A DNA stretch of 64,000 nucleotides from Mustelus asterias (taxonomy: Eukaryota): positions 558,001 through 622,000 of the forward strand of contig NW_027590140.1 of the NCBI RefSeq assembly GCF_964213995.1. Direction: 5' to 3'. Shown here one piece after another: positions 1 to 64,000 of the stretch. The position numbers and the translations under genes are program-made. Positions within the stretch are counted from its first letter, which is position 1. Each line of letters starts with the position of its first letter. The notes beneath the pieces are model-generated. The model ran no database searches. It was given only the letters and a program-made list of their open reading frames with translations, and had not been told where the DNA came from.

Positions 1-405
1 GAGGGACTTGAGGTTTTTTTGGTAGAGAGAAGAAGGTTAAGTGGTGACTTAATAGAGGCATACAAGGTGATCAGAGGATTAGGTAGGGTGGATAGTGAGA
101 CCATTTTTCCTCGGATGGTGATAGCTAGCACGAGGCGACATATCTTTAAATTGAGGGGTGACAGATATAGAGCAGATGTCAGAGGTAGGTTCTTCACTCA
201 GAGAGTGGTAAGGGCTTGGAATGCCCTGCCTGCAGCAGTAATGGACTCGCCAACATTAAGGCATTTAAATGGTCATTGGATAAACATATGGATGATGTTG
301 GAATGGTGTAGGGAGATGAGCTTTAGATTGGTTTCACTGGTCGGCACATCATCGAGGGCCGAAGGGCCTGCACTGCGCTGTAATGTTCTATGTTCTATGT
401 TCCAT
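1..405 (+). mobile_element. CR1-like LINE 3' end fragment
   Basis: ORF 19..513 has the CR1 ORF2 C-terminus (ERRRLSGDLIEAYK..RGRFFTQRVVRAWNALP), followed by a (TTCTATG)n tail at ~385-405. Confidence 0.9.
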
Positions 406-643
406 GTTCAGACAGTGACCCAAGCCGGGAATCGAAACAGCGTCCCTGGCACTGTGAGGCAGCTGTGCCAACATGCCACTCACGTGTTAGTTAGGTTAGT
501 TAGAAACAACTAACATAATTCCTCAGTTGTTGTTCCTCCTCTTGTTCGGTGTTGTGTTCTGTGTTGATATTTTATTAATGGCTCTGTGACCACCCTCAGG
601 AAGCGCGCCCTCCGCTGATCAATAACTGGAACTTCCAGTCTGC

Positions 644-978
644 AGTTATTGTCCGGAATCCTCTCGATCTCTGCAGCAGTGTGGGCTGCACGGCACATAA
701 GTACACTGCGCTGTCGGAGAAGAGCATCCCAGCGATAGTTAAAGAAACTATTTTGTGTTTCTTGCTCACACCAGCAGGAAATCTCTATAGAAAACTTGAA
801 AAGTACGTTTCCGTGCTGTATAACGTCAACAGATACATTGAGCCTTCCCCGGCAGACTGGATGTACCATAACAGAATTCGACCAGCTGTCGAGTAACTGC
901 AATCCAGTCTTATTGTGTGTCCTTGCTGAACCCTAAATTCAGAAAGATCCTGGGACAGTTTATCTTTGCCATTGTTTC
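644..978 (-). pseudogene. TCR V segment pseudogene (TRAV/TRDV-like) with RSS
   Basis: V exon 978..684 reads DKLSQDLSEFRVQQGHTIRLDCSYSTAGRILLWYIQ...FSSFL*RFP...VSLTIAGMLFSDSAVYLCAVQ. It has an in-frame TAG, and the acceptor is CAA instead of CAG. RSS: CACACTG (683-677), 24 bp spacer, ACAATAACT (652-644). Not in the ORF track. Confidence 0.85.
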
Positions 979-1794
979 TTGCAACAAAATATAGGATTGA
1001 TTAAATATCTGGTAGTGAACGTTGGGAACAGACAGTGACGATTTGAACACAGAATCACTGGACAACAAGATTAGTAAAGAAACATCGGGACAACTTGCTT
1101 GCTACTATAGAATTGTACAAAAGAGCAGAATTTTTAAAGTATATCAACACTTCCAATCTGACATGAAGAAGTAATTTCATATCATAGATAAGTTTCATTT
1201 ATTGAGAAATTGATGGGCGCTCACCAAGGACAGAATTGGCTGGTCTCTCAGTGCTGTCAGCAATTGGGCACCAATCAGTATTGGCTGTAGCCCACTTACT
1301 TTACCTGACTGTTTCTCTATCTCCCTCTGTCTGTCTTTTTCTGCATCCACGGATCTTCTGACCTTCTCTGTGTCTGTTTGTCTCCTTCGATCGTTTGGTC
1401 TCTCTCTCTCCCTCTGTGTCAGCCACCTTTCTGTGTGTCTCTGAACCTGTCCCTCCTTCAGCTGTGTTCCAGGAAAGTGCAGGATATGGAACATGCACAT
1501 TTTCCCAGTCTCCCATTTCAACAAGCTCCCCAAACAAAGCGTCCCATTATTGGGAGCAGTTATCGCGCACAATATACACAGACACAAATCTGAGATTTAA
1601 AAAAAATGGAGCACGTACATTGAACCCCCGCAGTATATCAGATCAACGTGAAAATAGAGTTATATTTGCATCCTTTGTTTGCGTGAACATTTAAGACTCC
1701 TCATTCTGTAAGTATTCTTCTAGTGCCAAATTGTGTAACACAGGCATAATTTAACGGGCTGTTCTAGGATAGTAAAATCAAATAAATGAATAGA

Positions 1795-2165
1795 CGTTAC
1801 AGAGCAGAATTCGAGGAGGACTGGATTCATTGTTGGATTACACAGTGAAATGTTACAGAGCAGAATTCGAGGAGAACTGGATTCAGTGTTGAATTATACA
1901 GTGATATGTCACAGAACAGTGATCCAGGAGAACTGGATTAATCGTTGGATTACACTGGGATATGTTACAGATCAGGAATCCAGGAGAACTGAATTAATTG
2001 TTGGATTATACAGTGATATGTTACAGATCAGGAATCCAGGAGAACTGGATTATTTGTTGGATTACACAGTGATATGTTACAGAGCAGTAATCCAGAAAAA
2101 ACTGGATTAATTGCTGGATTAATTTTGACATTTTACGGAACAGGAATCCAGGAGAAAATGATTAA
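1795..2165. repeat. Minisatellite, 56-bp unit, about 6.5 copies
   Basis: GT(T/C)ACAGA recurs at 1796, 1852, 1908, 1964, 2020, 2076. Unit ~ TGTTACAGAGCAGGAATCCAGGAGAACTGGATTAATTGTTGGATTACACAGTGATA. Confidence 0.9.
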
Positions 2166-2707
2166 TAATCCGCCTACATGATTTGGACTCCGTTCACTGT
2201 CGCAGGGGCAATTGAATTTAATTAATCAAATCAACATCTGAAATTAAAGCTGGAATAAGTGGTGACATTGGCACCGTGGGATTAGGATAAATTCCCAATT
2301 GAATTAACAATGTTGTGGAAAGAAGGGAATCTGCCATCCTTATCCAGCCTCGCTCCAGACCCACATCAATATGTTTAATCCTTAACTTCCTTCTGAAATC
2401 ATCGCTGCATGAAAACTGCGACTAAGAACGAGAAGCCACACCGAATAATAACCAAATGAAAGTTTCAGTCACATCCCATTTCTATGGCAGAAAAATGTGT
2501 CCTATAAAGACACCGACTGGAGTACAGATTTTGGAGCTTCCATTCAGTGACAGTCAGCTAAGCAATAACCAATTTCACGGTATCACTGGCGAGACACGGA
2601 ACTGACGGTGTGAGCATTCGGAGGCAAGTCATCAGAGTATTGAATGTCGGGACCAGAACGGGTGCCTTCAAATATCCGATCTCCCTTTTACAGAGGGGAC
2701 AGAGACA

Positions 2708-3203
2708 ATGCGGATACTCAACATCTGGGTTGTGTGGGAAGCATTTCTGACAGGCATTTGTGGACATCTCGTTTGTTTTCTCATTAAAGAAAACTTATGT
2801 TGAATCTGAAATTTGAGCACACGTCAGTCCAATATTTATCTATTTGAACATCTTTTCCAGATCTGAGTCATGAAGATTCTGTCACAGCCGCTGTCCTCAG
2901 ATGTTGAGACGGAAGGTGAAGCGGTGATTTTGTACTGTTTTTGAGATACTGCATGGAGTGACTATTATTTACTCTGGTACCGAAAACATCCAGACTCCCA
3001 TCCCGAGTATATACTGAGGGTCTACGCAGGAGGTGGTGGAGTTAAAGCAGATTTTGCTAAAATCCGTTTCTCGACTGATTTCCAGAACTCGAATTAACAC
3101 CAGTTTGACTATCTCGGATCTGCAGCTGCTGACGCTGCCGTGTATTACTGCGCTTTCTGGGACGCACAGTGATAGAAAGCAATCTGCCTCCTGCACAAAA
3201 ACT
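2708..3203 (+). pseudogene. TCR V segment pseudogene (delta-like family) with leader and canonical 23-RSS
   Basis: Leader 2708-2753 (MRILNIWVVWEAFLT, GC donor). V exon 2861-3164 has frameshifts and stops (..TEGEAVILYCF*..LLWYRKHP..AAVYYCAFW). RSS: CACAGTG 3165-3171, 23 bp, ACAAAAACT 3195-3203. Confidence 0.9.
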
Positions 3204-4769
3204 GTCTCAGCAATATAAGTGAGATCTCCTCTCTGCTGTGTTGAATCGTGGACAGATGCAGCCGCAATGAGCAGCGTCGCCGTCAGGCACTCAAACACAA
3301 ACTGATAGGAAACCGCATTAACCTCGGATCAAACTGTCACGCAGATGTTCCCAGGAGGGGCCAAGAACGGAAAAACAACAGAATCGAATTAAGCCGACAG
3401 ATCCATTATAAAATCAATATTTCAGCAAAACAGTCCTTTCTGCTACTGGTGAATTGTGCATTCTTTTAACATCCGGCATGTTATAAACCAAATATTACAC
3501 AATAATGACCGGCAAGAATCGCACAGACAGCAGATCGGCATCCACCATGTTTGCGTGACGTTACTCAAACTGAAGTCCCCATTTGTCCTTTGCTGCCTTC
3601 TGCGGGTCTGCCTGTAATGTTGAACAACACTCTGTTGTCACTCAGACTAGGGTATCCACTGACGAGGCCCCGAGAGAAACTTTTACACGAGATATTTCGT
3701 CCAACTGATTCGTTATAGATATTCAAAACACTACATAAGCACTGAACATCTCTTTATTTCCCTTTTAGAGGGAAATTTATATACTCACAGAGTGATAAGC
3801 CGATAGAATTCACTACTATAGAAAGCAAATCTGGGCAGAATATTGCATTTTATCAAGAAGTAGATAAATGCAGTTCTCGTGGCTAAATGGTGACAAGAAG
3901 GAATAGATTACTGAGTTCGATGATCAACCATGAACATAAGGAGGATGGAGTCGGCTCGAAGGGCTGAAAGGCCTTCTCATGCTCCTATTTTCTATGTTTC
4001 TATTGGACACTGATTCATAGTCATTCATTCCTGTAACACAAATACGGAATGCTTCAGGGACTAAATGTAACACCTGGATGTCACGCTGACCATTTAAAAA
4101 TATACTGACCTCGCAGAGAGACAATGCTGTCTGCTTTAGAATTCGACAGAAAGTAACAAAATGCTCCAATTATGTTGAATGTTGCAGCCTGACATAAAGT
4201 CCGACCCACTTTGGAATCTGGCTTCACTTATTGAGAAACTGTCGTTTTTCCAGGAACAGGATTGGCTTTTCTGCCAGAACTGCTGATTATTACCCACCAA
4301 TAAATGAGAGCTACAGAAATTTTTTTCTGATTAGTTATCTTTCTCTTGGTCACTTTTCTGATCTCTCGTTCTCTTTGTCACGTACTCTGTCTCTATGACC
4401 AGACATCCATTCATTTAGGAAATTTCCTCACCGCTTTAAAATGGCTCGAAGTGAATACAAATAGTTCAAGGCAGTGAATACATTTTTACCAATTCAAAAA
4501 ACATGCCGTCACTCGAAACCGCCACCAGACGACGTGACCATTATTGCGGTGTTTTGACATTGACGCCCGACAATCAGTAAATATCCTTTCTGTTTCATTC
4601 AATAAAACCATGGTGACCGGAGACCATGAAGATGGCACGGCACATATAAATTGACGAGTAAGGTATTAGAAATAGGAACTGAATAAGCGTTTAAAGGTGA
4701 AGGAGCAAGAGGATTTGTAGGTTGCAGTACAGAGAATGAGGAATAAACACATTACCCTGACCAGTAAGT

Positions 4770-5078
4770 AAAAGTAAAGTTACTTTATTAGTCACAAATA
4801 GGCTTACATTAACACTGCAATGAATTTAATGTGAAAATCCCCTTGTCGCCACACTTCGGCGCCTGTTCGGGTACACTGAGGGAGAATTTAGCACGGGCAG
4901 TGAACCTACGCAGCACGTCTTTGGACTGTGGGAAGAAACCGGAGCACCCGAAGGAAAGCCACGCAGACACGGGGAGAGCGTGCAGACTCCACGCAAACAA
5001 TGACCCAAGCCGGCAATTGAACCCAGGTCCCTGGCGCTGTGAAGTAGCAGCGCTAACCACTGCGCCACCGTGCTGCCC
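4770..5078 (-). mobile_element. tRNA-derived SINE (HE1-like head, alternative tail)
   Basis: Head GGGCAGCACGGTGGCGCAGTGGTTAGC..GGTTCAATT with A/B boxes. The tail is shared with the copies at ~19675-19946 and ~54255-54530. Confidence 0.85.
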
Positions 5079-5734
5079 CTATCATCATTGCATGATTCTA
5101 AACCGAAGGTGACTATTGGAGCTAAAAGTAATAAAGAGATCAAATATTCCTGAAACATTTAATCAATTGTTGCACACACGCACAAAATCCTAATGAGTGT
5201 CCTGAACTTATTTGTTTAAACAGAGCGTATTCCCAAATGGGACTCTGAATGACGGCGACTGACAACATCCAAGAATAATCTGATTAGTCAGAATGTCATC
5301 CACCAGTGTCCCACAGAATGAGGAGAAAGGGAGGCTCCACTGTCCATCCACCAGCTCCCCCCCCCCCCCCCACCCCCCGTTTGCAGCTGAGGCTCTGATC
5401 CTGCTGATACTGTGTGATTGTATTTTTCTAATCAAATGCCACGTTTTAGTAATTTATTAATAATGTGCTTTGGTTAATTGACATTTGTGTTCACAGCCGT
5501 TCAGTGTGAGGATCAGAGTTCCCACCCTGAGCGAGTGCGGTTTCGGGAAAGGGAACGGGTTGAACTGAACTGTCGGCTCTCTGTTGGTCCTGGAAACTAT
5601 TGGGTGAATGTTTAATCCGAGGTTATTCTGGTTTCGCTTCGCTGTGTTTGAGCAGCTGACAGCGCCGATGTTCATTGTGACTGAATCTGCCCGCGATTGT
5701 AAACAATCCGCAGCAGACAGCAGCTCCTGTCTAG

Positions 5735-6232
5735 AGCTTTTGTACGGCGGCGATAATGTTTTCTATCACTGAGTGACTGAAAGCTCAGTAATAGCCGCCA
5801 GCGTCAGTCACCTGCAGGCCCGAGATGGTTAAACTGGTGACTTTATTCTCGATCTGGAGCTCAGCAGAGAATCGGATTGGAGCAAAACTTGCTGTATCCT
5901 CAGTGTCCAAAGAGCTTTTCATCACTATAAATTCCGGTTGTTTCTCTGGGCGCTGTCGATACCAATGTAAGTAATAATTGGTGGCTGTGGCATCATAGGT
6001 ACAGGTCAATGTCACCGCTTCTCCTTCTGTTTTATAATCTGAGGGGAACCGCTGAGTGACAGAATCTCCATTAGTCACATCTGAAAAAACAAAGAAACAT
6101 AATCAAACAAAAACTGGTCAGGCCAGAAATATGGAAATATTTGAACCATGCTTGATAAGTCAGAGAAAAGATGAAATGTATTTATTCCCATTTACCAGCC
6201 AAGAATGCTCCCCAGATGCTGAGCAGCCGTGC
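5735..6232 (-). pseudogene. TCR V segment pseudogene (delta-like family)
   Basis: V exon 6080..5774: DSVTQRFPSDYKTEGEAVTLTCTYD..YLHWYRQ..TDAGGYY*, with the second Cys codon changed to TGA. Heptamer degraded to CTCAGTG (5773-5767), 23 bp, ACAAAAGCT. The leader remnant at ~6232-6196 lacks an ATG. Confidence 0.92.
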
Positions 6233-7132
6233 TGCCTCTTTCCGCGCTGTTAAAGGAGTTGGGTATTTGACAGAATCTATTCTAAACCCCGCCCCCAGTA
6301 ATTTGCCAGTGTTGCCTTATGATGAGCGGAAACTAGCACAAATTAATGAGTTTGACCACATTTTCTCAATAATTCTGATAGCTTTACCATTGGAACAGTG
6401 GTAACCGTGAATCCAATTGAATTACGTTCAGTTAAGCATTTAATTTTTTCACTTAATTCCAGCGTCACTGGTAAGACCAGTGCTTATTTCTTCATCTTTG
6501 ATATCCTCGGGAAAGGTGTTGGTGAGCCGCCTCCCTGAAGCACTGCTATTCACCTGGACTTTATTAACATGCAGAGAGGGCAGGTGTAATTTATCGAAGT
6601 TTTCGGATAATACAAAGTGACGTTACATAGTCAGCTGTAGAGAGAGATAGAAAGTCCTGCCAAGGGTTATGTGGAGTTTATGTGACGCGTCAACTGGGGA
6701 CATGAATAGAAAAATATGCTATTCAATTTGCAGGGAAGAGAAAGGAAATATAAAACATTGTAATTAGTGAGAAATTATTTCTTTCTGGTGTGCAGAGCGA
6801 TTTGTATGTTCTTGCACGCAAAACACAGACATTTAATCTAAAGATGGAGCCATCAATTGGGAAGGGTGATTTGGATGTTGCCCTTTATTCCAAAGCTGAC
6901 GATGTTCAAGAGAAATTAAGTTAAATACTGTTGCAATTGCACTGATTGTTGGCGATATCTCAGCTGGAGAACAGTGCACAGCTTTAGTAATTGAGTAAAC
7001 GATTAAAGGAAATTATTCATTTAAACGTCACTTTTGTGCTTCTGTCCGACACCGCTGCGTATTTCGCTGCCACAAATATAGGGAAAAAAGAAAATCCATA
7101 GAAAATCCTAGATAGAGATACCCAGTTAGTTC

Positions 7133-7147
7133 TCACCAGAGGGCGCT
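7133..7147 (+). promoter_or_regulatory. CTCF-like motif
   Basis: TCACCAGAGGGCGCT closely matches the CTCF core CCASYAGRKGGCRS. Motif match only. Confidence 0.45.
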
Positions 7148-7319
7148 AAGAGTGCTAAACGGCAGCGATAATTGAAATGACACCTCGAGCGTCAAAGCGA
7201 CATTCCAAAAATATCCTTAAAAAGAAAAAGAAAAATAAAAGAAAATGAGAATCAACTCCGGATTTCAGTGCATTGATAATACTGAACCTCATAAATTCAA
7301 GTATGTAGCACAATTATCA

Positions 7320-7605
7320 CAGAAACAAAGAAACAGAAGTAGGCCATTTGGCCCTTCAAGCCTGATCTGCCGTTTATTATGATCATGGCTGAAAATCGAA
7401 TTCAATATCTTGATGCTGCCTCCCCCTCCCACCTCCCATATGCCTTGATCCCTTTAGCCCCAAGAGCTACATATAATTTCTTCTTGAAATAATACAACGT
7501 TTTGGTTTCAACTACTTTCCGTGGTCGTGAATTCCACACATTCTTCACTCTCTGGGTGAAGGAATTTCTCCACACCACAGTTGTAAAATGTTTACTCCTT
7601 ATCTT
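7320..7605 (-). mobile_element. Degenerate CR1 LINE 3' fragment
   Basis: ORF 7402..7653 contains RNSFTQRVKNVWNSRP..FKKKLY, the CR1 ORF2 C-terminus. Confidence 0.75.
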
Positions 7606-8120
7606 GGAGTCTTTTTGGTCTTTTTTTAAGAGAGAGTGAGGGATATTTTGCAATTAAGCTTGGCTGCAGTAATGACCTGTCCTTTAGCCATCTCCCCCGT
7701 CACCTTCCCGATCTATGTTTACAGAATATGTGTTTGGCCAGAGTGTGCTGCTGGGTAAGAGGCAGTTCAAAGATAATCGACAGATTTCAAAAGAAATGAT
7801 CATTGAAGCAAACAGAAAAAGTGCCCCTCTCCACATGTGTACTGTGCTTCAGCACGTCTTCCCAATGCTTGAATGTTTAATTTTTCCAGAATATCAGATT
7901 GCTAGTGGTAATTAACAGACCGGATTTTCATCCGGAGCTCCTGTCTCTAATAAAAGAGCAACTTATTTTCGCTGTCGCTCCTGGTAGCGTTTGAGTGGCG
8001 GTTTGGTCCGAGGTTAATTTGATTTCTTGATGTGTATTTGAGTGTCTGACTCCGCACTGTTCATTGTTGCATTCTCCAGCGAGTATACACAGGCACGCAC
8101 AGACAGGAGCTCCTATATAG

Positions 8121-8606
8121 AGTTTCTGTATGGCGGTAACACTGCTTTCTATCATTGTGAGACTAAAAGCGCAGAAATTGACGGTAGCGTCAGTCAGCTG
8201 CAGACTCGACATAGTTAATCTGCTGACGTTATTCCCTCGAGCTCTGTAGAGAAACGCATTTTTGCAACATTTGTTTTATCTTCAGAACCCCAGGATTCTT
8301 TCCACCGTATAAACTCAGGTTGTGTAGCTGGGTGCTGTCGGTAACAGTACAAATGATAGCTGCTCTCTGTAGAATCATATGTAAAGGTGAATGTCACTGC
8401 TTCTCCTTCTGTCCCCATTTCTGTGGAGAGTCGCTGCGCGACAGAATTTCCATGTGTCAGGTCTAAAAAAAATCACACAGCAACAGATGAGACTAAAAGT
8501 GTGCAAATATGTAAACAACAAAGCTAAAGAAAAGATGAAATTGTTCCTTCGAACAGTTACCTGCCAGAAATGCTCCCCACATAACCCGGAAGCTGAGTAA
8601 CCACAT
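8121..8606 (-). pseudogene. TCR V segment pseudogene (delta-like family)
   Basis: Leader 8606-8561 (MWLLSFRVMWGAFLA, GT donor). V exon 8462..8160 has the first Cys changed to Phe, the conserved W changed to C, and a frameshift/stop in FR3. RSS: CACAATG (8159-8153), 23 bp, ACAGAAACT (8129-8121). Confidence 0.9.
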
Positions 8607-9308
8607 TGCCACTGTCCGCTCTTTAAAAGTGCAGTTTGATATTTGAAAACACCCGATCTAAATCCAGCTCTTAACTCACTACCTGGTGTCACACGTGGTG
8701 CTGTGAGATTGGCAAATGGTGTGCCAGCTATTAATAAATAGAAAAACCACAAGCTGGATTACAATCACTACACACTTATCCACGACACATTTATTCAGTC
8801 TTCATTGAATCCTCTATCGGCTCCCTTCCATGGGGAAGACCAAAACTGTAAATTGTACACCAGTTATGGGATTATTGGAAAGAAAAATGAAACAGAGAGA
8901 GGCTGCAGATATTATTTGGATGGAAAAAGAGTCTAGTCTTAGAAACATCGTCGGATATTCAAACACAGTGATGACTGCAACATGAAATAACGTTTAATGG
9001 GTTCAAGTGGTCAAATGCAGTAATAAGTAGTCTTTTAAAATATGATCATGGTTCAAAGTAATAATGTCAAAGAGATGATCCAGACCAATAAATAACATAA
9101 TTCTAGTGCGAATTTATCAGAGAAAATCGGCTGCACATACTGGAACTCAGTATTAATGTGCAGAACTGTTGTCCTGGATAAAATATTAGTTTGCCTGACC
9201 CATCGACTCATTCCATTAATCAACAATTCACTAAAATGTATCGATGAAGACATTGATTATTCTCATTTCGAAGCAGCACAGCCACCTTCCCTTAATGTTC
9301 AATGACAC

Positions 9309-9645
9309 GGGCGGCACGGTAGCACAGTGGTTAGCACTGCTGCTTCACAGCTCCAGGGACCTGGGTTCGATTCCCAGCTTGGGTCACTGTCTGTGTGGAG
9401 TTTGCACATTCTCCTCGTGTCTGCGTGGGTTTCCTCCGGTTTCCTCCCACAGTCCAAAGCTGTGTGGGTTAGGTTGACTGCCCACGCTAAAATTGCCCCT
9501 TAGTGTCCTGAGATGCGTAGGTTAGAGGGATTAGTGGGTAAAATATGTAGGGATATGGGGGTAGGGCCTGGGTGGGATTGTGGTCGGTGCAGACTCGATG
9601 GGCCGAATGGCCTCTTTCTGTACTGTAGGGTTTCTAAGATTCTAA
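9309..9645 (+). mobile_element. HE1-like tRNA-derived SINE
   Basis: Head GGGCGGCACGGTAGCACAGTGGTTAGC, with a 3' tail (GGGCCGAATGGCCT..TTCTA) resembling CR1 3' ends. Near-identical copies recur across the window. Confidence 0.9.
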
Positions 9646-10655
9646 GACACTATGCACAATGTATTCTCCGTCGTCAATATGCTGAACTGAGCCCCTTAGT
9701 TGTAGAAGCACGTCAGAGGCTGAATATTCTGTGGTGATCTCTAATGCTGGCTGTGTTGTGTGAAACCCATTAGATGAACTGTAGCAAAACGCCAGGCCCT
9801 CTTTGAATTTATCTTCCATTACCATGCTCTGAATCACTCAGACGGGCAGTGGGTGTATGGGCAACATCCGCTTTCTTATCCAAGACATTCCGGTCTGTAC
9901 ATCCATTGCCGGCCCTTTAGAATCCCAGGGGTCTAATGTTGTAACACCCGAGCTAACTCTGCCGATGAACCTTCAGTACCTGGGCTGCTGTTGTTGAAGA
10001 AGGCTGCTCATCACCACCTTCTCAGTATGAACCAAGAACTTGCACTGAGCACTCGCCGTTTTAGGGAATAGATGTGAAACAATGCAAGAAACAACGGCTC
10101 GGAACCGCAAACACCAACCGTTATCTTTCTTGTGTTTTTTTTTACTTGTTCTTTCATCCACTATTAATATTTGCACACAATTTAAAATTCTTCTCATTCG
10201 TTCTTATTCTTTCTCCATTTCCTTTTTCATCTTCCGAACTTTTTCATAGTTTAATTCTCTTTCTGTTCTTCTAATTTGAAACGGTTTTAACGTGTTCAGC
10301 ACAATTTCCTTAAGCAAGAGTGCTGAGACAGGGAGGGAGGGGTGAATTACCCAACACAAACTCAGCCCATCCCAGTGCTCTATCATAGTCTGTCTCTCCT
10401 CCTCCGTTCACTGAATGATGCTCTGTGTGATGCGGCCAGGAGGAAATGGAAAATACATCCGAAAACACAATCTCCTGTGAAAACCCAGTTGCCTCAAGCG
10501 CAACATTATGACAGCAGCAGAATTGCACTAGGCACGAGCTCTTCTCCTGCTGTAATCTCTATGTCAACCCGCTTCTCACTTTACTGCAACAGATTACAGC
10601 AGTAAATAGAACTGCTATTCCAGAGGTTTTTTTAGGGAGAGTCATAATAGATCCC

Positions 10656-11103
10656 ATGTCGTCCCGTCATCTCATTATATTGTGGTTTGTACTCGGTACG
10701 TATGGCCGTATGTACTTATGTCATACTTCCATCACAACCCACTGTTCATTTTTATTTCAGGGAGGATTCGCGCAGATTCGGTATCACAATCCAAGACAGA
10801 ACTCTACGTGACTGAAGGAGACAGTGTGATTACAGATTGCACTCATAAAATAAATCTCTTTAATCCTGATCTGTATTGGCACAGACAGCACACAAACTAC
10901 TTTCTGAGTTTTAGTTTACTTCGGGATAACAGTCGAAGAACAATCACAGTTTTTACCAGAGGAAGATTCGAGGCTGGTCAGACTAAGACAGAAAACAGAT
11001 TTCCCTTAAAGATCATTCGAACAGGAATCCAGGACATGGCCTTCTATTTCGGTGGGTTGAAGATCGCAGTGGTTTAAAACTTATCTGTCTCTGAACAAAA
11101 ACC
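10656..11103 (+). pseudogene. TCR V segment, open frame but second Cys lost and RSS heptamer mutated
   Basis: Leader 10656-10695 (MSSRHLIILWFVL, GT donor). V exon 10761-11064: DSVSQSKTELYVTEGDSVITDCTH..LYWHRQ..DMAFYFGGLK (YFC changed to YFG). Heptamer CGCAGTG 11065-11071, 23 bp, ACAAAAACC 11095-11103. Confidence 0.88.
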
Positions 11104-11394
11104 TCAGGGCCGACGAACAGGCGTTCTCTCAAGATCACAGGAACCTTCGTTGCTCTGTAAGTGACTGTCCTGTTCAGAATCTGTTAGTCCTGCTTCTGAG
11201 TTACAAAGTTTTAGGGTCAAGGCTCACTCCTGAGACTTCAGCCTGTAATCCAGGCTGTTGCCGAGTGGCAGCACCGAGGGCGTGCTGGACAGCAATGGTT
11301 GTCATATTTCGCATCAGACATTAATCTTAGGGACACACACTTCATTTATGTAAAATATCCTAGACTACTATTTTAGAAAATCATTGCGGAATTC

Positions 11395-12165
11395 ATAGAA
11401 TCATAGAACCATACAGTGTAGGAGAGGCCCTTCGGTCCATCGAGTCTGTACTGACACGCTAGAAACACTTGACGTTCCCCTTACCAGCAATTGGCCCATA
11501 CGTTTGAATGATATGATGTGCGAAATGTTCATCCAGGTAATTTTTAAAGGATGTGAGGAAACTCGCCTCCACCACCCTCCCAGGCAGCGCATTCCAGACT
11601 GTCAACTCCCTCCAGTTCAAAAAGAAATTCTCACATCCCTCCTAAACCTTCGCCCCCTCAGCTTGAATCTGTGTTGCCTCGTGACTGACCCTTCAAATAC
11701 GAGGAACAGCTGCTCCCTATCCACTCTGTCCATGGCCTTTATAACTTTGTACACCTCGATCAGGTCGCCCCTCAGTCTTCCATGCTCCAATGAAAACAAC
11801 ACAAGCCGACGGAAACTCTTCATAACTTAAATGTTCCATCCCAGGCAGCATCCTGGTGAAACTCCTTTGCATCCCGTCCAGTGCAATCATATCCTTCCGA
11901 TAATGTGGCACCCAGAACTGCACATAATACTCTAGCTTGGGCCCTAACCAACTCTACACAACTTCCACATGACATCCCTCCTTTTTTAATCTATGCCTCG
12001 ATTGATAAAGGCAATTGTCCCATTTGCCTCTTTCAGCACCCTACTAACATGTCCTTTCGTCGTCAGAGATCTGTGCAGAACCACGCCAAGGTCCCTTTGT
12101 TCCACTGAACTTCCTGGTGTCATGCCATTAATTAAATATTTCCTTGTCAACTTATTCCTTCCATC
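11395..12165 (-). mobile_element. CR1-like LINE 3' fragment
   Basis: Fragmented ORFs EQRDLGV, QFWVPHYRKD, RLRGDLIEVYK, plus the TTCTATGA tail. Confidence 0.9.
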
Positions 12166-13304
12166 TGTCCTGAGCCTGTCATTAGCTCTCAAGCAGCATC
12201 ACTGAAAATATCAGATAGATTGTTGTTGTTGGAATTTGTTGTGCGAGTTGTGGCCAGAGAGGCGCCGACAACAATGATTTCAGCAACAATAACGGCAATA
12301 TTAGCTTCAACAGCAATTGTGACAATCAGAGTCAAGCATGCTGGAATTGATGTTCAAGTTATAATCAAAAACAGATTCAATTCATAAAGTTGCTGCAAGC
12401 TGTGACCACTTACCGTTAAAATGAGTTAGCTTAATTAACTTTGATCAAGCTTACTCCTCCAAATATGATTTACAAATCTTCTCTATAACAAAACTTTAGA
12501 TGACCGAGTTTTCTGTGGGAAAATCAAATAAATACAATGCAGGATGGCAATTATTTCACCCAAAACAATAAAACTAAAAGTCCACGATGAATTCCGTGCG
12601 TGAAAATTGTTTCGCTTGCTGTTTGTAGATGGGAAAAGGGGTTCATTGTATCACTTGTTATAGCATATTAACCTCAGTTATCATTTGTCATTTCTGTGAA
12701 ATCCATCCTGTGTTCGGTGAGTGTGAGAGCAAAACGGTCACAGTGACTTCAGATATTTCAGGTGTACATCTAGTAAAAATAATTAGGGAGTAGGAAAGTA
12801 TTTTGATGATCACTCATGATCAAATATGAAGGGCGGAGGAGGCTCAAAATGCTGAATGGCTTACTCATGCTTCTATTTTCTGTTTCCAAAACTCTCAGAA
12901 GGAAATAAGTGCAGAACTAATCTGATATCTGTGAGCAAGAAGTAATTGGGCACCTGGCAGAAATCGGAAGAGACGGTCTTTGAACTTGAGATTAGAGCCC
13001 AGATCAATATCTCCCCTCACCTGCTGTTCTTGATGTAGACACAAAGGCATGGTTTGTGGGAGGTGGATGTAACCATGGAATGAGCAAGCAGAGTTTGGCT
13101 CAGTATATAATGGAATCATCCCCCTTGCCAATGGTGCAATGTGGAGGTACCCAACAGTGAGCGAATCTGTTTGTTCACCGGCCTGTAACTAAGGTGCAGG
13201 CTCTAACTTAATTATTCCTCTGGAGACGCTCACTCAGAATAAATGTGAGACGCTATGAAACCGCAGAGCTCAGGTTTAAGCTTCATTTCACTTTCTGGGA
13301 GAGG

Positions 13305-13374
13305 ATGCATGGACCAGCGAACGGTCTCTTCTTCGCCATTTTTTATCCCATTCTCGCTGCCATTGGTGTTCCTG
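13305..13374 (+). CDS. Exon 1 of GPR139-like class A GPCR
   Basis: ATG at 13305, MHGPANGLFFAIFYPILAAIGVP + G, GTAGGT donor. 70 nt, phase 1; joins exon 2 to complete TM1 (IGVP-ANLVTIVILS). Confidence 0.85.
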
Positions 13375-14596
13375 GTAGGTGAAAGATCCCAAATAATTCT
13401 CATGACTTGAAATGTATGGCGTTGCATAAACATTAACCTTTTATTGTTGAAAATTCGGTTTTATTCGAATGTAGTAAAATGCTATCTAGTGTTTTCAGTG
13501 TTTTGCACGATAAAGTCTATAAAGTGACCTATATTTCATCCACTGGTATGCACAGTCTCAAAAAATGAGCTATCGCAATCTAATAATTCAATTAGATGCA
13601 TTGACATAGAACATTCATTCACTGCTTACATGAACCTATGCTGTGACCTCCAGCAGTTAGTAATCGTTGATTTGTAGTGAGGCGGCACTGGGCTGCCCAC
13701 ATCGTTACTGAGGTTTTAAGAACTCATTATTGAAACGTTTGAAAAAGGTGTGGGGGTTATGCATTATGCATTTTGCCTTGTGTTCGTAAGTCTGGTAAAT
13801 TTCGGATAATTATATTTTTAATCACTAGCTGTATGCATGTAGATATGGCAAGGCGAATATGTCTTGTCCATATCTAGCTTTCATTTGAGAAGGCGATGTA
13901 GCGTTTGTTTCTTGAGACACTCGGATAAGTAGAATGGGGATGCTTCACAAGACTTTAACAAATCAACTTTATATTGACCGACAAAATGACTTAGAATTGT
14001 TCAACGAATTTATTTTCTAAGGATCGTCCTGAAGCACAAAGGGAAAGTTTAGTCTTTGAAAGAAGGAGTTCCAGAGGTTAGGGTCTCAGCAGGAAAAGGC
14101 ACACTGAAAAGATCAAATCAGGGGCATGGAAGTCCATATTCGGAGATATGGTGTGATCTCAGATAGTTGTAGTATGTTGCCAAAATCTGGAAAGGCAAGA
14201 TTATGGAGGGATTTATAATTCGAAGGACGAGATAATAAAAACAGAGACGCAGCCTGAATGGCAGCCGATAGGGCTGATGGATGGATGGGATTGGTACGGA
14301 TAAGAACAACGACAGCATATTTTCAGAGAATCTGAAATTTGACAGTTATCTGAGGGGATCAACTCAGTGACCAGGGGGCAGAGTTACAATTTGGACTGAT
14401 TGCAATGTCTCCTGATTTAAAATAACTTTAATCCAGTTTTGAATGTCGTACCATTGCCAAAGACTTTGCAATCACTGGAGTCTGGAGTTGGCAAAGTGAA
14501 GGATGAGGATGTTTTCAGTAACTGATTGGATGGCGCAGCAGATGGTGTTTAGAGCCCTCTCGGTAACACCTCTCTCTGTCTCTTTCTATCTCACAG

Positions 14597-15486
14597 CCAA
14601 CTTGGTGACGATCGTAATCTTATCCCGAGGACGGTGCGGACTGTCACGCTGCATCACCTACTACCTGATCGCGATAGCATTGACTGATTTCCTTGTCATC
14701 ATCACCACCATAATCCTCAACCGGATTGGCCGCATCTACTTTCAGAACAGCGTCCTGTCTACCACCCCCGCATGCACACTCAGCAATCTGCTGGTCTATT
14801 TTGCCCGGGATATGTCCGTCTGGTTGACAGTGGCTTTCACCATCGACCGTTTTGTGGCCATCTGCTGCCAGAGCCTGAAGACCAGATACTGCACCGATAA
14901 AACAGCATTGCTGGTCATAGGAATAGTCTGTGCCCTGAGCTGTGTCAGGAATGTCCCTTTCTACTTCACTTACCAGCCCTTGTACACCCTGCACGGGGTG
15001 CCCTGGTTCTGTGCTTTTAAGTCCAGCTATTACACGCTGCCCGCCTGGCAGGCCTATGACTGGCTGGACTGCATCTTAACTCCGTTTCTCCCGTTCTTCC
15101 TCATCCTGCTTCTTAACGCTCTAACCGTAAAACACATCTTAGCGGCCAGCAGAGCCCGCAGGAGACTCCGGGGCACGGGGAGTCACGGGGACCCAGAGAT
15201 GGCCAACCGCAAGAGGTCCATCATCCTGCTCTTCGCCATCGCCCTCAGCTTCCTCCTCCTCTGGTTCACCTTTATCGCACACTTCCTCTATGTGCGGATT
15301 ACAGGTGAGGGCTACCGCACCAGCCTGGATTTCAAAGACCCACGGTACATTTTTCAGGAAGCAGCAAACATGCTCCAGCTAGTCAGTTCCTGCAACAACG
15401 TCTTCATCTACGCAGTCGCCCAGACCAAGTTCCGAGAGGACCTGAAGAAGGTTCTGCTCTGCCCCTTCACCACGCTCACTGGCTAA
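14597..15486 (+). CDS. Exon 2 of intact GPR139-like class A GPCR (spliced product 319 aa)
   Basis: Acceptor TCTCACAG at 14596, then an open frame with 7TM motifs: RGRCGLSRCITYYL..D, VWLTVAFTIDRFVAIC, TPFLPF, DPEM.NR.RSIILL, SSCNNVFIY..FRE. These motifs are typical of the GPR139-like family expanded in cartilaginous fish. Confidence 0.92.
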
Positions 15487-15699
15487 AACACACATCAGCA
15501 CGTGCTTGGGTTTCATCAAATTAGATCAATGTGTACTCCGTCTCTCTGGAAACAGACACGACTGGGCTTCAGATACAGGACTTGAGAGATGTAAGGCTCA
15601 TAATACAGTGCCCACAGCCCCCGTTGTTGCTCTGAATGAATGATGAGTTATCACAGTTGCTAACTTCCTGGAGGAGATAATGTAGTGATGGAGATTTCC

Positions 15700-17470
15700 A
15701 GCATTGAAAGAGGCCCTTCGGCCATAAAACACCTATCTAATCAAATCCCATTTTGCAACAGTTGGTTCGCTTCCTTGCATGCTATGACGGTTCAAGTGCT
15801 AAATGCTTCTTAAATGTGAGGGTCTTTCCCCTGCCATGCTTTCAGGCAGTGAGTTCCCGATTCCCGCCACCTTCTGGTTAAAAACTGTTTCCGCAGGTCC
15901 CCTTTCAATATCATGCTCCTTTCCTTAGATCTATGCCGCTGGTTATTGACACCTTTACTAAGGGGAATAATTATTCTCATCTCGCTTATCTATATCCCTC
16001 ATAGTTTGGTACAAATCAGCGAGGGTCCTCTCAGTCTTCTCCACTTTAAGGAAAATAACCCCAGCCTATCCAGCCTCTTTTCATCGCTGCAAACTTCAGC
16101 CCAGGCAGCATTCTGTTGAATCCCCTTAACATCCTTTCTAATACAATCACATCTGTATGTGTAGCGAACCGAAATGCCCCGTGGCATAATGAGAGTTTTA
16201 TACAGCTCCAGCATAAATTCTGTGCTCTTTTCACCTATGCCTCTGCTAATAAAGGCAAGTACACCATGTGATCTCTTAACCACTTCATCTGTCCTGCTGC
16301 CTTCACGGATCTTTGGATATGGACCACAAGGACTCTATGGTCCTCTGTACATCCAAACGTCCTGCCGTTCATTGTGCATTCCCATGACTTGTAAGCCCTC
16401 CCGGAATGTATGACGTTATGCTTTTGAGAGTTCAATTCCATTTGCCTCTTTTCTGCCCATCTGACCAGCCCATCCGTATCATCCGGTAATCTATGGCTTT
16501 CCTCCTTCCCGTTCACCACAACACTATTTTTGTTTCATCTGCAATCTTACTGATCATATCCCCCCTCCAACCCCTCCCCTCCACCACCCCCCCGCCCCCC
16601 CCCCCCCCGCCCCCATACCCCGCACCCTCACATTCACCTCAAGATCACTCATGTAGACGACAAACAGCAAGGGGCCCAGCATCGATCCCTGCCGTACACC
16701 ACTGGACACAGGCTTCCAGTCACAAGAACAACATTCGACCATCATCCTCTGCCTCCTGCCACTCAGCCAATTTTGGATCCAATTTGCCAAATTGCTCAGA
16801 ATATCATGCGTTCTTACCTTCTTGATCACGCTCCCATGTGCGATCTTGTCAAAAGCCTGACGTCCATTTAGTCCACATTAACTGCACTTCTCTCATCTAC
16901 AAACCTAGTCACCTCTTCGAAAATTTCAATCATATTTGTTCGGCACGATCTCCCCTGACAAAGCCATGATGATTTCACTCGGTTAATCCTGTCTCACCAA
17001 GTGGTGATTAATTCTGTCCCTCAGAAATGTGTCCAATAGTTTCTCTTCCCCTGACGTTAGACTCACAGGCCTGAAATGACCTGTTTTTCCCCCTGAATAC
17101 TTTATTGAATAATGGTGCCGCATTAATTGTCCTCCTACCCTCTGGCACCTCGGCTTTAGCCAGGGAGGTTATTACAATTAGTACCAGGTCCCTGCAATCT
17201 CCTACCTTGCCTCACACAGCTGCCGAGGATTGCGCCTGGAGATTTATCCACTTTTAAACCCGTTACAACGGCTAAGACCTCCTTCCTCTCAATATCAATC
17301 TGTTCAATTTCATCACAGACTTTTCCTTGTTTTATATACCTATATCCCGCTTCTCCACGTTGAACACATGCAAAATATCCATTTAATATCTTACCTACAG
17401 CTTCAGTTTCACACACAGATTGCCACTTTGGCCCAACTGCTCCCATTCTTTCCCTGGCTACCTTCCTGTC
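15700..17470 (-). mobile_element. Degenerate CR1-like LINE ORF2 (RT) fragment
   Basis: Broken ORFs with WIQNWLSGRRQR, SGVRQGSMLGPLLF, LVRWAEKRQMELN, RLGLFSLKWRRLRG. Confidence 0.88.
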
Positions 17471-18065
17471 CTTAAAATACTTACAAAAAAACACTGTGTC
17501 TGCCGTCCCAGATGGAATACACAAGGTTACCCCGTCGCAATTAGCAAAAAGAACAGAAAGTGGCCTCTCCAGCTTCCAGCTTCTTTATTTCACAACATTG
17601 ATACACTTATCTGTTCCATTTGCCTATTGTTAAAACAAATATTTGCCGCTCCATTTCGTACATTGCACCAGGAAAGTATTTAATTGGCTCCAGACAGCTT
17701 TCGGAGGTATGTTTCTGACGATGTTAATCAACCACCGCCCAATCATGGGTGCTGACATTTTTGATAAAATTTCAAAGTAATCTTCAACATAGTGTACTCG
17801 CTCTTTCAATATCTCCCTTGTCTTCTCCATCCTCACCTCCAACAACAAGAGTGAGGAGCTCATGGAGCTTTCTTGTCACTAAGACTGAGACAATCTGATT
17901 AGTTGCCTCTGCTACTTCCCTCCCTTCTACCAACCCATCGAAGAAAATAACTTCAGACATTCGAAGCTATCACGGTAATAATAGGCTTTCGGTTCCTGTA
18001 ACATGTACGATTGAGCTTTTATTTTCCTGTAGTTGTTGAGGTATGGCCGCAATCAAAATGTAGAG

Positions 18066-18370
18066 GTGGTGGCCTGGAGGTATTGTCACTGGATTAGTTA
18101 TCCAGAAACTCAGTGTAATTGGCTGCAGACACGTGTTCGAATCCTACGATGGCAGGTGGTGACAATTGAATTCAAAAATATGGAATTAAATGTCTAGTGA
18201 CGACTATGAAACGCCGTAAAAACCCACCTGGTTCATTGACGTCCTTTAGGGAAGGTAATGTCCTTACCTGGTCTAGCCAACATGTGACTCCAGACCCACA
18301 ACAATGCAGTTCATTCTGAAATATTCTCCGAAATGGAGGGCAGTTGTGAATCGGCCAGCGATCCCCACAT
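18066..18370 (+). mobile_element. Deu-domain (SacSINE1-like) SINE, degenerate
   Basis: tRNA-like head (GTTCGAATCC), then AAAAACCCACCTGGTTCA..CCTTTAGGGAAGG..GACTCCAGACCCACA. Related copies at ~2170-2400, ~30560-30915 (-), ~36300-36625, ~37800-38135 (-). Confidence 0.6.
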
Positions 18371-19538
18371 CCTCTGAACGCATTTTATGGAATCCCAATG
18401 TCACAGGAATTTCTGTTTGGACTATTTACACATTCATGCTCTCGCTGTATCCATGGAAAGATAGAATCATAGGAATGATGGCACAGAAGGGGCCATTCGG
18501 CCGATTTTTTTCCATGCAGATCCAAAGACACCCTTTCTAATCCTAATTTCCTGCACACGGCCTATTGCCCTGCAAATTACAGCAGTTAAGGTGCAGATCC
18601 AAGGACTTTACAAACGAATTGAGTCAAGCATTCACCACGATGATTCAGTCTCAACATTTAAATGTTGCTCATTGTTGACCAACATTGTTCAGATGTTGCT
18701 ACAAAGTAAGGAGCATTGAAACTTTCCATTTTCACGGAGACACTGAAGAATCTCCTCTCAAAATGAAACAGAAATCAATTCCTCTTTAATGATGTAAAAT
18801 TATTGTTTTATCTGAAAAGCACTTTTATATGATGCTGTTTACCTAATGTGAAAAAATATTTAGATTGGTAAAAATGGAGAACTGAGCTGCATTGACACAG
18901 TTGGATGAGCGCACAAAATCATGTACACCGGAAGTCAGCGAGGCCTCAGGAGAGACATGCATCTAGTACACAAGAAAGCCATTAACTTCGCTTAGTTGTT
19001 CTTCAATCGCTCAACTGTTCTTCAAATTATGATTTACAGCACAGTAGATGACTCTTCCCCGCTGATTGAACAGTTAGTAAGTGCCTTGGCTGTTGTTTTT
19101 AACTGCAATGGTACATAAGCTAACGAGAAGATATAGGACATCTGAACTTTCGAGCCTTGGCCGATCCTCAATAACATCGGCAGAATTGGAACATGTGTGG
19201 GGAGTACTCCATCACTCCCCGATGGATTTCTAATTGATCTCCAAAACCACCAGTCCTCAACTACATGCTCATGGCCATGCACGTGGTGTTCATATAATAT
19301 CCTATTGGCTGCAGCAAAGCAGCTCGATATTCCGCCCATCTTGTCCATGTCAGTTCATTGGAAGATCAATTTAACTTGTCCTACACACGCTCCCTTTTCC
19401 ACATCAATTCAAATTCGTGTTGTCTCTCCTTGTTCTCCACGTCAAATTAAAACATCGTACAATCCAGTTAAAATTATGCTGCTACTTATCCACTCCTGTC
19501 TTTATTGAAAAGACTTAAATTCTGAACAACAGAAACTT

Positions 19539-19620
19539 TGGCAGGAGTGGGAGTCAAAAACATGCGCCCATCAAGACTAGAATCGCCATCGAGTGCATTA
19601 GACCACTCACCCATGTCACC
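19539..19620 (-). pseudogene. Highly degenerate tRNA-Leu-like sequence
   Basis: Reverse complement GGTGACATGGGTGAGTGGTCTAATGC..long variable arm..GACTCCCACTCCTGCCA follows the tRNA-Leu layout. Anticodon and B box are degraded. Confidence 0.45.
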
Positions 19621-19674
19621 AAGGAAACCACACCAACAACATTTGCCTTCAATTACATTGACATTGTAGCAGAA

Positions 19675-19946
19675 TAAAGTTTATTTATTAGTCACAAGTA
19701 AGGCTTACATTAACATTAACATTGCAATGAAGTTACTGTGAGATTCCCTTAGTCGCCACATTTCGGCGCTTGTTCAGGTCAATGCACCCTAACCAGCACG
19801 TCTTTGAAACTGTGGGAGGAAACCGGAGCACCCGGAGGAAATCCACGCAGACACGGAGAGAACGTGCAAACTCCACACGGACGGTGACTGAAGCCGGGAA
19901 TCGAATCTGATGTTGTGAGACAGCAATACTAACCACTGTGCCACCG
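19675..19946 (-). mobile_element. SINE (alternative-tail family)
   Basis: Same head and tail as 4770-5078. Confidence 0.8.
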
Positions 19947-20259
19947 ATGTACACTAATCCCACTTTCCAGCATTTGGCCCAGAGCTTTGAATGTTATGGT
20001 ATTTCCAGTGTTCATCCATTTTCATAGGGTGTGATGAATGCCGCATCTACTATACACCAAGGCAGTGCATTTCGGTCTCCCACCAACCTCTGAGTGAAAA
20101 CATTTTCCTCAAAACCCCAGTAAACTTTCGGCACCTCACCTTAAAATTATGCCCCCTCTTTATTGACCCAGGGTAACAGCTGCTTCCTATCCACCTGGCC
20201 ACGCTCCTCGTAACCTCATACACCTCAATCTTCATTCGGGAAAATATACAACAGTCTGA

Positions 20260-20490
20260 GGTCACGTACCAACCGACTCAAGAACAGCTTCTTCCGTGCG
20301 GCTGTCAGACTTTTGAATGGAATTACCTTGCATTAAGTTGATCTTTCTCTACACCCTAGCTATGACTGTAACACCACATTCTGCACTCTCTCGTTTCCTT
20401 CTTTATGAACAGTATGTTTTGTCTGTATAGCGTGCAAGAAACAATACTTTTCACTGTATGTTAATACATGTGACAATAATAAATCAAATC
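20260..20490 (+). mobile_element. Rex1/Babar-like LINE 3' end fragment
   Basis: Matches, in reverse complement, the 3' end of the 44374-46350 element (CCGACTCAAGAACA..AATAAATCAAATC tail). Confidence 0.75.
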
Positions 20491-20575
20491 AGGTCCCTCC
20501 TCAGCCTTGTTGTGTCCGAAGAGAATAGTGAAGAACGTAAGTGTGTATCTTTATGGGAGAATTGGATATGAAATC

Positions 20576-20920
20576 GGGCGGCACGGTAGCACAGTGGTTA
20601 GCACTGCTGCTTCACAGCTCCCGGGACCTTGGTTCGATTCCCGGCTTGGGTCACTGTCTGTGTGGAGTTTGCACATTCTCCTCGTGTCTGCGTGGGTTTC
20701 CTCCGGGTGCTCCGTTTACCTCCCACAGTCCAAAGATGTGCGGGTTAGGTTGATTGGCCATGCTAAAATTGCCCTTAGTGTCCTGAGGTGCGTAGGTTAG
20801 AGGGATTAGCGGGCAAATATGTAGGGATATGGGGGTCGGGCCTGGGTGGGATTGTGGTCGGTGCAGACTCGATGGGCCGAATGGCCTCCTTCTGCACTGT
20901 CGGGTTTCTATGATTTCTAT
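20576..20920 (+). mobile_element. HE1-like SINE
   Basis: Near-identical to 9309-9645. Confidence 0.9.
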
Positions 20921-21307
20921 GAAATTATTCGCATCACTTCTGTCCGGGCTCTGAGAATCTTTCCCATGGCTTGTGATTCCTGGTGTGTCAGCGTTCGTTT
21001 TGAATGTTGCGCTATGTCTGCCTTGGGAATATTTGATGGGACAATGCACAATTAACCACATGCTTCAATATATTGCATTGAGTCAGGCCAGCACACCCCT
21101 GCTCTGTAATGGAAACCCATAAGTGAATGTGACAGGCTATTCATTGAATTAAGTCAGCAATGTGTTCTTGCTGACTGTGCCGTCAATCAGTTTCCACCAC
21201 TTTATAACAAAAGGCAGGTGTAGTTGGAACACTGGATGACACAGCGACTCCTTCAATGAAGTGTCGTGGGTTCGATCAAAATCCAAATAGGATTGATTAA
21301 AAAGACG

Positions 21308-21950
21308 AGTGGATAGAGCTGTGAAGAAGGCCTATAGTGTATTAGCTTTTATTAACAGGGGGTTGGAGTTTAAGAGCCGTGGGGTTATGCTGCAACTGTA
21401 CAGGACCTTGGTGAGACCACATTTGGAATATTGTGTGCAGTTCTGGTCACCTCACTATAAGAAGGATATGGAAGCGCTGGAAAGAGTGCAGAGGAGATTT
21501 ACTAGGATGCTGCCTGGTTTGGATGGTAGGTCTTATGAGGAAAGGTTGAAGGAGCTAGGGCTGTTCTCTCTGGAGCGGAGGAGGCTGAGGGGAGACTTAA
21601 TAGAGGTTTATAAAATAATGAAGGGGATAGATAGAGTGAACGTTCAAAGACTATTTCCTCGGGTGGATGGAGCTATTACAAGGGGGCATAACTATAGGGT
21701 TCATGGTGGGAGATATAGGAAGGATATCAGAGGTAGTTTCTTTACGCAGAGAGTGGTTTGGGTGTGGAATGGACTGCCTGCAGTGATAGTGGAGTCAGAC
21801 ACTTTAGGAACATTTAAGCGGTTATTGGATAGGCACATGGAGCACACCAGGATGATAGGGAGTGGGATAGCTTGATCTTAGTTTCAGATAAAGCTCGGCA
21901 CAACATCGTGGGCCGAAGGGCCTGTTCTGTGCTGTACTGTTCTATGTTCT
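21308..21950 (+). mobile_element. Young 5'-truncated CR1 LINE
   Basis: Uninterrupted 188-aa ORF2 C-terminus, nearly identical to that of the 41973-43463 element. TTCTATG tail. Confidence 0.93.
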
Positions 21951-22270
21951 AAAAGCGGCGGCATGAGTGAGGGGCCGTTCGGTTTTGAAAATAGCGCTAT
22001 TAGGATATGCCGTGGAGCTAGGCATTTAACAACGTCTAAATTACGTACTTTGTAATTCAAGAGTTATTTACAATTTCACAGAGAACACTTTACAGAAAGA
22101 TATAGCTTAAAGTTGACCCCAGGTGAATACACAAACTGAGCGTCACAATGAGAACAGCATATTGATCGTCCAAACTGGCAATTGTCTAAAACTGGAGAGA
22201 AAAAAACGAGGCCTCTACATAAGGTGCAGTGAGAAATGCTAAATAACAAATAACCACTAATTTACAGTAC

Positions 22271-22435
22271 GAAGTCTCATAACACCAGGTTAAAGTCCAA
22301 AAGGTTCATTTGGTATCATGAGCTTTTGGAGAGCTGCTCCTTCATCAGGTGACTCAGTTGATGAAGGAGCAGCGCTTCGAAAGCTTGTGATATCAAATAA
22401 ACCCGTTGCACTTTAACCTGGTGTTGTGAGACTTC
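22271..22435. repeat. Palindromic hairpin element (probably derived from Penelope-like terminal repeats)
   Basis: GAAGTCTCATAACACCAGGTTAAAGT ... ACTTTAACCTGGTGTTGTGAGACTTC forms an ~80-bp-arm inverted repeat. Related copies at ~30220-30372 and ~57560-57800. Confidence 0.7.
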
Positions 22436-22749
22436 TTACTGTGCACCCCCCCCCCCCCCCCCCCGTCCAACGCCGGCATCTTCACATCATCACTAGTTTA
22501 CAAATCAATTCAAACAATGGTGAAACTCAAAGATGCAATCATATTATCGACATGGTTATCTCATTCAATTAAAACAGAAAAGAATAACAAAAATCCAGCT
22601 TATATTGCTATCCTGATTTTGGATTCGGATCTGTTCACTGGAGGCAGTTTAACTTTGAGGATCACGATGATAACGTACTTTCATTCCATAGGACCATTTT
22701 GTGAATAAACTGATGGGAAAATACCACACGATTTCCGAAATTCAATCAA

Positions 22750-22758
22750 TCACTCCAC
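22750..22758 (-). other. Immunoglobulin heavy-chain membrane exon TM2 (orphan)
   Basis: TATTTTGCAG acceptor followed by GTG GAG TGA (VE*; canonical is VK*), 141 bp downstream of the TM1 donor. Confidence 0.7.
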
Positions 22759-22899
22759 CTGCAAAATAGAAATAAAATAACTAAACAACCGTTTTATGTG
22801 TTTGAGATATTTACCTAAAAGCTCTTATTAATTGAGACTTCTGGACATTTTCAATCTTCTCCTATCTGATTCAAATATGAGTGGATTGAATCATCTCAC

Positions 22900-23027
22900 C
22901 TTCATCAGAGTGACTGCAGCGCTGTACGACATGCTCAGGAAGAACAGGACGATGAATGTACAAGCGGTTGTCCAGATGCTACTGTTATCATCCTCCTTGA
23001 CTGCAATCCAGATGGACTCTGTGGAAT
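22900..23027 (-). other. Immunoglobulin heavy-chain membrane exon TM1 (orphan, open frame)
   Basis: TAG acceptor, 128-nt phase 1-0 exon reading (D)STESIWIAVKEDDNSSIWTTACTFIVLFFLSMSYSAAVTLMK, then a GTGAG donor. Matches the IgH transmembrane signature WTT.STFI.LF.LS..YS..VTL.K. Confidence 0.88.
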
Positions 23028-25270
23028 CTACCGTATGGTATAGGGGATATTTTTAGATCCTCTGTTAACCTAGGATATTATTTTGGTTGTTCGTCTTTTA
23101 TTTCTTCAAGGTATTATGTTGTTTTCTGATATAATTTTCAAGCCTGTCTGTTATTAAATTAGTCGCTTAATGCAATTTTAAATACATATATTATTAAGTT
23201 AACCTCTGTCAGCAAGATAAGGTGTTACAATCTCCACAACCGTTCTTCTTTTATTTTCCTCAGACAGTCCGTTTTCGAAAATATATTTTATTCCTCAACC
23301 TGAGGCGTCTATTTCGTCTGGTGTAATTTTCCGCCAACTGTCAGTAAACAATACTATGAAGACTAAACAGGTGATGTTAACTGATATGGACTGAGTAACT
23401 TGGGTCTACATTCTCCCCAGTTTAGAAAAATGAGAGGAGATCACATTGAAACAAAATAATCGGAAAGGATGTGACGAGGTAGACACTTCATCGCAACATC
23501 GTTCATGGCTAAACCACCCAAACTGCACATCTTTGGAGTGTGGGATGAAACCGGAGAACCCGGGGGAAACTCACGCAGGTACGAGGAGAACGTGCAGACT
23601 CAACACAGACAGTCCACCCAAGGTCGGAGTTGAACCCGGGTCCCAATCGCTGTGAGGCAGCACTGCCACCCCGGTCTGTGCACCTGCATATGAGGACGTA
23701 GGTACATCTGAACACAAATAATTCAGTTATTTACAAAAGGACTTTGCAAATAATTCCAATTCTCTTTAAGCATGTCATGATAATTTATTGAGTATTCACT
23801 TACAGATACTATGCCTCAGTCAAAACCTAAATGCAATGACTGTCTTGGACGCTCTTGAAAGTGATGTACAGCTGGCCATTCCGCTGCCAAGGCAATGCAT
23901 CTTTCAAATGACTCACTGAATTTCTATCCTCTTTTTCTCGGTCTCAAACTACCTCAATCAGATAGTCTCCCTTCTTTCTCTCAGTTTCCATGAAATCACT
24001 TACATAGGCACCGAAGAACCGAACTTGACAAAACAAATGTTTAAGTTTGCACCTTGTGACTGAAAGTATGAAACCCAAAACTCTCATCAGAGGAAAATTC
24101 AGTACCAGAAGAACATTAGCTCGCTCACTGAGCGTCTCTCCTCGCTTCATTTCAAACGACACCTAACAACTTGAAACTTTCAATTTAAAACACTCTTTGG
24201 GAAAAATATCGCTTTAATTTACCTTCTTTTCTCCCAGTAAGAAAACTCGGGCTATCTCCCCTTCAATTAATGCATTTAAAACCCAAATTGTGTCCTTTCT
24301 TGAATTGTTTAAAATGGGAATGGAGGTAAATGTAATGCTGAGAGCGGCAGCAGTCTGCGTATTTGTTCTTGATGCTGTCAGAAGAGAGTTCACCCTCACA
24401 GGCAGAAAGACTGTTCACGGTGATAACATCAAACTGACGCCAGCTGTTTCATTCTCAGGTAACACAACTTCCTGTTTTTCTGCTGCTGGTTCGAAACCTC
24501 ACATCTCACTTCTGAGCAGAAAATAAATCCAGCAGCAACAATCTGGCGAGAACATCTGTCAATGCGGCCTATATCTGTCCACAGAGTCAGAGCAGAGTCA
24601 CACAGATCACATTGCGGTGACATTTACAAATGAGCCTCTTGTAATCATTTAAAATTTCCATTCCAGGACATAACTGGATAGTCAGTGGATCAGTCACTGC
24701 GTTCCCTCCGTTCTGTGAAGGTGGGAAATAATAGCTTGCTGCCTTTCATTATTTTATCAATTTCCTTTCCTCTTTAACTTGCTTTTTTTTCTTTTAACTG
24801 TCAGCATCCCGTCTTCCATTCGCATTTTAATTGACCCATCTCTACCTTTCTCCATTGGCCTGTGACTCTATTTAATGAAAGTGTGCAAAGTCATGATGGT
24901 AGGAGTGCAGTAACTAAAGAAAATCTTTTCAACTGGGAGGAGGGTTGGTAACCAATGGGCACGTGTTTATTTTATTGAACAGGAAGATAGAAGGATAATT
25001 CATACTTTTATGCCGTGACTTGTTATGAACTGGAATGAATAGCTTGAAAGAGTGATGGAGTCAGACTTCACAGTAACTTTGGAAAATAAATTAGATACAT
25101 ACTTGATGGAGTAAAATTTGAAGGATCATGGTGAATAGGCCCATTTTTATGGTTTACCTATATCATTGTCCTGGCTTTTTCTCTATATCTATCACTGTCC
25201 TTTACAGAGATTGAATAAAATGCAATATTTATACAGCTGTCTTCTTGCACTAACCTGTCTTTTACCAGAA

Positions 25271-25301
<31 letters not shown>

Positions 25302-27184
25302 CGATGATTACCAGCAAACATTCATAAATTCATTGCTATTTACAAACCATCACCATGAACAGAATAACACTGGATAGAATTTGTTTAGGAAAAGCACAAT
25401 TACCCTTCATATTTGTTGCACTTTTGTTCCCTCTGATGAGGTTTTGATGTTTTAACTTTTCAGTCATCACATGTCCTATGCTGATGATTTAAACCTGGGT
25501 TTCTACAAACTGCCGGATCTGACCCTTGTCTGTCTGTGTAAATGGGGAACTGTTGGTAAGATTGAGAAGGAACAGATTTTCTTCTGTTCCTCTGAGAAAT
25601 GCAGCATTGTCACCTCAGATTTCAGAAATATCTAGAGTCCACCATGATTCTTCCCCCCACCTATCCCCCCCTCCCGCCACCCCCCCCCCCACCACCCGCC
25701 CCACCCCCCCACCGCCCCACCTCCCCCTCCCCGCCCCACCCCCCACCGCCCTTGGGAATAACAGCTTTTAATCAGTTAATCACTCCGGCCTTTGCCATGG
25801 TGTTTCCGCTGTGTGTTTGCCACACAAATTCCTGTGTCACTTACCCTGACACAGAAACCTGCGCAAAGGCCCCAAGATTCATTGCTTCCTTCGATCAGGA
25901 TCCAGTCTGACCCCAGGCCCGGAACTCTCTCTTCTCAATGCATTGTAGCGGTCGTTCAAATATTCAAATTCTAACGCTGTAATTCTGTATGATTATTTTT
26001 AGTGACCGTTAGCCAGTCAGATCTGAATAAGAACCTATCTCTCGTATTGTTGTATTTGACTCCTCCCAATTATTATTGAACAATATACTTTCTTTCTGGA
26101 ATGATCACACAAATAACTATTTATTCTTATGTTATATCAGATCCTGTCTCTCTTATTCTATCTGGCCCATATATTGGTTCCCATTACTCTGACGGACAGT
26201 TTATGTTATCATTGCATTGACACATCTGTCTATACAAGACCAGATTCAGCCTCTGTGATTGCTGCACTATTTCTAATCATTCGTGGGATGCGGGTATCGC
26301 TGGCTCGGTCGCCCCTTTCCTTATTGCCCTTGAGAAAGTGGCGATGAGCGACTATCGTGAACAGCAGTAGTCCATATTCACCAGCCCGTGTTAATGTATT
26401 TATTATACAAGGTCAGGTCTCTCTTTATGATACATCTGATCTTGAGATATTTTATATTAGGTTATCCAGATTATACAACCTATGGACGGTCCAAAATGTT
26501 TAGGATGATCATCATGGAATTGGTGAAAGTGACGTTTAAAGACTGTAGAAGCTGAAATATTGAACCTTCTCTGAACAGCAGCAGATGTTTCAACCCTTTG
26601 CACCAATAGGAATAAGAAGTCTGAGAATTACCGATGTATTGATATCCTGTCAGGTATAGGTCCGGGTGCAATTTCGCCAACATTTTTACAAACGAACACA
26701 CATTCGAGGTATATACCAAGAGTTTTTGGTGAAATGCTGAGACTATCAATTGCCAGAATACGCTCTCCATTCGCGATTTAATTTATTCCATTTACCAACT
26801 GATCTCTAAAGCCAGATAGATCGACGCTGAGAACGAAATATTCCGTCTGAAATAACTTTGTAAACAAGAGCACACAACGGAATGGTTATCAATAAATAGT
26901 TACAGTTTTAAATGCACTTCAATTGAAATACGTGAACTATTTGGGGTTTTCGTACATTCACAGCAGGCGGAAATGGATTGAAGGTTGTCACTGGAACAAT
27001 TGAAGGGAAATTGTCCAAAATAATGATAATAATCTTCAAAGAAATTTATTAGAAAATAAAATATTTGACACAACGAAGCATTCAAATATCAAATATCCAA
27101 GGCGTGGACTGATGTGATATTTAACAAACATAGAGCCATAGAATCCCTACATCATAGAATAATATAATCCCGATAGTACAGCAC

Positions 27185-27800
27185 GGGCAGCACGGTAGCA
27201 CAGTGGTTAGCACTGTTGCTTCACAGCTCCAGGGATCTGGGTTCGATTCCCGGCTTGGGTCACTGTCTGTGTGGAGTTTGCACATTCTCCTCGTGTCTGC
27301 GTGGGTTTCCTCCGGGTGCTCCGGTTTCCTTCCACAGTCCAAAGATGTGCGGGTTAGGTTGATTGGCCATGCTAAAATTGCCCTTAGTGTCCTGGGATGC
27401 GTAGGTTAGAGGGATTAATGGGTAAAATATGCAGGGATATGGGGGTAGGGCCTGGGTGGGATTGTGGTCGGCGCAGACTCGATGGGCCGAATGGCCTCTT
27501 TCTGTGCTGTAGGGTTTCTATAATCTATGATTCTACAGAAAGAGCCTATCGAGTCTGCACTGATCCCAATTCCCATAACCCCACTTATTTTACCCTGCTC
27601 ATTCCCTGACACTAAGAAGCAATTCAGTATGGCCAATCAACCTAACCAGCGCATCGTTGGACTGTGGGAGTGAACTGGAGCACCCGGAGGAAGCCCACGG
27701 AGACACGGGGAGAGCGTGCAAACTCCACACAGTCACCTGAGGCCGGAATTGAATCCGGGTCCCCGGCACAATGAGACAGCAGTGCTAACAACTGCGCCAC
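27185..27800. mobile_element. Tail-to-tail pair of HE1-like SINEs (+ 27185-27535; - ~27530-27800)
   Basis: SINE head at 27185 on +, and a reverse-complement head ending at ~27800. Confidence 0.8.
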
Positions 27801-28311
27801 AGTGCCACTACAGTGAACGACGCCATTCGGCACATCTCGTCTGCACTGACTCTTCGAAAAAGCACCCCATCCAGGCCTTCCCTCTGCCCTATCCCTGTAA
27901 ACCCCACACATTTACCACTGCTAATCCACATTATGGCACGTCTTTGGGGGCAATTTATCGTGGCCAATCCACCTAACATGGTCTACTTTAATGTACACGA
28001 GGGACAAGCTTTTGTGCAGCAAGACAGAGACAGGGCTGAGTGCACCAATTATTGACACAGCACCTGTATCAATAAGAATGGAGGCAGCGTCCAGTTCAGT
28101 AATTACTGGGAGAGTCTCGCGTATTTGTAAGCAGTCTGTTTTTTGTCTTATGAACAAAGACATGCAGTATGTAGTTGTAACAAAGACAAGGTCTATTCAA
28201 ATATAAGTAAATACAATGTGCACTGTAATTTAAACTGAGACAGGTTCTAGCGCAATATGAAATGAGATAGGCGCTCTCGGAATTTAAGCAAGGATATCAT
28301 CTATCATGATA

Positions 28312-29275
28312 TAAACAAAGAAAAGATTACAGTACAGCACATCAACAGGCACTTCGGCTCGCCAAGCCTGGGCCGATCACATTGTCCTAACTCGACCAAC
28401 CGTCTGTACCCCTCTATTCCGTCTGTTCATGTGTCTAAAAAGATAAGCCTTAAATGTGCCTCAACCACCTTACTTGGCAGTGCATTCCAGGCCCCCACCA
28501 CTCTCTGTGTAAAAAGCTTTCCCCGCACATCTCGACTGAACCTTTTGAACTTGTACCCCTTTGTAATTGTCATTTCTGCCCCGGGAATAAGCTTCCAACT
28601 GTTCGCCCTATCTATACCCCTCATAATTTTATAAACGTCTATCAGGTCGCCCCTCAGCCTCCGTCATTCCAGGGAGAACAATCCTAGTTTATTCAATCCC
28701 TCCTCATAGCTAATGCCCTCTATGCCAGGCAACATTCTGGTAAACCTTTTCTGTACTCTCTCCAAAGCCTCCAAATCCTTCTGGTAGTGTGCTGACCAGA
28801 ATTGGACACAGTATTCTAAATGTAGCCTACCCAACGTTCTATATAACCTTGTAACATAACTTGCCAACTTTTATACTCGATACCCCATCCAATGAAGACT
28901 AGCACGCCAAATCCTTTCTTCACCAGCTTTTCCACTGTGCTACCACTTTTAAGGATCTGTGGACCTGAACGACAAGATCTGTGTGTCTATGCTCCTGATG
29001 GATCTGACATTTAACAGAGATGTTCGTGGTGGGAGATACAGGAAGGATATCAGAGGTAGGTTCTTTACGCAGAGAGTGGTTGGGGTGTGGAATGGACTGC
29101 CTGCAGTGATAGAGGAGTCAGACACTTTAGGAACATTTAAGCGGTTATTGGATAGGCACATGGAGCACACCAGGATGATAGGGAGTGGGATAGCTTGATC
29201 TTGGTTTCAGATAAAGCTCGGCACAACATCGTGGGCCGAAGGGCCTGTTCTGTGCTGTACTGTTCTATGTTCTAT
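28312..29275. mobile_element. Two adjacent CR1 fragments of opposite orientation (- 28312-28995; + 29021-29275)
   Basis: Minus-strand ORFs RLHLEYCVQFWS..; plus-strand ORF GGRYRKDIRGRFFTQRVV.., near-identical to the 21308-21950 tail. Confidence 0.85.
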
Positions 29276-30924
29276 ATGTGGTCCAGTGGAATGAAAAGCG
29301 AGGCAATGCTCATTAAAGTAATAATTGAGAGAGGATAGAGTGAAAAATGAACAGAGATACGGTTTAGCGCATTAGCAACAGAGAGAGGATCAAGCGCAAT
29401 AAAACTGACACCAGGCCGAGTGTAATTTTGTCTGATTCTGGACATTGTGTATAAACTGAGTCAAAGCCTGATGCAGTAACTGTAGACCAAGATCTTAGAT
29501 TAACATTAGCTTTGACATGGACAAGTGCAGCAATAAATGAAACATGACAGAGGACAATAATAACAGAGACAGCATGTTGTTTGGAATAAACATGGAGGTG
29601 GACTGATACAGCAGTGATTGAGATGTGGTCTAGATTAGTGTACGTGTGCAGGTTCCAGCAACGTAATAACTGCGACAGAGTCACATGTAATGCAATGAGT
29701 AACATTTTCTGGTACAGTATCAGGGGAGATAAGGTCTCGTGAAGTAACAACTGAGAAATGGAGAATTGTGGTATTAGTCGAGAATTAAATATGTGCTGCC
29801 GTAACTGCCAGAATGCAGGGTGTAATATCAACTGAGGCTTAGTTCAGTATAATAGCAACTGGGATTTTGCCGAGTGCACAAGCGACTGAAAATTGTTGTC
29901 ATGTAATCAGAAATGACACAGATTCCGTGTCATATAAACAGAGGCAGATCTAGTTTTAGATGAGCAGAGGTTGAGTCCATTGCAATAATAATTGAAATTA
30001 TGTATGTGTCATTGGAGAGCAAATTGAATGAATCATATCCCGAATGATGAGTGAATTGCTGGCAATTGATCATCTCATCATCTCACAGAAATTCTTGATA
30101 TGTGTGCTAATTGGTGAAAATGATGGCTAAAATGCACCTACTCGTAACGGAATCGGAGTGGACAACAGAAATGTCCGTTGACCTCAGGCGGGAACTTCCG
30201 GTCTCGATCCAGCGACAGTAAGAAGTCTCCCAACACCCGATTAAAGTTCAACAGGGTTATTTGGATGCACGAGCTTTTGGAGCACTGCTTCTCATCAGTT
30301 GAGGGGCAGCGCTCCGAAAGCTCATGCTACCAAATAAATCTGTTGGACTTTAACCTGGTGTTGTGAAACTTCTTAATGTGCCTGCCCCAGTCCAACGCCG
30401 GCATCTCCATATCATCGCTCGAGCGAAACCTTAAAATCCCATCTGCTTCATGTAATGCCAACAATCACGGTTGCACTGCCCTCTACTGGAAACATTTTGC
30501 TATTGCAGATGTTGTGAAAATACCAATTTTAGATGTTGTTTCATTATAATTTCATGCGATGCAAACATCGCTGGCAAGGCCATCATTTGTTGGCAATCTC
30601 TGATACCATGCATTTATTGGTTTTCTAAGCATCTCGGAGGACAGTTGACAGTCAACCACGTTGCTGTGAGACTGGAGTCACCTATAGTCCAAACTGGATA
30701 AAGATGAAAGGTTTCTTTCCTTGCAGGACATTAGCGAATCAGATGTGCTTTTCGGGAATCATCTAATTACATTACAGAAACTAGCTTCAAATTCCAAATT
30801 CTAATTGCATTTTTGAATCACACATTCTGCTGTAGTGAGATTTGAACACATGTACTAAGAAAATTGTCTGAGCCTCAAAACGACTGACTCGGTGATATTA
30901 CCACAATGTGACTGTCTCCCTTTT

Positions 30925-31263
30925 CATAGAATCATAGAAACCCTACAGTGCAGAAGGAGGCCATTCGGCCCATCGAGTCTGCACCGACCACAATCCCACC
31001 CAGGCCCTCCCCCCACATATTTACCCGCTAATCCCTCTAACCTACGCATCCCAGGACTCTAAGGGGCAATTTTTAACCTGGCCAATCAACCTAACCCGCA
31101 CATCTTTGGCCTGTGGGAGGAAACCGGAGCACCCGGAGGAAACCCACGCAGACACGAGGAGAATGTGCAAACTCCACACAGACAGTGACCCGAGCCGGGA
31201 ATCGAACCCGGGACCCTAGAGCTGTGAAGCAGCAGTGCTAACCACTGTGCTACCGTGCCGCCC
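30925..31263 (-). mobile_element. HE1-like SINE, full length
   Basis: Reverse complement of the 9309-type consensus, including the TTCTATGA tail. Confidence 0.9.
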
Positions 31264-33187
31264 ATAGAATGCCTACTGTATAGAAGAAGACCATTTGACA
31301 CGTCGTGTCTGTTTGAGCCCTCCAAAAGGAGCAATCCACCCAATTGCACTCTATACTCCGCAGTCTAGCATTTTGTTCGCTTCCGGTTAATAATCCAAAA
31401 CCATTTTGAAAGCATCAATTGACCCTGTCTCTACCACACTCTCAAACAGCTAATTCCAGATCTGAATCACTCACTGTGTGAAAACATTTTTCCCCTTGCG
31501 TCTGTGGCCAAATAACTTCAATCTGTGCCCTGTGGTACAAGATCCTTCCGCCAATGTGAAATGTTCGTCTCCATCTACCCTGTACAGACCATTCGTTATT
31601 GTTAATACCTTTATCAGATCACCTCCGTGCCAACCCGTCAAGGAAAGCAGTCTAGTTTAGTGTATACGTGGCAGATTTTAGCAAAGTTAGAACTAAGACA
31701 GAGCCTCGTGTAATGCAAACAGCAACATGTTCAGTTAGTATCAGGAGAGACAGGATCTAGTGAATTAAAAACTGAGGAATTGATACTATTATGATATTCG
31801 CTGAGATTTAATTCTGTGCTGTCACATATCAATTGAGGCTTGGTTCAGTATAATATCAATTGGGATTTTTCCCAGTACAGAAACAGCTGAGAATTATGGG
31901 CACACAATCTCACAAACGATTTAGTGTCACATAAACAGAGACTGGGTCAAGTTTAAGATGAGTAGAGACTGAGTCCTTTGCAGTAATAATTGAGACAATC
32001 TCTGTTTCATGCGATGCCAACAAACGCGGTTTCATTGCCATCTACTGGATGCACTTTGCTGTTGCAGATATTGTGAAAATGGCAACTTTTATTACTTATG
32101 ACTGCACTCGGCATTAGCAAAGTGGATGAGTTCTTAAGGACCAGAGTCTTATGGCCAACAATACTGAAACTAGCTTTAAATTTTAATTGCATGTTTGAAT
32201 CCCACGTCGCACTGCCCGGACTCAGCCATCATCAAAATGAATGGCGGAGCAGGTCCGAAGGGCCGAATGCCCGACTCCGGCTTCTGGTTTCTAAATACAG
32301 CTGTTGACCCTTTATCTTAATTGTCCTCGATCTTTTCAATTTATTTTCCCACCCTGCCCCTTCCCATCGTCAGCTTTTCACTCATTGTTGTACTTTCTTT
32401 CTACGAATATATAGCTTAACGACTCAAAATATAGTTTTCTGCTTGGAATATTGAATGAGTCTGGCAAAACTCCAGTTCTCCTCAAACGGAAACTGTCACG
32501 TATTCTCTCTCCTTCTGTCCCCCGACATCGGAACGCTTATCCAAATATCTACCAGTGGGCGGCAGATCACAATATCCCTTCTGTGGATCACAGTACCTAC
32601 AGTGACTTCATCAATGTTTCCCGAAAGACCTGATGCATCTTGAAATAAATGTAAGTTAAATGGTTGAATCCAACTTGCCTCAAATGATTTGGAGAAGGTA
32701 CAGCGGTAAACATTCATCACATAAATATCCGCATGTTGAAGGATTGGAGCCTGATATCGGTCAGAGGAAAGAGCGAGTGAAGGAAAGCGTGTCTGATGCA
32801 GGAAAGGATGTGAAAATGTGAATGAAAACCCAATTTGAGAGCTGGTTTTTGGATTACTTCACTGTCACCATTTCAGCGCCATTTCAGTGTATAATGAGTG
32901 AAAGTGACCCTGAAAGTTTTTCCGGGCCAGATGGTATTGAATTTTAGTTCATGAGAACTAACTTTACATTTCCCCGAGGGACTGTCAAGCTGTTGTCTGA
33001 GCTTCTCCCCCGTTGTTTGAACACATTGGTATCGAGTTACTGAAAGTGCTGACGTTATTCTCTCTTAAAGAGAGTCCCAATCCTGGGGTTCATGGCTCAT
33101 TGAATGAAGGAGAACAAACCAGACTGATGATAGTAATATTAATCAGACTCGGTCATTGAGTGGAATCCTGCTTACATTAGGGGAAGA

Positions 33188-33287
33188 ATCCAATCCAATC
33201 CAATCCAATCCAATCCAATCCAAATAAGGGAACGGAACCGAATCCAATCCAATCCAAACCAAACCAAACCAATCCAATCCAATCCAA
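33188..33287. repeat. (CCAAT/CCAAA)n pentanucleotide microsatellite
   Basis: Directly visible. Confidence 0.9.
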
Positions 33288-33696
33288 AAACGTGAACATG
33301 GTGAGCATTACAGACCAAAAGAGAAAATGCTGGAAAATCTCAGCAGGGATGACAGCATCTGTAAGAAGAGAAAAGAGCTGACGTTTCGAGTCCAGATGAC
33401 CCTTTATCAAAGCTGGTACCCGTAATCCTGGAAGTTACATGCGGGGTGGAATTTGAGTTAATATCCACGTGGGGCAAGTCAGAGACGAAGACAGTCACTG
33501 AGGAAGGAAATGTGGCTGTGGAAGCCATTCTTGGTAAATACCTTGTCCAACGCTGAGAGAAATGGAAAGCAGTGAAGGTGGATGGCGGGAGTGGGGCGGG
33601 AGGGCGGAAGGGGGGCGGTGGTTGTTGCGGGGAGAGACACATACGGAAATATCTGATCTTGGTGAGTACAAGAATCAATAACCCTCGCAATGTTCA

Positions 33697-33735
33697 GGTT
33701 TCTGGGCAGCTCTCTCCGTGTTCTGTATCACTGTG
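33697..33735 (-). other. Duplicate (distal) 23-RSS of the supporting V-delta
   Basis: CACAGTG 33735-33729, 23 bp ATACAGAACACGGAGAGAGCTGC, CCAGAAACC 33705-33697. A 61-bp tandem copy of the proximal RSS. Confidence 0.85.
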
Positions 33736-33757
33736 TCTGTAATCCTCACTATGTTCA

Positions 33758-33796
33758 GGTTTCTGTACAGCTCTCTCCGTGTTCTGTGTCACTGTG
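33758..33796 (-). other. Proximal 23-RSS of the supporting V-delta
   Basis: CACAGTG 33796-33790, 23 bp ACACAGAACACGGAGAGAGCTGT, ACAGAAACC 33766-33758. Confidence 0.92.
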
Positions 33797-34102
33797 CTGT
33801 GCGCTCACTCAATGCACAGTAATAAACAGCGGAGTCGCTCAGTTGTACTTTGAAGATCTCTAGCCGGCTGATTTTGACTGAAGAATGGCCATAAATGGAA
33901 ATTCTGCCCCCGGGAGTGTTTTCTTTATTCTCCGCTCCTGATGTGTGAGTCTGAAGCAGGTACTTCGGAGCCTGTCCTGGGGACTGACGATACCAGTGTA
34001 CTGTGTACTGACAGATTCCTGAATATTCACAGATTAGAGTAACCGTGTCACCGACAGTAGAGGTTTGGAGAAGTGAACTTGGTGACACAGATGAGCTGGA
34101 AC
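33797..34102 (-). CDS. NAR-TCR supporting TCR-delta V segment (leaderless, intact)
   Basis: CCTGCAG acceptor, phase 1: (G)SSSSVSPSSLLQTSTVGDTVTLICEYSGICQYTVHWYRQSPGQAPKYLL..LSDSAVYYCALSER. Canonical C/W/C plus an extra CDR1 Cys. Lies directly downstream of the NAR-type J. Confidence 0.9.
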
Positions 34103-34211
34103 CTGCAGGATAGAAATAAAATGAATTGTTTTTTTTTAGCCACTGTTTAGCCCGGAAAAACTTGGCAATCTGGCCTGTCTGTTGCGGCACTTTATTTCAT
34201 TGAATTTGGGG

Positions 34212-34517
34212 TTGGCACAATGGCACTTCTGTCTCACAGTGCCAGGGAACCAGGTTCTATTCCGGCCTCGGGTCACTGTCTGCCTCGAGTTTGCACGTTC
34301 TCCCCGCGTCCGCGTGGGTTTCCTGCGGGTCCTCCGGTTTCCTCCCACATCTAAAAATGTGCAGGTTAGGTTGATTGGGCATGCTAAATTGACCACAGTC
34401 TTCCAGCGGCATTAGCACAGTAAATGTCTGGGGTTATGGGAATAGGGCCTCTGTTGGGATGCGGTCGATAGAGATTCGATTGGCCGAATGGTCTTCTGTC
34501 CTGTCGGGATTCTGTGA
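34212..34517 (+). mobile_element. Older SINE copy in the J-to-supporting-V intron
   Basis: Diverged head TGGCACAATGG..CGGGTCACTGTCTG and tail GGCCGAATGGTCTTC. Confidence 0.75.
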
Positions 34518-35170
34518 ATTTGTTTCAAATTGCATTGATTATTGAAAGTAGACAAGCGTAGCAGATCTTCAGGTTTTTTTTCCACAGATAACAACACTCA
34601 CCTGAAGTTCACTGCGGAAGGGGCAGTGCTGGGAGAAGCTTTAAATTAACGTTCAAACGGTAATTGAGGAGGAAAAATACTTCTGGGACAGGGCAAGATT
34701 CCACTGACAAGGGGACGAAAGAAGGGCGAATGCGGACATTGGCAGCACCTTCAAATTACTGACATTATTGACAAAATTATGGGTTTTTTGCGGAATATGA
34801 CACTATTTTTATTAAATATCTGCTAATAAATATATTGGTGAAATATCAAACCAGAAAAATAAATCATAAATGTTCACTCTTCTCGCTGAATCAATTGCTG
34901 TCTAGATTTGATTGCCCAAAGGAAAATGAGGCTTTTTAATGTCCCTGCGCATATCAAGGTTCAGCACAGGGCAGCGATATTGGTCCACACCGATTAATCC
35001 GAACGGACAATATATATCTCTGGGTCAAAGACCGACCATTGGCCGTAGTTCAGCACTGCAAGGTAACTCCTGTCTGCCGTTGGGCTATTTGTCTGTTTCA
35101 ATCAATCAATTCAATCGTTTTACTTCTATTAGAAATATTTGCAAGTTGATTTCATATTATTTCTATATCT

Positions 35171-36135
35171 GGGCGGCACGGTAGCACAGTGGTTAGCACT
35201 GCTGCTTCACAGCTTCAGGGTCCCGGGTTCGATTCCCGGCTCGGGTCACTGTCTGTGTGGAGTTTGCACATTCTCCTCGTGTCTGCGTGGGTTTCCTCCG
35301 GGTGCTCCGGTTTCCTCCCACAGTCCAAAGATGTGTGGGTTAGGTTGATTGGCCAGGTTAAAAATAAAATTGCCCCTTAGAGTCCTGAGATGCGTGGATT
35401 AGCGGGTAAATATGTGGGGGTAGGGCCTGGGTGGGATTGTGGTCGGTGCAGACTCGATGGGCCGAATGGCCTCCTTCTGCACTGTAGGGTTTCTATGATT
35501 CTATGAGTTGTTTTCTGTCTGTTGTGGTTTCGAACCGTCATTGGAACTTGTCCTAATTTCTCTCAGTTGTCGGTTGGGTTCAGCGAGTTCAATTTCCGCA
35601 GTGGTTTTATTGTTACTCACTGGGAACTGCGTTCAGGGTATATGCGAATTTAAATCCATTTCATCCATTGGCTGACTGTTCTCTGTCCTTTCCGAACAGT
35701 CTAACATTTACATTCTACACTTTCCACTTACCACGAATAAGCCACTCGGCCCAGCTGGTCGACGCTTGTTCTTGTACATCACTTCTCCTTGTGAACACGT
35801 GCGGCACGGTAGCACAGTGGTTAACGTTGCTGCTTCACAGCGCCAGGAACCTGGGTTCGCTTCCCGGCTTGGGACACTGTCTGTGTGGAGTTTGCACATT
35901 CTCCTCGTGTCTGCTTGGGTTCCCTCCGGGCGCTCCGGTTTCATCCCAAAGGTGTACGGGTTAGATTGATTGGCCATGCTAAAAATTGCCCCTTAGTGTC
36001 CTGCGATGCGTAGGTTAGAGGGATTAACGGGTAAATATTTAGGGATATGGGGGTAGGGTCTGGGTGGGATTGTGGTCCGTGCAGACTCGATGGGCCAAAT
36101 GGCCTGTTTCTGCACTGTAGGGTTTCTTTCTTTCT
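35171..36135 (+). mobile_element. Two HE1-like SINEs (35171-35505; 35801-36135)
   Basis: Both match the 9309-type consensus. Confidence 0.88.
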
Positions 36136-36764
36136 AAGAAATAACCATTTACAGCCTGACAGTGTGTCTATCTATTCCTCTCACCCGCTCATATTTTTCA
36201 AGCTGTACCATAAATTCATCGCGCCGTTTCTCCAAACAAACTCTCATGTGTCTCCGTGTAAATCTACCCAAATGTCTGTTCAGGTAGTAATTTCATGGGT
36301 AAATGTCTCCTTGTTCTGGAGACACAGGTTCGAATGCTGCCTCGACAGCTGGTAGAATTTGACTTCAATAAATAAACAAACCTGGAATTAAGAACTTACC
36401 GTTGACCATGAAACAATCATCGATTGTTGGAAAATTCCATCTGGTTTCCTTCCTTTAGGGAAGGAAATCTGCCGTCCTTACTTGGTCTGGCCCACACATA
36501 GCTGCAGAGACACGGCCATCTGTTTGACTCTCAACTACTCTCCGAAATGGTCTAGCCAGCCATTGATTTAAAGGGTGACTAATAAATGCTGGCCAGCGAG
36601 CGAAACCATGCCACACAAATGAATTCAATAAACCTCTCCCACCGGAGGATCAGTTTCTGCACATGTACCTCCTTGAAACAATAACATAATGTTCAATGTT
36701 TTTATACTATTCTTTTCATGTCTTCCTAGCCTCCGGGAGACAAACGGCAATGCTTTTCCAAGCT

Positions 36765-37118
36765 TTCATAGAACATAGATCATAGAACAGCACAGAACAG
36801 GCCCTTCGGCCCACGATGTTGTGCCGAGCTTTGTCTGAAACCCAGATCAAGCTATTTCTTCCCTCGCATCCCGAAGTACTCCATGTGCCTATCCAATAGC
36901 TTCTTAAATATTCCTAAAGTTTCTGACTCCACTATCCCTGCAGGCAGTCCATTCCACACCCCAACCACTCTCTGAGTAAAAAACCTACCTCGGACATCCT
37001 TCCTATATCTCCCACCATGAACCCTATAGTTATGCCCCCTAGTTACCGCTCCATTCACCCGAGGAAATAGTCTTTGAACGTTCACTCTATCTATCCCCTT
37101 CATCATCTTATAAACCTC
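36765..37118 (-). mobile_element. Young CR1 3' fragment
   Basis: ORF 36852..37106 is nearly identical to the C-terminus of ORF 41976..43376. Confidence 0.9.
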
Positions 37119-38483
37119 ATAGACATTATTGATTACTTATTTTCTCCGGAATGCAAGAAATTCAATCTGATAATAAGATACATAAGAAATAGACACATGG
37201 TAGACCAATCCAACTTGAGGGCCCGCTGTACAATTCAAGAAGTTTAGTTCTGATCGTCTACCTTAATGCTAACCTATTCCCAAATCCATTCATACCATTA
37301 GTATTCAAAAATAAAATCTATGGAACGGTTCAGCACTCTCAGCCTCGACACAACCCAATCCCTGAAGGATTGATTATGCTTCAATGAGCACAATGCCATG
37401 TTTTTGAAATCGAGAAAAAATAATGCAAACAGATTGGTCCACCGTTGTCTTTCAATATGTGTAAGAGAATGCAATTCACACCTTTTACAATTCTGTCAAA
37501 GCAGAAATGATTGTTGATAGGAAGAAAATAAAAATCCGATAGAATATAATTATTTTAGTCACTGATTGTGCAAGAATGAAATGCCAGATTCAACTATAAA
37601 ATGATCTCTTGAAGCTATTTGCGTCATGTTCCCCTTTCCCTGACGCGGCAGGTAAAGGACCAGCCGCTGCAATATTGGGTTATCTCTCCCGGTATCTTAT
37701 CCACATTTCCTGGAGCAGAGAGAAATCCTGCGCCCGGTGACTCCGCTCTCTTCCAGTGGAGAGCAGGGAGCAGAGTTCGGAGTGTCTACAATATGCTTTT
37801 TATTCATTCATGAGACATGGGCAGCATCGCTGGCTGGCTGCCCATCCCTAGTTACCCAGGGGCAGTTGAGAGTCAACCACATTGCTGTGGCTCTGCAGTC
37901 ACATGCGCGCCGGACCAGGTAATCACGACAGATTTCCTTCCCTGAAACACATTAGTGAAGCAGATGGGTTTTTCGAACAACCGAGAATGGTTTCATGATC
38001 TTCAGTAGATTCTTGATTCCAGATACTTATATTGAATTGAAATTCCACCACCTGCCCTCGCGGGATTCACAGAACTTTAGCTGTGTTTTTGAATGAATAG
38101 TCCAGCGATAATTCCACTTCGCCACCGCCTCCCCTAATGTGCGCTCATTGAAAGCAGTATGGAGAGTGAGAGTGCAGGCTGTTATGAAGATCACCCGATA
38201 CCTCCCTTAAACCAATAATGGTCCAGGAGGGGTCAGCTGAATCTTCTTCCCCGTAGGATACTTGTCATTTGGGGTCTCACACTGCTTCAATCCGTTCTCA
38301 CAGCCAAACCCGAGTTCAGTTTATTACCATGTTCCCAAGTCTAAATCTGCAATTGAGAATCTTCCTCTGGAACCCACCCTGCTTTTGAAGCAGAGCATTG
38401 AAGTAATACTAAAAACGAATATAAACTGACGGTGAACACTAACCTGGACAGTCTGTAACACGGAGTGATTTGGAGTCACTTAC

Positions 38484-38536
38484 CGGCTGTGACAGTCACC
38501 ACAGTCCCAGACCCATCTGCAAATCTCCATTCTCCC
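38484..38536 (-). CDS. NAR-TCR J segment
   Basis: GEWRFADGSGTVVTVTA + G, then a GTAAGT donor (phase 1, in frame with the supporting-V acceptor at 34102). IgNAR-like xGxGT motif. Confidence 0.9.
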
Positions 38537-38575
38537 CACAGTGACACCGCTCTCAGTCAGCCCAATACAAGAATG
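38537..38575 (+). other. 23-RSS of the NAR-TCR J
   Basis: CACAGTG 38537-38543, 23 bp ACACCGCTCTCAGTCAGCCCAAT, ACAAGAATG 38567-38575. Confidence 0.85.
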
Positions 38576-38903
38576 ACTGACACCTCAAACTAACAGCCAG
38601 CATTACCGGACACTCAGCGTTTCTCAATTATTCACGGGACTGGGGTCAATAATGAACATAGATTGCATCAAAAAAATAATTGAATCACACTGTCCTTTGT
38701 GATTCTCTGAGCTCCTGGGAAAATAGAACAAGGGCAGAGATGCAAGGTTATTATTAACGGAGAAAAACCTTAAAGAATGAGAACTGATCGGAGGAAATTA
38801 CACTGAAATTAAACCAGGTTGAATTGGGAATAACATCATCCTGACAGCTTAAGTTACCTAAGCTGGGAATTGCTGGGAGTTACTGGGGGTTTTTTTGTCC
38901 TTG

Positions 38904-38931
38904 GGTATTTGTCCTTCTCCATTCCATTGTG
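38904..38931 (-). other. 12-RSS at the 3' end of the NAR-TCR V
   Basis: CACAATG 38931-38925, 12 bp GAATGGAGAAGG, ACAAATACC 38912-38904. Confidence 0.88.
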
Positions 38932-39222
38932 GTGTCCTCTGTGTGTAGTACCAGTACTGAGCTTTACAGTAATAGGTGGCTGTGTCTTCAACTCTCATGT
39001 CCTGAATTTCCAGTGAAAATTTCTTTTCTCCTTTTGTCACCGACACAACAAATCTCCCTCCGCTGGAGATCTGCTCCCGCTCTGTCCCTTTCTGGGTTTG
39101 TCTGAAAAAATGACCAGTTTCTAAATCATAAACTCCATGTAAAACACAGGTGATGGTGAGAGACTGACACTCCTTCCTGGTCACGGCTGTCGGACTCTGT
39201 GTCACTGACTGACTGAACGATC
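38932..39222 (-). CDS. NAR-TCR V segment (IgNAR-like V domain), intact, extended 3' end
   Basis: TTTCCAG acceptor, then QSVTQSPTAVTRKECQSLTITCVLHGVYDLETGHFFRQTQKGTEREQISSGGRFVVSVTKGEKKFSLEIQDMRVEDTATYYCKAQYWYYTQRT. Shows the IgNAR-type CDR2 deletion (E.IS.GGR), YYCKA, and an extra FR1 Cys. Confidence 0.92.
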
Positions 39223-39363
39223 CTGGAAATTAAACACAGAGAGTTTAAGAGACCATCGGAGCTGAACCACACAACTATAGTGTGACAATGTCTGTAAGGG
39301 GGGTGGACTGAAGCAGCTTTATATTCAATCCACACAATGTAGTTTAATGTGATCGGTACTCAC

Positions 39364-39406
39364 GCGATAAATAGACACACACACTGAAAACAAGGAGGAC
39401 TCTCAT
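39364..39406 (-). CDS. Leader exon of the NAR-TCR V
   Basis: ATG at 39406, MRVLLVFSVCVYLS + C, GTGAGT donor. 43 nt, phase 1, in frame with the V exon. Confidence 0.9.
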
Positions 39407-39430
39407 TGCTCTGCTGCCTGGAGCTGATGG

Positions 39431-39436
39431 TTTATA
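39431..39436 (-). promoter_or_regulatory. Candidate TATA box of the NAR-TCR V promoter
   Basis: TATAAA about 25-30 bp upstream of the leader ATG. Confidence 0.5.
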
Positions 39437-40394
39437 TGGCGGGGAGCTGGAGACTGCAGTGCTGGACTGCTCTGGTAGACCGGATCGCAGAGATGAATTG
39501 AAATACTTCAGATCCGAACATCGGCAAATTAGGCCACGCCCACAGTTTAAAATAAAAGTCAAGGATTGTAATGGGGAATCCAGTTCTGAACTTTCAGTCG
39601 AAATTCCAGGCAGCGAGAGCCCAAACGCTCATCAGGTGACCAACAGTTGTGCTTGAAATGCTCTACTTGGTCTCGAGTACATTATTTATGTTTTTTAATT
39701 CAGGCGATGCCAGCAGAAATTTCCAATCTCTAATTTATCTTCATAAGGTGGAGGTGAACTGCCTTCTTGAACGGTTGCAGTCTCTGTCGTGTATGTACAC
39801 CCACAGCGCGATTAGGGAGGGAATTCTAGAATATTTACAGAGACCGAGGGACAGTGAAGGAACGGAGGAAATGCCCGAGTCTGGATAATGGCAGTGTTCG
39901 CGTTTCGTTCTAGATTGCAGCTGTTTTGTGTTTGAAATGTAGCGCCTAAGGAGGCTTAGTGAGTTCCCGTAGATTAGAATATCATGAAAATGGTATACAC
40001 GGCTGCCACTGTGCATCGGTGGTGGAGGGAGTGAATACTTGTAGAAGAGCTACCAGTCAAACAGGGCTGCTATGGCCTGGATGAGACTTCCTGCAAATTG
40101 GAATCTCATTGTGCGACGTCGGAAACACCTCCTTTGTCTCAGAAAGAAGGGCAACTTCACTGGAGGCGCATCCTGCTAATTTTACTTTTATTCAGACCAG
40201 CAAACTCAGTCTACACTCCTTATGAAAGAGAGGCAAATAACGGCTGGTCAGATCAACTAGACAGGCCCACTACACAGATATTTACTTGAAGGCAGCAGGA
40301 TCTTTAGGGGGATTCTAACAGTTCGATTGTAGCTCGCCTTCTGGAACAGCTCAAAGTCGGAGAGGAATTCAATTCTGAGAGAACAGAAGTATCC

Positions 40395-41620
40395 ACGAAT
40401 TTCGTGGTTTCCGTTTTGATTCTTCTTCTGAAGTTCGGTGAGTCGTTTAGCTCGCATTAGAATGAAGTTTTGTGTCTAACAATTGAATGACGGTTGGATA
40501 TAGAAACTGAAGGGAGCTAGGCGGCCATTATAGTGAATAAAAGAGCATGGATAGATGGATTGATGGACGGAGAGACAGTAGTATCGATGGATGACGGAGG
40601 GATGCGCGTTTTGATTGTCCATTCACTTTGATTGCAGTGAAGTTTACAGCAACGTCCAGTAGTTAAACAATGAGTTATTGAAGGGAAAGAAGAATTGCAT
40701 TGTGCTTCCAAAACGTTGAGTGTGTTCGTTCAAATTGCACTTTAAGAGAAAGATATAGAATTTTGCCCTCTATTGATAGGAAGTGTATAAATACAAAAAG
40801 TTAAATGTTAAATTATCTTCATCGATAATCAGACCTTGCTTGAAGTGTGTCAACCAAGAGAAGGAGAGCGTTAATGCTTCGAATCCATATGTCCTATCTA
40901 TAGAATCTGAATAAAAGTCATATGGACCCATCGGTAATGTTAGGTCTATTTATGTCTTCCCAGATGCTGCCAGACCTGTGGGGTTTAGCCAGCAAGTTTT
41001 GTTTGATATTTTGCTTGAAGCGCAAGCAGATTTCATGGTAACTATCAAAGAGGAAACTGGATGAATATTTGATGGAAATACATTTCCAGGGCGAGCGGAA
41101 AGAGCAGTGGGTACGGGCAAATGAGAACTTTATCATCTGTCAGCACAGGCAAAATAGTCCGAATGTTCTCGTTCTTTGCTGTATAATTCAATGCTTCTTT
41201 GTTGAGGAGAATGAATGCTTACTGAGGTCCCCCACATTTAAACATATGTTTATTTTCTGGTTACCATTTGACGGACTATGTTATTCTGATACTGTTAAGC
41301 AAACTGCACCGTCAGTATCATGCTTGGAGCAAGAACGCATGGTGTTGCCCTGTTCATGCTCCTTCGACAGCCGCCAATCTGACCTGCTCTGGTACCGATA
41401 AAAACCGAGGGAGAAGCCGGTATTTTTAATCAAAAGGAAATCGGAGGGAGAAGCAGAGAAAGCTGAGCGTGTGGGAGACCGATTTTCTTCAACACTCCGA
41501 GTATCTGATCGTTTCTTCAGTTTAACCCTGACAGATATGCAGCTGAGTGACGGTGGTGTGTATTATTTTGCGCTGAACATTCACAGTGATACAAACTGAT
41601 ACACGCGCCGAACATAAGCT
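40395..41620 (+). pseudogene. TCR V segment pseudogene
   Basis: Probable leader 40395-40437 (starts ACG, GTGAGT donor). V exon ~41274-41581: DTVKQTAPSVSCLEQERMVLPC..LLWYR*KP..LSDGGVYYFAL (stop; second Cys changed to F). RSS: CACAGTG 41582-41588, 23 bp, ACATAAGCT. Confidence 0.87.
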
Positions 41621-41972
41621 ACCACTGGGTTGCAACATTACCCGAGTGACAGGGGTTTAGTTGTTAAACTCTGAACCTTCATCTCTGGCAGCAGCAGAAT
41701 CAGATGTCGACCGTATTCTGCTGGGCGATTCTGATCGGAAATAAAGAGTTAATCGATGTAAAAAGGCAATTCTGAATGATTGAGTTCCTGACAAAATAGA
41801 GTGAGAGAAAGGCAAGGGAAAATAAAAAGGAAGAGAGAACGGCAGCGAAAATAAAGGAGCAGAAGGCCGTGAGACACAAGGAGCTAGCGCGTTGGACGCA
41901 ACAATTGAAGCAGAGAGCTCAAGAAAGACTGTCTGAGAGTTAGAATCAGGAAAAAAGAAAAGAAAGTAAAAG

Positions 41973-43463
41973 TCTTTGGCATTGATCTTTGCGTCCTCCC
42001 TGTCCACGGGGGTGGTGCCAGAGGACTGGAGAGTGGCGAATGTGGTTCCTCTGTTTAAGAAAGGGAATAGAAATGATGCTGGTAATTATAGGCCGGTTAG
42101 TCTTATTTCGGTGGTCGGTAAGTTGATGGAAAATGTCCTTAGGGATAGGATTTACGACCATTTAGAAAGATGCAGCTTAATCCGGGATAGTCAGCACGGA
42201 TTTGTGAAGGGCAAGTCTTGCCTCACAAATTTGATAGAATTTTTTGAGGAGGTAACTAAGTGTGTTGATGAAGGTAGTGCAGTTGATGTCATATACATGG
42301 ATTTTAGTAAGGCGTTTGATAAAGTCCCCCACGGTCGGCTTATGAAGAAAGTAAGGATGTGTGGGATAGAGGGAAGTTTGGCCGATTGGATAGGTAACTG
42401 GCTATCTAACAGAAGACAGAGGGTGGTGGTGGATGGAAAATTTTTGGACTGGAAACCGGTTACCAGCGGAGTGCCACAGGGATCAGTGCTTGGTCCTCTG
42501 CTATTTGTAATTTTTATAAATGACTTGGAGGAGGGGGCTGAAGGGTGGATCAGTAAATTTGCTGATGACACCAAGATTGGTGGAGTAGTGGATGAGGTGG
42601 AGGGCTGTTGTAGGCTTCTAAGAGATATAGATAGGATGCAGAGCTGGGCTGAAAAATGGCAAATGGAGTTTAACCCTGACAAATGCGAGGTGATTCATTT
42701 AGGTAGGACAAATTTAAATGTGGATTACATGGTCAAAGGTAGGGTTCTGAAGAATGTGGAGGAACAGAGAGATCTTGGGGTTCATATCCACAGATCTCTG
42801 AAGGTTGCTACGCAAGTGGATAGAGCCGTGAAGAAGGCCTATAGTGTGTTGGCGTTCATTAACAGGGGATTTGAGTTTAAGAGCCGTGGGGTTATGCTGC
42901 AACTGTACAGGACCTTGGTGAGACCACATTTGGAATATTGTGTGCAGTTCTGGTCACCTCACTACAAGAAGGATGTGGAGAAACTGGAAAGAGTGCAAAG
43001 GAGATTTACCAGGATGCTGCCTGGTTTGGAGGGTAGGTCTTATGAGGAAAGGTTGAGGGAACATCGGCTTTTCTCTTTGGAGCGGAGGAGGTTGAGAGGA
43101 GACTTGATAGAGGTTTACAAGATAATGAGGGGGATAGATAGAGTGAACGTTCAAAGACTATTTCCTCGGGTGAATGGAGCGGTAACTAGGGGGCATAACT
43201 ATAGGGTTCATGGTGGGAGATATAGGAAGGATGTCCGAGGTAGGTTCTTTACGCAGAGAGTGGTTGGGGTGTGGAATGGACTGCCTGCAGGGATAGTGGA
43301 GTCAGAAACTTTAGGAACATTTAAGAAGCTATTGCATAGGCACATGGAGTACGTCGGGATGATAGGGAGGAAATAGCTTGATCTGGGTTTCAGACAAAGT
43401 TCGGCACAACATCGTGGGCCGAAGGGCCTTTTCTGTGCTGTACTCTTCTATGTTCTATGTTCT
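41973..43463 (+). mobile_element. Young 5'-truncated CR1 LINE with open RT-domain ORF
   Basis: 466-aa ORF 41976..43376 with NYRPVSL, DFSKAFDKVPH, GVPQGSVLGP, FADD. TTCTATG tail. Confidence 0.95.
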
Positions 43464-44373
43464 AAAAGAAGAATATAGTGAAGGAAGGGAGAGGGAGAAA
43501 TGGAGAGATAATAAAAGAGAGAGCGACAGGACCTGAGAAGAAGACACCGAGACAAACATGCATTTTAATATCATCTTACTGGATTTCTGATTTCCAATGA
43601 TGTGTGATTGTATGTTGTCCCATTGTGTGATTTCGGTGTGGCTCACGGGGGTTTTGCTGATGGGCCGACTTTGAGCTGTCAGCTGCTGCATTGCAGAAAC
43701 CGTTTGTTTAACTGTTCAGGGGGGAAATTGGAAACTGAACAGAGAAAAGACTTTGCAGGTGCACATCTCTCAGATCCTGCGGTTTGAATGTGAGCAACAT
43801 ACTTATTTTGGGAGAACTGGAAATTTTAGACATTTTGTGTCACGGCTCCATTACAGATAGAGGGCTGTTGTTACTGGACAACAATTACCTCTCTCTTTTA
43901 CTCTCTTTAGATTTCTCCCTGTCCATCAATGTCTCTACAATTTGAAATAGCATTATTCTCCTGCTGCAACAGGAGGAATCCTTTCAGTTCCTCGAAAGTG
44001 TTCTGCCATTTCATAAGCGGATTTCTCATCTGTCAATCATTGTATTCACTGTGCTCCTATTTACCTCCTCAAAGTAAATATAAGTAAGGCTGGAAGGCAA
44101 GCTTCCAGCAATGAGAACCCAACCGAGTCATCATTCGTTCATTCAATCTTAAGCCCAATAAGACTTTGGAATGAATTCCCTAAACAGACACAGGCTGTAG
44201 CACAGCTCTGTACACTTATATTCACTTCCAGACAATTCACCACCTATTGCTCTCAGAGAATTACTGGGGACACAAGGGTCATCCTGAAACGGGAGGGCGG
44301 GGTTTACAATGGGTTACCTTAAATATCCAACTCCTCTTTTACAGAGCGGACAGTGACAATACGGCTCAGTGTC

Positions 44374-46350
44374 TTTGACTTGATTTGATTTGATTTATTG
44401 TTGTCGCATGTATTAGTATACAGTGAAAAGTGTTGCTTCTTGCGCACTATACAGACGAAGCATATGGTTCATATAGAAGGAAACGAGATAGTGCAGAATG
44501 TAGTGTTACAGTCATTGCTACGGTGTAGCGAAAGATGAACTTAGTGCAAGGTAGATCCATTAAAAAGTCTGATAGCAGCAAAGTAGAAGATGTTCTTGAG
44601 TCGGTTGGTATGCGACCTTTGTATCTTTTTCTGATGCAAGAAGGTGGAAAAGAGAACGTCCAGGGTGCGTGGGCTCCTTCGTTATGCTGTCTCCTTTGTT
44701 GGGGCAGCGCGATGTGTAGACAGAGACAATGGATGGGAGGGGTGGTTTGCGTGATGAATTGGGCTACAATCATGACCTTTTTTAGTTACTTGCGGTCTAG
44801 GACAGAGCCATACTAAGTTATGATATAACCAGAAATAATGCGTTTTGTGGTGCATCTGCTAAAGTTGGTGAGAGACGTAGCTGACATGCCAAATTTCCTT
44901 CGTCTTCTGGGAAAGTAGATGCGTTGGTGGGCTTTCGTAACTATAATGTCGGCGTGGGGTGACTAACACAGGTTGTTGGTGATCTGGACACCTAAAAACG
45001 GTAAGCTTTCGAACATTTCCACATCGTTCCCGTTAATGTAGACGGTGCATGTCCTCCAGACATGTCGATCAATAATCTCCTCCGTTTTGTTGACATTGAG
45101 GGAGAGATTATTGTCGTCACACCAGTTCACCAGATTCTCTATCTCATTCCTGTACTCTGTCTCGTCATTGTTTGAGATCCGACCCACTACAGTGGTGTCG
45201 GCTGCAAACTGGAAAATCAATTTGGAGGAGAATGTTCCCACACAATCATAGGTGTCTCAGGAGTACAGTAGGGAGCTGAGAACACAGCCTTGTGGGGCAC
45301 CGGTTTTGAGGATGATCTTGGAGGAGGTGTTGTTGTCTATCGTTCCTGGTTGTGGTCTGTGAGTTAGAAAGTTCAGGATCCAGTCGCAGAGGGAGGTGCC
45401 GAGGCCCAGGCCACGCAGCTGGGAACTGAGTTTCGTCGGGCTAATGGTGTCAATAAATAGGAGTCTGACATAGGTATCCTTGTTATCACGGTGTTCCATG
45501 GTTGAGTGCAGGGCCAGGGAGATGGCGCCTGCTGCGGACCTGTTTCGGTGGTAGGCGACCTGTAGTGGATCCAGGCAGTCTGGGAGCCTGGAATGGAATC
45601 CTGTCGTGAATAACCTTTCGAAGTACTCGCTGACCTCTTGATCAAAATGGACGTACAATGCATCGAGCTCATCAGGGAGAGCTGCGTTGGAGCCGGCGAT
45701 TTTACATGCCTTCATCTTCTAGCCTGTTATGTCTTGCAGACCTTGCCATAGTCGGTGCGAGTCCGTGTGGCTACCTTGGACTCTAGCTTAGTCCACTACT
45801 GTCTATTGGCATCTTTGATGGATCTCCTTATATCGTATCTGGCTTTTTATATAGATCAGGTTTGCGTGACTTGAACGCCTCAGACCTGGATTTCAGCACG
45901 CAGTGGATATCCCTGTTCATCCATGGTTTCCATCTGGGGAACACATGGGTTTGCTTCTTTGGCACTCAGTCTTCTACACACTTACTAATGAAGTCAGTTA
46001 CTGTAGTGGCGTACTTGTTCAGAGTAGTCGCAGAGGTTTTAAATACTGACTAGTCCATTGAGTCTAAGAGATCTTCCTATTCCTCAGACCAACATTGCAC
46101 AACTTTCTTTGACTGATTCTCCCGCTTCAGTTTTTGCTTGTAAGCCGGGAGCAGGAGCAGAACATTGTGATCTCATTTGCCAAGGTGTCAGCAGGCGATC
46201 GAGCGGAAGACATGTTTGATATTTGTGGAGCAGTGGTCTATGCTGTTTGGGCCTCTGCTGGAAGAGGAGACGTGTTGCTGGAAACTTGGTAGTGCGCTCT
46301 TGCACTAGTCTGGCCCGTTGGGGTGTGAACCTGAAGAGTACCTGACATTG
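44374..46350 (-). mobile_element. Rex1/Babar-like non-LTR retrotransposon, degenerate
   Basis: ORFs LDPLQVAYHRNRS..AISLALHS..TYVRLLFID, TGAPQGCVLSSLLYS, FAADTTVVGRIS..WCDDNNLSLNVNKT. (TCAAA)n tail at ~44374-44397. Confidence 0.85.
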
Positions 46351-46714
46351 AAGTCAATCCACCATCCTGCTCCAAAAGAAATTCGTATTCAGGCGGAAAA
46401 CTGACCAACTCGGTCCCAGGAAATGAATCTCAGACCTCAGTAAAACTGCATTTAAGCGCGCTCTGTCGATTGTACTAACTGAGTGACTGCTTCCACCAGT
46501 ACATATTTAATCCTGCCGGTGAAAGGACTTCAGCTGACCCAGGGCCCTCATTTGAATCTGGTTTAAACATATGCGGGAATATTGTGGATTGCGACATTGC
46601 CGGAAAACAATGAAGAAGGAAGTGATTTTAACAAACTGAATCCCGTGTGTGTGTTTAATCTGGTTGGGGTTTGACATTAAAACGGAAAAGAGAAATTCGG
46701 GCTCGGCAGCGGCC

Positions 46715-47202
46715 ATGCATATATTCAGAGTCTGGATTTTGTTTGGGATACTCATTGTCGGTGAGGATGATTCCAATAGTGTTCTATTCAAATTGGCGTT
46801 ATATTTTATATGAATGCGCGATCTTGTCTTGCTCCTGAACACATTACAAATCAGAATGATGGAGGTTCAGTTATTCCGTCCCAGTCTTCAGAGAGCGGGA
46901 GAGAAGGGGAAGCCGTGATAATAAAATGTACCTATCGCACTACAGAAGAATAGTGTCTTGTATATTGGGACCTGCAGCCATCAGCGAAAGAGCCCCAGTT
47001 TGTTGTCTGGAGACGGTCTTGGGATGTTGTGGAATGGAAAGGCTCAGCGTTAGGAAACCGGTTTGCTTCAGACCTCCAGCTGTCAGACTCCACCACAAGT
47101 GTAACCATCATAGACTAGCAGCTGATTAATGCTGCGGCATATTACTATGCTCTCTCTGGGACTCACAGTGATTGAAAACAACACCGAACCTGTACAAAAA
47201 CT
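46715..47202 (+). pseudogene. TCR V segment pseudogene (delta-like family) with canonical 23-RSS
   Basis: Leader 46715-46760 (MHIFRVWILFGILIV, GTGAGG donor). V exon ~46850-47163 (..EGEAVIIKCTYRTTEE*..AAAYYYALSG) contains stops. RSS: CACAGTG 47164-47170, 23 bp, ACAAAAACT 47194-47202. Confidence 0.9.
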
Positions 47203-47384
47203 GTCTTCCGATTGAAACTGCGGTTCCTGCCTGCTGAGGTTGTCTAGAATCTCGGACAAAAGCAATCACAATGAGGTTATCAGCCACTCAAACACACACA
47301 CAGAGGAATCCAATTAACCTCTGTCAACTTCTTCGCTCCTAATGAATGCACTAGAAGCTGCCTCAGCTTTTGATAATCTCGTCC

Positions 47385-47662
47385 CTGAATTAGTAATAAC
47401 TTAATTGGACAACTTCTCAGTTTACATTAATCTAGACCCTGCATTAGTAATAACTGCACTAGACCATTTTAGTTTATATTAATCTGGACTCTATATCAGT
47501 ATTCACTGCACTTGACCCTGCCCACTTTATATTAATCTCGACCCTATCTCAGTTGATATTAATCTGGACCCTGTATCAATAATCACATCACTAGACCCTG
47601 TCCCACTTTGTATTAATCTGGACCCTGTCTCAGTTTATATCAATCTAGTCCCTGTATCAGTA
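47385..47662. repeat. Degenerate minisatellite (TTTATATTAATCTGGACCCTGTATCAG-like units)
   Basis: Repeated ATTAATCT(G/A/C)GACCCT motifs with variable spacing. Confidence 0.7.
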
Positions 47663-49747
47663 GAATGTTGTGTTTGATTATTTGACTTTTGAGTTCCATT
47701 TGATTTCTGATTTATTTCCATACTTAAGTCAGGAGTACGTCTAAAGAATTTAGAAGTAAGCTTATTTTGTCTGCATTTCTAAGCTTAACTTCATTCGATT
47801 TCATCGGTATGTTTTGTCCGTGCAGATGTGAACATTCTTTCTCAGCAACTGAAACGTTCACAGCTCACATTTGACATGAATACCGGTGTGCCAATGATGA
47901 TGAGTAAATACCCACTGACCGTTCACAACATCCTGTGAAATGAGGGAAGTTTTGAATAAATATGAGGGGTTAGCAGGACCAATGTATATGCGAAACTGTC
48001 AGTGAGATCTGATTTAATGACACCATGCTTCTAAATACTGCATTCAGGAGACCCAAAAATGCAGCCAGAAACTTATGAATTCACACCGGAAAAATGAACT
48101 TCAAGAGTGTTTTTCTTTAATTGTTTCAGTGATTCAGGTGTGCCTGGTAGTTACTTTGTTCGGCCATTTCAGTGTCTACAGTAACATAATGGCCAGACCA
48201 TGTAATGATTTCCTTCCCTAAAGAATTTTAGTGTAGCAGGTTCTTTTGTGACAACTAATCATTATCATCACTGAGACTACCCTATTGTCAATGCAATATT
48301 GCTTCTAATAATTCGTTTAATTGATTAAATTCCACCCGCTGTCATGGTGAGAATTGAACCTATGTGCTGACATTATCAGCATGGAACTTTGAATTCCTGG
48401 GCTGATGGCTTTACAGCTACATCACCATGTTGCATAACTGCTATATTAAATGGAAATTGTTGACTTGCATGACATTCAACGTGACCGCAGTATTCAGAGT
48501 CTTACCCTGGTACAAAAGCAAACCTGAATACTCTTGAGTAAAACAGCAGATCAACGAGACCTCTGTCGCTTAAATCACTGAAGGAACACTTTGACCTGTC
48601 GGTGCCGGTCACTTTCAGAGCTCAACTGTTTTGCATTAAATTTTACTGCTTTATGATGTACTGTAGCATCTCCATGGTTCCTGTTCTCCATCTTATAGTC
48701 TGTTCTCACGGCTTTACAATAATTGCTCTTCAACTCCAAACACGAGCACAAAATTGGTCGTGATAAAAAATAACAGCTGAAAATCTCGAGGTCGACGCTG
48801 CCATGTTCCTCATTTCTTAATAAGCATTTGTCACCAACAATTGCTGAGGTTTGCAAACCGCCAGAAAAAAATCCCGTTGAACTCATACATTTCATCAGGC
48901 TTTTTTTCTAGTAAAACTGTGGTTTTCGCTTTCCGTCGTTCAAAGAATAGAAACGAGGTCAATAAAACATCTTTTTCTCGAATGTGGATAAGGAGAAGAT
49001 GGAGGAGAGAGCTTCAGCAGGTTAATGTGATAAATTACCTTAAAAGTGAAGGAAAGCGGTTTGGAGTCCAGTTAAATATTGCACGCTAGGAACTAGGGAG
49101 CCTTTCAGAAGACTGAGCTCAAGTGCTGTCTTTGGATTGATACAGAAACCCCAGTTTGGTTATTTAAACACCCAGTGGTCACAGAGCCAGGCCGAGTCAG
49201 GCAATTGGCATTGCTTGTGGCGAGTGAGAAACTGAAAAATATGTCTGCAATTTGCAATGCTGAATTTACTTTTTCTGCCAACAATGACAGACAGAGAAGG
49301 TAGGCTGAGTCCAGCAAGCCTGTCCACAATCAAATTAACTGAATGTGAAGTGCAGTCGCTATTGCAATCTCGGAAAGAGTCACCTTGCCATAGCAAGATC
49401 CCCGGTGATGTGATCATCTTTTGAAGCTTGTCGACTGAGGTTTGAAAATCTTGGAGAGCTGTCACGCTTTAGAAACTAGTGAGGTGAAGTGTTTAAGATG
49501 CTCCAGAAAGGCCAGGCGGAGCGTCCATTTAGTACTTTACCTGAGCAATTCACTGTGGAGACGCTCCGACTCCATTCGCATTGGCCGTGTAGGTGCAGCT
49601 GGAATGTGCGCTAAGGTCTCTGGAGGCAGACCTGAAACCACAACTTTCTGAATTAGAGAAGACAGAATTGAGAAATTTAACAGTTAAGACAGAGCCGTGG
49701 ATAGTACTTGAACTGGAGACAGCACCTGTGCCAGTTCTGTTTGGTGA

Positions 49748-50201
49748 CGTTTTTGTAAGCGACAGTTGAGTTTTAAATCTCCGTGTCTCTCAACACGCAG
49801 AAATAGGCAGCAGTGTCTTGGATTTCTGCTCGAGCAATCGTTAAAGGAAAGTTATTTTCTGCATTTGTCTGACCGGCCTCGAATTTCCGCTTGGCGAAAT
49901 CTGCGTCTCTTCTGTCGTTGTGCTACTGTACCAGTAGGGATCGGGGTTATTGTTGTTTTTTGTGAAACTGCAGTCCATTTTCACTCTATCTCCTTTAGTG
50001 ATATGCAGTTCAGTCTGTGGAGGAGACACAGAATCTGCTTGAATCAGCCCTGAAATGAAACATAAGGGAAGGTTTAATGCAACACTGAGCGGAAAATTCC
50101 ATGAACATCAAACTATTGCAAACAAACAAGGAGTTATAGTTTTACATAACAAATACCAGCCAAAGTATAACAAGAGGACGAAACCACTTGAATCCCATCA
50201 T
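49748..50201 (-). pseudogene. TCR V segment pseudogene, paralog of the 10761 V
   Basis: Leader ~50201-50150 with a broken donor. V exon 50049..49786: DSVSPPQTELHITKGDRVKMDCSF..PYWY, internal deletion/frameshift, then ..FEAGQTNAENNFPLTIARAEIQDTAAYFCVLR. RSS: CACGGAG, 22 bp, ACAAAAACG. Confidence 0.88.
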
Positions 50202-51207
50202 TTATTGGCCAGTGATCTCTTTGAATCAGATGTGTGGGGATACAGATATATTTACTATTGTCATTTTTTAAGACAGAAAGCTAAAACAGAAGGCGAGGAA
50301 GTATCTTGTGATTTATTTCAAATACAAAGTAGCAATGCGAAAACTGGGTAGCAGCATGTTAACACGAGTAATGACTGGTCAGCTAGTTTCTCTAGCTGCA
50401 CCATCTGACAGTGTCACTGCTCTGGGCGGTGTTGTATTTGGCAATTCACCCCACCCCCTTCTCTCCACACACCACTTGTTCATTAAATATAACATTCCGG
50501 CATGTAATTTGTCACTGAGACTTTTTTCAAGGTGCCGAAAAAAGGAAAATGATGAATGATAGAAACTGGGAGAGAGGAAGCAGACCTGAAATGGAGAGAA
50601 AATGCGAGAGCGAACAAAACACAAATAAAAAAAAAGGATGAATGATGCAAACCGAGAACGAAATTATGTGCTGATTCTCATGAGATCCATATATTTTTGT
50701 TTTGTTATATCTATGCTCCAGTTATCGGCGATTATAGCAAGACCATCATTTATTGCCCATCGCTAATCTCACATAACCACATTGTGGTCTCATCCTGAAC
50801 TACGGCAGTGTGAATGGTGCAGGTGCTCCCACGGTGTTATTCTGGAGGCATTTAAACGTTTGAATGAGAGACAACATCAGGAACGGTTGTTTATGCCGGA
50901 GTTAGGATTGGATATGATTTATCCTGGATAAAACGACACAGAATGAAATGCTTCGGCCAAGTTGCATGTACTTCAAGTCTTGAAGAGCTATCCCTTCGGG
51001 GCAGTTACTTATTCCTTGCCCATGGACATGCACCTTTGTTCATTTCAAATCTGAAGCCAGCCACTTATTATTGTATCTGCTTCCGCCATTCTTTCAGGCA
51101 GTGTTATGAAGATCATAAAGAGACGCTGTGAAAATAACCATACATTTCTCCACCATTTCTATTTACCGATTATCTTTAATCAGTATCCTCTCATTTGCGT
51201 CCCTGTT

Positions 51208-51530
51208 CATAGAAATCATAGAAACCCTACAGTGCAGAAGGAGGCAATTCGGCCCATCGAGTCTGCACCGACCACAATCCCACCCAGGCCCTACCCCCAC
51301 ATATTTTATCCGCTAATCCCTCTAATCTATGCATCTCAGCACTCTAAGGGGCAATTTTCTTTAACCTGGCCAATCAACCTAATCCGCACATCTTTGGACT
51401 GTGGGAGGAAACCGGAGCACCCGGAGGAAACCCACGCAGACACGAGGAGAATGTGACCCGAGCCGGGAATCGAACCCGGGACCCTGGAGCTGTGAAGCAG
51501 CAGTGCTAACCACTGTGCTACCGTGTTGCC
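51208..51530 (-). mobile_element. HE1-like SINE with internal deletion
   Basis: Reverse complement of the 9309-type consensus. Confidence 0.88.
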
Positions 51531-51839
51531 GATGTACATAATTCTTTCTCACATTTATAAAACCCTTTCAAAAATTTGGGCACCTCATTTAAAGTTCAGC
51601 TCAAGCTCCTTTTTTTCAAGGGAACGAATCCAGTTTCTGTATTCACTGCGATTAACTGATGTCTATAATCCTTGACAGCATTTTGTCAGAACATAAATGT
51701 GTGTTTTTAAATAATTTTAGAAACAAGGGATTTCATTTTTCAAGAGTCTCCGGGTGGAAGATCCCTTTGCTAATTTCTCCAGTTTTGTTGTGTTTTCACG
51801 AGGTTTTTGTACGGGTAAGAGCCGGTTTGAAGCACCGTG

Positions 51840-52143
51840 ATCCTCAATCCGCAGAAATAGATGGCGCTGTCTTTAGTCTCCACAGCAGAAATTGACAAAG
51901 GGAAAACCTGATATTGACTGAAATGACGAGCATCGAATTTTCCTTTGGCAAACTCGGCATCCTTGCGTCTGGTGTTATCCCGGAACAATATGAACTGGAG
52001 TGGCTGGTTCGGGTAGAGCCGGTACCAGTAGCGATCCGGATCAACAGAACTGGAGTTGTAATTACAGCTCAATTCCAGATTAGTTCCCTCAGCTATCTTC
52101 AACTCATGTTGACTCTGTGTTATCGAACTCCCTTGGATAGTAC
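51840..52143 (-). CDS. TCR V segment, open frame, possibly functional
   Basis: TTTGCAG acceptor, then SSITQSQHELKIAEGTNLELSCNYNSSSVDPDRYWYRLYPNQPLQFILFRD..KDSAIYFCGLR. RSS: CACGGTG 51839-51833, 22 bp, ACAAAAACC 51810-51802. The in-phase leader at 52283-52250 (MYSFLCCKKSI) is poorly hydrophobic. Confidence 0.85.
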
Positions 52144-52794
52144 CTGCAAAATAATATGCAAAACATTCAGGTAACCCCCTTATTGATGACAAGAGTCCCC
52201 CTCTCTCCTCTTTCAAAATGAGGAAAAACAATCACAAACTAACTATCACCTATGGATTTTTTACAACAGAGGAAGGAATACATTTCAGTATTTACATAGT
52301 ATAGGGGGCAACAAGTATCAACAAATGTTTCACATGTTCCAATTTACCGAATAGAAATGACGCCACGAGAAATTTAACTGGTGCCATCTCTAAAGTTTTT
52401 CCACGATATTCAAGAATCTAATGTGCAAATCTTTCCGACTACGTGCCCACAATGGCTTTACTTTCCTTGAGACACGATCACTCCAATGATGCCCTGAAAC
52501 GCTGTTCTGAACAAACAGCAGAAATGACTCAGTGAAACACAGAAACAATAAACAGGAAGTGAGCCCCAGTCCGTTTGAATCGCAAAGATCACGCATGTGC
52601 GTGCTTACGTCATTGTCTAGTGCAGTATCAGTTGACACAGAAAGCAGAGTAATATTAATTGACACATAATCCAGTGTTTTATATATAAAGGCAAAGTACC
52701 TTGCTGCAATAATTAAGGCAGACCTTGTGTAATATAAACAACATCAATGTCTAATACATTTTTAGCGGGAACATATTAGTTTAAGGTACTCAAG

Positions 52795-53090
52795 CCAGCA
52801 CTGCAGCAAGTGGTTCGCACTGCTGCCTCACTGCTGCAGGGACCTGAGTTTGATTCCTGTCTGCGTGGAGTTTGCACGTTCTCCCCGTGTTTGCGTGGGT
52901 TTCTTCCGGGTGCTCCAATTTTCTCCCACAATCCAAAGATGGTTAGGTGGATTGGCCATGCTATATTGTCCGTCAATAACCCGAGGTGCGTAGATTAGAT
53001 GGATTAGCGGCGTAAAAATGTGGGGTTACGGGAATAATGTTGTTGGTGCAAACTCAATGGGCCGAATGGCCTCCTTTTGCACAGCAGAGT
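52795..53090 (+). mobile_element. Diverged SINE
   Basis: GTGGTTCGCACTGCTGCCTCAC..GGGCCGAATGGCCTCC. Confidence 0.75.
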
Positions 53091-54254
53091 TTGTGTGTAT
53101 ACTGTAATTTTAGTTTTAAATTAATTTATCAGGCATGGACTTCGCTGGTCAGACCCCATTTATTGCCCATCACTAGTTGTCCTTGAGAGGTGATGTTGCC
53201 TTCTCTGCTGTCTCCGAGGTGTAGGCACACCCACAGTGCTATTAGGAAGTTAAGGCAGCGTCTGTCATAATTTAAACGAAACCATTGTCTTGTTATGAAT
53301 TAATTCACACAGGGGCGAAGTTTATGGGCTGACAGTCATTTAGGAATAGAAAAATATATTTTCATCACTGCAGTAACTATTGATACAGGGACTATTGTAA
53401 CAGGAACGCGGAAATGCTCGACCACAGGAAAACTGCGACAGGGACGGACCTAATATTAACATGATACATATTTTTTTCTAACGCAAATAGTGGCATTTTC
53501 TTGTGCTGTAATAAGTGAGCCAGGGCTGAGCAACAGCGCACAGCAATACAGTACAATAATGATGTAAGTTACAGATAGGGACACATGGTGCAAAGATAAT
53601 AGACAGATCAGCAAATCGCATAAGCAATGTGCAACCCAGCAGAATTGTAGATGTATTGTAACGTCGTAGAAATAGAGGCAAGACCGAGTCTTTTAAAAAC
53701 TGATACATATTCCGATGCACTGATAGTTGAGGCAGGATTGTTTGTAATATAAAATGAAGTGATTTGCATACATCAATAACTGAGGTAGAATTATTGTAAT
53801 ATAAACAATTGGATGGTACAATAGATTGAACATCATGTATTCGAAGATAAACAGGGTGCGATATAAGCAGAGAGAGAATCTAGGGCGGCAGTAATTGGAA
53901 ATGGCCTCAAACATTATGGACAATAATTTGTTGTAGTCCACTAAGTAATGCAGGGCCAAGAGAAACACAATGAGAGTAATGAATCAGCCCCAGTGTAATA
54001 ACTCGAAAGCAAAATTTGGTTCATTTATATCAAGACCTGGTCAACTGTAATATGAATAGAGATATGTTCTATAGATGCCCGTTCTTCCCCATTGCAAACA
54101 GGGACACAATGTGGAATGTGTGAAAGAGGGACAATCAGATTTACATAGAGACATTGCGCAATGCCATATATTATAACGAGAAAGTTATCGAGCATGATAT
54201 GAAATCATACAATGACTTCAGGTAACATGGACAGAGAGAACGTCGAAGTTCCAG

Positions 54255-54530
54255 ATTTATTTATTAGTGTCAGAAGTAGGCTTACATTAATACTGCAATG
54301 AAGTAACTGTGAAAATCCCCTAGTCGCCACATTCCAGCGATTGTTCGGGTACACTGAGGGAGAATTTAGAATGGCTAATGCAACTTACCAGCACATCTTT
54401 GGACTGTGGGATGAAACCGGAGCACCCAGAGGAAATCCACGCAGGCACGGGGAGAATGTGCAGACTCCATACAGACGGTAACACAAGCTGGGAATTCAAC
54501 CCGGATCCCTGGCTCTGCGAGGCAGCAGTC
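54255..54530 (-). mobile_element. SINE (alternative-tail family)
   Basis: Same tail as 4770-5078. Confidence 0.8.
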
Positions 54531-56559
54531 GTCCAGTGAAATAATAAATGAGCCAAGATGTATCAGAAATAGAAAATATATATTTTATTGTTTACAACAG
54601 ACAGAAAATGTCAGTTAAGCAGAGGTACAATCCAATGTAGTATGCCAAGGCCGGATGTGGTTGTGACAATCAGAAGCCCACTCTCATGTCAAAATAAAAC
54701 GGGGCTCCCTGCAGCATCAACAGAAACACAGTCTGCTGTAAAGTGACTCGGGATATTGACTAGTGGAGCAAACACTGACAGAGGACCTCCTTTAAAAAAC
54801 AATTAGATGGCACAATGATTTTTTAACGGGAAAAGCTCTGTAATATAGAAACATAGATATGATTCAAATGCCACCAGGTGGACACAGAATGCTATGACAC
54901 GAGTTTCTCTGACCTCGACCGCAGTTGGATTTCTCCGGTCCCGCTGCAGTAAACGTCGATTTGTCTGAGCACCAAATTCTCCGTTATCGATCGCAGCAGA
55001 ATTCCAATCAGAATTCCTTTCACCCCAGTCCAATTCTGTGCGGCAGCAGCAGGTAAACACAATGGCGCAAAACCAGCCTGGAACAATGGGCAGATGTCAG
55101 GTCTCCCCTGAACAAGACCTGTGGCTGCCTCTGCGAGTTCAGAATGGAGCCACCACCAACTCTCATCCCGAGAACGTTACACGATACATAAACATAAAGA
55201 TTTAAATTAAAATTTGGACAAAATAAACTGAAGGATTAGATTAGTAAGAGTACATCTGTTTGAAGGGGTTTTTCATATGCGAATTAGCAAACCGGCAAGA
55301 AAACAAATGTTTACGAAAATGACTATGGGTTGAACAATGTTTTATGTGAAGGTGTTAGAACTATAGACAAGGTGATTTCAAAGTGGAGAGAGAAGAATAT
55401 AATTTGCAACTATACGAAGAGGTGTTATTAAGATAGCACAACATCAAAGGGAATGGAAAGTATCACCATGGGAGCTGAGTACAGCAGGAGAAGAGCAGCG
55501 ACTACAATAGCCTCACCAAGCTGGAGAAAGCAAACTCTCCCAGAAAGGCAATGTACTGAAAAAAGTGGCTGTTTAAAAAAAACTAACAGAGAAAAACCAC
55601 TATGCTGAACTAAAGAAGCCTTTCCCAAGCTGCAAAGTAACCCGTGGCCGGTCACTATAATCTGTTTTAAACTCATAGAGCCATACAATTTCGTATGTTG
55701 TTTGGGAAAGGGACAGTTCTCAGAGGTCAGAAAACTGTACAACTGGGAACACGGGTTCACCTCATGAGATACTGTGTGTGTGGTCATTATTGTAGTTAAG
55801 GGTCCTGTTGAATTGTATTATAGTCTTTCTTGCTGTGTGCCTATTTTCAGATAATAATTATCCATTATTAATTATTTGCAACAAGGCTGGACCATGTCTC
55901 ACTCGTTTCCATTTTTTATACATTATGTCAAATTGAAACTTTCTACCATTAAGTATTGGTGTTCCACTTGAACATTCTGCATTTTGGGATACCCTCACAT
56001 TGTAGATCAGGTTCTTAACAAACACCACAACAGCGGATGTCTTTAGAAGTTAAATGGAATCGAAGAGTTCATTTAGTTGCCTCAGAATGTTCCCATAGAT
56101 CCATTTTCTTTCTCAGGAGGTCAACTTCCGGCCTCAGAAATTCTATTTAACTAAAATAACCACATCCACCACTCTCGTCGGTAAAGCTGAGCATTCACTG
56201 TGGAAAAATGTTCCTCCTACATCCGCCCCCACCTCCATCCCACATTGCCCATAATCTTAAAAAAGGCACCTTGCATAGCCCCGCACCATTTTCCGTTAGC
56301 ACCATCAGCTAATGGGAACATCTTTTCTTTATCTACCTGAGCAAAGCCTCTCCTAATCTCATCCACTTCGATTACAGCTCCCCTCAATCTCCTCCATTCC
56401 TTTGGAGAACAACCCCAGCATCTCCACCTTCTGGCTAATTTGCGAACTTTTCAAAACGGAATTTAACGAAATTATTCAAATATTTTTCTCCATGGGATTT
56501 ACCTAGAAGTGATCAACTTTTGAGAAAACACGATGGAATTTAAAAATGTTTCGAAGGAA

Positions 56560-56722
56560 AAATGCTGGAAAATCTCAGCACGTCTGGCAGCATCTGTAAG
56601 GAAAGAAAAGAGCTGACGTTTCGGATCCAAAGCTTTCACAAAGCGTCATTTGGATTTGAAACGTCAGCTCTTTTTTCTCCTTACAGATGCTACCAGACCT
56701 GCTGAAATTTTCCAGCATTTTC
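56560..56722. repeat. Palindromic hairpin element (second family)
   Basis: AAAATGCTGGAAAATCTCAGCA..GAGCTGACGTTTC / GAAACGTCAGCTC..TGCTGAAATTTTCCAGCATTTT. A half-copy lies at ~33320-33410. Confidence 0.75.
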
Positions 56723-57196
56723 TCTTTTGAATTCAGATTCCAGCATTCGCAGTAACTTGCTTTTATTAAATTTGTTGCGAACTTCTTAGCATTAAACATA
56801 TTTAAAATAATTTTTTCCCTTGAGTTTGACAAGTGTTGGTCAACGTTTTGGAAATTCGTTTCAGCATTTTGAAAAATAACTTTTCCATGCTGAACTTTTC
56901 CATCTAGACTTTTCCAACTTTCAAAATATAGTGTAAACTCATTAAAATGTTTTTCCAAACGATTTAACAAAAGCGTGCCATTTAAAAAAACAAACACGAT
57001 TAAACTTACTTAATGAAAATCTTTCAGTGGAATTTAATTTGAAATAGTCGAGTTCTAAAAAAATTATCTAACATAAATTTCTCCAGGGTAGCTGACTGAA
57101 GTTCGACAGCATTTATCTGAATAGTTCTAAAGTTATTGAAGAACGTTGTCATCCCAAGTAACATGGAATTTGTGAACTCCTTTTAAAATTTTACAT

Positions 57197-57269
57197 CGAA
57201 CCAGCCAGGAGTCGAATCGGGAATCTTCTAATCCGTAATCAGATGCATTACCCACTGTGCCACTGATCC
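57197..57269 (-). pseudogene. tRNA-Arg(ACG) pseudogene
   Basis: GGATCAGTGGCACAGTGGGTAATGCATCTGATTACGGATTAGAAGATTCCCGATTCGACTCCTGGCTGGTTCG follows vertebrate tRNA-Arg-ACG. The T-stem and B box are mutated. Confidence 0.8.
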
Positions 57270-58390
57270 ACCTGCTAACTTACAGCACTTGTTACATATT
57301 GGTCGAACGCTTCGAAATCGGGCAGAAACTTTGTCAAAGCGATTCGTTTACTTGTGAGGAAAAGTTCCATCATTGAAATTTCCATTATTCGTTTACATAA
57401 TCCCTAATAGCCCTTGAATTGACTTGCTGAGTTAATCTGCCGTGTTGGAATTAAAGACAATAACACTGCCCAACCACTAACCACTCCCCTCAGTGAATCA
57501 ACTATCGAATATGACTTGAGGTGGAGATGCCCAGCTTTGGACGAGGGTAGGCACAGTAGGACGTCTCACAACACCAGGTTAAAGTCCATCAGGTTTAATG
57601 AAATCACGAGCTTTCAGAGCGCTGCACCTTCATGAGGTGAGTGATTCCAAATAAACCTTGTTTTGATTTAATTTGATTTATTATTGTCACATGTATTAAC
57701 ATACAGTGAAACGTATTGTTTCTTGCGCGCTATGCAGACAAAACATACCGCTCATAGAGAAGGAAATCTGTTGGACTTTAATCTGGTGTTGTGAGGCTTC
57801 TTACTGAATATTACTTGAACACAATATTTTGTACCCATATGCCATTAGCTCTTACATATCCCTCAATATGCATTCAGAAAAAAATAAATAGAAGTGCTGA
57901 AATTCTCTGCACACTGCGCAGGAAAAGAGATGCTCCTATTTTGACTCAGCACACATTTTATCAGTTCGCGCAGTGGCAACAAGAGCAGGTTAGAGGCTAG
58001 AAATCCTGCAGCGAATAACTCACCTCCTGACTCGCAGAGCCTACCCACCATCGACAAGGTAAAAGTCAGGAATGTGATGGAATGCTCCCCACTTGTCTGG
58101 ATTATGCAGGAACTCACCACATGTACCTTAGTCGGCAGTTTCCAAACCCAAGAGAGCTGCAACCTGGAAGTTCCCCTCCAAGCCAATCACATCCTGACTT
58201 GGAAATATACCGCTGTTCCTTCACTGTCGCAGGGACAAGATCCTGGAATAGCCGCCCCGCCCCGCCCCCCCCCCAACACCTCCACTCCCCCGCCCCCGCC
58301 GCCTGTCGCCCCAGTAACAGGACGATGCATATACCTACACTAATAGACTGCAGCGGTTCAAGAAGACAGTTCACCACCACCTTCTCAAAG

Positions 58391-58730
58391 GGGCGGCACG
58401 GTAGCACAGTGGTTAGCACTGCTGCTTCACAGCTCCAGGGTCCTGGGTTCGATTCCTGGCTCGGGTCACTGTCTGTGTGGAGTTTGCACATTCTCCTCGT
58501 GTCTGCGTGGGTTTCCTCCGGGTGCTCCGGTTTCCTCCCACAGTCCAAAGATGTGCAGGTTAGGTTGATTGGCCATGTTAAAAATTGTCCCTTGGAGTCC
58601 TGAGATGCGTGGGTTTGAGGGATTAGCGGCTAAATGTGTGGGGGTGGGGCCTGGGTGGGATTGTGGTCGGTGCAGACTCGATGGGCCGAATGGCCTCCTT
58701 CTGCACTGTAGGGTTTCTATGTTTCTATGT
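58391..58730 (+). mobile_element. HE1-like SINE nested in an older LINE 3' fragment (~57980-58770)
   Basis: Full SINE consensus interrupts CACCACCTTCTCAA|..|AATTAATGATG..AATAAACGCCGGCCTAGCCAG. Confidence 0.85.
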
Positions 58731-59039
58731 AATTAATGATGAGTAATAAACGCCGGCCTAGCCAGTGACACACATCTCGTTACTGAATGAAACGACACAT
58801 CCAGCCAGCTGCCTGGACAATCATGGAGTCCCTTGTACAGGTGAATTGTGATAAAATGGATATCCCCTTACAAGTCAACCCTTTTGAAAATGTTGTTCCA
58901 GTGAGGTTGTCGTTCTGATGGATTCCCTGCAGTTAGTGCTCAGGCTCTCAAACCAAACCCCATGTGAACCAACCCCGCCATCTGCACCGGAAAGAAATGA
59001 ACAAAACCTGCGGAATGGGCAATAGAAAGCAACATCAAA

Positions 59040-59128
59040 GGGCTCATCCGGGACTTGAACCCGGGCCCTCTCGAACACTTTGACCTCAAATACCCAAAAC
59101 GAAAACCATGTCCCGAGACGAACGAGCC
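59040..59128 (-). pseudogene. tRNA-Pro(TGG)-derived pseudogene with 17-nt intron-like insert
   Basis: GGCTCGTTCGTCTCGGGACATGGTTTTCGTTT-TGG-G[TATTTGAGGTCAAAGTG]TTCGAGAGGGCCCGGGTTCAAGTCCCGGATGAGCCC. Acceptor and T arms pair; D and anticodon arms are mutated. Confidence 0.75.
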
Positions 59129-59169
59129 TACGCTATCGGTGGGTTCATCAAAATATAGCTCATTTGCTT

Positions 59170-60605
59170 TTCCCAGAGGATTGGAGACTAGCCAATGTTG
59201 TTCCTTTGTTTAAGAAGGGGAGCAAGAATAATCCAGGTAATTACAGGCCGGTGAGCCTTACGTCAGTGATAGGGAAATTATTGGAGAGGGTTCTTCGAGA
59301 CAGGATTTATTCCGACTTGGAAATAAGTGGACGTATTAGTGAGAGGCAACATGGTTTGGTGAAGCGGAGGTCATGTCTCACTAACTTGATCGAGTTATTC
59401 GAGGAAGTGACGAAAATGATTGATTAGAGTAGGGCAGTTGATGTTGTCTACGTGGACTTCGGTAAGGCATTTGACAAGGTTCCTCATGGCAGACTGGTGC
59501 AGAAGGTGAAGACGCATGAGATCAGAGGTGAGCTGGCAAGGTGGACACAGAACTGGTTCGTTCATAGTAGACAGAAGGTAGCAGTGGAAGGGTGCGTTCC
59601 TGAATGAAGGGCTGTGACAAGTGGCGTTCCTCAAGGATCAGTATTGGGACCTTTGCTGTTTGTAATATATATATATAAATGATTTGGAGGAAAATGTAAC
59701 TGACTTCTTCAGTAAGTCTGCGGACGGCACAAAGGTTGGGGGATTTACGGATAGCGATGAGGACCATCAGAGGATACAGCAGGATGTCGATCGGTTGGAG
59801 ACTTGGGCGGAGAAATGGCAGATGGAGTTCAATCCGGAGAAATGTGAGGTAATGCTTTTTGGAAGGTCAAGTACAGATAGGAAATATACAGTCGATGGCA
59901 GAAACCTTAAGAGCATTGATAGGCAGAGGGATCTGGGTGTACAGGTGGAGAAGGTAGTCAAGAAGGCATACGGCACTATTGTCTTCATCAGCCGGGACAC
60001 TGAGTTTAAAAAGTGGCAAGTCATGTGGCAGTTTTATTGAACCATAGTTAGCCCGCACTTGGAATATAGTGTTCAATTCTGGTAGCCACACTACCAGACG
60101 AATGTGGAGGCTTTGACGAGGGTACAGAAAATATTTACCAGGGTGTTATATGGCATGGAGGGCATCAGCTATGAGGAGAGTTTGGAGAAACTTGGTTGGT
60201 TCCCACTGGAACAACGGAGGTTGAGAGGTTACCTGATAGAAGTCTACAAGATTATGAGGGGCATGGACAGAGTGGATAGTAAGAAGCTTTCTCCCAGGGT
60301 CCAAGAGTCAATTACGAGGGGGCATAGGTTTAAGGTGCGAGGGGCAAGTTTTAAAGGAGATATACGAGGCAATTTTTTTACACAGAGAATAGTGGGTATC
60401 TGGAATTCACTGCCGGGGGAAGTAGTGGAAGCAGATGCGATAGTGACTTTCAAGAGGCATCTTGATAAATACATGAATAGGATGGGAATAGAGTGATATG
60501 ATTCCCCGGAAGGGTAGGGGGGCTTCTGTTCTGTCGGGCAGCATGGTCGGTGAAGGCTTGGAGGGCCGACGGGCCTGTTCTTGTGCTGTAATTTTCTTTG
60601 TTCTT
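59170..60605 (+). mobile_element. CR1 LINE ORF2 fragment, degenerate
   Basis: PEDWRLANVVPLFKKG..NYRPVSLTS, WAEKWQMEFN, FFTQRIVGIWNSLP, with stops and frameshifts. Confidence 0.92.
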
Positions 60606-60924
60606 TTGATCCAAAGCAGCTCAATCATCTCTGGTAAAAAACGAAATCGTTGAACAAACTCAGCACGTCCACATTTGAGGACTGAAAGCTCCAGGAAAAT
60701 ATTCACCAACGTTGCAAACTTCACTGTTTGGAACTGGGCGCTTTTGTGTAGAAAGTACACGTTACCCATTGCACTCCACGTAGAATGCGGAGCGCTAAGC
60801 TGAACGAACGAAAATATTTGCAGCACACTAACAGTAAGAGCAGTTTTGATAATCGTAATAATAGATCTCGTGAAGCAATATAAGTTGGCTGTCAATGCTA
60901 AAATAATATTTCTGTTTCGACATT

Positions 60925-62240
60925 TGAGTCATAGTCATGGAGTCATAGAGGTTTACAGCATGGCACCGGGCCCTTCGGCCCAACTTGTCCATGCCGCCCC
61001 TTTATTTGACCTCTAAGCAAGTCCCAATTGCCCCGTTTGGCCCATATACCTCTCTACCCATCATACCCATGTAACTTTCTAAACACATTTTAAAAGACGA
61101 AATTGTACCCGCCTCCACTACTACCTCTGGTAGCTTGTTCCAGACACTCACCACTCTCTGTGTGAACAAATTGCACCTCTGGACCCTTTTGTTTCTCTCC
61201 CCTCTCACCTTAAACCCCTGCCCTCTAGTTTTAAACTCCCCGACCTTTGGGAAAAGATAATGACTTTCCAGCTGGTCAATGTCCCTCATCATTATATACA
61301 CCTCTAGAAGATCAGCCCTAAGCCTCCTACGCTTAAGGGAAAAAAGTCCCAGTCGATCCAGCCTCCCCTTATAACTCAAACCATCAAGTCCCAGTAGCAT
61401 CCTAGTACTTTTTTTCTGCTCTCTTTCTAGTTTTATAACGTCTGTCCTATAATAGGGTGACCAGAACTGTACACAGTATTCCATGTGTGGCCTTAGCAAT
61501 GTCTTGTACAACTTCAACAAGACGTCCCAGCTCCTGCATTCAATATTCTGACCAATGAAACCAAGCATCCAAGCACGCCGAATGCCTTCTTCATCACTCT
61601 GTGACTCCACTTTCAAGGAGCTATGAACCTGTGCCCCTAGATCTCTTTGTTCTATTACTCTCCCCAACGCCCTATCATTAACTGAGTAAGTCCTGCCCTG
61701 GTTCGACCTGACAAAATGCATCACCTTGCATTTATCTGAATTGAACTCCATCTGCCATTCGTCAGCCCACTGGCACAATTGATCAAGATCCCGTTGCAAT
61801 CCAAGATAACCTTCTTCACTGTCCAGTATGTCAGCAATCTTGGTGTCATCTACAAACTTTATAATCATGCCTCCTAAATTCTCATCCAAATCATTAATAT
61901 AAATGACAAATAATAGTGGACCCATCACTGACCCCTGAGGCATACCGCTGATCACAGGCCTGCAGTTTGAAAAGCAACCCTCTACAACCACCCCGTTCTC
62001 TGTCATCAAGCCAATTATGCATCCATTTCACTACCTTACGCTAGATCCCGTGAGATTTAACCTTATGCAACAATCTACCATTTGGTACCTTGTCAAATGC
62101 CTTGCTAATGTTCATGTAGACAACGTCAACTGCACTGCCCTCGTCTACCACCCACTGGCTGAAGCAACTCCTCCTCATCTCGGTTCTAAAGATTCGTCCC
62201 TTTACTCTGAGGATGTGTCTTTGCATCCTAATTTCTCCTA
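60925..62240 (-). mobile_element. CR1 LINE ORF2 fragment
   Basis: 335-aa ORF 61002..62009 with GMPQGSVMGPLLF, FVDD, PHMEYCVQFWSP. (TATGAC)n-type tail near 60930. Confidence 0.92.
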
Positions 62241-62812
62241 CGCATGGAAACATCTTCCACAGCTCCGCACGTTTTCCGAAGTTTTGGTATTCATTCGACT
62301 TCGTCGCAACCAGGGTTTGAACAGAGAATTCCAGCAATGATGCTCGCAGGATCACCATCATTTTACGATATAAATAGGAAAAGTAACAAAGACAGTGTTC
62401 AAGGAGCACCAATTCAGGTGTCTGGGCAGCATTTATATCTTAGTGTATATTGGAGTAAACATTGAAAATAGTCAACAGCCAAATGCGAACTTGCATTAAA
62501 AAAAACATTTGTCAGCTGAAGACGCCAAATTAAAGCCCAGTTTGGGTGTGGGGCGTGGGGGAGGATGGGTTAGCAGTTGAGGGGGGGGGGGGTCACAAAC
62601 TCACGTGACATTATCACTAGAGCCTGTATGGATGGTAGACTGATGAAGTCACAATAGACACCCCTTGCCCTCCCCCCAATCACACGCACACAGACAAACT
62701 GACACACACTCACTCACACATTGCAATCAACGGAACAGAGCTCGGATTGCCTCTCTCTTTCTCAATCTCTGACTCCGTCCATTCTCATTCACTGAAAGAG
62801 ATTCAGTCAGAT

Positions 62813-62846
62813 ATGTTTCTGACCATTCTGGCGGCGCTTTTGAACA
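62813..62846 (+). other. Leader exon of the 63021 V with mutated splice donor
   Basis: MFLTILAALLN + A (34 nt, phase 1), followed by GGAAGT instead of GTAAGT. Confidence 0.7.
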
Positions 62847-63020
62847 GGAAGTACCGGATAACGTTCATCAAGCCAGACAAACATATTAATATACATAGAT
62901 GGCATTTTAATGAACCATCAGGAATATCTATGTGAGGCGTAGATGGGAGGTTCCACAAACTGTCACAGGTACAAGAAAATTTACAATAACTCTTGATATT
63001 TAATTCCTCTATCTTTACAG

Positions 63021-63307
63021 GTGGACTATGCGCAGATCCAGTTGCGCAGTCACCGGTGAAAATAACCGCATCAGAAGGGGGTTCGGTGCAGTTAGATTGT
63101 AACTATACAGGCAAGGGTATGAGCTACATGCAATGGTATCAGCAGAAACCGGCACAGGCACTGAGATGGATTATTACCACAATATTAGTACTGAAGGAAA
63201 ATAAAGTTTCAGGACGATATCTGGCGGCTTCTGACAAGTCTAATGGTTACCTCAAAATCAGCGGCCTCATTCTGGAGGACGTGGCGGTCTATTACTGTGC
63301 AGTGAGG
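63021..63307 (+). CDS. TCR V segment (alpha-like), open frame
   Basis: TTTACAG acceptor, then DPVAQSPVKITASEGGSVQLDCNYTGKGMSYMQWYQQKPAQALRWII..LEDVAVYYCAVR. RSS: CACAGCG 63308-63314, 23 bp, ACAAAAAAA 63338-63346. Confidence 0.88.
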
Positions 63308-63702
63308 CACAGCGTTAGACTACAGCTAGAACCCCGTACAAAAAAACCTCAGCAAGTATTTACAGCTCGACTAAGCTGGGTTCACGATTGTAGTCAGGTC
63401 GCTTTAATGGGCAGTTTTTTTTCTGTCGTTGTTTAGATACACAAAGAAGCAGTTTGGAAAATATCTGGACTAATGTCCGTGCCGCCATTGATATAATAAA
63501 TTTAAACGCGGAACATTTAACACCCAGCAGAAGGATGCACTCAGAAGTGGAATTAACATAGCAGGAAATTAATGGCTGTTCTTCCAGAAATTTTATCTGA
63601 GATGAATCTCAGGACCCTGACTCCTCGGCACTCGTGAAATACAGAATGGAGTAAACACTTCTGTAGCACTAAACAAATGAGATGTAGAACACGCGCCTCA
63701 GA

Positions 63703-64000
63703 AAGTCACCCAGAAATACTACTATTATTATCAATCCGGGAGTCAGAGACTCACTCAGCAACACGACTATTATTATCAATCCGGAACACAGAGACTCTCC
63801 CAGCAACAAGACTATTATTATCAATCCGAGACATACAGACTCACCCAGCAACACGACTATTATTATCAATCCGGGACACAGAGACTCACCCAGCAACACG
63901 ACTATTATTATTAATCCGGGACACAGAGACTCACCCAGCAACACGACTATTATTATCAATCCGGGACACACCGAGACTTACCCAGCAACACGACTATTAT
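63703..64000. repeat. Minisatellite, 45-bp unit, runs off the window end
   Basis: GACTCACCCAGCAACACGACTATTATTATCAATCCGGGACACAGA repeated at least 6 times. Confidence 0.93.

Follow-up and report, generated by a model that had tools for sequence, protein, structure and literature searches.

How did the last two exons of a membrane immunoglobulin heavy chain, open and with intact splice sites, come to lie inside a T cell receptor (TCR) V array, and do they still contribute to a gene product? The question is posed by a 64-kb stretch of shark DNA (C108:558001-622000 of the assembly; hereafter the window), in which a preliminary description had noted such a pair of exons, TM1 and TM2, apparently without any immunoglobulin heavy-chain (IgH) constant exon to precede them.

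Identity of the two membrane exons

The arrangement given in the preliminary description, a 128-nt exon between AG and GT, an intron of 141 nt and a TM2 reading GTG GAG TGA, is confirmed on the minus strand. TM1 (22900..23027, minus strand) is open, starts in phase 1 and is bounded by an intact acceptor at 23027 (...ATACGGTAG|AT, minus strand) and an intact donor (AAG|GTGAGA); together with one base from the upstream exon it translates as D-STESIWIAVKEDDNSSIWTTACTFIVLFFLSMSYSAAVTLMK. The intron that follows (22759..22899, minus strand) is homologous to that of intact-looking IgM clusters and leads through TTGCAG|GTG GAG TGA into the coding part of TM2 (22758-22750, minus strand), which specifies Val-Glu-stop, and beyond this lies a stretch homologous to a 3' untranslated region (UTR; 22491..22749, minus strand). 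The peptide carries the membrane-Ig transmembrane motif and keeps its YS pair, as had been recognized. Membrane IgM (mu isoform 2) provides the top six of nine matches in a phmmer search against PDB sequences (best E 3.4e-6), so the exon is not a chance reading frame. A protein homologue search with the 42-residue peptide returned no match, this query being too short to be informative. The window exons share with membrane IgM (PDB: 8e4c, 8ema, 7xt6, 7wsp, and 7xq8) the motif WTTA-x-TFIVLF-x-LS-x-x-YS-x-x-VT, a Lys at the end of TM1, a short TM2, and entry in phase 1, and their two-exon layout with a short intron and a two-codon TM2 is the IgM-type pattern. They differ from it in having no CH4, J, D, or V in cis, in a Cys for the Ser of WTTAS, and in a tail reading KVE, where KIK is usual among the clusters of this genome.

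The exons have been kept without a disabling mutation, with the frame and all three splice sites intact and with S23C and an altered poly(A) hexamer as the only changes. The first of these is private to the window copy, Ser standing at the same site in 21 of 25 IgM-type rows, and was thus correctly taken for a change of this copy. The KVE tail, which had likewise been suspected of decay, is not private, because Val-Glu-stop is also found in the sister pseudogene described below and in a separate clade, while most IgM clusters fetched end in Ile-Lys-stop (KIK). About 60 nt after the stop, the window has AATGAA where its clade has AATAAA or ATTAAA, and the next AATAAA lies at 21353; however, AATAAA is also absent from several intact-looking IgM clusters over the 580 nt scanned, which weakens the argument from a lost poly(A) signal. 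The pyrimidine count of the TM1 acceptor (11/17) is within the range of intact clusters, and the TM2 acceptor is better than that of the sister, which reads GGAG.

As the preliminary description had suggested, the isotype was assigned by phylogeny, using a tree of 27 TM regions (TM1, intron, TM2, and UTR) chosen to cover the distinct classes among 119 TM1-like matches. The window copy and a twin on contig C71 (100/99) are sister to a pseudogene on C127 (100/99), and then to intact-looking IgM clusters on C108, C143, and C166 (100/100). An IgW-like TM on C185, which we take to be IgW from its tail and domain pattern, is plainly different when compared by eye, outside the tree, and has no WTTAS. 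The two IgNAR-like TMs branch outside the whole set of 25 IgM-type rows; the first owes its label to a C-domain match to PDB 4q9c and a V-D-D-D-J-like layout, and the second to its likeness to the first. The window TM groups with the TMs of V-D-D-J clusters that have four C domains and end in a C-mu4-like domain, and not with IgNAR or IgW TMs. Judged by this grouping, the exons are of IgM type and not of IgNAR or IgW type.

The closest relatives of the window exons are copies on C127, C306, and C1987, which are ~93% identical and are themselves IgM pseudogenes. All three have a CH1 split by an insertion of ~950 nt, a stop in CH2, and a CH3 that has suffered a deletion and is missing a Cys; the 30-40 kb upstream of these copies yielded no V, D, or J. 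The tree and these broken copies bear out the earlier suggestion of a relic of an embedded IgH cluster, with IgM as its isotype. They also reveal the ordinary pseudogenised cluster that had been named in advance as a refutation, although this is seen in the sister copies and not in degraded CH exons at 23028-33700 of the window, where none were found.

Missing exons, truncation point, and neighbouring blocks

Four probes for constant exons came back empty over the 64-kb window: the CH1-4 of a neighbouring IgM cluster (tblastn), the CH exons of that cluster together with the sister pseudogene's own exons (blastn), nine IgNAR/IgW-like C domains (tblastn), and a 13-domain HMM run on six frames, which gave nothing in the window under E 0.14. 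As a control, the same HMM recovered all four decayed domains of the sister, in five pieces, with a best domain E of 1e-14 or lower. Upstream in cis, on the same strand, no V, D, J, or CH1-CH4 was detected, either within the window or over the next 60 kb to the right. The exons are therefore orphans within the window, as had been claimed, but not in their wider neighbourhood: a complete V-D-D-J-CH1-4-TM IgM cluster lies 30-51 kb to the left of the window, on the opposite, plus strand (C108:507-528 kb). Its last domain and secretory tail match C-mu4 over the full length, only one engineered IgG hybrid scoring higher. This intact-looking neighbour has a 1-nt deletion in its own TM2 (C108:528075-528083) relative to C143 and C166, giving it a changed cytoplasmic tail.

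What remains upstream of TM1 is the last 460 nt of the former CH4-TM1 intron (23028..23487, minus strand), with the likeness to IgM ending at 23487. Past this point the C127 copy stays colinear with an intact IgM intron toward CH4 and the window does not, which makes the window the derived, truncated form. A junction zone follows (23488..23741) that contains a SINE-like interspersed repeat (23504-23666), "SINE" being our label for a short repeat of many copies. On either side of the zone lie two duplicated blocks of different affinity. The first (10315..23487) holds the TM exons and is 87-93% identical to the C127 pseudogene copy, with sister copies on C306 and C1987, and the second (23808..57417) holds a NAR-TCR cassette and TCR V segments and is 95-99% identical, with gaps, to C229. 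The first block also contains, at 14500-15486 on the plus strand, a single-exon open reading frame of 328 residues, whose DRF motif and several hydrophobic segments make a class A GPCR likely. Related reading frames recur near other IgM fragments.

The same junction is present on a second contig: window 10359-45699 corresponds to C71:12741142-12776481, 35 kb at 99.16% identity with different flanks. In addition, runs X1 and X3 each provide single short-read contigs that bridge 23487 (22930-23543) and 23808 (23615-23890); the two runs come from one sample, possibly the assembly's own source. Together, the recurrence and the bridging contigs argue that the junction is real DNA. We considered whether the three short-read runs might be spliced RNA (word share 0.42-0.49) and rejected this; they cover introns and show no joints, and so behave as DNA. 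The C71 twin could have arisen by recent duplication, or it could be an allele whose haplotype has been rearranged. At five sites, run X1 has the C71 letters and no others, and run X2 matches the window where it covers it; such read patterns hint that the C108 and C71 copies may be alleles, but their flanks differ.

The C229 copy breaks at 23808, inside a repeat that extends to about 23742 in the window and in other copies, and no TM exon follows its break. We therefore rejected C229 as a means of dating the junction, since its break sits within a repeat kept whole in the window. Its break is probably an event of its own, as the broken repeat suggests, and C229 may have lost the TM side.

The upstream neighbour of the orphan exons, on the same strand and 10.7 kb from TM1, is the NAR-TCR cassette. 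Such cassettes were reportedly described by Criscitiello in 2006, and the one here likewise has a leader, a VNAR-like V, a J, and a leaderless supporting V. Its leader, V, and J (38484..39406, minus strand, as TM1) are open, the J having a phase-1 donor at 38484, 15.5 kb upstream of TM1, and the best PDB matches of the V are VNARs (E 2e-18). In the V-J region (38931-38960 and 38537-38484, minus strand), a 12-RSS stands directly after V, ~400 nt from the 23-RSS of J, with no separate D, and the V would thus apparently be a germline-fused V-D. The same D-less layout is seen in the cassettes at C108:957k, C138, C229, C437, C71:16.08M, and C160, while V, D, and J lie apart in those at C71:7.085M, C71:12.22M, and C123:562k. 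The supporting V (33735..34102, minus strand), which is of TCR-delta type and open, has two tandem 23-RSS at 33796 and 33735 (minus strand), 61 nt apart, a repeat that reaches up to five units in other cassettes.

Taken together, we consider that the window exons, with 460 nt of intron and the UTR, are the 3' end of an IgM minicluster that has no V, D, J, or CH1-CH4, and that they likely yield no protein, a reading to which we assign a probability of about 0.88. The stump would have been left beside the NAR-TCR block when a duplication or a deletion broke the cluster within its long and repeat-rich CH4-TM intron. As the longest gap of the constant region, and one filled with repeats, this intron would be expected to receive such breakpoints often. 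That TM1 is still open may be explained by the small target a 128-nt exon presents and by how little has changed since. Lacking a promoter, V(D)J, and CH in cis, the stump presumably takes no part in an IgM message. It is likely without function, a by-product of the frequent gain and loss of antibody genes by duplication and deletion in a mixed Ig/TCR region. As such it matters little, adding one fragment to the record of IgM birth and death in sharks.

Probable decay, and a possible late death or use of the exons

Since its separation from the sister pseudogene, TM1 has changed at about the rate of its flanks. Divergence from the sister is 8/128 (6.2%) in TM1 and 47/587 (8.0%) in the flanks (Fisher p=0.59), and the window's own branch has 5/112 changes in TM1 and 20/467 in the flanks. 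When neutral change of 4% was simulated, the frame and all six splice bases survived in 41-67% of exons, the figure varying with the indel rate assumed. The eight differences between TM1 and the sister comprise four synonymous and four non-synonymous changes on 28 and 98 sites, respectively (pN/pS ~0.29, one-sided p=0.079). The proposal that TM1 is a retained module finds a hint in this deficit of non-synonymous change, which is not significant.

Some weight, although well short of an even chance, should be given to a variant in which the parent cluster, once separate from the C127 lineage, served as a working IgM for part of the time and lost its upstream exons only late, so that TM1 would still bear the marks of past selection; its present state would be that of the functionless 3' end described above. 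Within a 25-codon core, pN/pS is ~0.2, as low as between intact clusters, and some purifying selection may thus have acted after the split; in addition, the splice sites are cleaner than those of the sister, and three of five polarised changes on the branch are synonymous. These counts are tiny, however, the overall exon rate equals the flank rate on the window branch, and the KVE tail and an altered spacer are common to the window and the pseudogene sister. A period of function may thus have followed the split.

A more far-reaching reading is that TM1 has been captured as a terminal exon by the NAR-TCR cassette. In a transcript of the rearranged NAR-TCR V(D)J, the supporting V, which has no donor, would be passed over and J joined to TM1; the product would be a VNAR-like receptor of one domain with an IgM anchor, through which it could bind CD79. 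We consider this very unlikely, and a functional product in use, a constant-less single-domain membrane receptor made by splicing NAR V(D)J in frame to TM1-TM2, would be a shade less likely still. The cassette and TM1 are on the same strand, the leader, V, and J have stayed open, and both the J donor and the TM1 acceptor are in phase 1, so a join of J to TM1 would be in frame; a GTGAGC at the 3' end of the supporting V is also in phase 1, and the weak pN/pS deficit (p=0.079) could be counted in favour. Phase 1 is, however, usual for Ig-domain exons, and the in-frame fit therefore says little. Moreover, J and TM1 are separated by 15.5 kb with 18 AATAAA hexamers, the poly(A) hexamer of the clade has been lost, the Cys of the NAR-TCR V normally pairs with the supporting V, and T cells are not known to have CD79.

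The distribution of the layout speaks against capture as well. The assembly has at least 66 matches to the window's NAR-type V among the best 150 of 497 candidates scored, many of them on the 20-Mb contig C71. Among the 64 NAR-TCR-type matches listed (the 66 minus two IgNAR V), an orphan TM lies downstream on the same strand in two only, the window and its twin, which represent one place. The remaining 62 have none, in keeping with the NAR-TCR unit as reportedly described (Criscitiello 2006), which is without a TM exon, and the C229 cassette, 98-99% identical to that of the window, also has no orphan TM. If a J-to-TM1 product were nevertheless made, it would repeat in the present day the transfer of a domain from TCR to Ig from which IgNAR is thought to have arisen, and the stump would matter far more, since the splice would show how new Ig/TCR chimaeras originate.

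Hardly credible is the proposal that the exons are an ancient relic of an IgH cluster that took part in an exchange of the NAR V with the TCR-delta locus; the preliminary description had envisaged such a cluster as the possible donor of the NAR cassette. The shared strand and the 10.7-kb distance from the cassette would fit it. The exons are, however, IgM-type and sit within an IgM clade of little depth, with ~0.1 changes per site separating them from the pseudogene sister, whereas the IgNAR-type and IgW-like TMs of this genome are without WTTAS and differ throughout, with the IgNAR-type TMs outside the 25 IgM-type rows. The tree thus refutes such a donor, barring a gene conversion that replaced both an older TM and 13 kb of its flank. 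Earlier work also points away from it, reporting NAR-TCR in elephant shark, which has neither IgNAR nor IgW (PMC3964593), and proposing a transfer of a NAR-TCR V into an IgW cluster (PMC12227049; PMC4279169). Just as improbable is a mis-join of the two duplicated blocks during assembly, which the mosaic of near-identical blocks over many small contigs might invite, but which the second occurrence of the junction on C71 and the bridging short-read contigs of the one sample oppose.

Known incomplete IgM units and a census of stumps

The setting is the one that Flajnik et al. 2025 (PMC12227049) have described as the elasmobranch antigen receptor complex. For great white shark and stingray, Table S1 of that paper lists IgM entries marked "missing V", "C only", and "pseudo" among TCR alpha/delta V and NARTCR, so an IgH piece inside a TCR V array is to be expected. 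The window resembles those incomplete clusters in being interleaved with TCR alpha/delta V and NARTCR cassettes; unlike them, it keeps the last two exons only, and Table S1, which derives from gene models, has no TM-only fragment. A further parallel comes from rabbit, in which the remnant of a dead IgD gene (Lanning et al. 2017, PMC5568218) shows TM exons with splice sites likewise outlasting upstream constant exons, and use of the TM was not found by 3' RACE or in mRNA. There, TM1 is frameshifted and flanked by CH2/CH3 remnants, whereas the TM1 of the window is open, has no CH remnant, and belongs to a multi-cluster shark locus. A full-text literature search found no account of an orphan shark IgH TM exon, which is not proof of absence, as earlier studies or supplements may mention TM-only remnants or D-less NAR-TCR.

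Far from being the last relic of IgH, as had been surmised, the window exons are one of 119 TM1-like exons in the assembly (124 candidates scored), alongside at least 105 IgM CH4 matches among the best 150 of 506 candidates scored. A CH4 lies within 25 kb upstream of 96 of the 119 (median 3.8 kb, range 2.3-18.4). No CH4 match was detected within that distance of the other 23, a figure that may be an overcount because the CH4 list is a lower bound; on C71 the proportion is 5/29. Twelve of 21 other stumps were read in sequence, of which 11 have no CH exon in the 9-29 kb upstream and one has VH, J, and CH1 only. In the 27-row tree, TM-only stumps occur in three separate clades, and they must therefore have originated independently at least three times. 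A small new point is the frequency of such stumps: for about one in five IgM TM1 exons of the assembly, spread over at least three clades, no CH4 was detected upstream. Gene-model tables miss them, and counts of IgM clusters based on TM exons would be inflated by them.

Several of the other fragments deserve mention in their own right. A second TM-only family has been amplified, with copies at C71:4920513, 5630818, 8650751, and 10790534, at C128:811237, on C88 and C147 (three each), and on C170, C194, C298, and C96. The tree includes four of its members, which group as sister to an IgM pseudogene (C71:19.3M) whose CH4-TM intron measures 18 kb, and the TM2 acceptor of the one member read has CAA for CAG. 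An IgM-type cluster at C770:72972-80921 has VH, J, and CH1, followed 1.5 kb later by TM1, and its CH2-CH4 were not found there. Finally, a decayed TM1 stump at C122:410929 (minus strand) has a TCR V segment ~1 kb upstream on the same strand.

Follow-up and report, generated by a model that had tools for sequence, protein, structure and literature searches.

NAR-TCR cassette and the question it raises

Cartilaginous fish possess a TCR-delta chain that rearranges doubly, the NAR-TCR (Criscitiello 2006). A cassette of this type lies on the minus strand of “the window”, i.e. a stretch of 64,000 nt from Mustelus asterias (GCF_964213995.1, NW_027590140.1, forward positions 558,001–622,000); all feature coordinates are window positions. 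The cassette lacks a free D, so that its NAR domain is not put together from a V, a D, and a J that lie apart. How did this arrangement arise, and what would it encode?

Anatomy and identity of the cassette

The layout described in the initial annotation, with a TATA box, a leader, a V with a 12-RSS, a J with a 23-RSS, and an in-phase leaderless supporting V with a 23-RSS of its own, was found intact (Table 1), as were the two extra cysteines in the NAR V and the supporting V. TATAAA or a one-letter variant occupies the same position in all 15 cassettes compared, and the phase-1 GT donor of the J fits the AG acceptor at 34102. An alternative heptamer at 38943, with a 24-nt spacer and the nonamer of the 12-RSS, is degenerate and variable across the joined clade and was not counted as a functional RSS. 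RSS arrays comparable to that behind the supporting V follow the supporting Vs of L043, L053, and L060.

Table 1 Positions of the cassette elements and of two conventional V segments in the window
Feature	Position	Strand	Remarks
TATA box TATAAA	39431..39436	-	ATG 30 nt downstream; position conserved in paralogs
Leader exon	39364..39406	-	43 nt, phase-1 donor
Open V exon	38932..39222	-	V proper and fused extension; contains KECQS and GHFFRQ
NAR-TCR V proper, VNAR-like	38944..39222	-	V end placed by comparison with split paralogs L044/L045
Extra FR1 Cys of NAR-TCR V	~39167-39169	-	
Fused extension, 12 nt	38932..38943	-	about 4 junction nt and trimmed D remnant
12-RSS	38904..38931	-	heptamer CACAATG, nonamer ACAAATACC; homologous to D 3′ RSS of split cassettes
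Non-coding spacer	38576..38903	-	homologous to D-J spacer of split cassettes
J 23-RSS	38537..38575	-	consensus heptamer; 3 mismatches in nonamer; conserved across joined clade
NAR-TCR J (GEWRFADGSGTVVTVTA)	38484..38536	-	phase-1 GT donor
Intron from J to supporting V	34103..38483	-	4381 nt
Supporting V-delta exon	33797..34102	-	leaderless, open, contains GICQY
Extra CDR1 Cys of supporting V	~34011-34013	-	
23-RSS of supporting V	33758..33796	-	
Second tandem 23-RSS	33697..33735	-	61 nt further, 61-nt repeat
Conventional V	51840-52387	-	intact leader, GT/AG sites, open frame, good 22-spacer RSS
Conventional V	62814-63307	+	open, good RSS

The NAR-TCR identity was upheld, as the V matches VNAR. 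The best 27 PDB matches are all VNAR or VNAR-containing entries (best E 2.5e-19), and identity with two-V gene models from sharks and rays is 54–84%; a near-length protein search yielded only four matches. Because the V matches VNAR structures and dozens of other places in the genome show the same layout, the cassette is not a chance assembly. By regular expression, and with misses included for the latter, the FR1 Cys is present in 53 and the CDR1 Cys in 46 of 56 homologous models.

IgNAR genes have an FR2 Trp, multiple Ds, and C domains of their own. An IgNAR identity of the window V was rejected: the IgNAR-like Vs of the genome retain the FR2 Trp and form an outgroup, and the window J precedes a TCR-type V. 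The initial annotation had regarded the Phe at the FR2 Trp position of the NAR-TCR V as noteworthy. However, the absence of this Trp, together with the two extra cysteines, is a described hallmark of the NAR-TcR family (PMC1845163), so that the Phe is not unusual.

The V segment is a fused V-D

A 12-RSS on the V opposite a 23-RSS on the J had also been taken for the regular NAR-TCR layout, which did not hold. The nurse-shark NAR V is described as the product of a separate VDJ rearrangement (PMC1845163), and split paralogs in the same genome have the order V(22)-(12)D(12)-(23)J, with a free D between two 12-RSSs in 15 split cassettes (15 D segments listed). The window 12-RSS and the D 3′ RSS of the split cassettes have the nonamer core AAATAC in common. 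The interior of the window spacer aligns with the D-J spacer in 10 of 10 split cassettes (scores of 80–120, about 65% identity over 205–254 nt, shuffled-control maximum ≤45). In contrast, scores of 21–28 with the V-D spacer represent no alignment.

Because the 12-RSS corresponds by homology to the D 3′ RSS of the split cassettes, and the V-J spacer to their D-J spacer, the window “V” is a fused V-D, with the fusion already present in the germline. The D remnant in the extension has a TGGGAC-type core in most members of the joined clade, and a read-through tail of the window type is also found in protein P0001. A split cassette that is sister to the joined clade was not found in the genome; spacers are only about 60% identical. 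A V-D join independent of this one, L059, has twins that are unjoined (L060/L061).

Joined cassettes form one clade

The same junction is present, within divergent flanks, at 32 of the 56 places examined, and 17 of 33 joined rows are damaged. In a spacer tree, 26 joined rows lie on one side of a branch with 100/100 support; their spacers are about 70% identical to one another. In a V tree rooted on the IgNAR-like Vs, the joined rows are nested within the split rows and a single clade is not rejected (p-AU 1), while in the V tree alone the joined rows are one-sided in only 14% of bootstrap trees. Spacer homology, nesting in the V tree, and the spacer tree together indicate that the joined form is derived from split genes, and the trees place the window cassette in one old joined clade.

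Both trees exclude the 3′-truncated L079/L080. The spacer tree also excludes rows in which either the D 3′ RSS or a matched J is missing (L050, L051, L055, L052, L056, L057, L067, L068, L070, and L085) as well as D-J, inverted, and IgNAR rows, and includes L049 with an over-long extract; L009 and L082 are one place. The joined tail appears in one of 56 longer gene models (P0006), but the models splice across V ends and set no bound on the distribution. Mustelus-labelled models possibly stem from the same loci and were not counted as independent.

Inheritance, selection, and origin of the fusion

Contigs of six public runs from six studies (X1, X5, X8, X10, X16, and X20) bridge the fusion junction. 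The junction thus occurs in five organisms (A, B, D, E, and F) plus one run without an organism label and is therefore inherited. Between the window family and a second intact joined family, dN/dS is 0.26–0.44 in 15 of 15 pairs (Fisher p ~0.003–0.01 from rounded counts), which shows purifying selection on the window cassette; the spacers of the two families are only about 71% identical to each other. Selection, as proposed initially, is thus supported, whereas the original argument for it, that the cassette is the sole intact unit, failed (see below).

The window cassette thus belongs, as an intact member, to a known type of shark two-domain TCR gene, but its V and D are inherited in fused form. 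We are fairly confident in the following reading: the V includes what is left of a D together with the 12-RSS from the 3′ side of that D, likely because RAG once, long ago, joined V to D in the germ line; the product would have been duplicated and retained by selection, and the single remaining somatic join would yield a semi-invariant NAR-TCR subset.

The agent of the fusion was probably RAG. Alternatively, the V RSS, the D 5′ RSS, and the V-D spacer between them could have been lost through an ordinary non-RAG deletion (microhomology or unequal crossover), with the same functional outcome. Such an imprecise or microhomology deletion is compatible with the junction because the extension starts with the heptamer letters CAC(A), and the word TGGG is found at the start of the V-RSS spacer as well as in D cores. 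In addition, Lee et al. found no RSS residue in germline Ig joints, which counts against a RAG joint. However, both breakpoints are at coding ends, within a few nt of RAG cut sites, and the same locus contains clear RAG joints, perfect signal joints included, making a deletion of this kind unlikely.

Less probable still is a cassette that is inherited in intact form yet has lost its expression and is at most a template for gene conversion, as the joined VD pseudogenes of chicken are. About half of the joined rows are damaged, and exchange is hinted at by P0001, which combines the joined tail with a split-family CDR1, and by L033, which combines the supporting V of the window with a NAR V that is 91% identical. 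Against this stand an intact TATA box, leader, J frame, and supporting V, intact splice sites, and three intact RSSs, along with a dN/dS of about 0.3.

The reverse order of events, with an ancestral, kappa-like, D-less V(12)-J(23) unit as the source of the D-bearing cassettes, is largely refuted. Such a unit would be 12/23-compatible without a D, and the joined clade is deep, as its spacer divergence shows; but the joined rows are nested within split ones, the extension holds a D-like core, the nurse-shark NAR V is described as VDJ (PMC1845163), and split-type V RSS read-through occurs in models of Chiloscyllium, Hemiscyllium, Pristis, and Cetorhinus. The many unplaced near-duplicate contigs and possibly somatic singleton joints might suggest that the fusion arose somatically in a T cell or through misassembly; for the window cassette, both are refuted, since the identical junction is found at 32 places whose flanks diverge and in contigs of six independent studies.

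Predicted rearrangement and use

With a germline V-to-D join in place, a developing T cell would complete the VNAR-like domain by one deletional join (12-RSS to J 23-RSS, 395 nt) instead of two. The first half of the CDR3 (KAQYWYYTQRT) would be fixed by the fusion; a blunt V-J join would be one base off frame, so that the single trimmed or N-filled junction would still be variable.

The second rearrangement would connect the supporting V, via its 23-RSS, with D-delta/J-delta. This would probably occur by inversion, because scaffold C71 holds a near-identical cassette copy that is located 3′ of the three C-delta exons found there and has the opposite orientation to all of them. The assembly has 19 C-delta-like exons, none of them on the contig of the window. 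Joins of other supporting Vs to D-delta were observed, including L099, which by eye resembles the supporting Vs of decayed joined-clade cassettes.

Splicing of L-VDJ-suppVDJ-C-delta would then give a three-domain delta chain, in which the two extra cysteines are proposed to link both V domains. The expected product in T cells is a semi-invariant NAR-TCR subset. It counts against use of the cassette that joined IgH genes of the horn shark are reported as not detectably expressed.

Comparison with known systems

The cassette shares with the NAR-TCR of cartilaginous fish the leader, VNAR-like V, and J spliced to a leaderless supporting V-delta, the a-b loop Cys, the CDR1 Cys, and the lack of the WYRK Trp (PMC1845163, PMC3457774, PMC5931798). 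In contrast to the separate VDJ rearrangement described there, V and D are pre-fused and one somatic junction is left.

Germline joining of this kind is familiar from the antibody genes of sharks, and reports of it in TCRs are rare. The VD-J and VD-DJ IgH clusters and the joined IgL genes of cartilaginous fish likewise include VD-only joins with few junction nt, stable inheritance, and a mixture with split paralogs (PMC2193156, PMC5192425). Germline joining is called peculiar to cartilaginous-fish Ig genes in PMC5192425, whereas the window join sits in a TCR cassette without its own constant region.

Marsupial TCR-mu is likewise a three-domain TCR chain with a germline-joined V, V-mu-j (PMC7615758, PMC3457774). 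There, the supporting domain is fully joined, probably via retrotransposition, while in the window cassette it is the antigen-binding domain that is joined, and only by half, with an RSS left and the leader intron retained. For channel catfish TCR-beta/alpha, rearranged sequence has also been reported in germline DNA, as a full V(D)J join attributed to transposition from T cells (PMC6170632); the window join is partial, in place, and fixed across species.

A description of a joined NAR-TCR was not found in the literature searched, and one may be in print (Criscitiello 2006, Deiss 2019, Ott 2021). One file of the elephant-shark supplement gave no match; further supplements may be relevant to novelty.

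With a half-joined NAR-TCR that is conserved and selected, the range of germline RAG activity would come to include a TCR locus. Its fixed CDR1 and half-fixed CDR3, common across species, could be followed by PCR or repertoire sequencing and could serve as a probe for ligands, offering a handle on the open question of what NAR-TCRs recognize.

Further joints at TCR-delta

The assembly contains at least 11 further RAG-type joints at TCR-delta, which may be germline or somatic; perfect signal joints are kept at two of them. Singleton joints in the assembly may be somatic. With slightly less than even confidence, we suggest that RAG has been repeatedly active in the germ line of this shark lineage at TCR-delta, beyond the Ig loci. 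It would have fixed the old V-D-joined NAR-TCR clade, whose product would be a single-domain TCR of semi-invariant, innate-like character. A minimum of 11 other joints would also be inherited, namely V-D, D-J, D-D, and supporting-V-to-D-delta joints and inversions with perfect signal joints, and would be spread over a TCR-delta locus that has multiplied into many NAR-TCR/C-delta units. Should inherited signal joints be confirmed, they would amount to direct physical proof that RAG has cut in the germ line.

Other V segments in the window

The 10 conventional V segments noted initially are present, and eight have stops, frameshifts, or lost cysteines. For the plus-strand V in Table 1, an in-phase GT leader donor was looked for and not found. 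The conventional V on the minus strand is also intact, and the NAR-TCR cassette is thus not the only fully intact unit, as had been claimed.

Identity and anatomy of the NAR-TCR cassette

An intact NAR-TCR cassette had been proposed by the initial annotation, and its layout was recovered when positions 33400-39800 (minus strand) of the window were read and scanned for RSSs (see the table). The best 27 PDB matches of the first V were VNAR or VNAR-containing. All NAR-TcR hallmarks described in the available part of PMC1845163 are present, i.e. a leader, a Cys in the a-b loop, the absence of the WYRK Trp, and a leaderless supporting V with a CDR1 Cys. A regular-expression search of 56 homologous models found the a-b loop (FR1) Cys in 53 and the CDR1 Cys in 46; the two extra cysteines are a family-wide trait. 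The cassette is real and intact, and it belongs to the NAR-TCR family by its V identity, Cys pattern, supporting V, and tree position. Its single departure from the family is that it has no free D.

Tandem 61-nt repeats (two to four copies), each 23-RSS-like, lie behind supporting Vs in the window (33697-33796) and at the loci L043, L053, and L060.

Features of the window cassette, further joints, and C-delta-like exons in the assembly
Feature	Position or locus	Strand	Remarks
TATAAA	39431-39436	-	reading of the window
Leader	39364-39406	-	43 nt, then 141-nt intron
V exon	38932-39222	-	open; 12-RSS next
J	38484-38536	-	23-RSS, phase-1 donor; 395 nt from V-side 12-RSS
Intron, J to supporting V	ends at phase-1 acceptor 34102	-	4381 nt
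Supporting V, leaderless	34102 acceptor to 33797	-	open; 23-RSS, then second tandem RSS
V-D joint	L059		singleton
D-J joints	L041, L063, L069		singletons
Inversion, D onto supporting V	L046 / L091 (C122:398922)		coding and perfect signal joint both kept
Inversion, NAR-V x D-delta	L058 / L090 (C110:113690)		perfect signal joint
Supporting-V-D-delta join	L042 = L101		singleton
Supporting-V-D-delta joins	L064, L065, L066 (= L100, L095, L096)		one junction on three contigs
Supporting-V-D-delta join	L099		singleton
Conventional V-D-delta join	L092, on C71 itself		singleton
D-D join, probable	L097		singleton
C-delta-like exons	C71:7138102, 11043420, 12270565		assembly search; 16 more on unplaced contigs

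The window exon comprises V and D

The search of the genome assembly gave at least 90 matches (150 scored of 524 candidates); 57 NAR-TCR rows (56 places) and three IgNAR-like Vs were examined. Two main layouts were found among the NAR-TCR rows. In the split layout, a V with a 22-RSS is followed after ~400 nt by 12-RSS-D-12-RSS and after a further ~378 nt by 23-RSS-J; 15 D segments listed from these cassettes are 13-19 nt long, and the majority have TGGG or TGGA as core. In the 33 window-type rows, at 32 places, 12 additional nt past the V end lead into a 12-RSS, with ~395 nt to J, and a free D is absent.

With RSSs removed, the window spacer aligned to the D-J spacer in all 10 split cassettes that were tested (scores 80-120, with no shuffle above 45), but not to their V-D spacer (21-28). 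The uncommon nonamer core AAATAC is common to the window 12-RSS and the 3′ RSS of D. By the matching spacer and the common core, the window exon is V plus D, and its RSS is that of D. A join of the same kind has arisen independently at L059, whose unjoined twins are L060/L061.

In the split NAR Vs L050, L051, and L055, the FR1 Cys is gone (KEY) and the D-J region is apparently replaced by a repeat-like insertion. At L077 (C71:2929533), a NAR-like V without RSS runs directly into the J motif FGRGTMLTV, i.e. a non-rearranging VJ exon, which may be UrIg2 of PMC12227049.

Inheritance and selection of the joined cassettes

In the spacer tree, 26 joined rows lie on one side of a branch with a support of 100/100. 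In the V tree, rooted with the IgNAR-like Vs, the joined rows are nested within split Vs; their single origin was not rejected (p-AU 1), but V alone supported the clade weakly (14% of bootstraps). The two intact joined families, although ~29% apart in the spacer, had dN/dS values of 0.26-0.44 in 15 of 15 comparisons (Fisher p ~0.003-0.01, from rounded counts). ATG, acceptor, open V, CAC heptamer, and J with donor are retained in 16 of the 33 joined rows, and the supporting V is intact in eight of the nine such rows where it is in view (L034 lacks the first Cys).

Contigs bridging the junction were present in six of eight sequencing runs examined (X1, X5, X8, X10, X16, and X20), which come from organisms A, B, D, E, and F and one unlabelled; the X1 contig, from a run that is possibly the source of the assembly, has one difference in 199 nt. 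The V-D fusion is therefore inherited and common to several species. Split-type V ends were also present, as loose ends, in X7, X8, X10, X16, and X20.

Because near-copies of the window cassette occur on C71 (99.7% over 8.5 kb) and C229 (98.7%), some of the places are probably alleles or haplotigs. Intact joined cassettes are often convergently paired with a decayed joined one 8-11 kb off, carrying a C-to-G heptamer change and a J frameshift (L035/L047, L083, L084, L085, L087); for the window copy, no partner of this kind is visible. Two mosaics, the record P0001 (split-family CDR1 with joined tail) and L033 (a 91%-identical NAR V ahead of the window's supporting V), suggest gene conversion or unequal crossover.

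C-delta exons and further joints

The first C-delta query was taken from P0048, a record that resembles a transcript and spans NAR V, supporting V, J, and C. The assembly contains 19 C-delta-like exons that share 82-100% identity with the query, and ~50 kb upstream of many of them lies a split NAR-TCR cassette. TCR-delta seems to have been multiplied into units resembling clusters; haplotigs may account for some of the copies.

Apart from the old joined clade, further joints occur in the assembly (see the table). Perfect heptamer-to-heptamer signal joints at L046 and L058 were the only two pattern matches in the assembly (control, 0), and the L046 inversion, of 5.7 kb, has retained the reciprocal coding joint. 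In a search with one D-delta 3′ RSS, seven of 11 matches were in the rearranged state. Stray lymphocyte reads would hardly account for this, but only L064-L066 is a multi-copy case, and the singletons may be of germline or somatic origin. L064-L066 probably represent germline pre-joined supporting Vs, recalling marsupial V-mu-j; their split cassettes are separated by only 16-23 kb from a C-delta that has diverged (82-84%).

Predicted rearrangement and known systems

The window cassette may be used in T cells. Under standard V(D)J rules, one deletional 12/23 join would finish the NAR domain, with half of CDR3 fixed. Because leader and exon sum to 334 nt and J is read from its second base, a blunt join would miss the reading frame by one base, so that the junction would still have to be processed. 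The supporting V would next be joined to D-delta, for which a 12-D-23 layout was seen in the assembly, and J-delta. The C71 twin of the cassette lies 3′ of, and opposite to, all three C-delta-like exons on C71, which implies that this joining would proceed by inversion.

The cassette would work like the shark IgH clusters that are partly joined as VD-J, as far as the available parts of PMC2193156 and PMC5192425 describe these. In contrast, V-mu-j is described in the consulted part of PMC7615758 as fully joined and as the supporting domain, with retrotransposition as its probable origin. No description of a joined NAR-TCR was found in the accessible portions of the literature searched, which comprised sources other than the primary NAR-TCR papers.

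Conventional V segments

The reported count of ten conventional Vs in the window was borne out, and eight are damaged. The V at 62814-63307 (+) is open, with GG instead of GT as leader donor; no in-phase GT leader donor was found for it. The cassette had been called the only fully intact unit, which is incorrect, as the conventional TCR alpha/delta V at 51840-52387 (-) is also intact.

What the first reader, a model, noticed from the sequence alone, without database searches (positions are those of the whole stretch)
38484..38970. NAR-TCR V has no separate D: apparent germline-joined V-D carrying a 12-RSS that can join directly to J
Seen: after YYCKA the germline frame continues QYWYYTQRT (28 extra nt, CAGTACTGGTACTACACACAGAGGACAC) and ends at a 12-bp-spacer RSS. 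Every other V in the window has a 22-24 bp spacer. The J has a 23-RSS, and I find no RSS-flanked D in the ~330 bp between them. Established: NAR-TCR and IgNAR V domains are normally described as V-D(n)-J assemblies, and germline-joined segments are known in shark Ig clusters. Inference: a germline RAG event fused V to D, leaving the D 3' 12-RSS. This would give one-step V(D)-J joining and a semi-invariant aromatic (YWYY) CDR3, i.e. a partly innate-like NAR-TCR.
Basis: partly seen in the sequence, partly recalled or inferred. Interest (0 to 1): 0.8.

Follow-up and report, generated by a model that had tools for sequence, protein, structure and literature searches.

The report
Inherited half-joined shark T-cell receptor family
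One old, much-copied family of shark two-domain T-cell receptor genes is inherited with its V and D pieces already fused, likely by the immune recombinase acting in an ancestor's germ cell, so a T cell would need only one cut-and-join to finish the antigen-binding tip, a shortcut described for shark antibody genes and rarely for T-cell receptors.

Summary
Confirmed, with one correction. The minus-strand NAR-TCR V ends in a 12-RSS facing a 23-RSS J, with no D between. Sister cassettes in the genome are split V-22RSS / 12RSS-D-12RSS / 23RSS-J, and this cassette equals one with the V-to-D interval removed. The same junction occurs at 35 places, forms one clade (100/100), and spans a contig of a differently labelled organism, so it is inherited and old. 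Fifteen of 35 copies look intact; dN/dS between live subfamilies is 0.31-0.44. Correction: the aromatic QYWYYT is V-encoded; only about 10 nt are D remnant plus filler, so YWYY is not a product of the join. RAG origin and one-step V-D to J joining are inferred; no rearranged or expressed copy was seen. Germline VD-J joins are known for shark IgH; for TCRs the papers I could read name only marsupial TCR-mu and a newt TRD gene, but the primary NAR-TCR papers were not held. This scan noted the same family on other DNA (e1-9536028, e1-9535974, e1-9506562).

The parts
39431..39436 (-). TATA-like box 30 nt upstream of the leader ATG
   Evidence: sequence; same motif before the leader in all 12 joined copies printed
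39364..39406 (-). Leader exon, 43 nt, ATG to GT donor
   Evidence: splices in frame to the V exon
38942..39222 (-). NAR-TCR V exon, V-encoded part, ending CKAQYWYYT; extra Cys in the a-b loop, no WYRK Trp
   Evidence: best solved relatives are shark VNARs, E 2.5e-19; split V ends are 25-27 nt from the Cys codon
38932..38941 (-). 10-nt joint: about 2 nt of unknown origin plus the 3' remnant of a D segment
   Evidence: sister copies share 7 contiguous nt with the 3' half of a real D, chance 0.012; this copy has drifted to 5
38904..38931 (-). 12-RSS (CACAATG-12-ACAAATACC), homologue of the D 3' RSS
38904..38943 (-). Overlapping cryptic 24-spacer RSS (CACAGAG, same nonamer)
   Evidence: this heptamer is in 5 of 35 copies only, probably drift in an ACACA run
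38576..38903 (-). 328-nt spacer, homologue of the D-J spacer of split cassettes; no D
38537..38575 (+). J 23-RSS (CACAGTG-23-ACAAGAATG read on +)
38484..38536 (-). NAR-TCR J segment (GEWRFADGSGTVVTVTA) with GT donor
33797..34102 (-). Supporting TCR-delta V: open frame, Cys in CDR1, no leader-like exon within 700 nt, acceptor in phase with the J donor
33697..33796 (-). Two tandem 23-RSSs behind the supporting V (heptamers 33796 and 33735)

Best explanation
This is an intact-looking NAR-TCR cassette whose V and D are fused in inherited DNA, likely by a RAG coding joint in an ancestral germ cell, and a T cell would complete the tip domain with a single 12/23 join to the cassette's own J. Shown: the V-22RSS, the ~420-nt V-D spacer and the D 5' 12-RSS are gone; the V end is whole; about 8 nt of D and its 3' 12-RSS remain; the D-J spacer and J are kept; the cassette was then copied into at least four subfamilies. 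Inferred: RAG made the joint; RAG in thymocytes pairs the 12-RSS with the J 23-RSS and deletes 0.4 kb; the exon splices to the supporting V-delta 4.4 kb downstream, which rearranges to TCR-delta D-J. CDR3 would then have a fixed N-terminal half (KAQYWYYT, V-encoded and buffered from trimming by the D remnant) and one diversified junction instead of two.
For: Split versus joined alignment: one gap from V end to D, homology resuming at the D 3' RSS. Same junction at 35 places, control 0, all with the heptamer position 37 nt from the Cys codon; one clade on the D-J-J side, 100/100. D-like 7-mer, p 0.012. An independent single-copy V-D join of the same build (whole V end plus D from TGGGAC on) sits beside its split twins (L060). 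Organism C contigs span junction, 12-RSS, spacer and J at depth ~20, the spacer's own depth, for two subfamilies; an ENA protein carries the junction read-through (P0002). Selection after the join: V exon 90% and J+RSS 89% identical between live subfamilies against 69% in the spacer (p 5e-5), dN/dS 0.31-0.44 (p 0.003-0.005 for one pair), 0.94 against the dead subfamily, whose 16 copies all lost the heptamer CAC and the leader. Germline VD-J joins by RAG are established for shark IgH (PMC5192425, PMC2193156, passages).
Against: No V-D to J rearranged copy among 34 J matches; single-copy RAG products affect 6 of 21 split-family cassettes but 0 of 18 RSS-intact joined copies (p 0.02; unequal RSS numbers and unknown origin of those products weaken this). 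The J nonamer has 3 mismatches. The 12-RSS heptamer+nonamer is not significantly better kept than the spacer (14/16 vs 221/322, p 0.16). The V-side tree does not resolve the joined copies as one clade and P0002 has a CDR1 like a split family, so V exchange may inflate V conservation; dead-versus-live dN/dS is 0.35 for L024/L007. The joint is too old to show P or N nucleotides for certain.
Confidence: 0.65

Rival explanations
1. The fusion is inherited but the family is rarely or never rearranged: weak RSSs, or unproductive inversion of its 12-RSS with the supporting V's 23-RSS, make it a passenger amplified with segmental duplications.
For: 0 of 18 versus 6 of 21 rearranged singletons; J nonamer 3 mismatches; 20 of 35 copies fail the intactness test; such an inversion is seen in a split cassette (L058/L059).
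Against: dN/dS 0.31-0.44 and J+RSS 89% against spacer 69% between live subfamilies; leader, frame, both RSSs and donor kept in 15 of 35 copies of two old subfamilies.
Confidence: 0.15
2. An ordinary, RAG-independent deletion removed the V-D interval, starting inside the V heptamer and ending inside D; function afterwards as in the best explanation.
For: All 35 copies have CAC at position 25 after the Cys codon, where 25-nt V ends have their heptamer.
Against: 27-nt V ends finishing in ACA exist (L068) and give the same CAC at 25; with such an end only 2 nt are unexplained. Both breakpoints lie at or within ~8 nt of RAG cut sites, and RAG products abound at these RSSs.
Confidence: 0.12
3. The V uses the nested CACAGAG 24-spacer RSS as a 23-type signal as well, so it can either join J directly or join a 12-RSS D elsewhere.
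For: One mismatch each in heptamer and nonamer, spacer 24.
Against: That heptamer is in 5 of 35 copies; the others have two mismatches or more.
Confidence: 0.04
4. A D-less V-12RSS/23RSS-J layout is primary and was never split.
For: The joined clade is as deep as or deeper than the split families in this genome.
Against: D-like 7-mer and D-type RSS and spacer behind V; other sharks' V ends read into the split-type 22/23 RSS.
Confidence: 0.03
5. A somatic lymphocyte rearrangement or assembly error.
For: The assembly does hold single-copy RAG products with near-identical unrearranged twins; shark thymocytes carry many partial rearrangements (PMC2435157, passages).
Against: Same junction in 35 places with flanks down to 67-69% identity, and in another organism's contigs.
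Confidence: 0.01

Closest known systems
NAR-TCR, the doubly rearranging TCR-delta of cartilaginous fish (Criscitiello 2006, not held; features from passages of PMC1845163, PMC12227049, PMC6795676)
   Same: IgNAR-like V with leader, a-b loop Cys and no WYRK Trp; own J; leaderless supporting V-delta with CDR1 Cys downstream.
   Different: Described as built by a VDJ rearrangement; here V and D are already fused and one join remains.
Partially germline-joined (VD-J) shark IgH clusters and joined NS4 light chains (PMC5192425, PMC2193156, passages)
   Same: RSSs and spacer excised at the coding ends, remaining RSS kept, inherited, attributed to RAG in germ cells.
   Different: [quoted passage not shown]
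Marsupial TCR-mu V-mu-j (PMC7615758, PMC3457774, passages)
   Same: Germline-joined V in a three-domain TCR.
   Different: There the supporting V is fully joined, probably with retrotransposition; here the antigen-binding tip V is half joined and keeps its leader intron and a live-looking RSS.
Germline-joined TRD V-J of the newt Pleurodeles waltl (PMC12698447, one passage)
   Same: Inherited joined TCR-delta segment.
   Different: Fully joined, fixed combination, shown expressed; this one is partial and expression is untested.

Membership tests
NAR-TCR | V most similar to IgNAR V | tested here: met
   Top PDB hits are VNARs, E 2.5e-19
NAR-TCR | Leader, Cys in the a-b loop, no WYRK Trp (PMC1845163) | tested here: met
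   MRVLL... leader, RKECQS, GHFFRQ
NAR-TCR | Leaderless supporting V-delta with CDR1 Cys downstream, same strand | tested here: met
   34102-33797, GICQY, no leader-like exon in 700 nt
NAR-TCR | Separate RSS-flanked D between V and J | tested here: not met
   No D; split sister cassettes have one. This is the variant feature, the D being fused
NAR-TCR | Expressed as a two-V chain on C-delta | not testable with these tools
   No RNA holder listed; C-delta not in the window
Germline-joined (VD-J) antigen-receptor gene | Intervening DNA and facing RSSs removed at the coding ends | tested here: met
   at most 2-4 nt unexplained
Germline-joined (VD-J) antigen-receptor gene | Inherited, not somatic | tested here: met
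   35 diverged copies and a second organism; tissue of origin of the DNA not known
Germline-joined (VD-J) antigen-receptor gene | RAG signature in the joint (P or N nucleotides) | tested here: inconclusive
   D 5' trimmed, V whole, 2 nt extra; no clear P nucleotides; old joint
IgNAR cluster | V, several D, J and IgNAR constant exons | tested here: not met
   The J is followed by a supporting TCR-delta V among TCR V genes; layout of IgNAR recalled

The most novel reading that the evidence does not exclude
RAG acting in shark germ cells has pre-joined a T-cell receptor tip domain, and selection has kept and amplified this family since before at least one species split as a semi-invariant, aromatic-loop NAR-TCR lineage; together with the other V-D, D-J, V-D-J and signal joints in the locus, the NAR-TCR cassettes are a continuing target of germline RAG activity.
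Probability: 0.35. Interest if true: 0.75.

Novelty: new variant of a known kind. Interest (0 to 1): 0.55.

Why it matters
[quoted passage not shown] An old, amplified, half-joined NAR-TCR family under purifying selection extends germ-cell recombination to shark TCR genes and offers a defined, low-diversity subset with which to look for NAR-TCR ligands, which are unknown (PMC7615758). It is not a new mechanism, and its use by T cells is not shown.

Tried and rejected
Expression: no RNA holder listed. Run X1 (RNA is a guess, 7% of words) has NAR-TCR V cover and one V-J joint with 27 letters between but no cover at 38905-38941; it is no evidence either way. RefSeq gene models bridge V to J with predicted introns and say nothing on real junctions. 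Criscitiello 2006, Ott 2021 and a third look-up by PubMed id were not held. The possible 12-RSS nonamer at 38769 has no heptamer. No RIC score was available; RSSs were scored by mismatches to the recalled consensus.

Full report
Observation. On the minus strand the window holds a 43-nt leader (39406-39364), a V exon from 39222, the Cys codon of YYCKA at 38968, and a frame that runs QYWYYTQRT to 38932, followed by CACAATG-12-ACAAATACC. The J (38536-38484) has a 23-spacer RSS with a perfect heptamer and a nonamer with 3 mismatches. This is the only 12-RSS with at most 2 mismatches in the window; shuffles give 0.035. No RSS pair flanks a D in between. RSS consensus and the 12/23 rule are recalled, not from a call.

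Identity. The V is closest to shark VNAR structures (E 2.5e-19), has the a-b loop Cys and lacks the WYRK Trp; an open supporting V-delta with a CDR1 Cys and no leader-like exon lies 4.4 kb downstream in phase with the J donor. These are the NAR-TCR marks listed in PMC1845163 (passages). The closest named proteins are shark gene models, labelled Mustelus asterias at 81-84% and Carcharodon carcharias at 78%.

Split and joined forms side by side. A DNA search of the own genome scored 40 of 83 candidates: 35 places match end to end with the short layout and 5 match in two pieces. Those 5, and 10 more from a second search (33 of 33 scored), are split: V-22RSS, about 400 nt, 12RSS-D-12RSS (D of 13-19 nt), about 370 nt, 22/23RSS-J. 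Aligned with 4 split copies, 7 joined copies show one gap from the V end to the D, after which the D 3' RSS, the spacer and J align. So the ordinary layout has a D and this family lacks the V-D interval.

What the 28 nt are. Split V genes end 25-27 nt from the Cys codon, three of them in DYWYY and others in QYWYW; a bamboo shark protein reads CKARYWYYT into a split-type RSS (P0005). The aromatic core is thus V-encoded. With a 27-nt end, 10 nt remain; in three subfamilies they share 7 contiguous nt with the 3' half of a real D (chance 0.012 against the 8 distinct D sequences), in the window copy and the dead subfamily 5. All copies have CAC at position 25, which could be a V-heptamer remnant, but 27-nt V ends in ACA give the same pattern, leaving 2 nt unexplained. 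I favour a RAG coding joint, and cannot prove it. PMC2193156 (passages) uses the same criteria for germline-joined light chains: RSSs fully excised, coding ends processed.

Inherited and old. The junction pattern matches 35 places, control 0. On the D-RSS-to-J side the 35 form one clade against 16 others, 100/100, with four subfamilies of 6, 12, 16 and 1 copies; the V-side tree of 59 rows recovers the subfamilies but not their common clade. Spacer identity between the two live subfamilies is 67-70%. The 20-Mb contig C71 holds 3 joined and 3 split copies; the rest lie on smaller contigs, several identical, so 35 is a count of places and may include alleles or false duplicates. In run X6 (organism C) one contig covers 38350-38988 with 58 differences and 5 gaps and a second bridges J and junction with 325 letters between, both at depth about 20 like the spacer bins; in X3 (organism B) a contig covers 38905-39029; for X2 no listed piece bridges the junction, and table 8 was cut. 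An unnamed ENA protein reads YWYYTHGTPQWNGEGQIPK through the same junction and RSS.

Signs of function. 15 of 35 copies keep ATG leader, open frame, CAC in both heptamers and the J donor; 18 of 35 keep both CACs; all 16 copies of the third subfamily lost the 12-RSS CAC and fail the leader test (6 inspected). Between live subfamilies dN/dS is 0.32, 0.44 and 0.31 (p 0.003-0.005 for the first), V exon 90%, J+RSS 89% against spacer 69% (p 5e-5); window versus dead subfamily 0.94; but L024 versus dead 0.35, L001 versus L013 0.63, within-subfamily 0.54 and 1.39 on few sites, and the 12-RSS alone is not significantly conserved (p 0.16). Against use: all 34 J matches lie at unrearranged places, whereas 6 of 21 split-family cassettes (8 decayed or truncated loci left out) are single-copy RAG products (p 0.02). 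No expression data exist for this family here.

Mechanism. Shown: layout, homology, copy number, inheritance. Inferred: RAG in a germ cell joined V to D; in thymocytes the 12-RSS pairs with the J 23-RSS and deletes 0.4 kb; the exon splices to the supporting V, which rearranges to D-delta and J-delta. TCR-delta D 5' and J signals are 12-type (recalled), so the cassette's own J is the natural partner. CDR3 keeps a fixed aromatic half and one variable junction. Whether that makes it innate-like is speculation.

Literature. Seven searches (terms NAR-TCR, NARTCR, NTCR, germline-joined, germline joined, shark, cassette and others) found no report of a germline-joined NAR-TCR in the held library. Passages read: PMC12227049, PMC6795676, PMC2193156, PMC7615758, PMC3457774, PMC1845163, PMC12698447, PMC5192425, PMC5931798, PMC2435157. 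The primary NAR-TCR paper and the Ott 2021 review were not held, and no supplements were read, so a prior mention cannot be excluded. Earlier notes of this scan describe the same family on other DNA; I reached my reading before opening them and do not count them as support.

Verdict. A real, inherited, old V-D join in a NAR-TCR subfamily: a new variant of a known kind, interest 0.55.

Noticed in passing
L060 (G000:C110:85062-85432): Independent single-copy V-D join: whole V end plus the last 9 nt of D and its 12-RSS; flanks 99.2-99.7% identical to split twins L055 and L057. Germline or somatic not settled.
   Followed up: partly
L052 (G000:C110:113697-114468): V coding end fused to the J RSS with the D interval inverted, and the V RSS in a perfect signal joint with a foreign 12-RSS; 28 kb from L060 on the same contig.
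   Followed up: partly
L058/L059 (G000:C122:392713-398928): Inversion between the NAR D 3' 12-RSS and the supporting V 23-RSS: perfect signal joint at one end, D joined to the reversed supporting-V end at the other; split twin L047.
   Followed up: partly
L048 (C173), L061 (C90), L067 (C119): Three different single-copy D-J joins; L061 has GC-rich filler; L061 and L067 have no close split twin in the tree. The assembly may hold lymphocyte DNA.
   Followed up: partly
run X6, joint window 38521 to 38955: A fully joined NAR-TCR V-D-J with 39 letters between at depth 69.5, about three times the spacer depth, in organism C: possibly a multi-copy germline VDJ.
   Followed up: no
window 33697-33796: Two tandem 23-RSSs 61 nt apart behind the supporting V; also behind most supporting Vs in L071-L085.
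   Followed up: no
G000:C71:16069854-16081649 and 11 other contigs: Joined cassettes come as convergent pairs 8-11 kb apart, one live-type and one dead-type, each with its supporting V.
   Followed up: partly
L062-L066: A decayed NAR-TCR family whose J in L062 has a 12-spacer RSS and whose upstream element has a 22/23 spacer, the reverse of the usual logic.
   Followed up: no
P0002: CDR1 resembles the split FYGGF family while the 3' end is of the joined family: possible V exon exchange.
   Followed up: no
window 38900-38886: A partial tandem repeat of the nonamer region gives a second nonamer-like site at 26-nt spacing from the 38931 heptamer.
   Followed up: no
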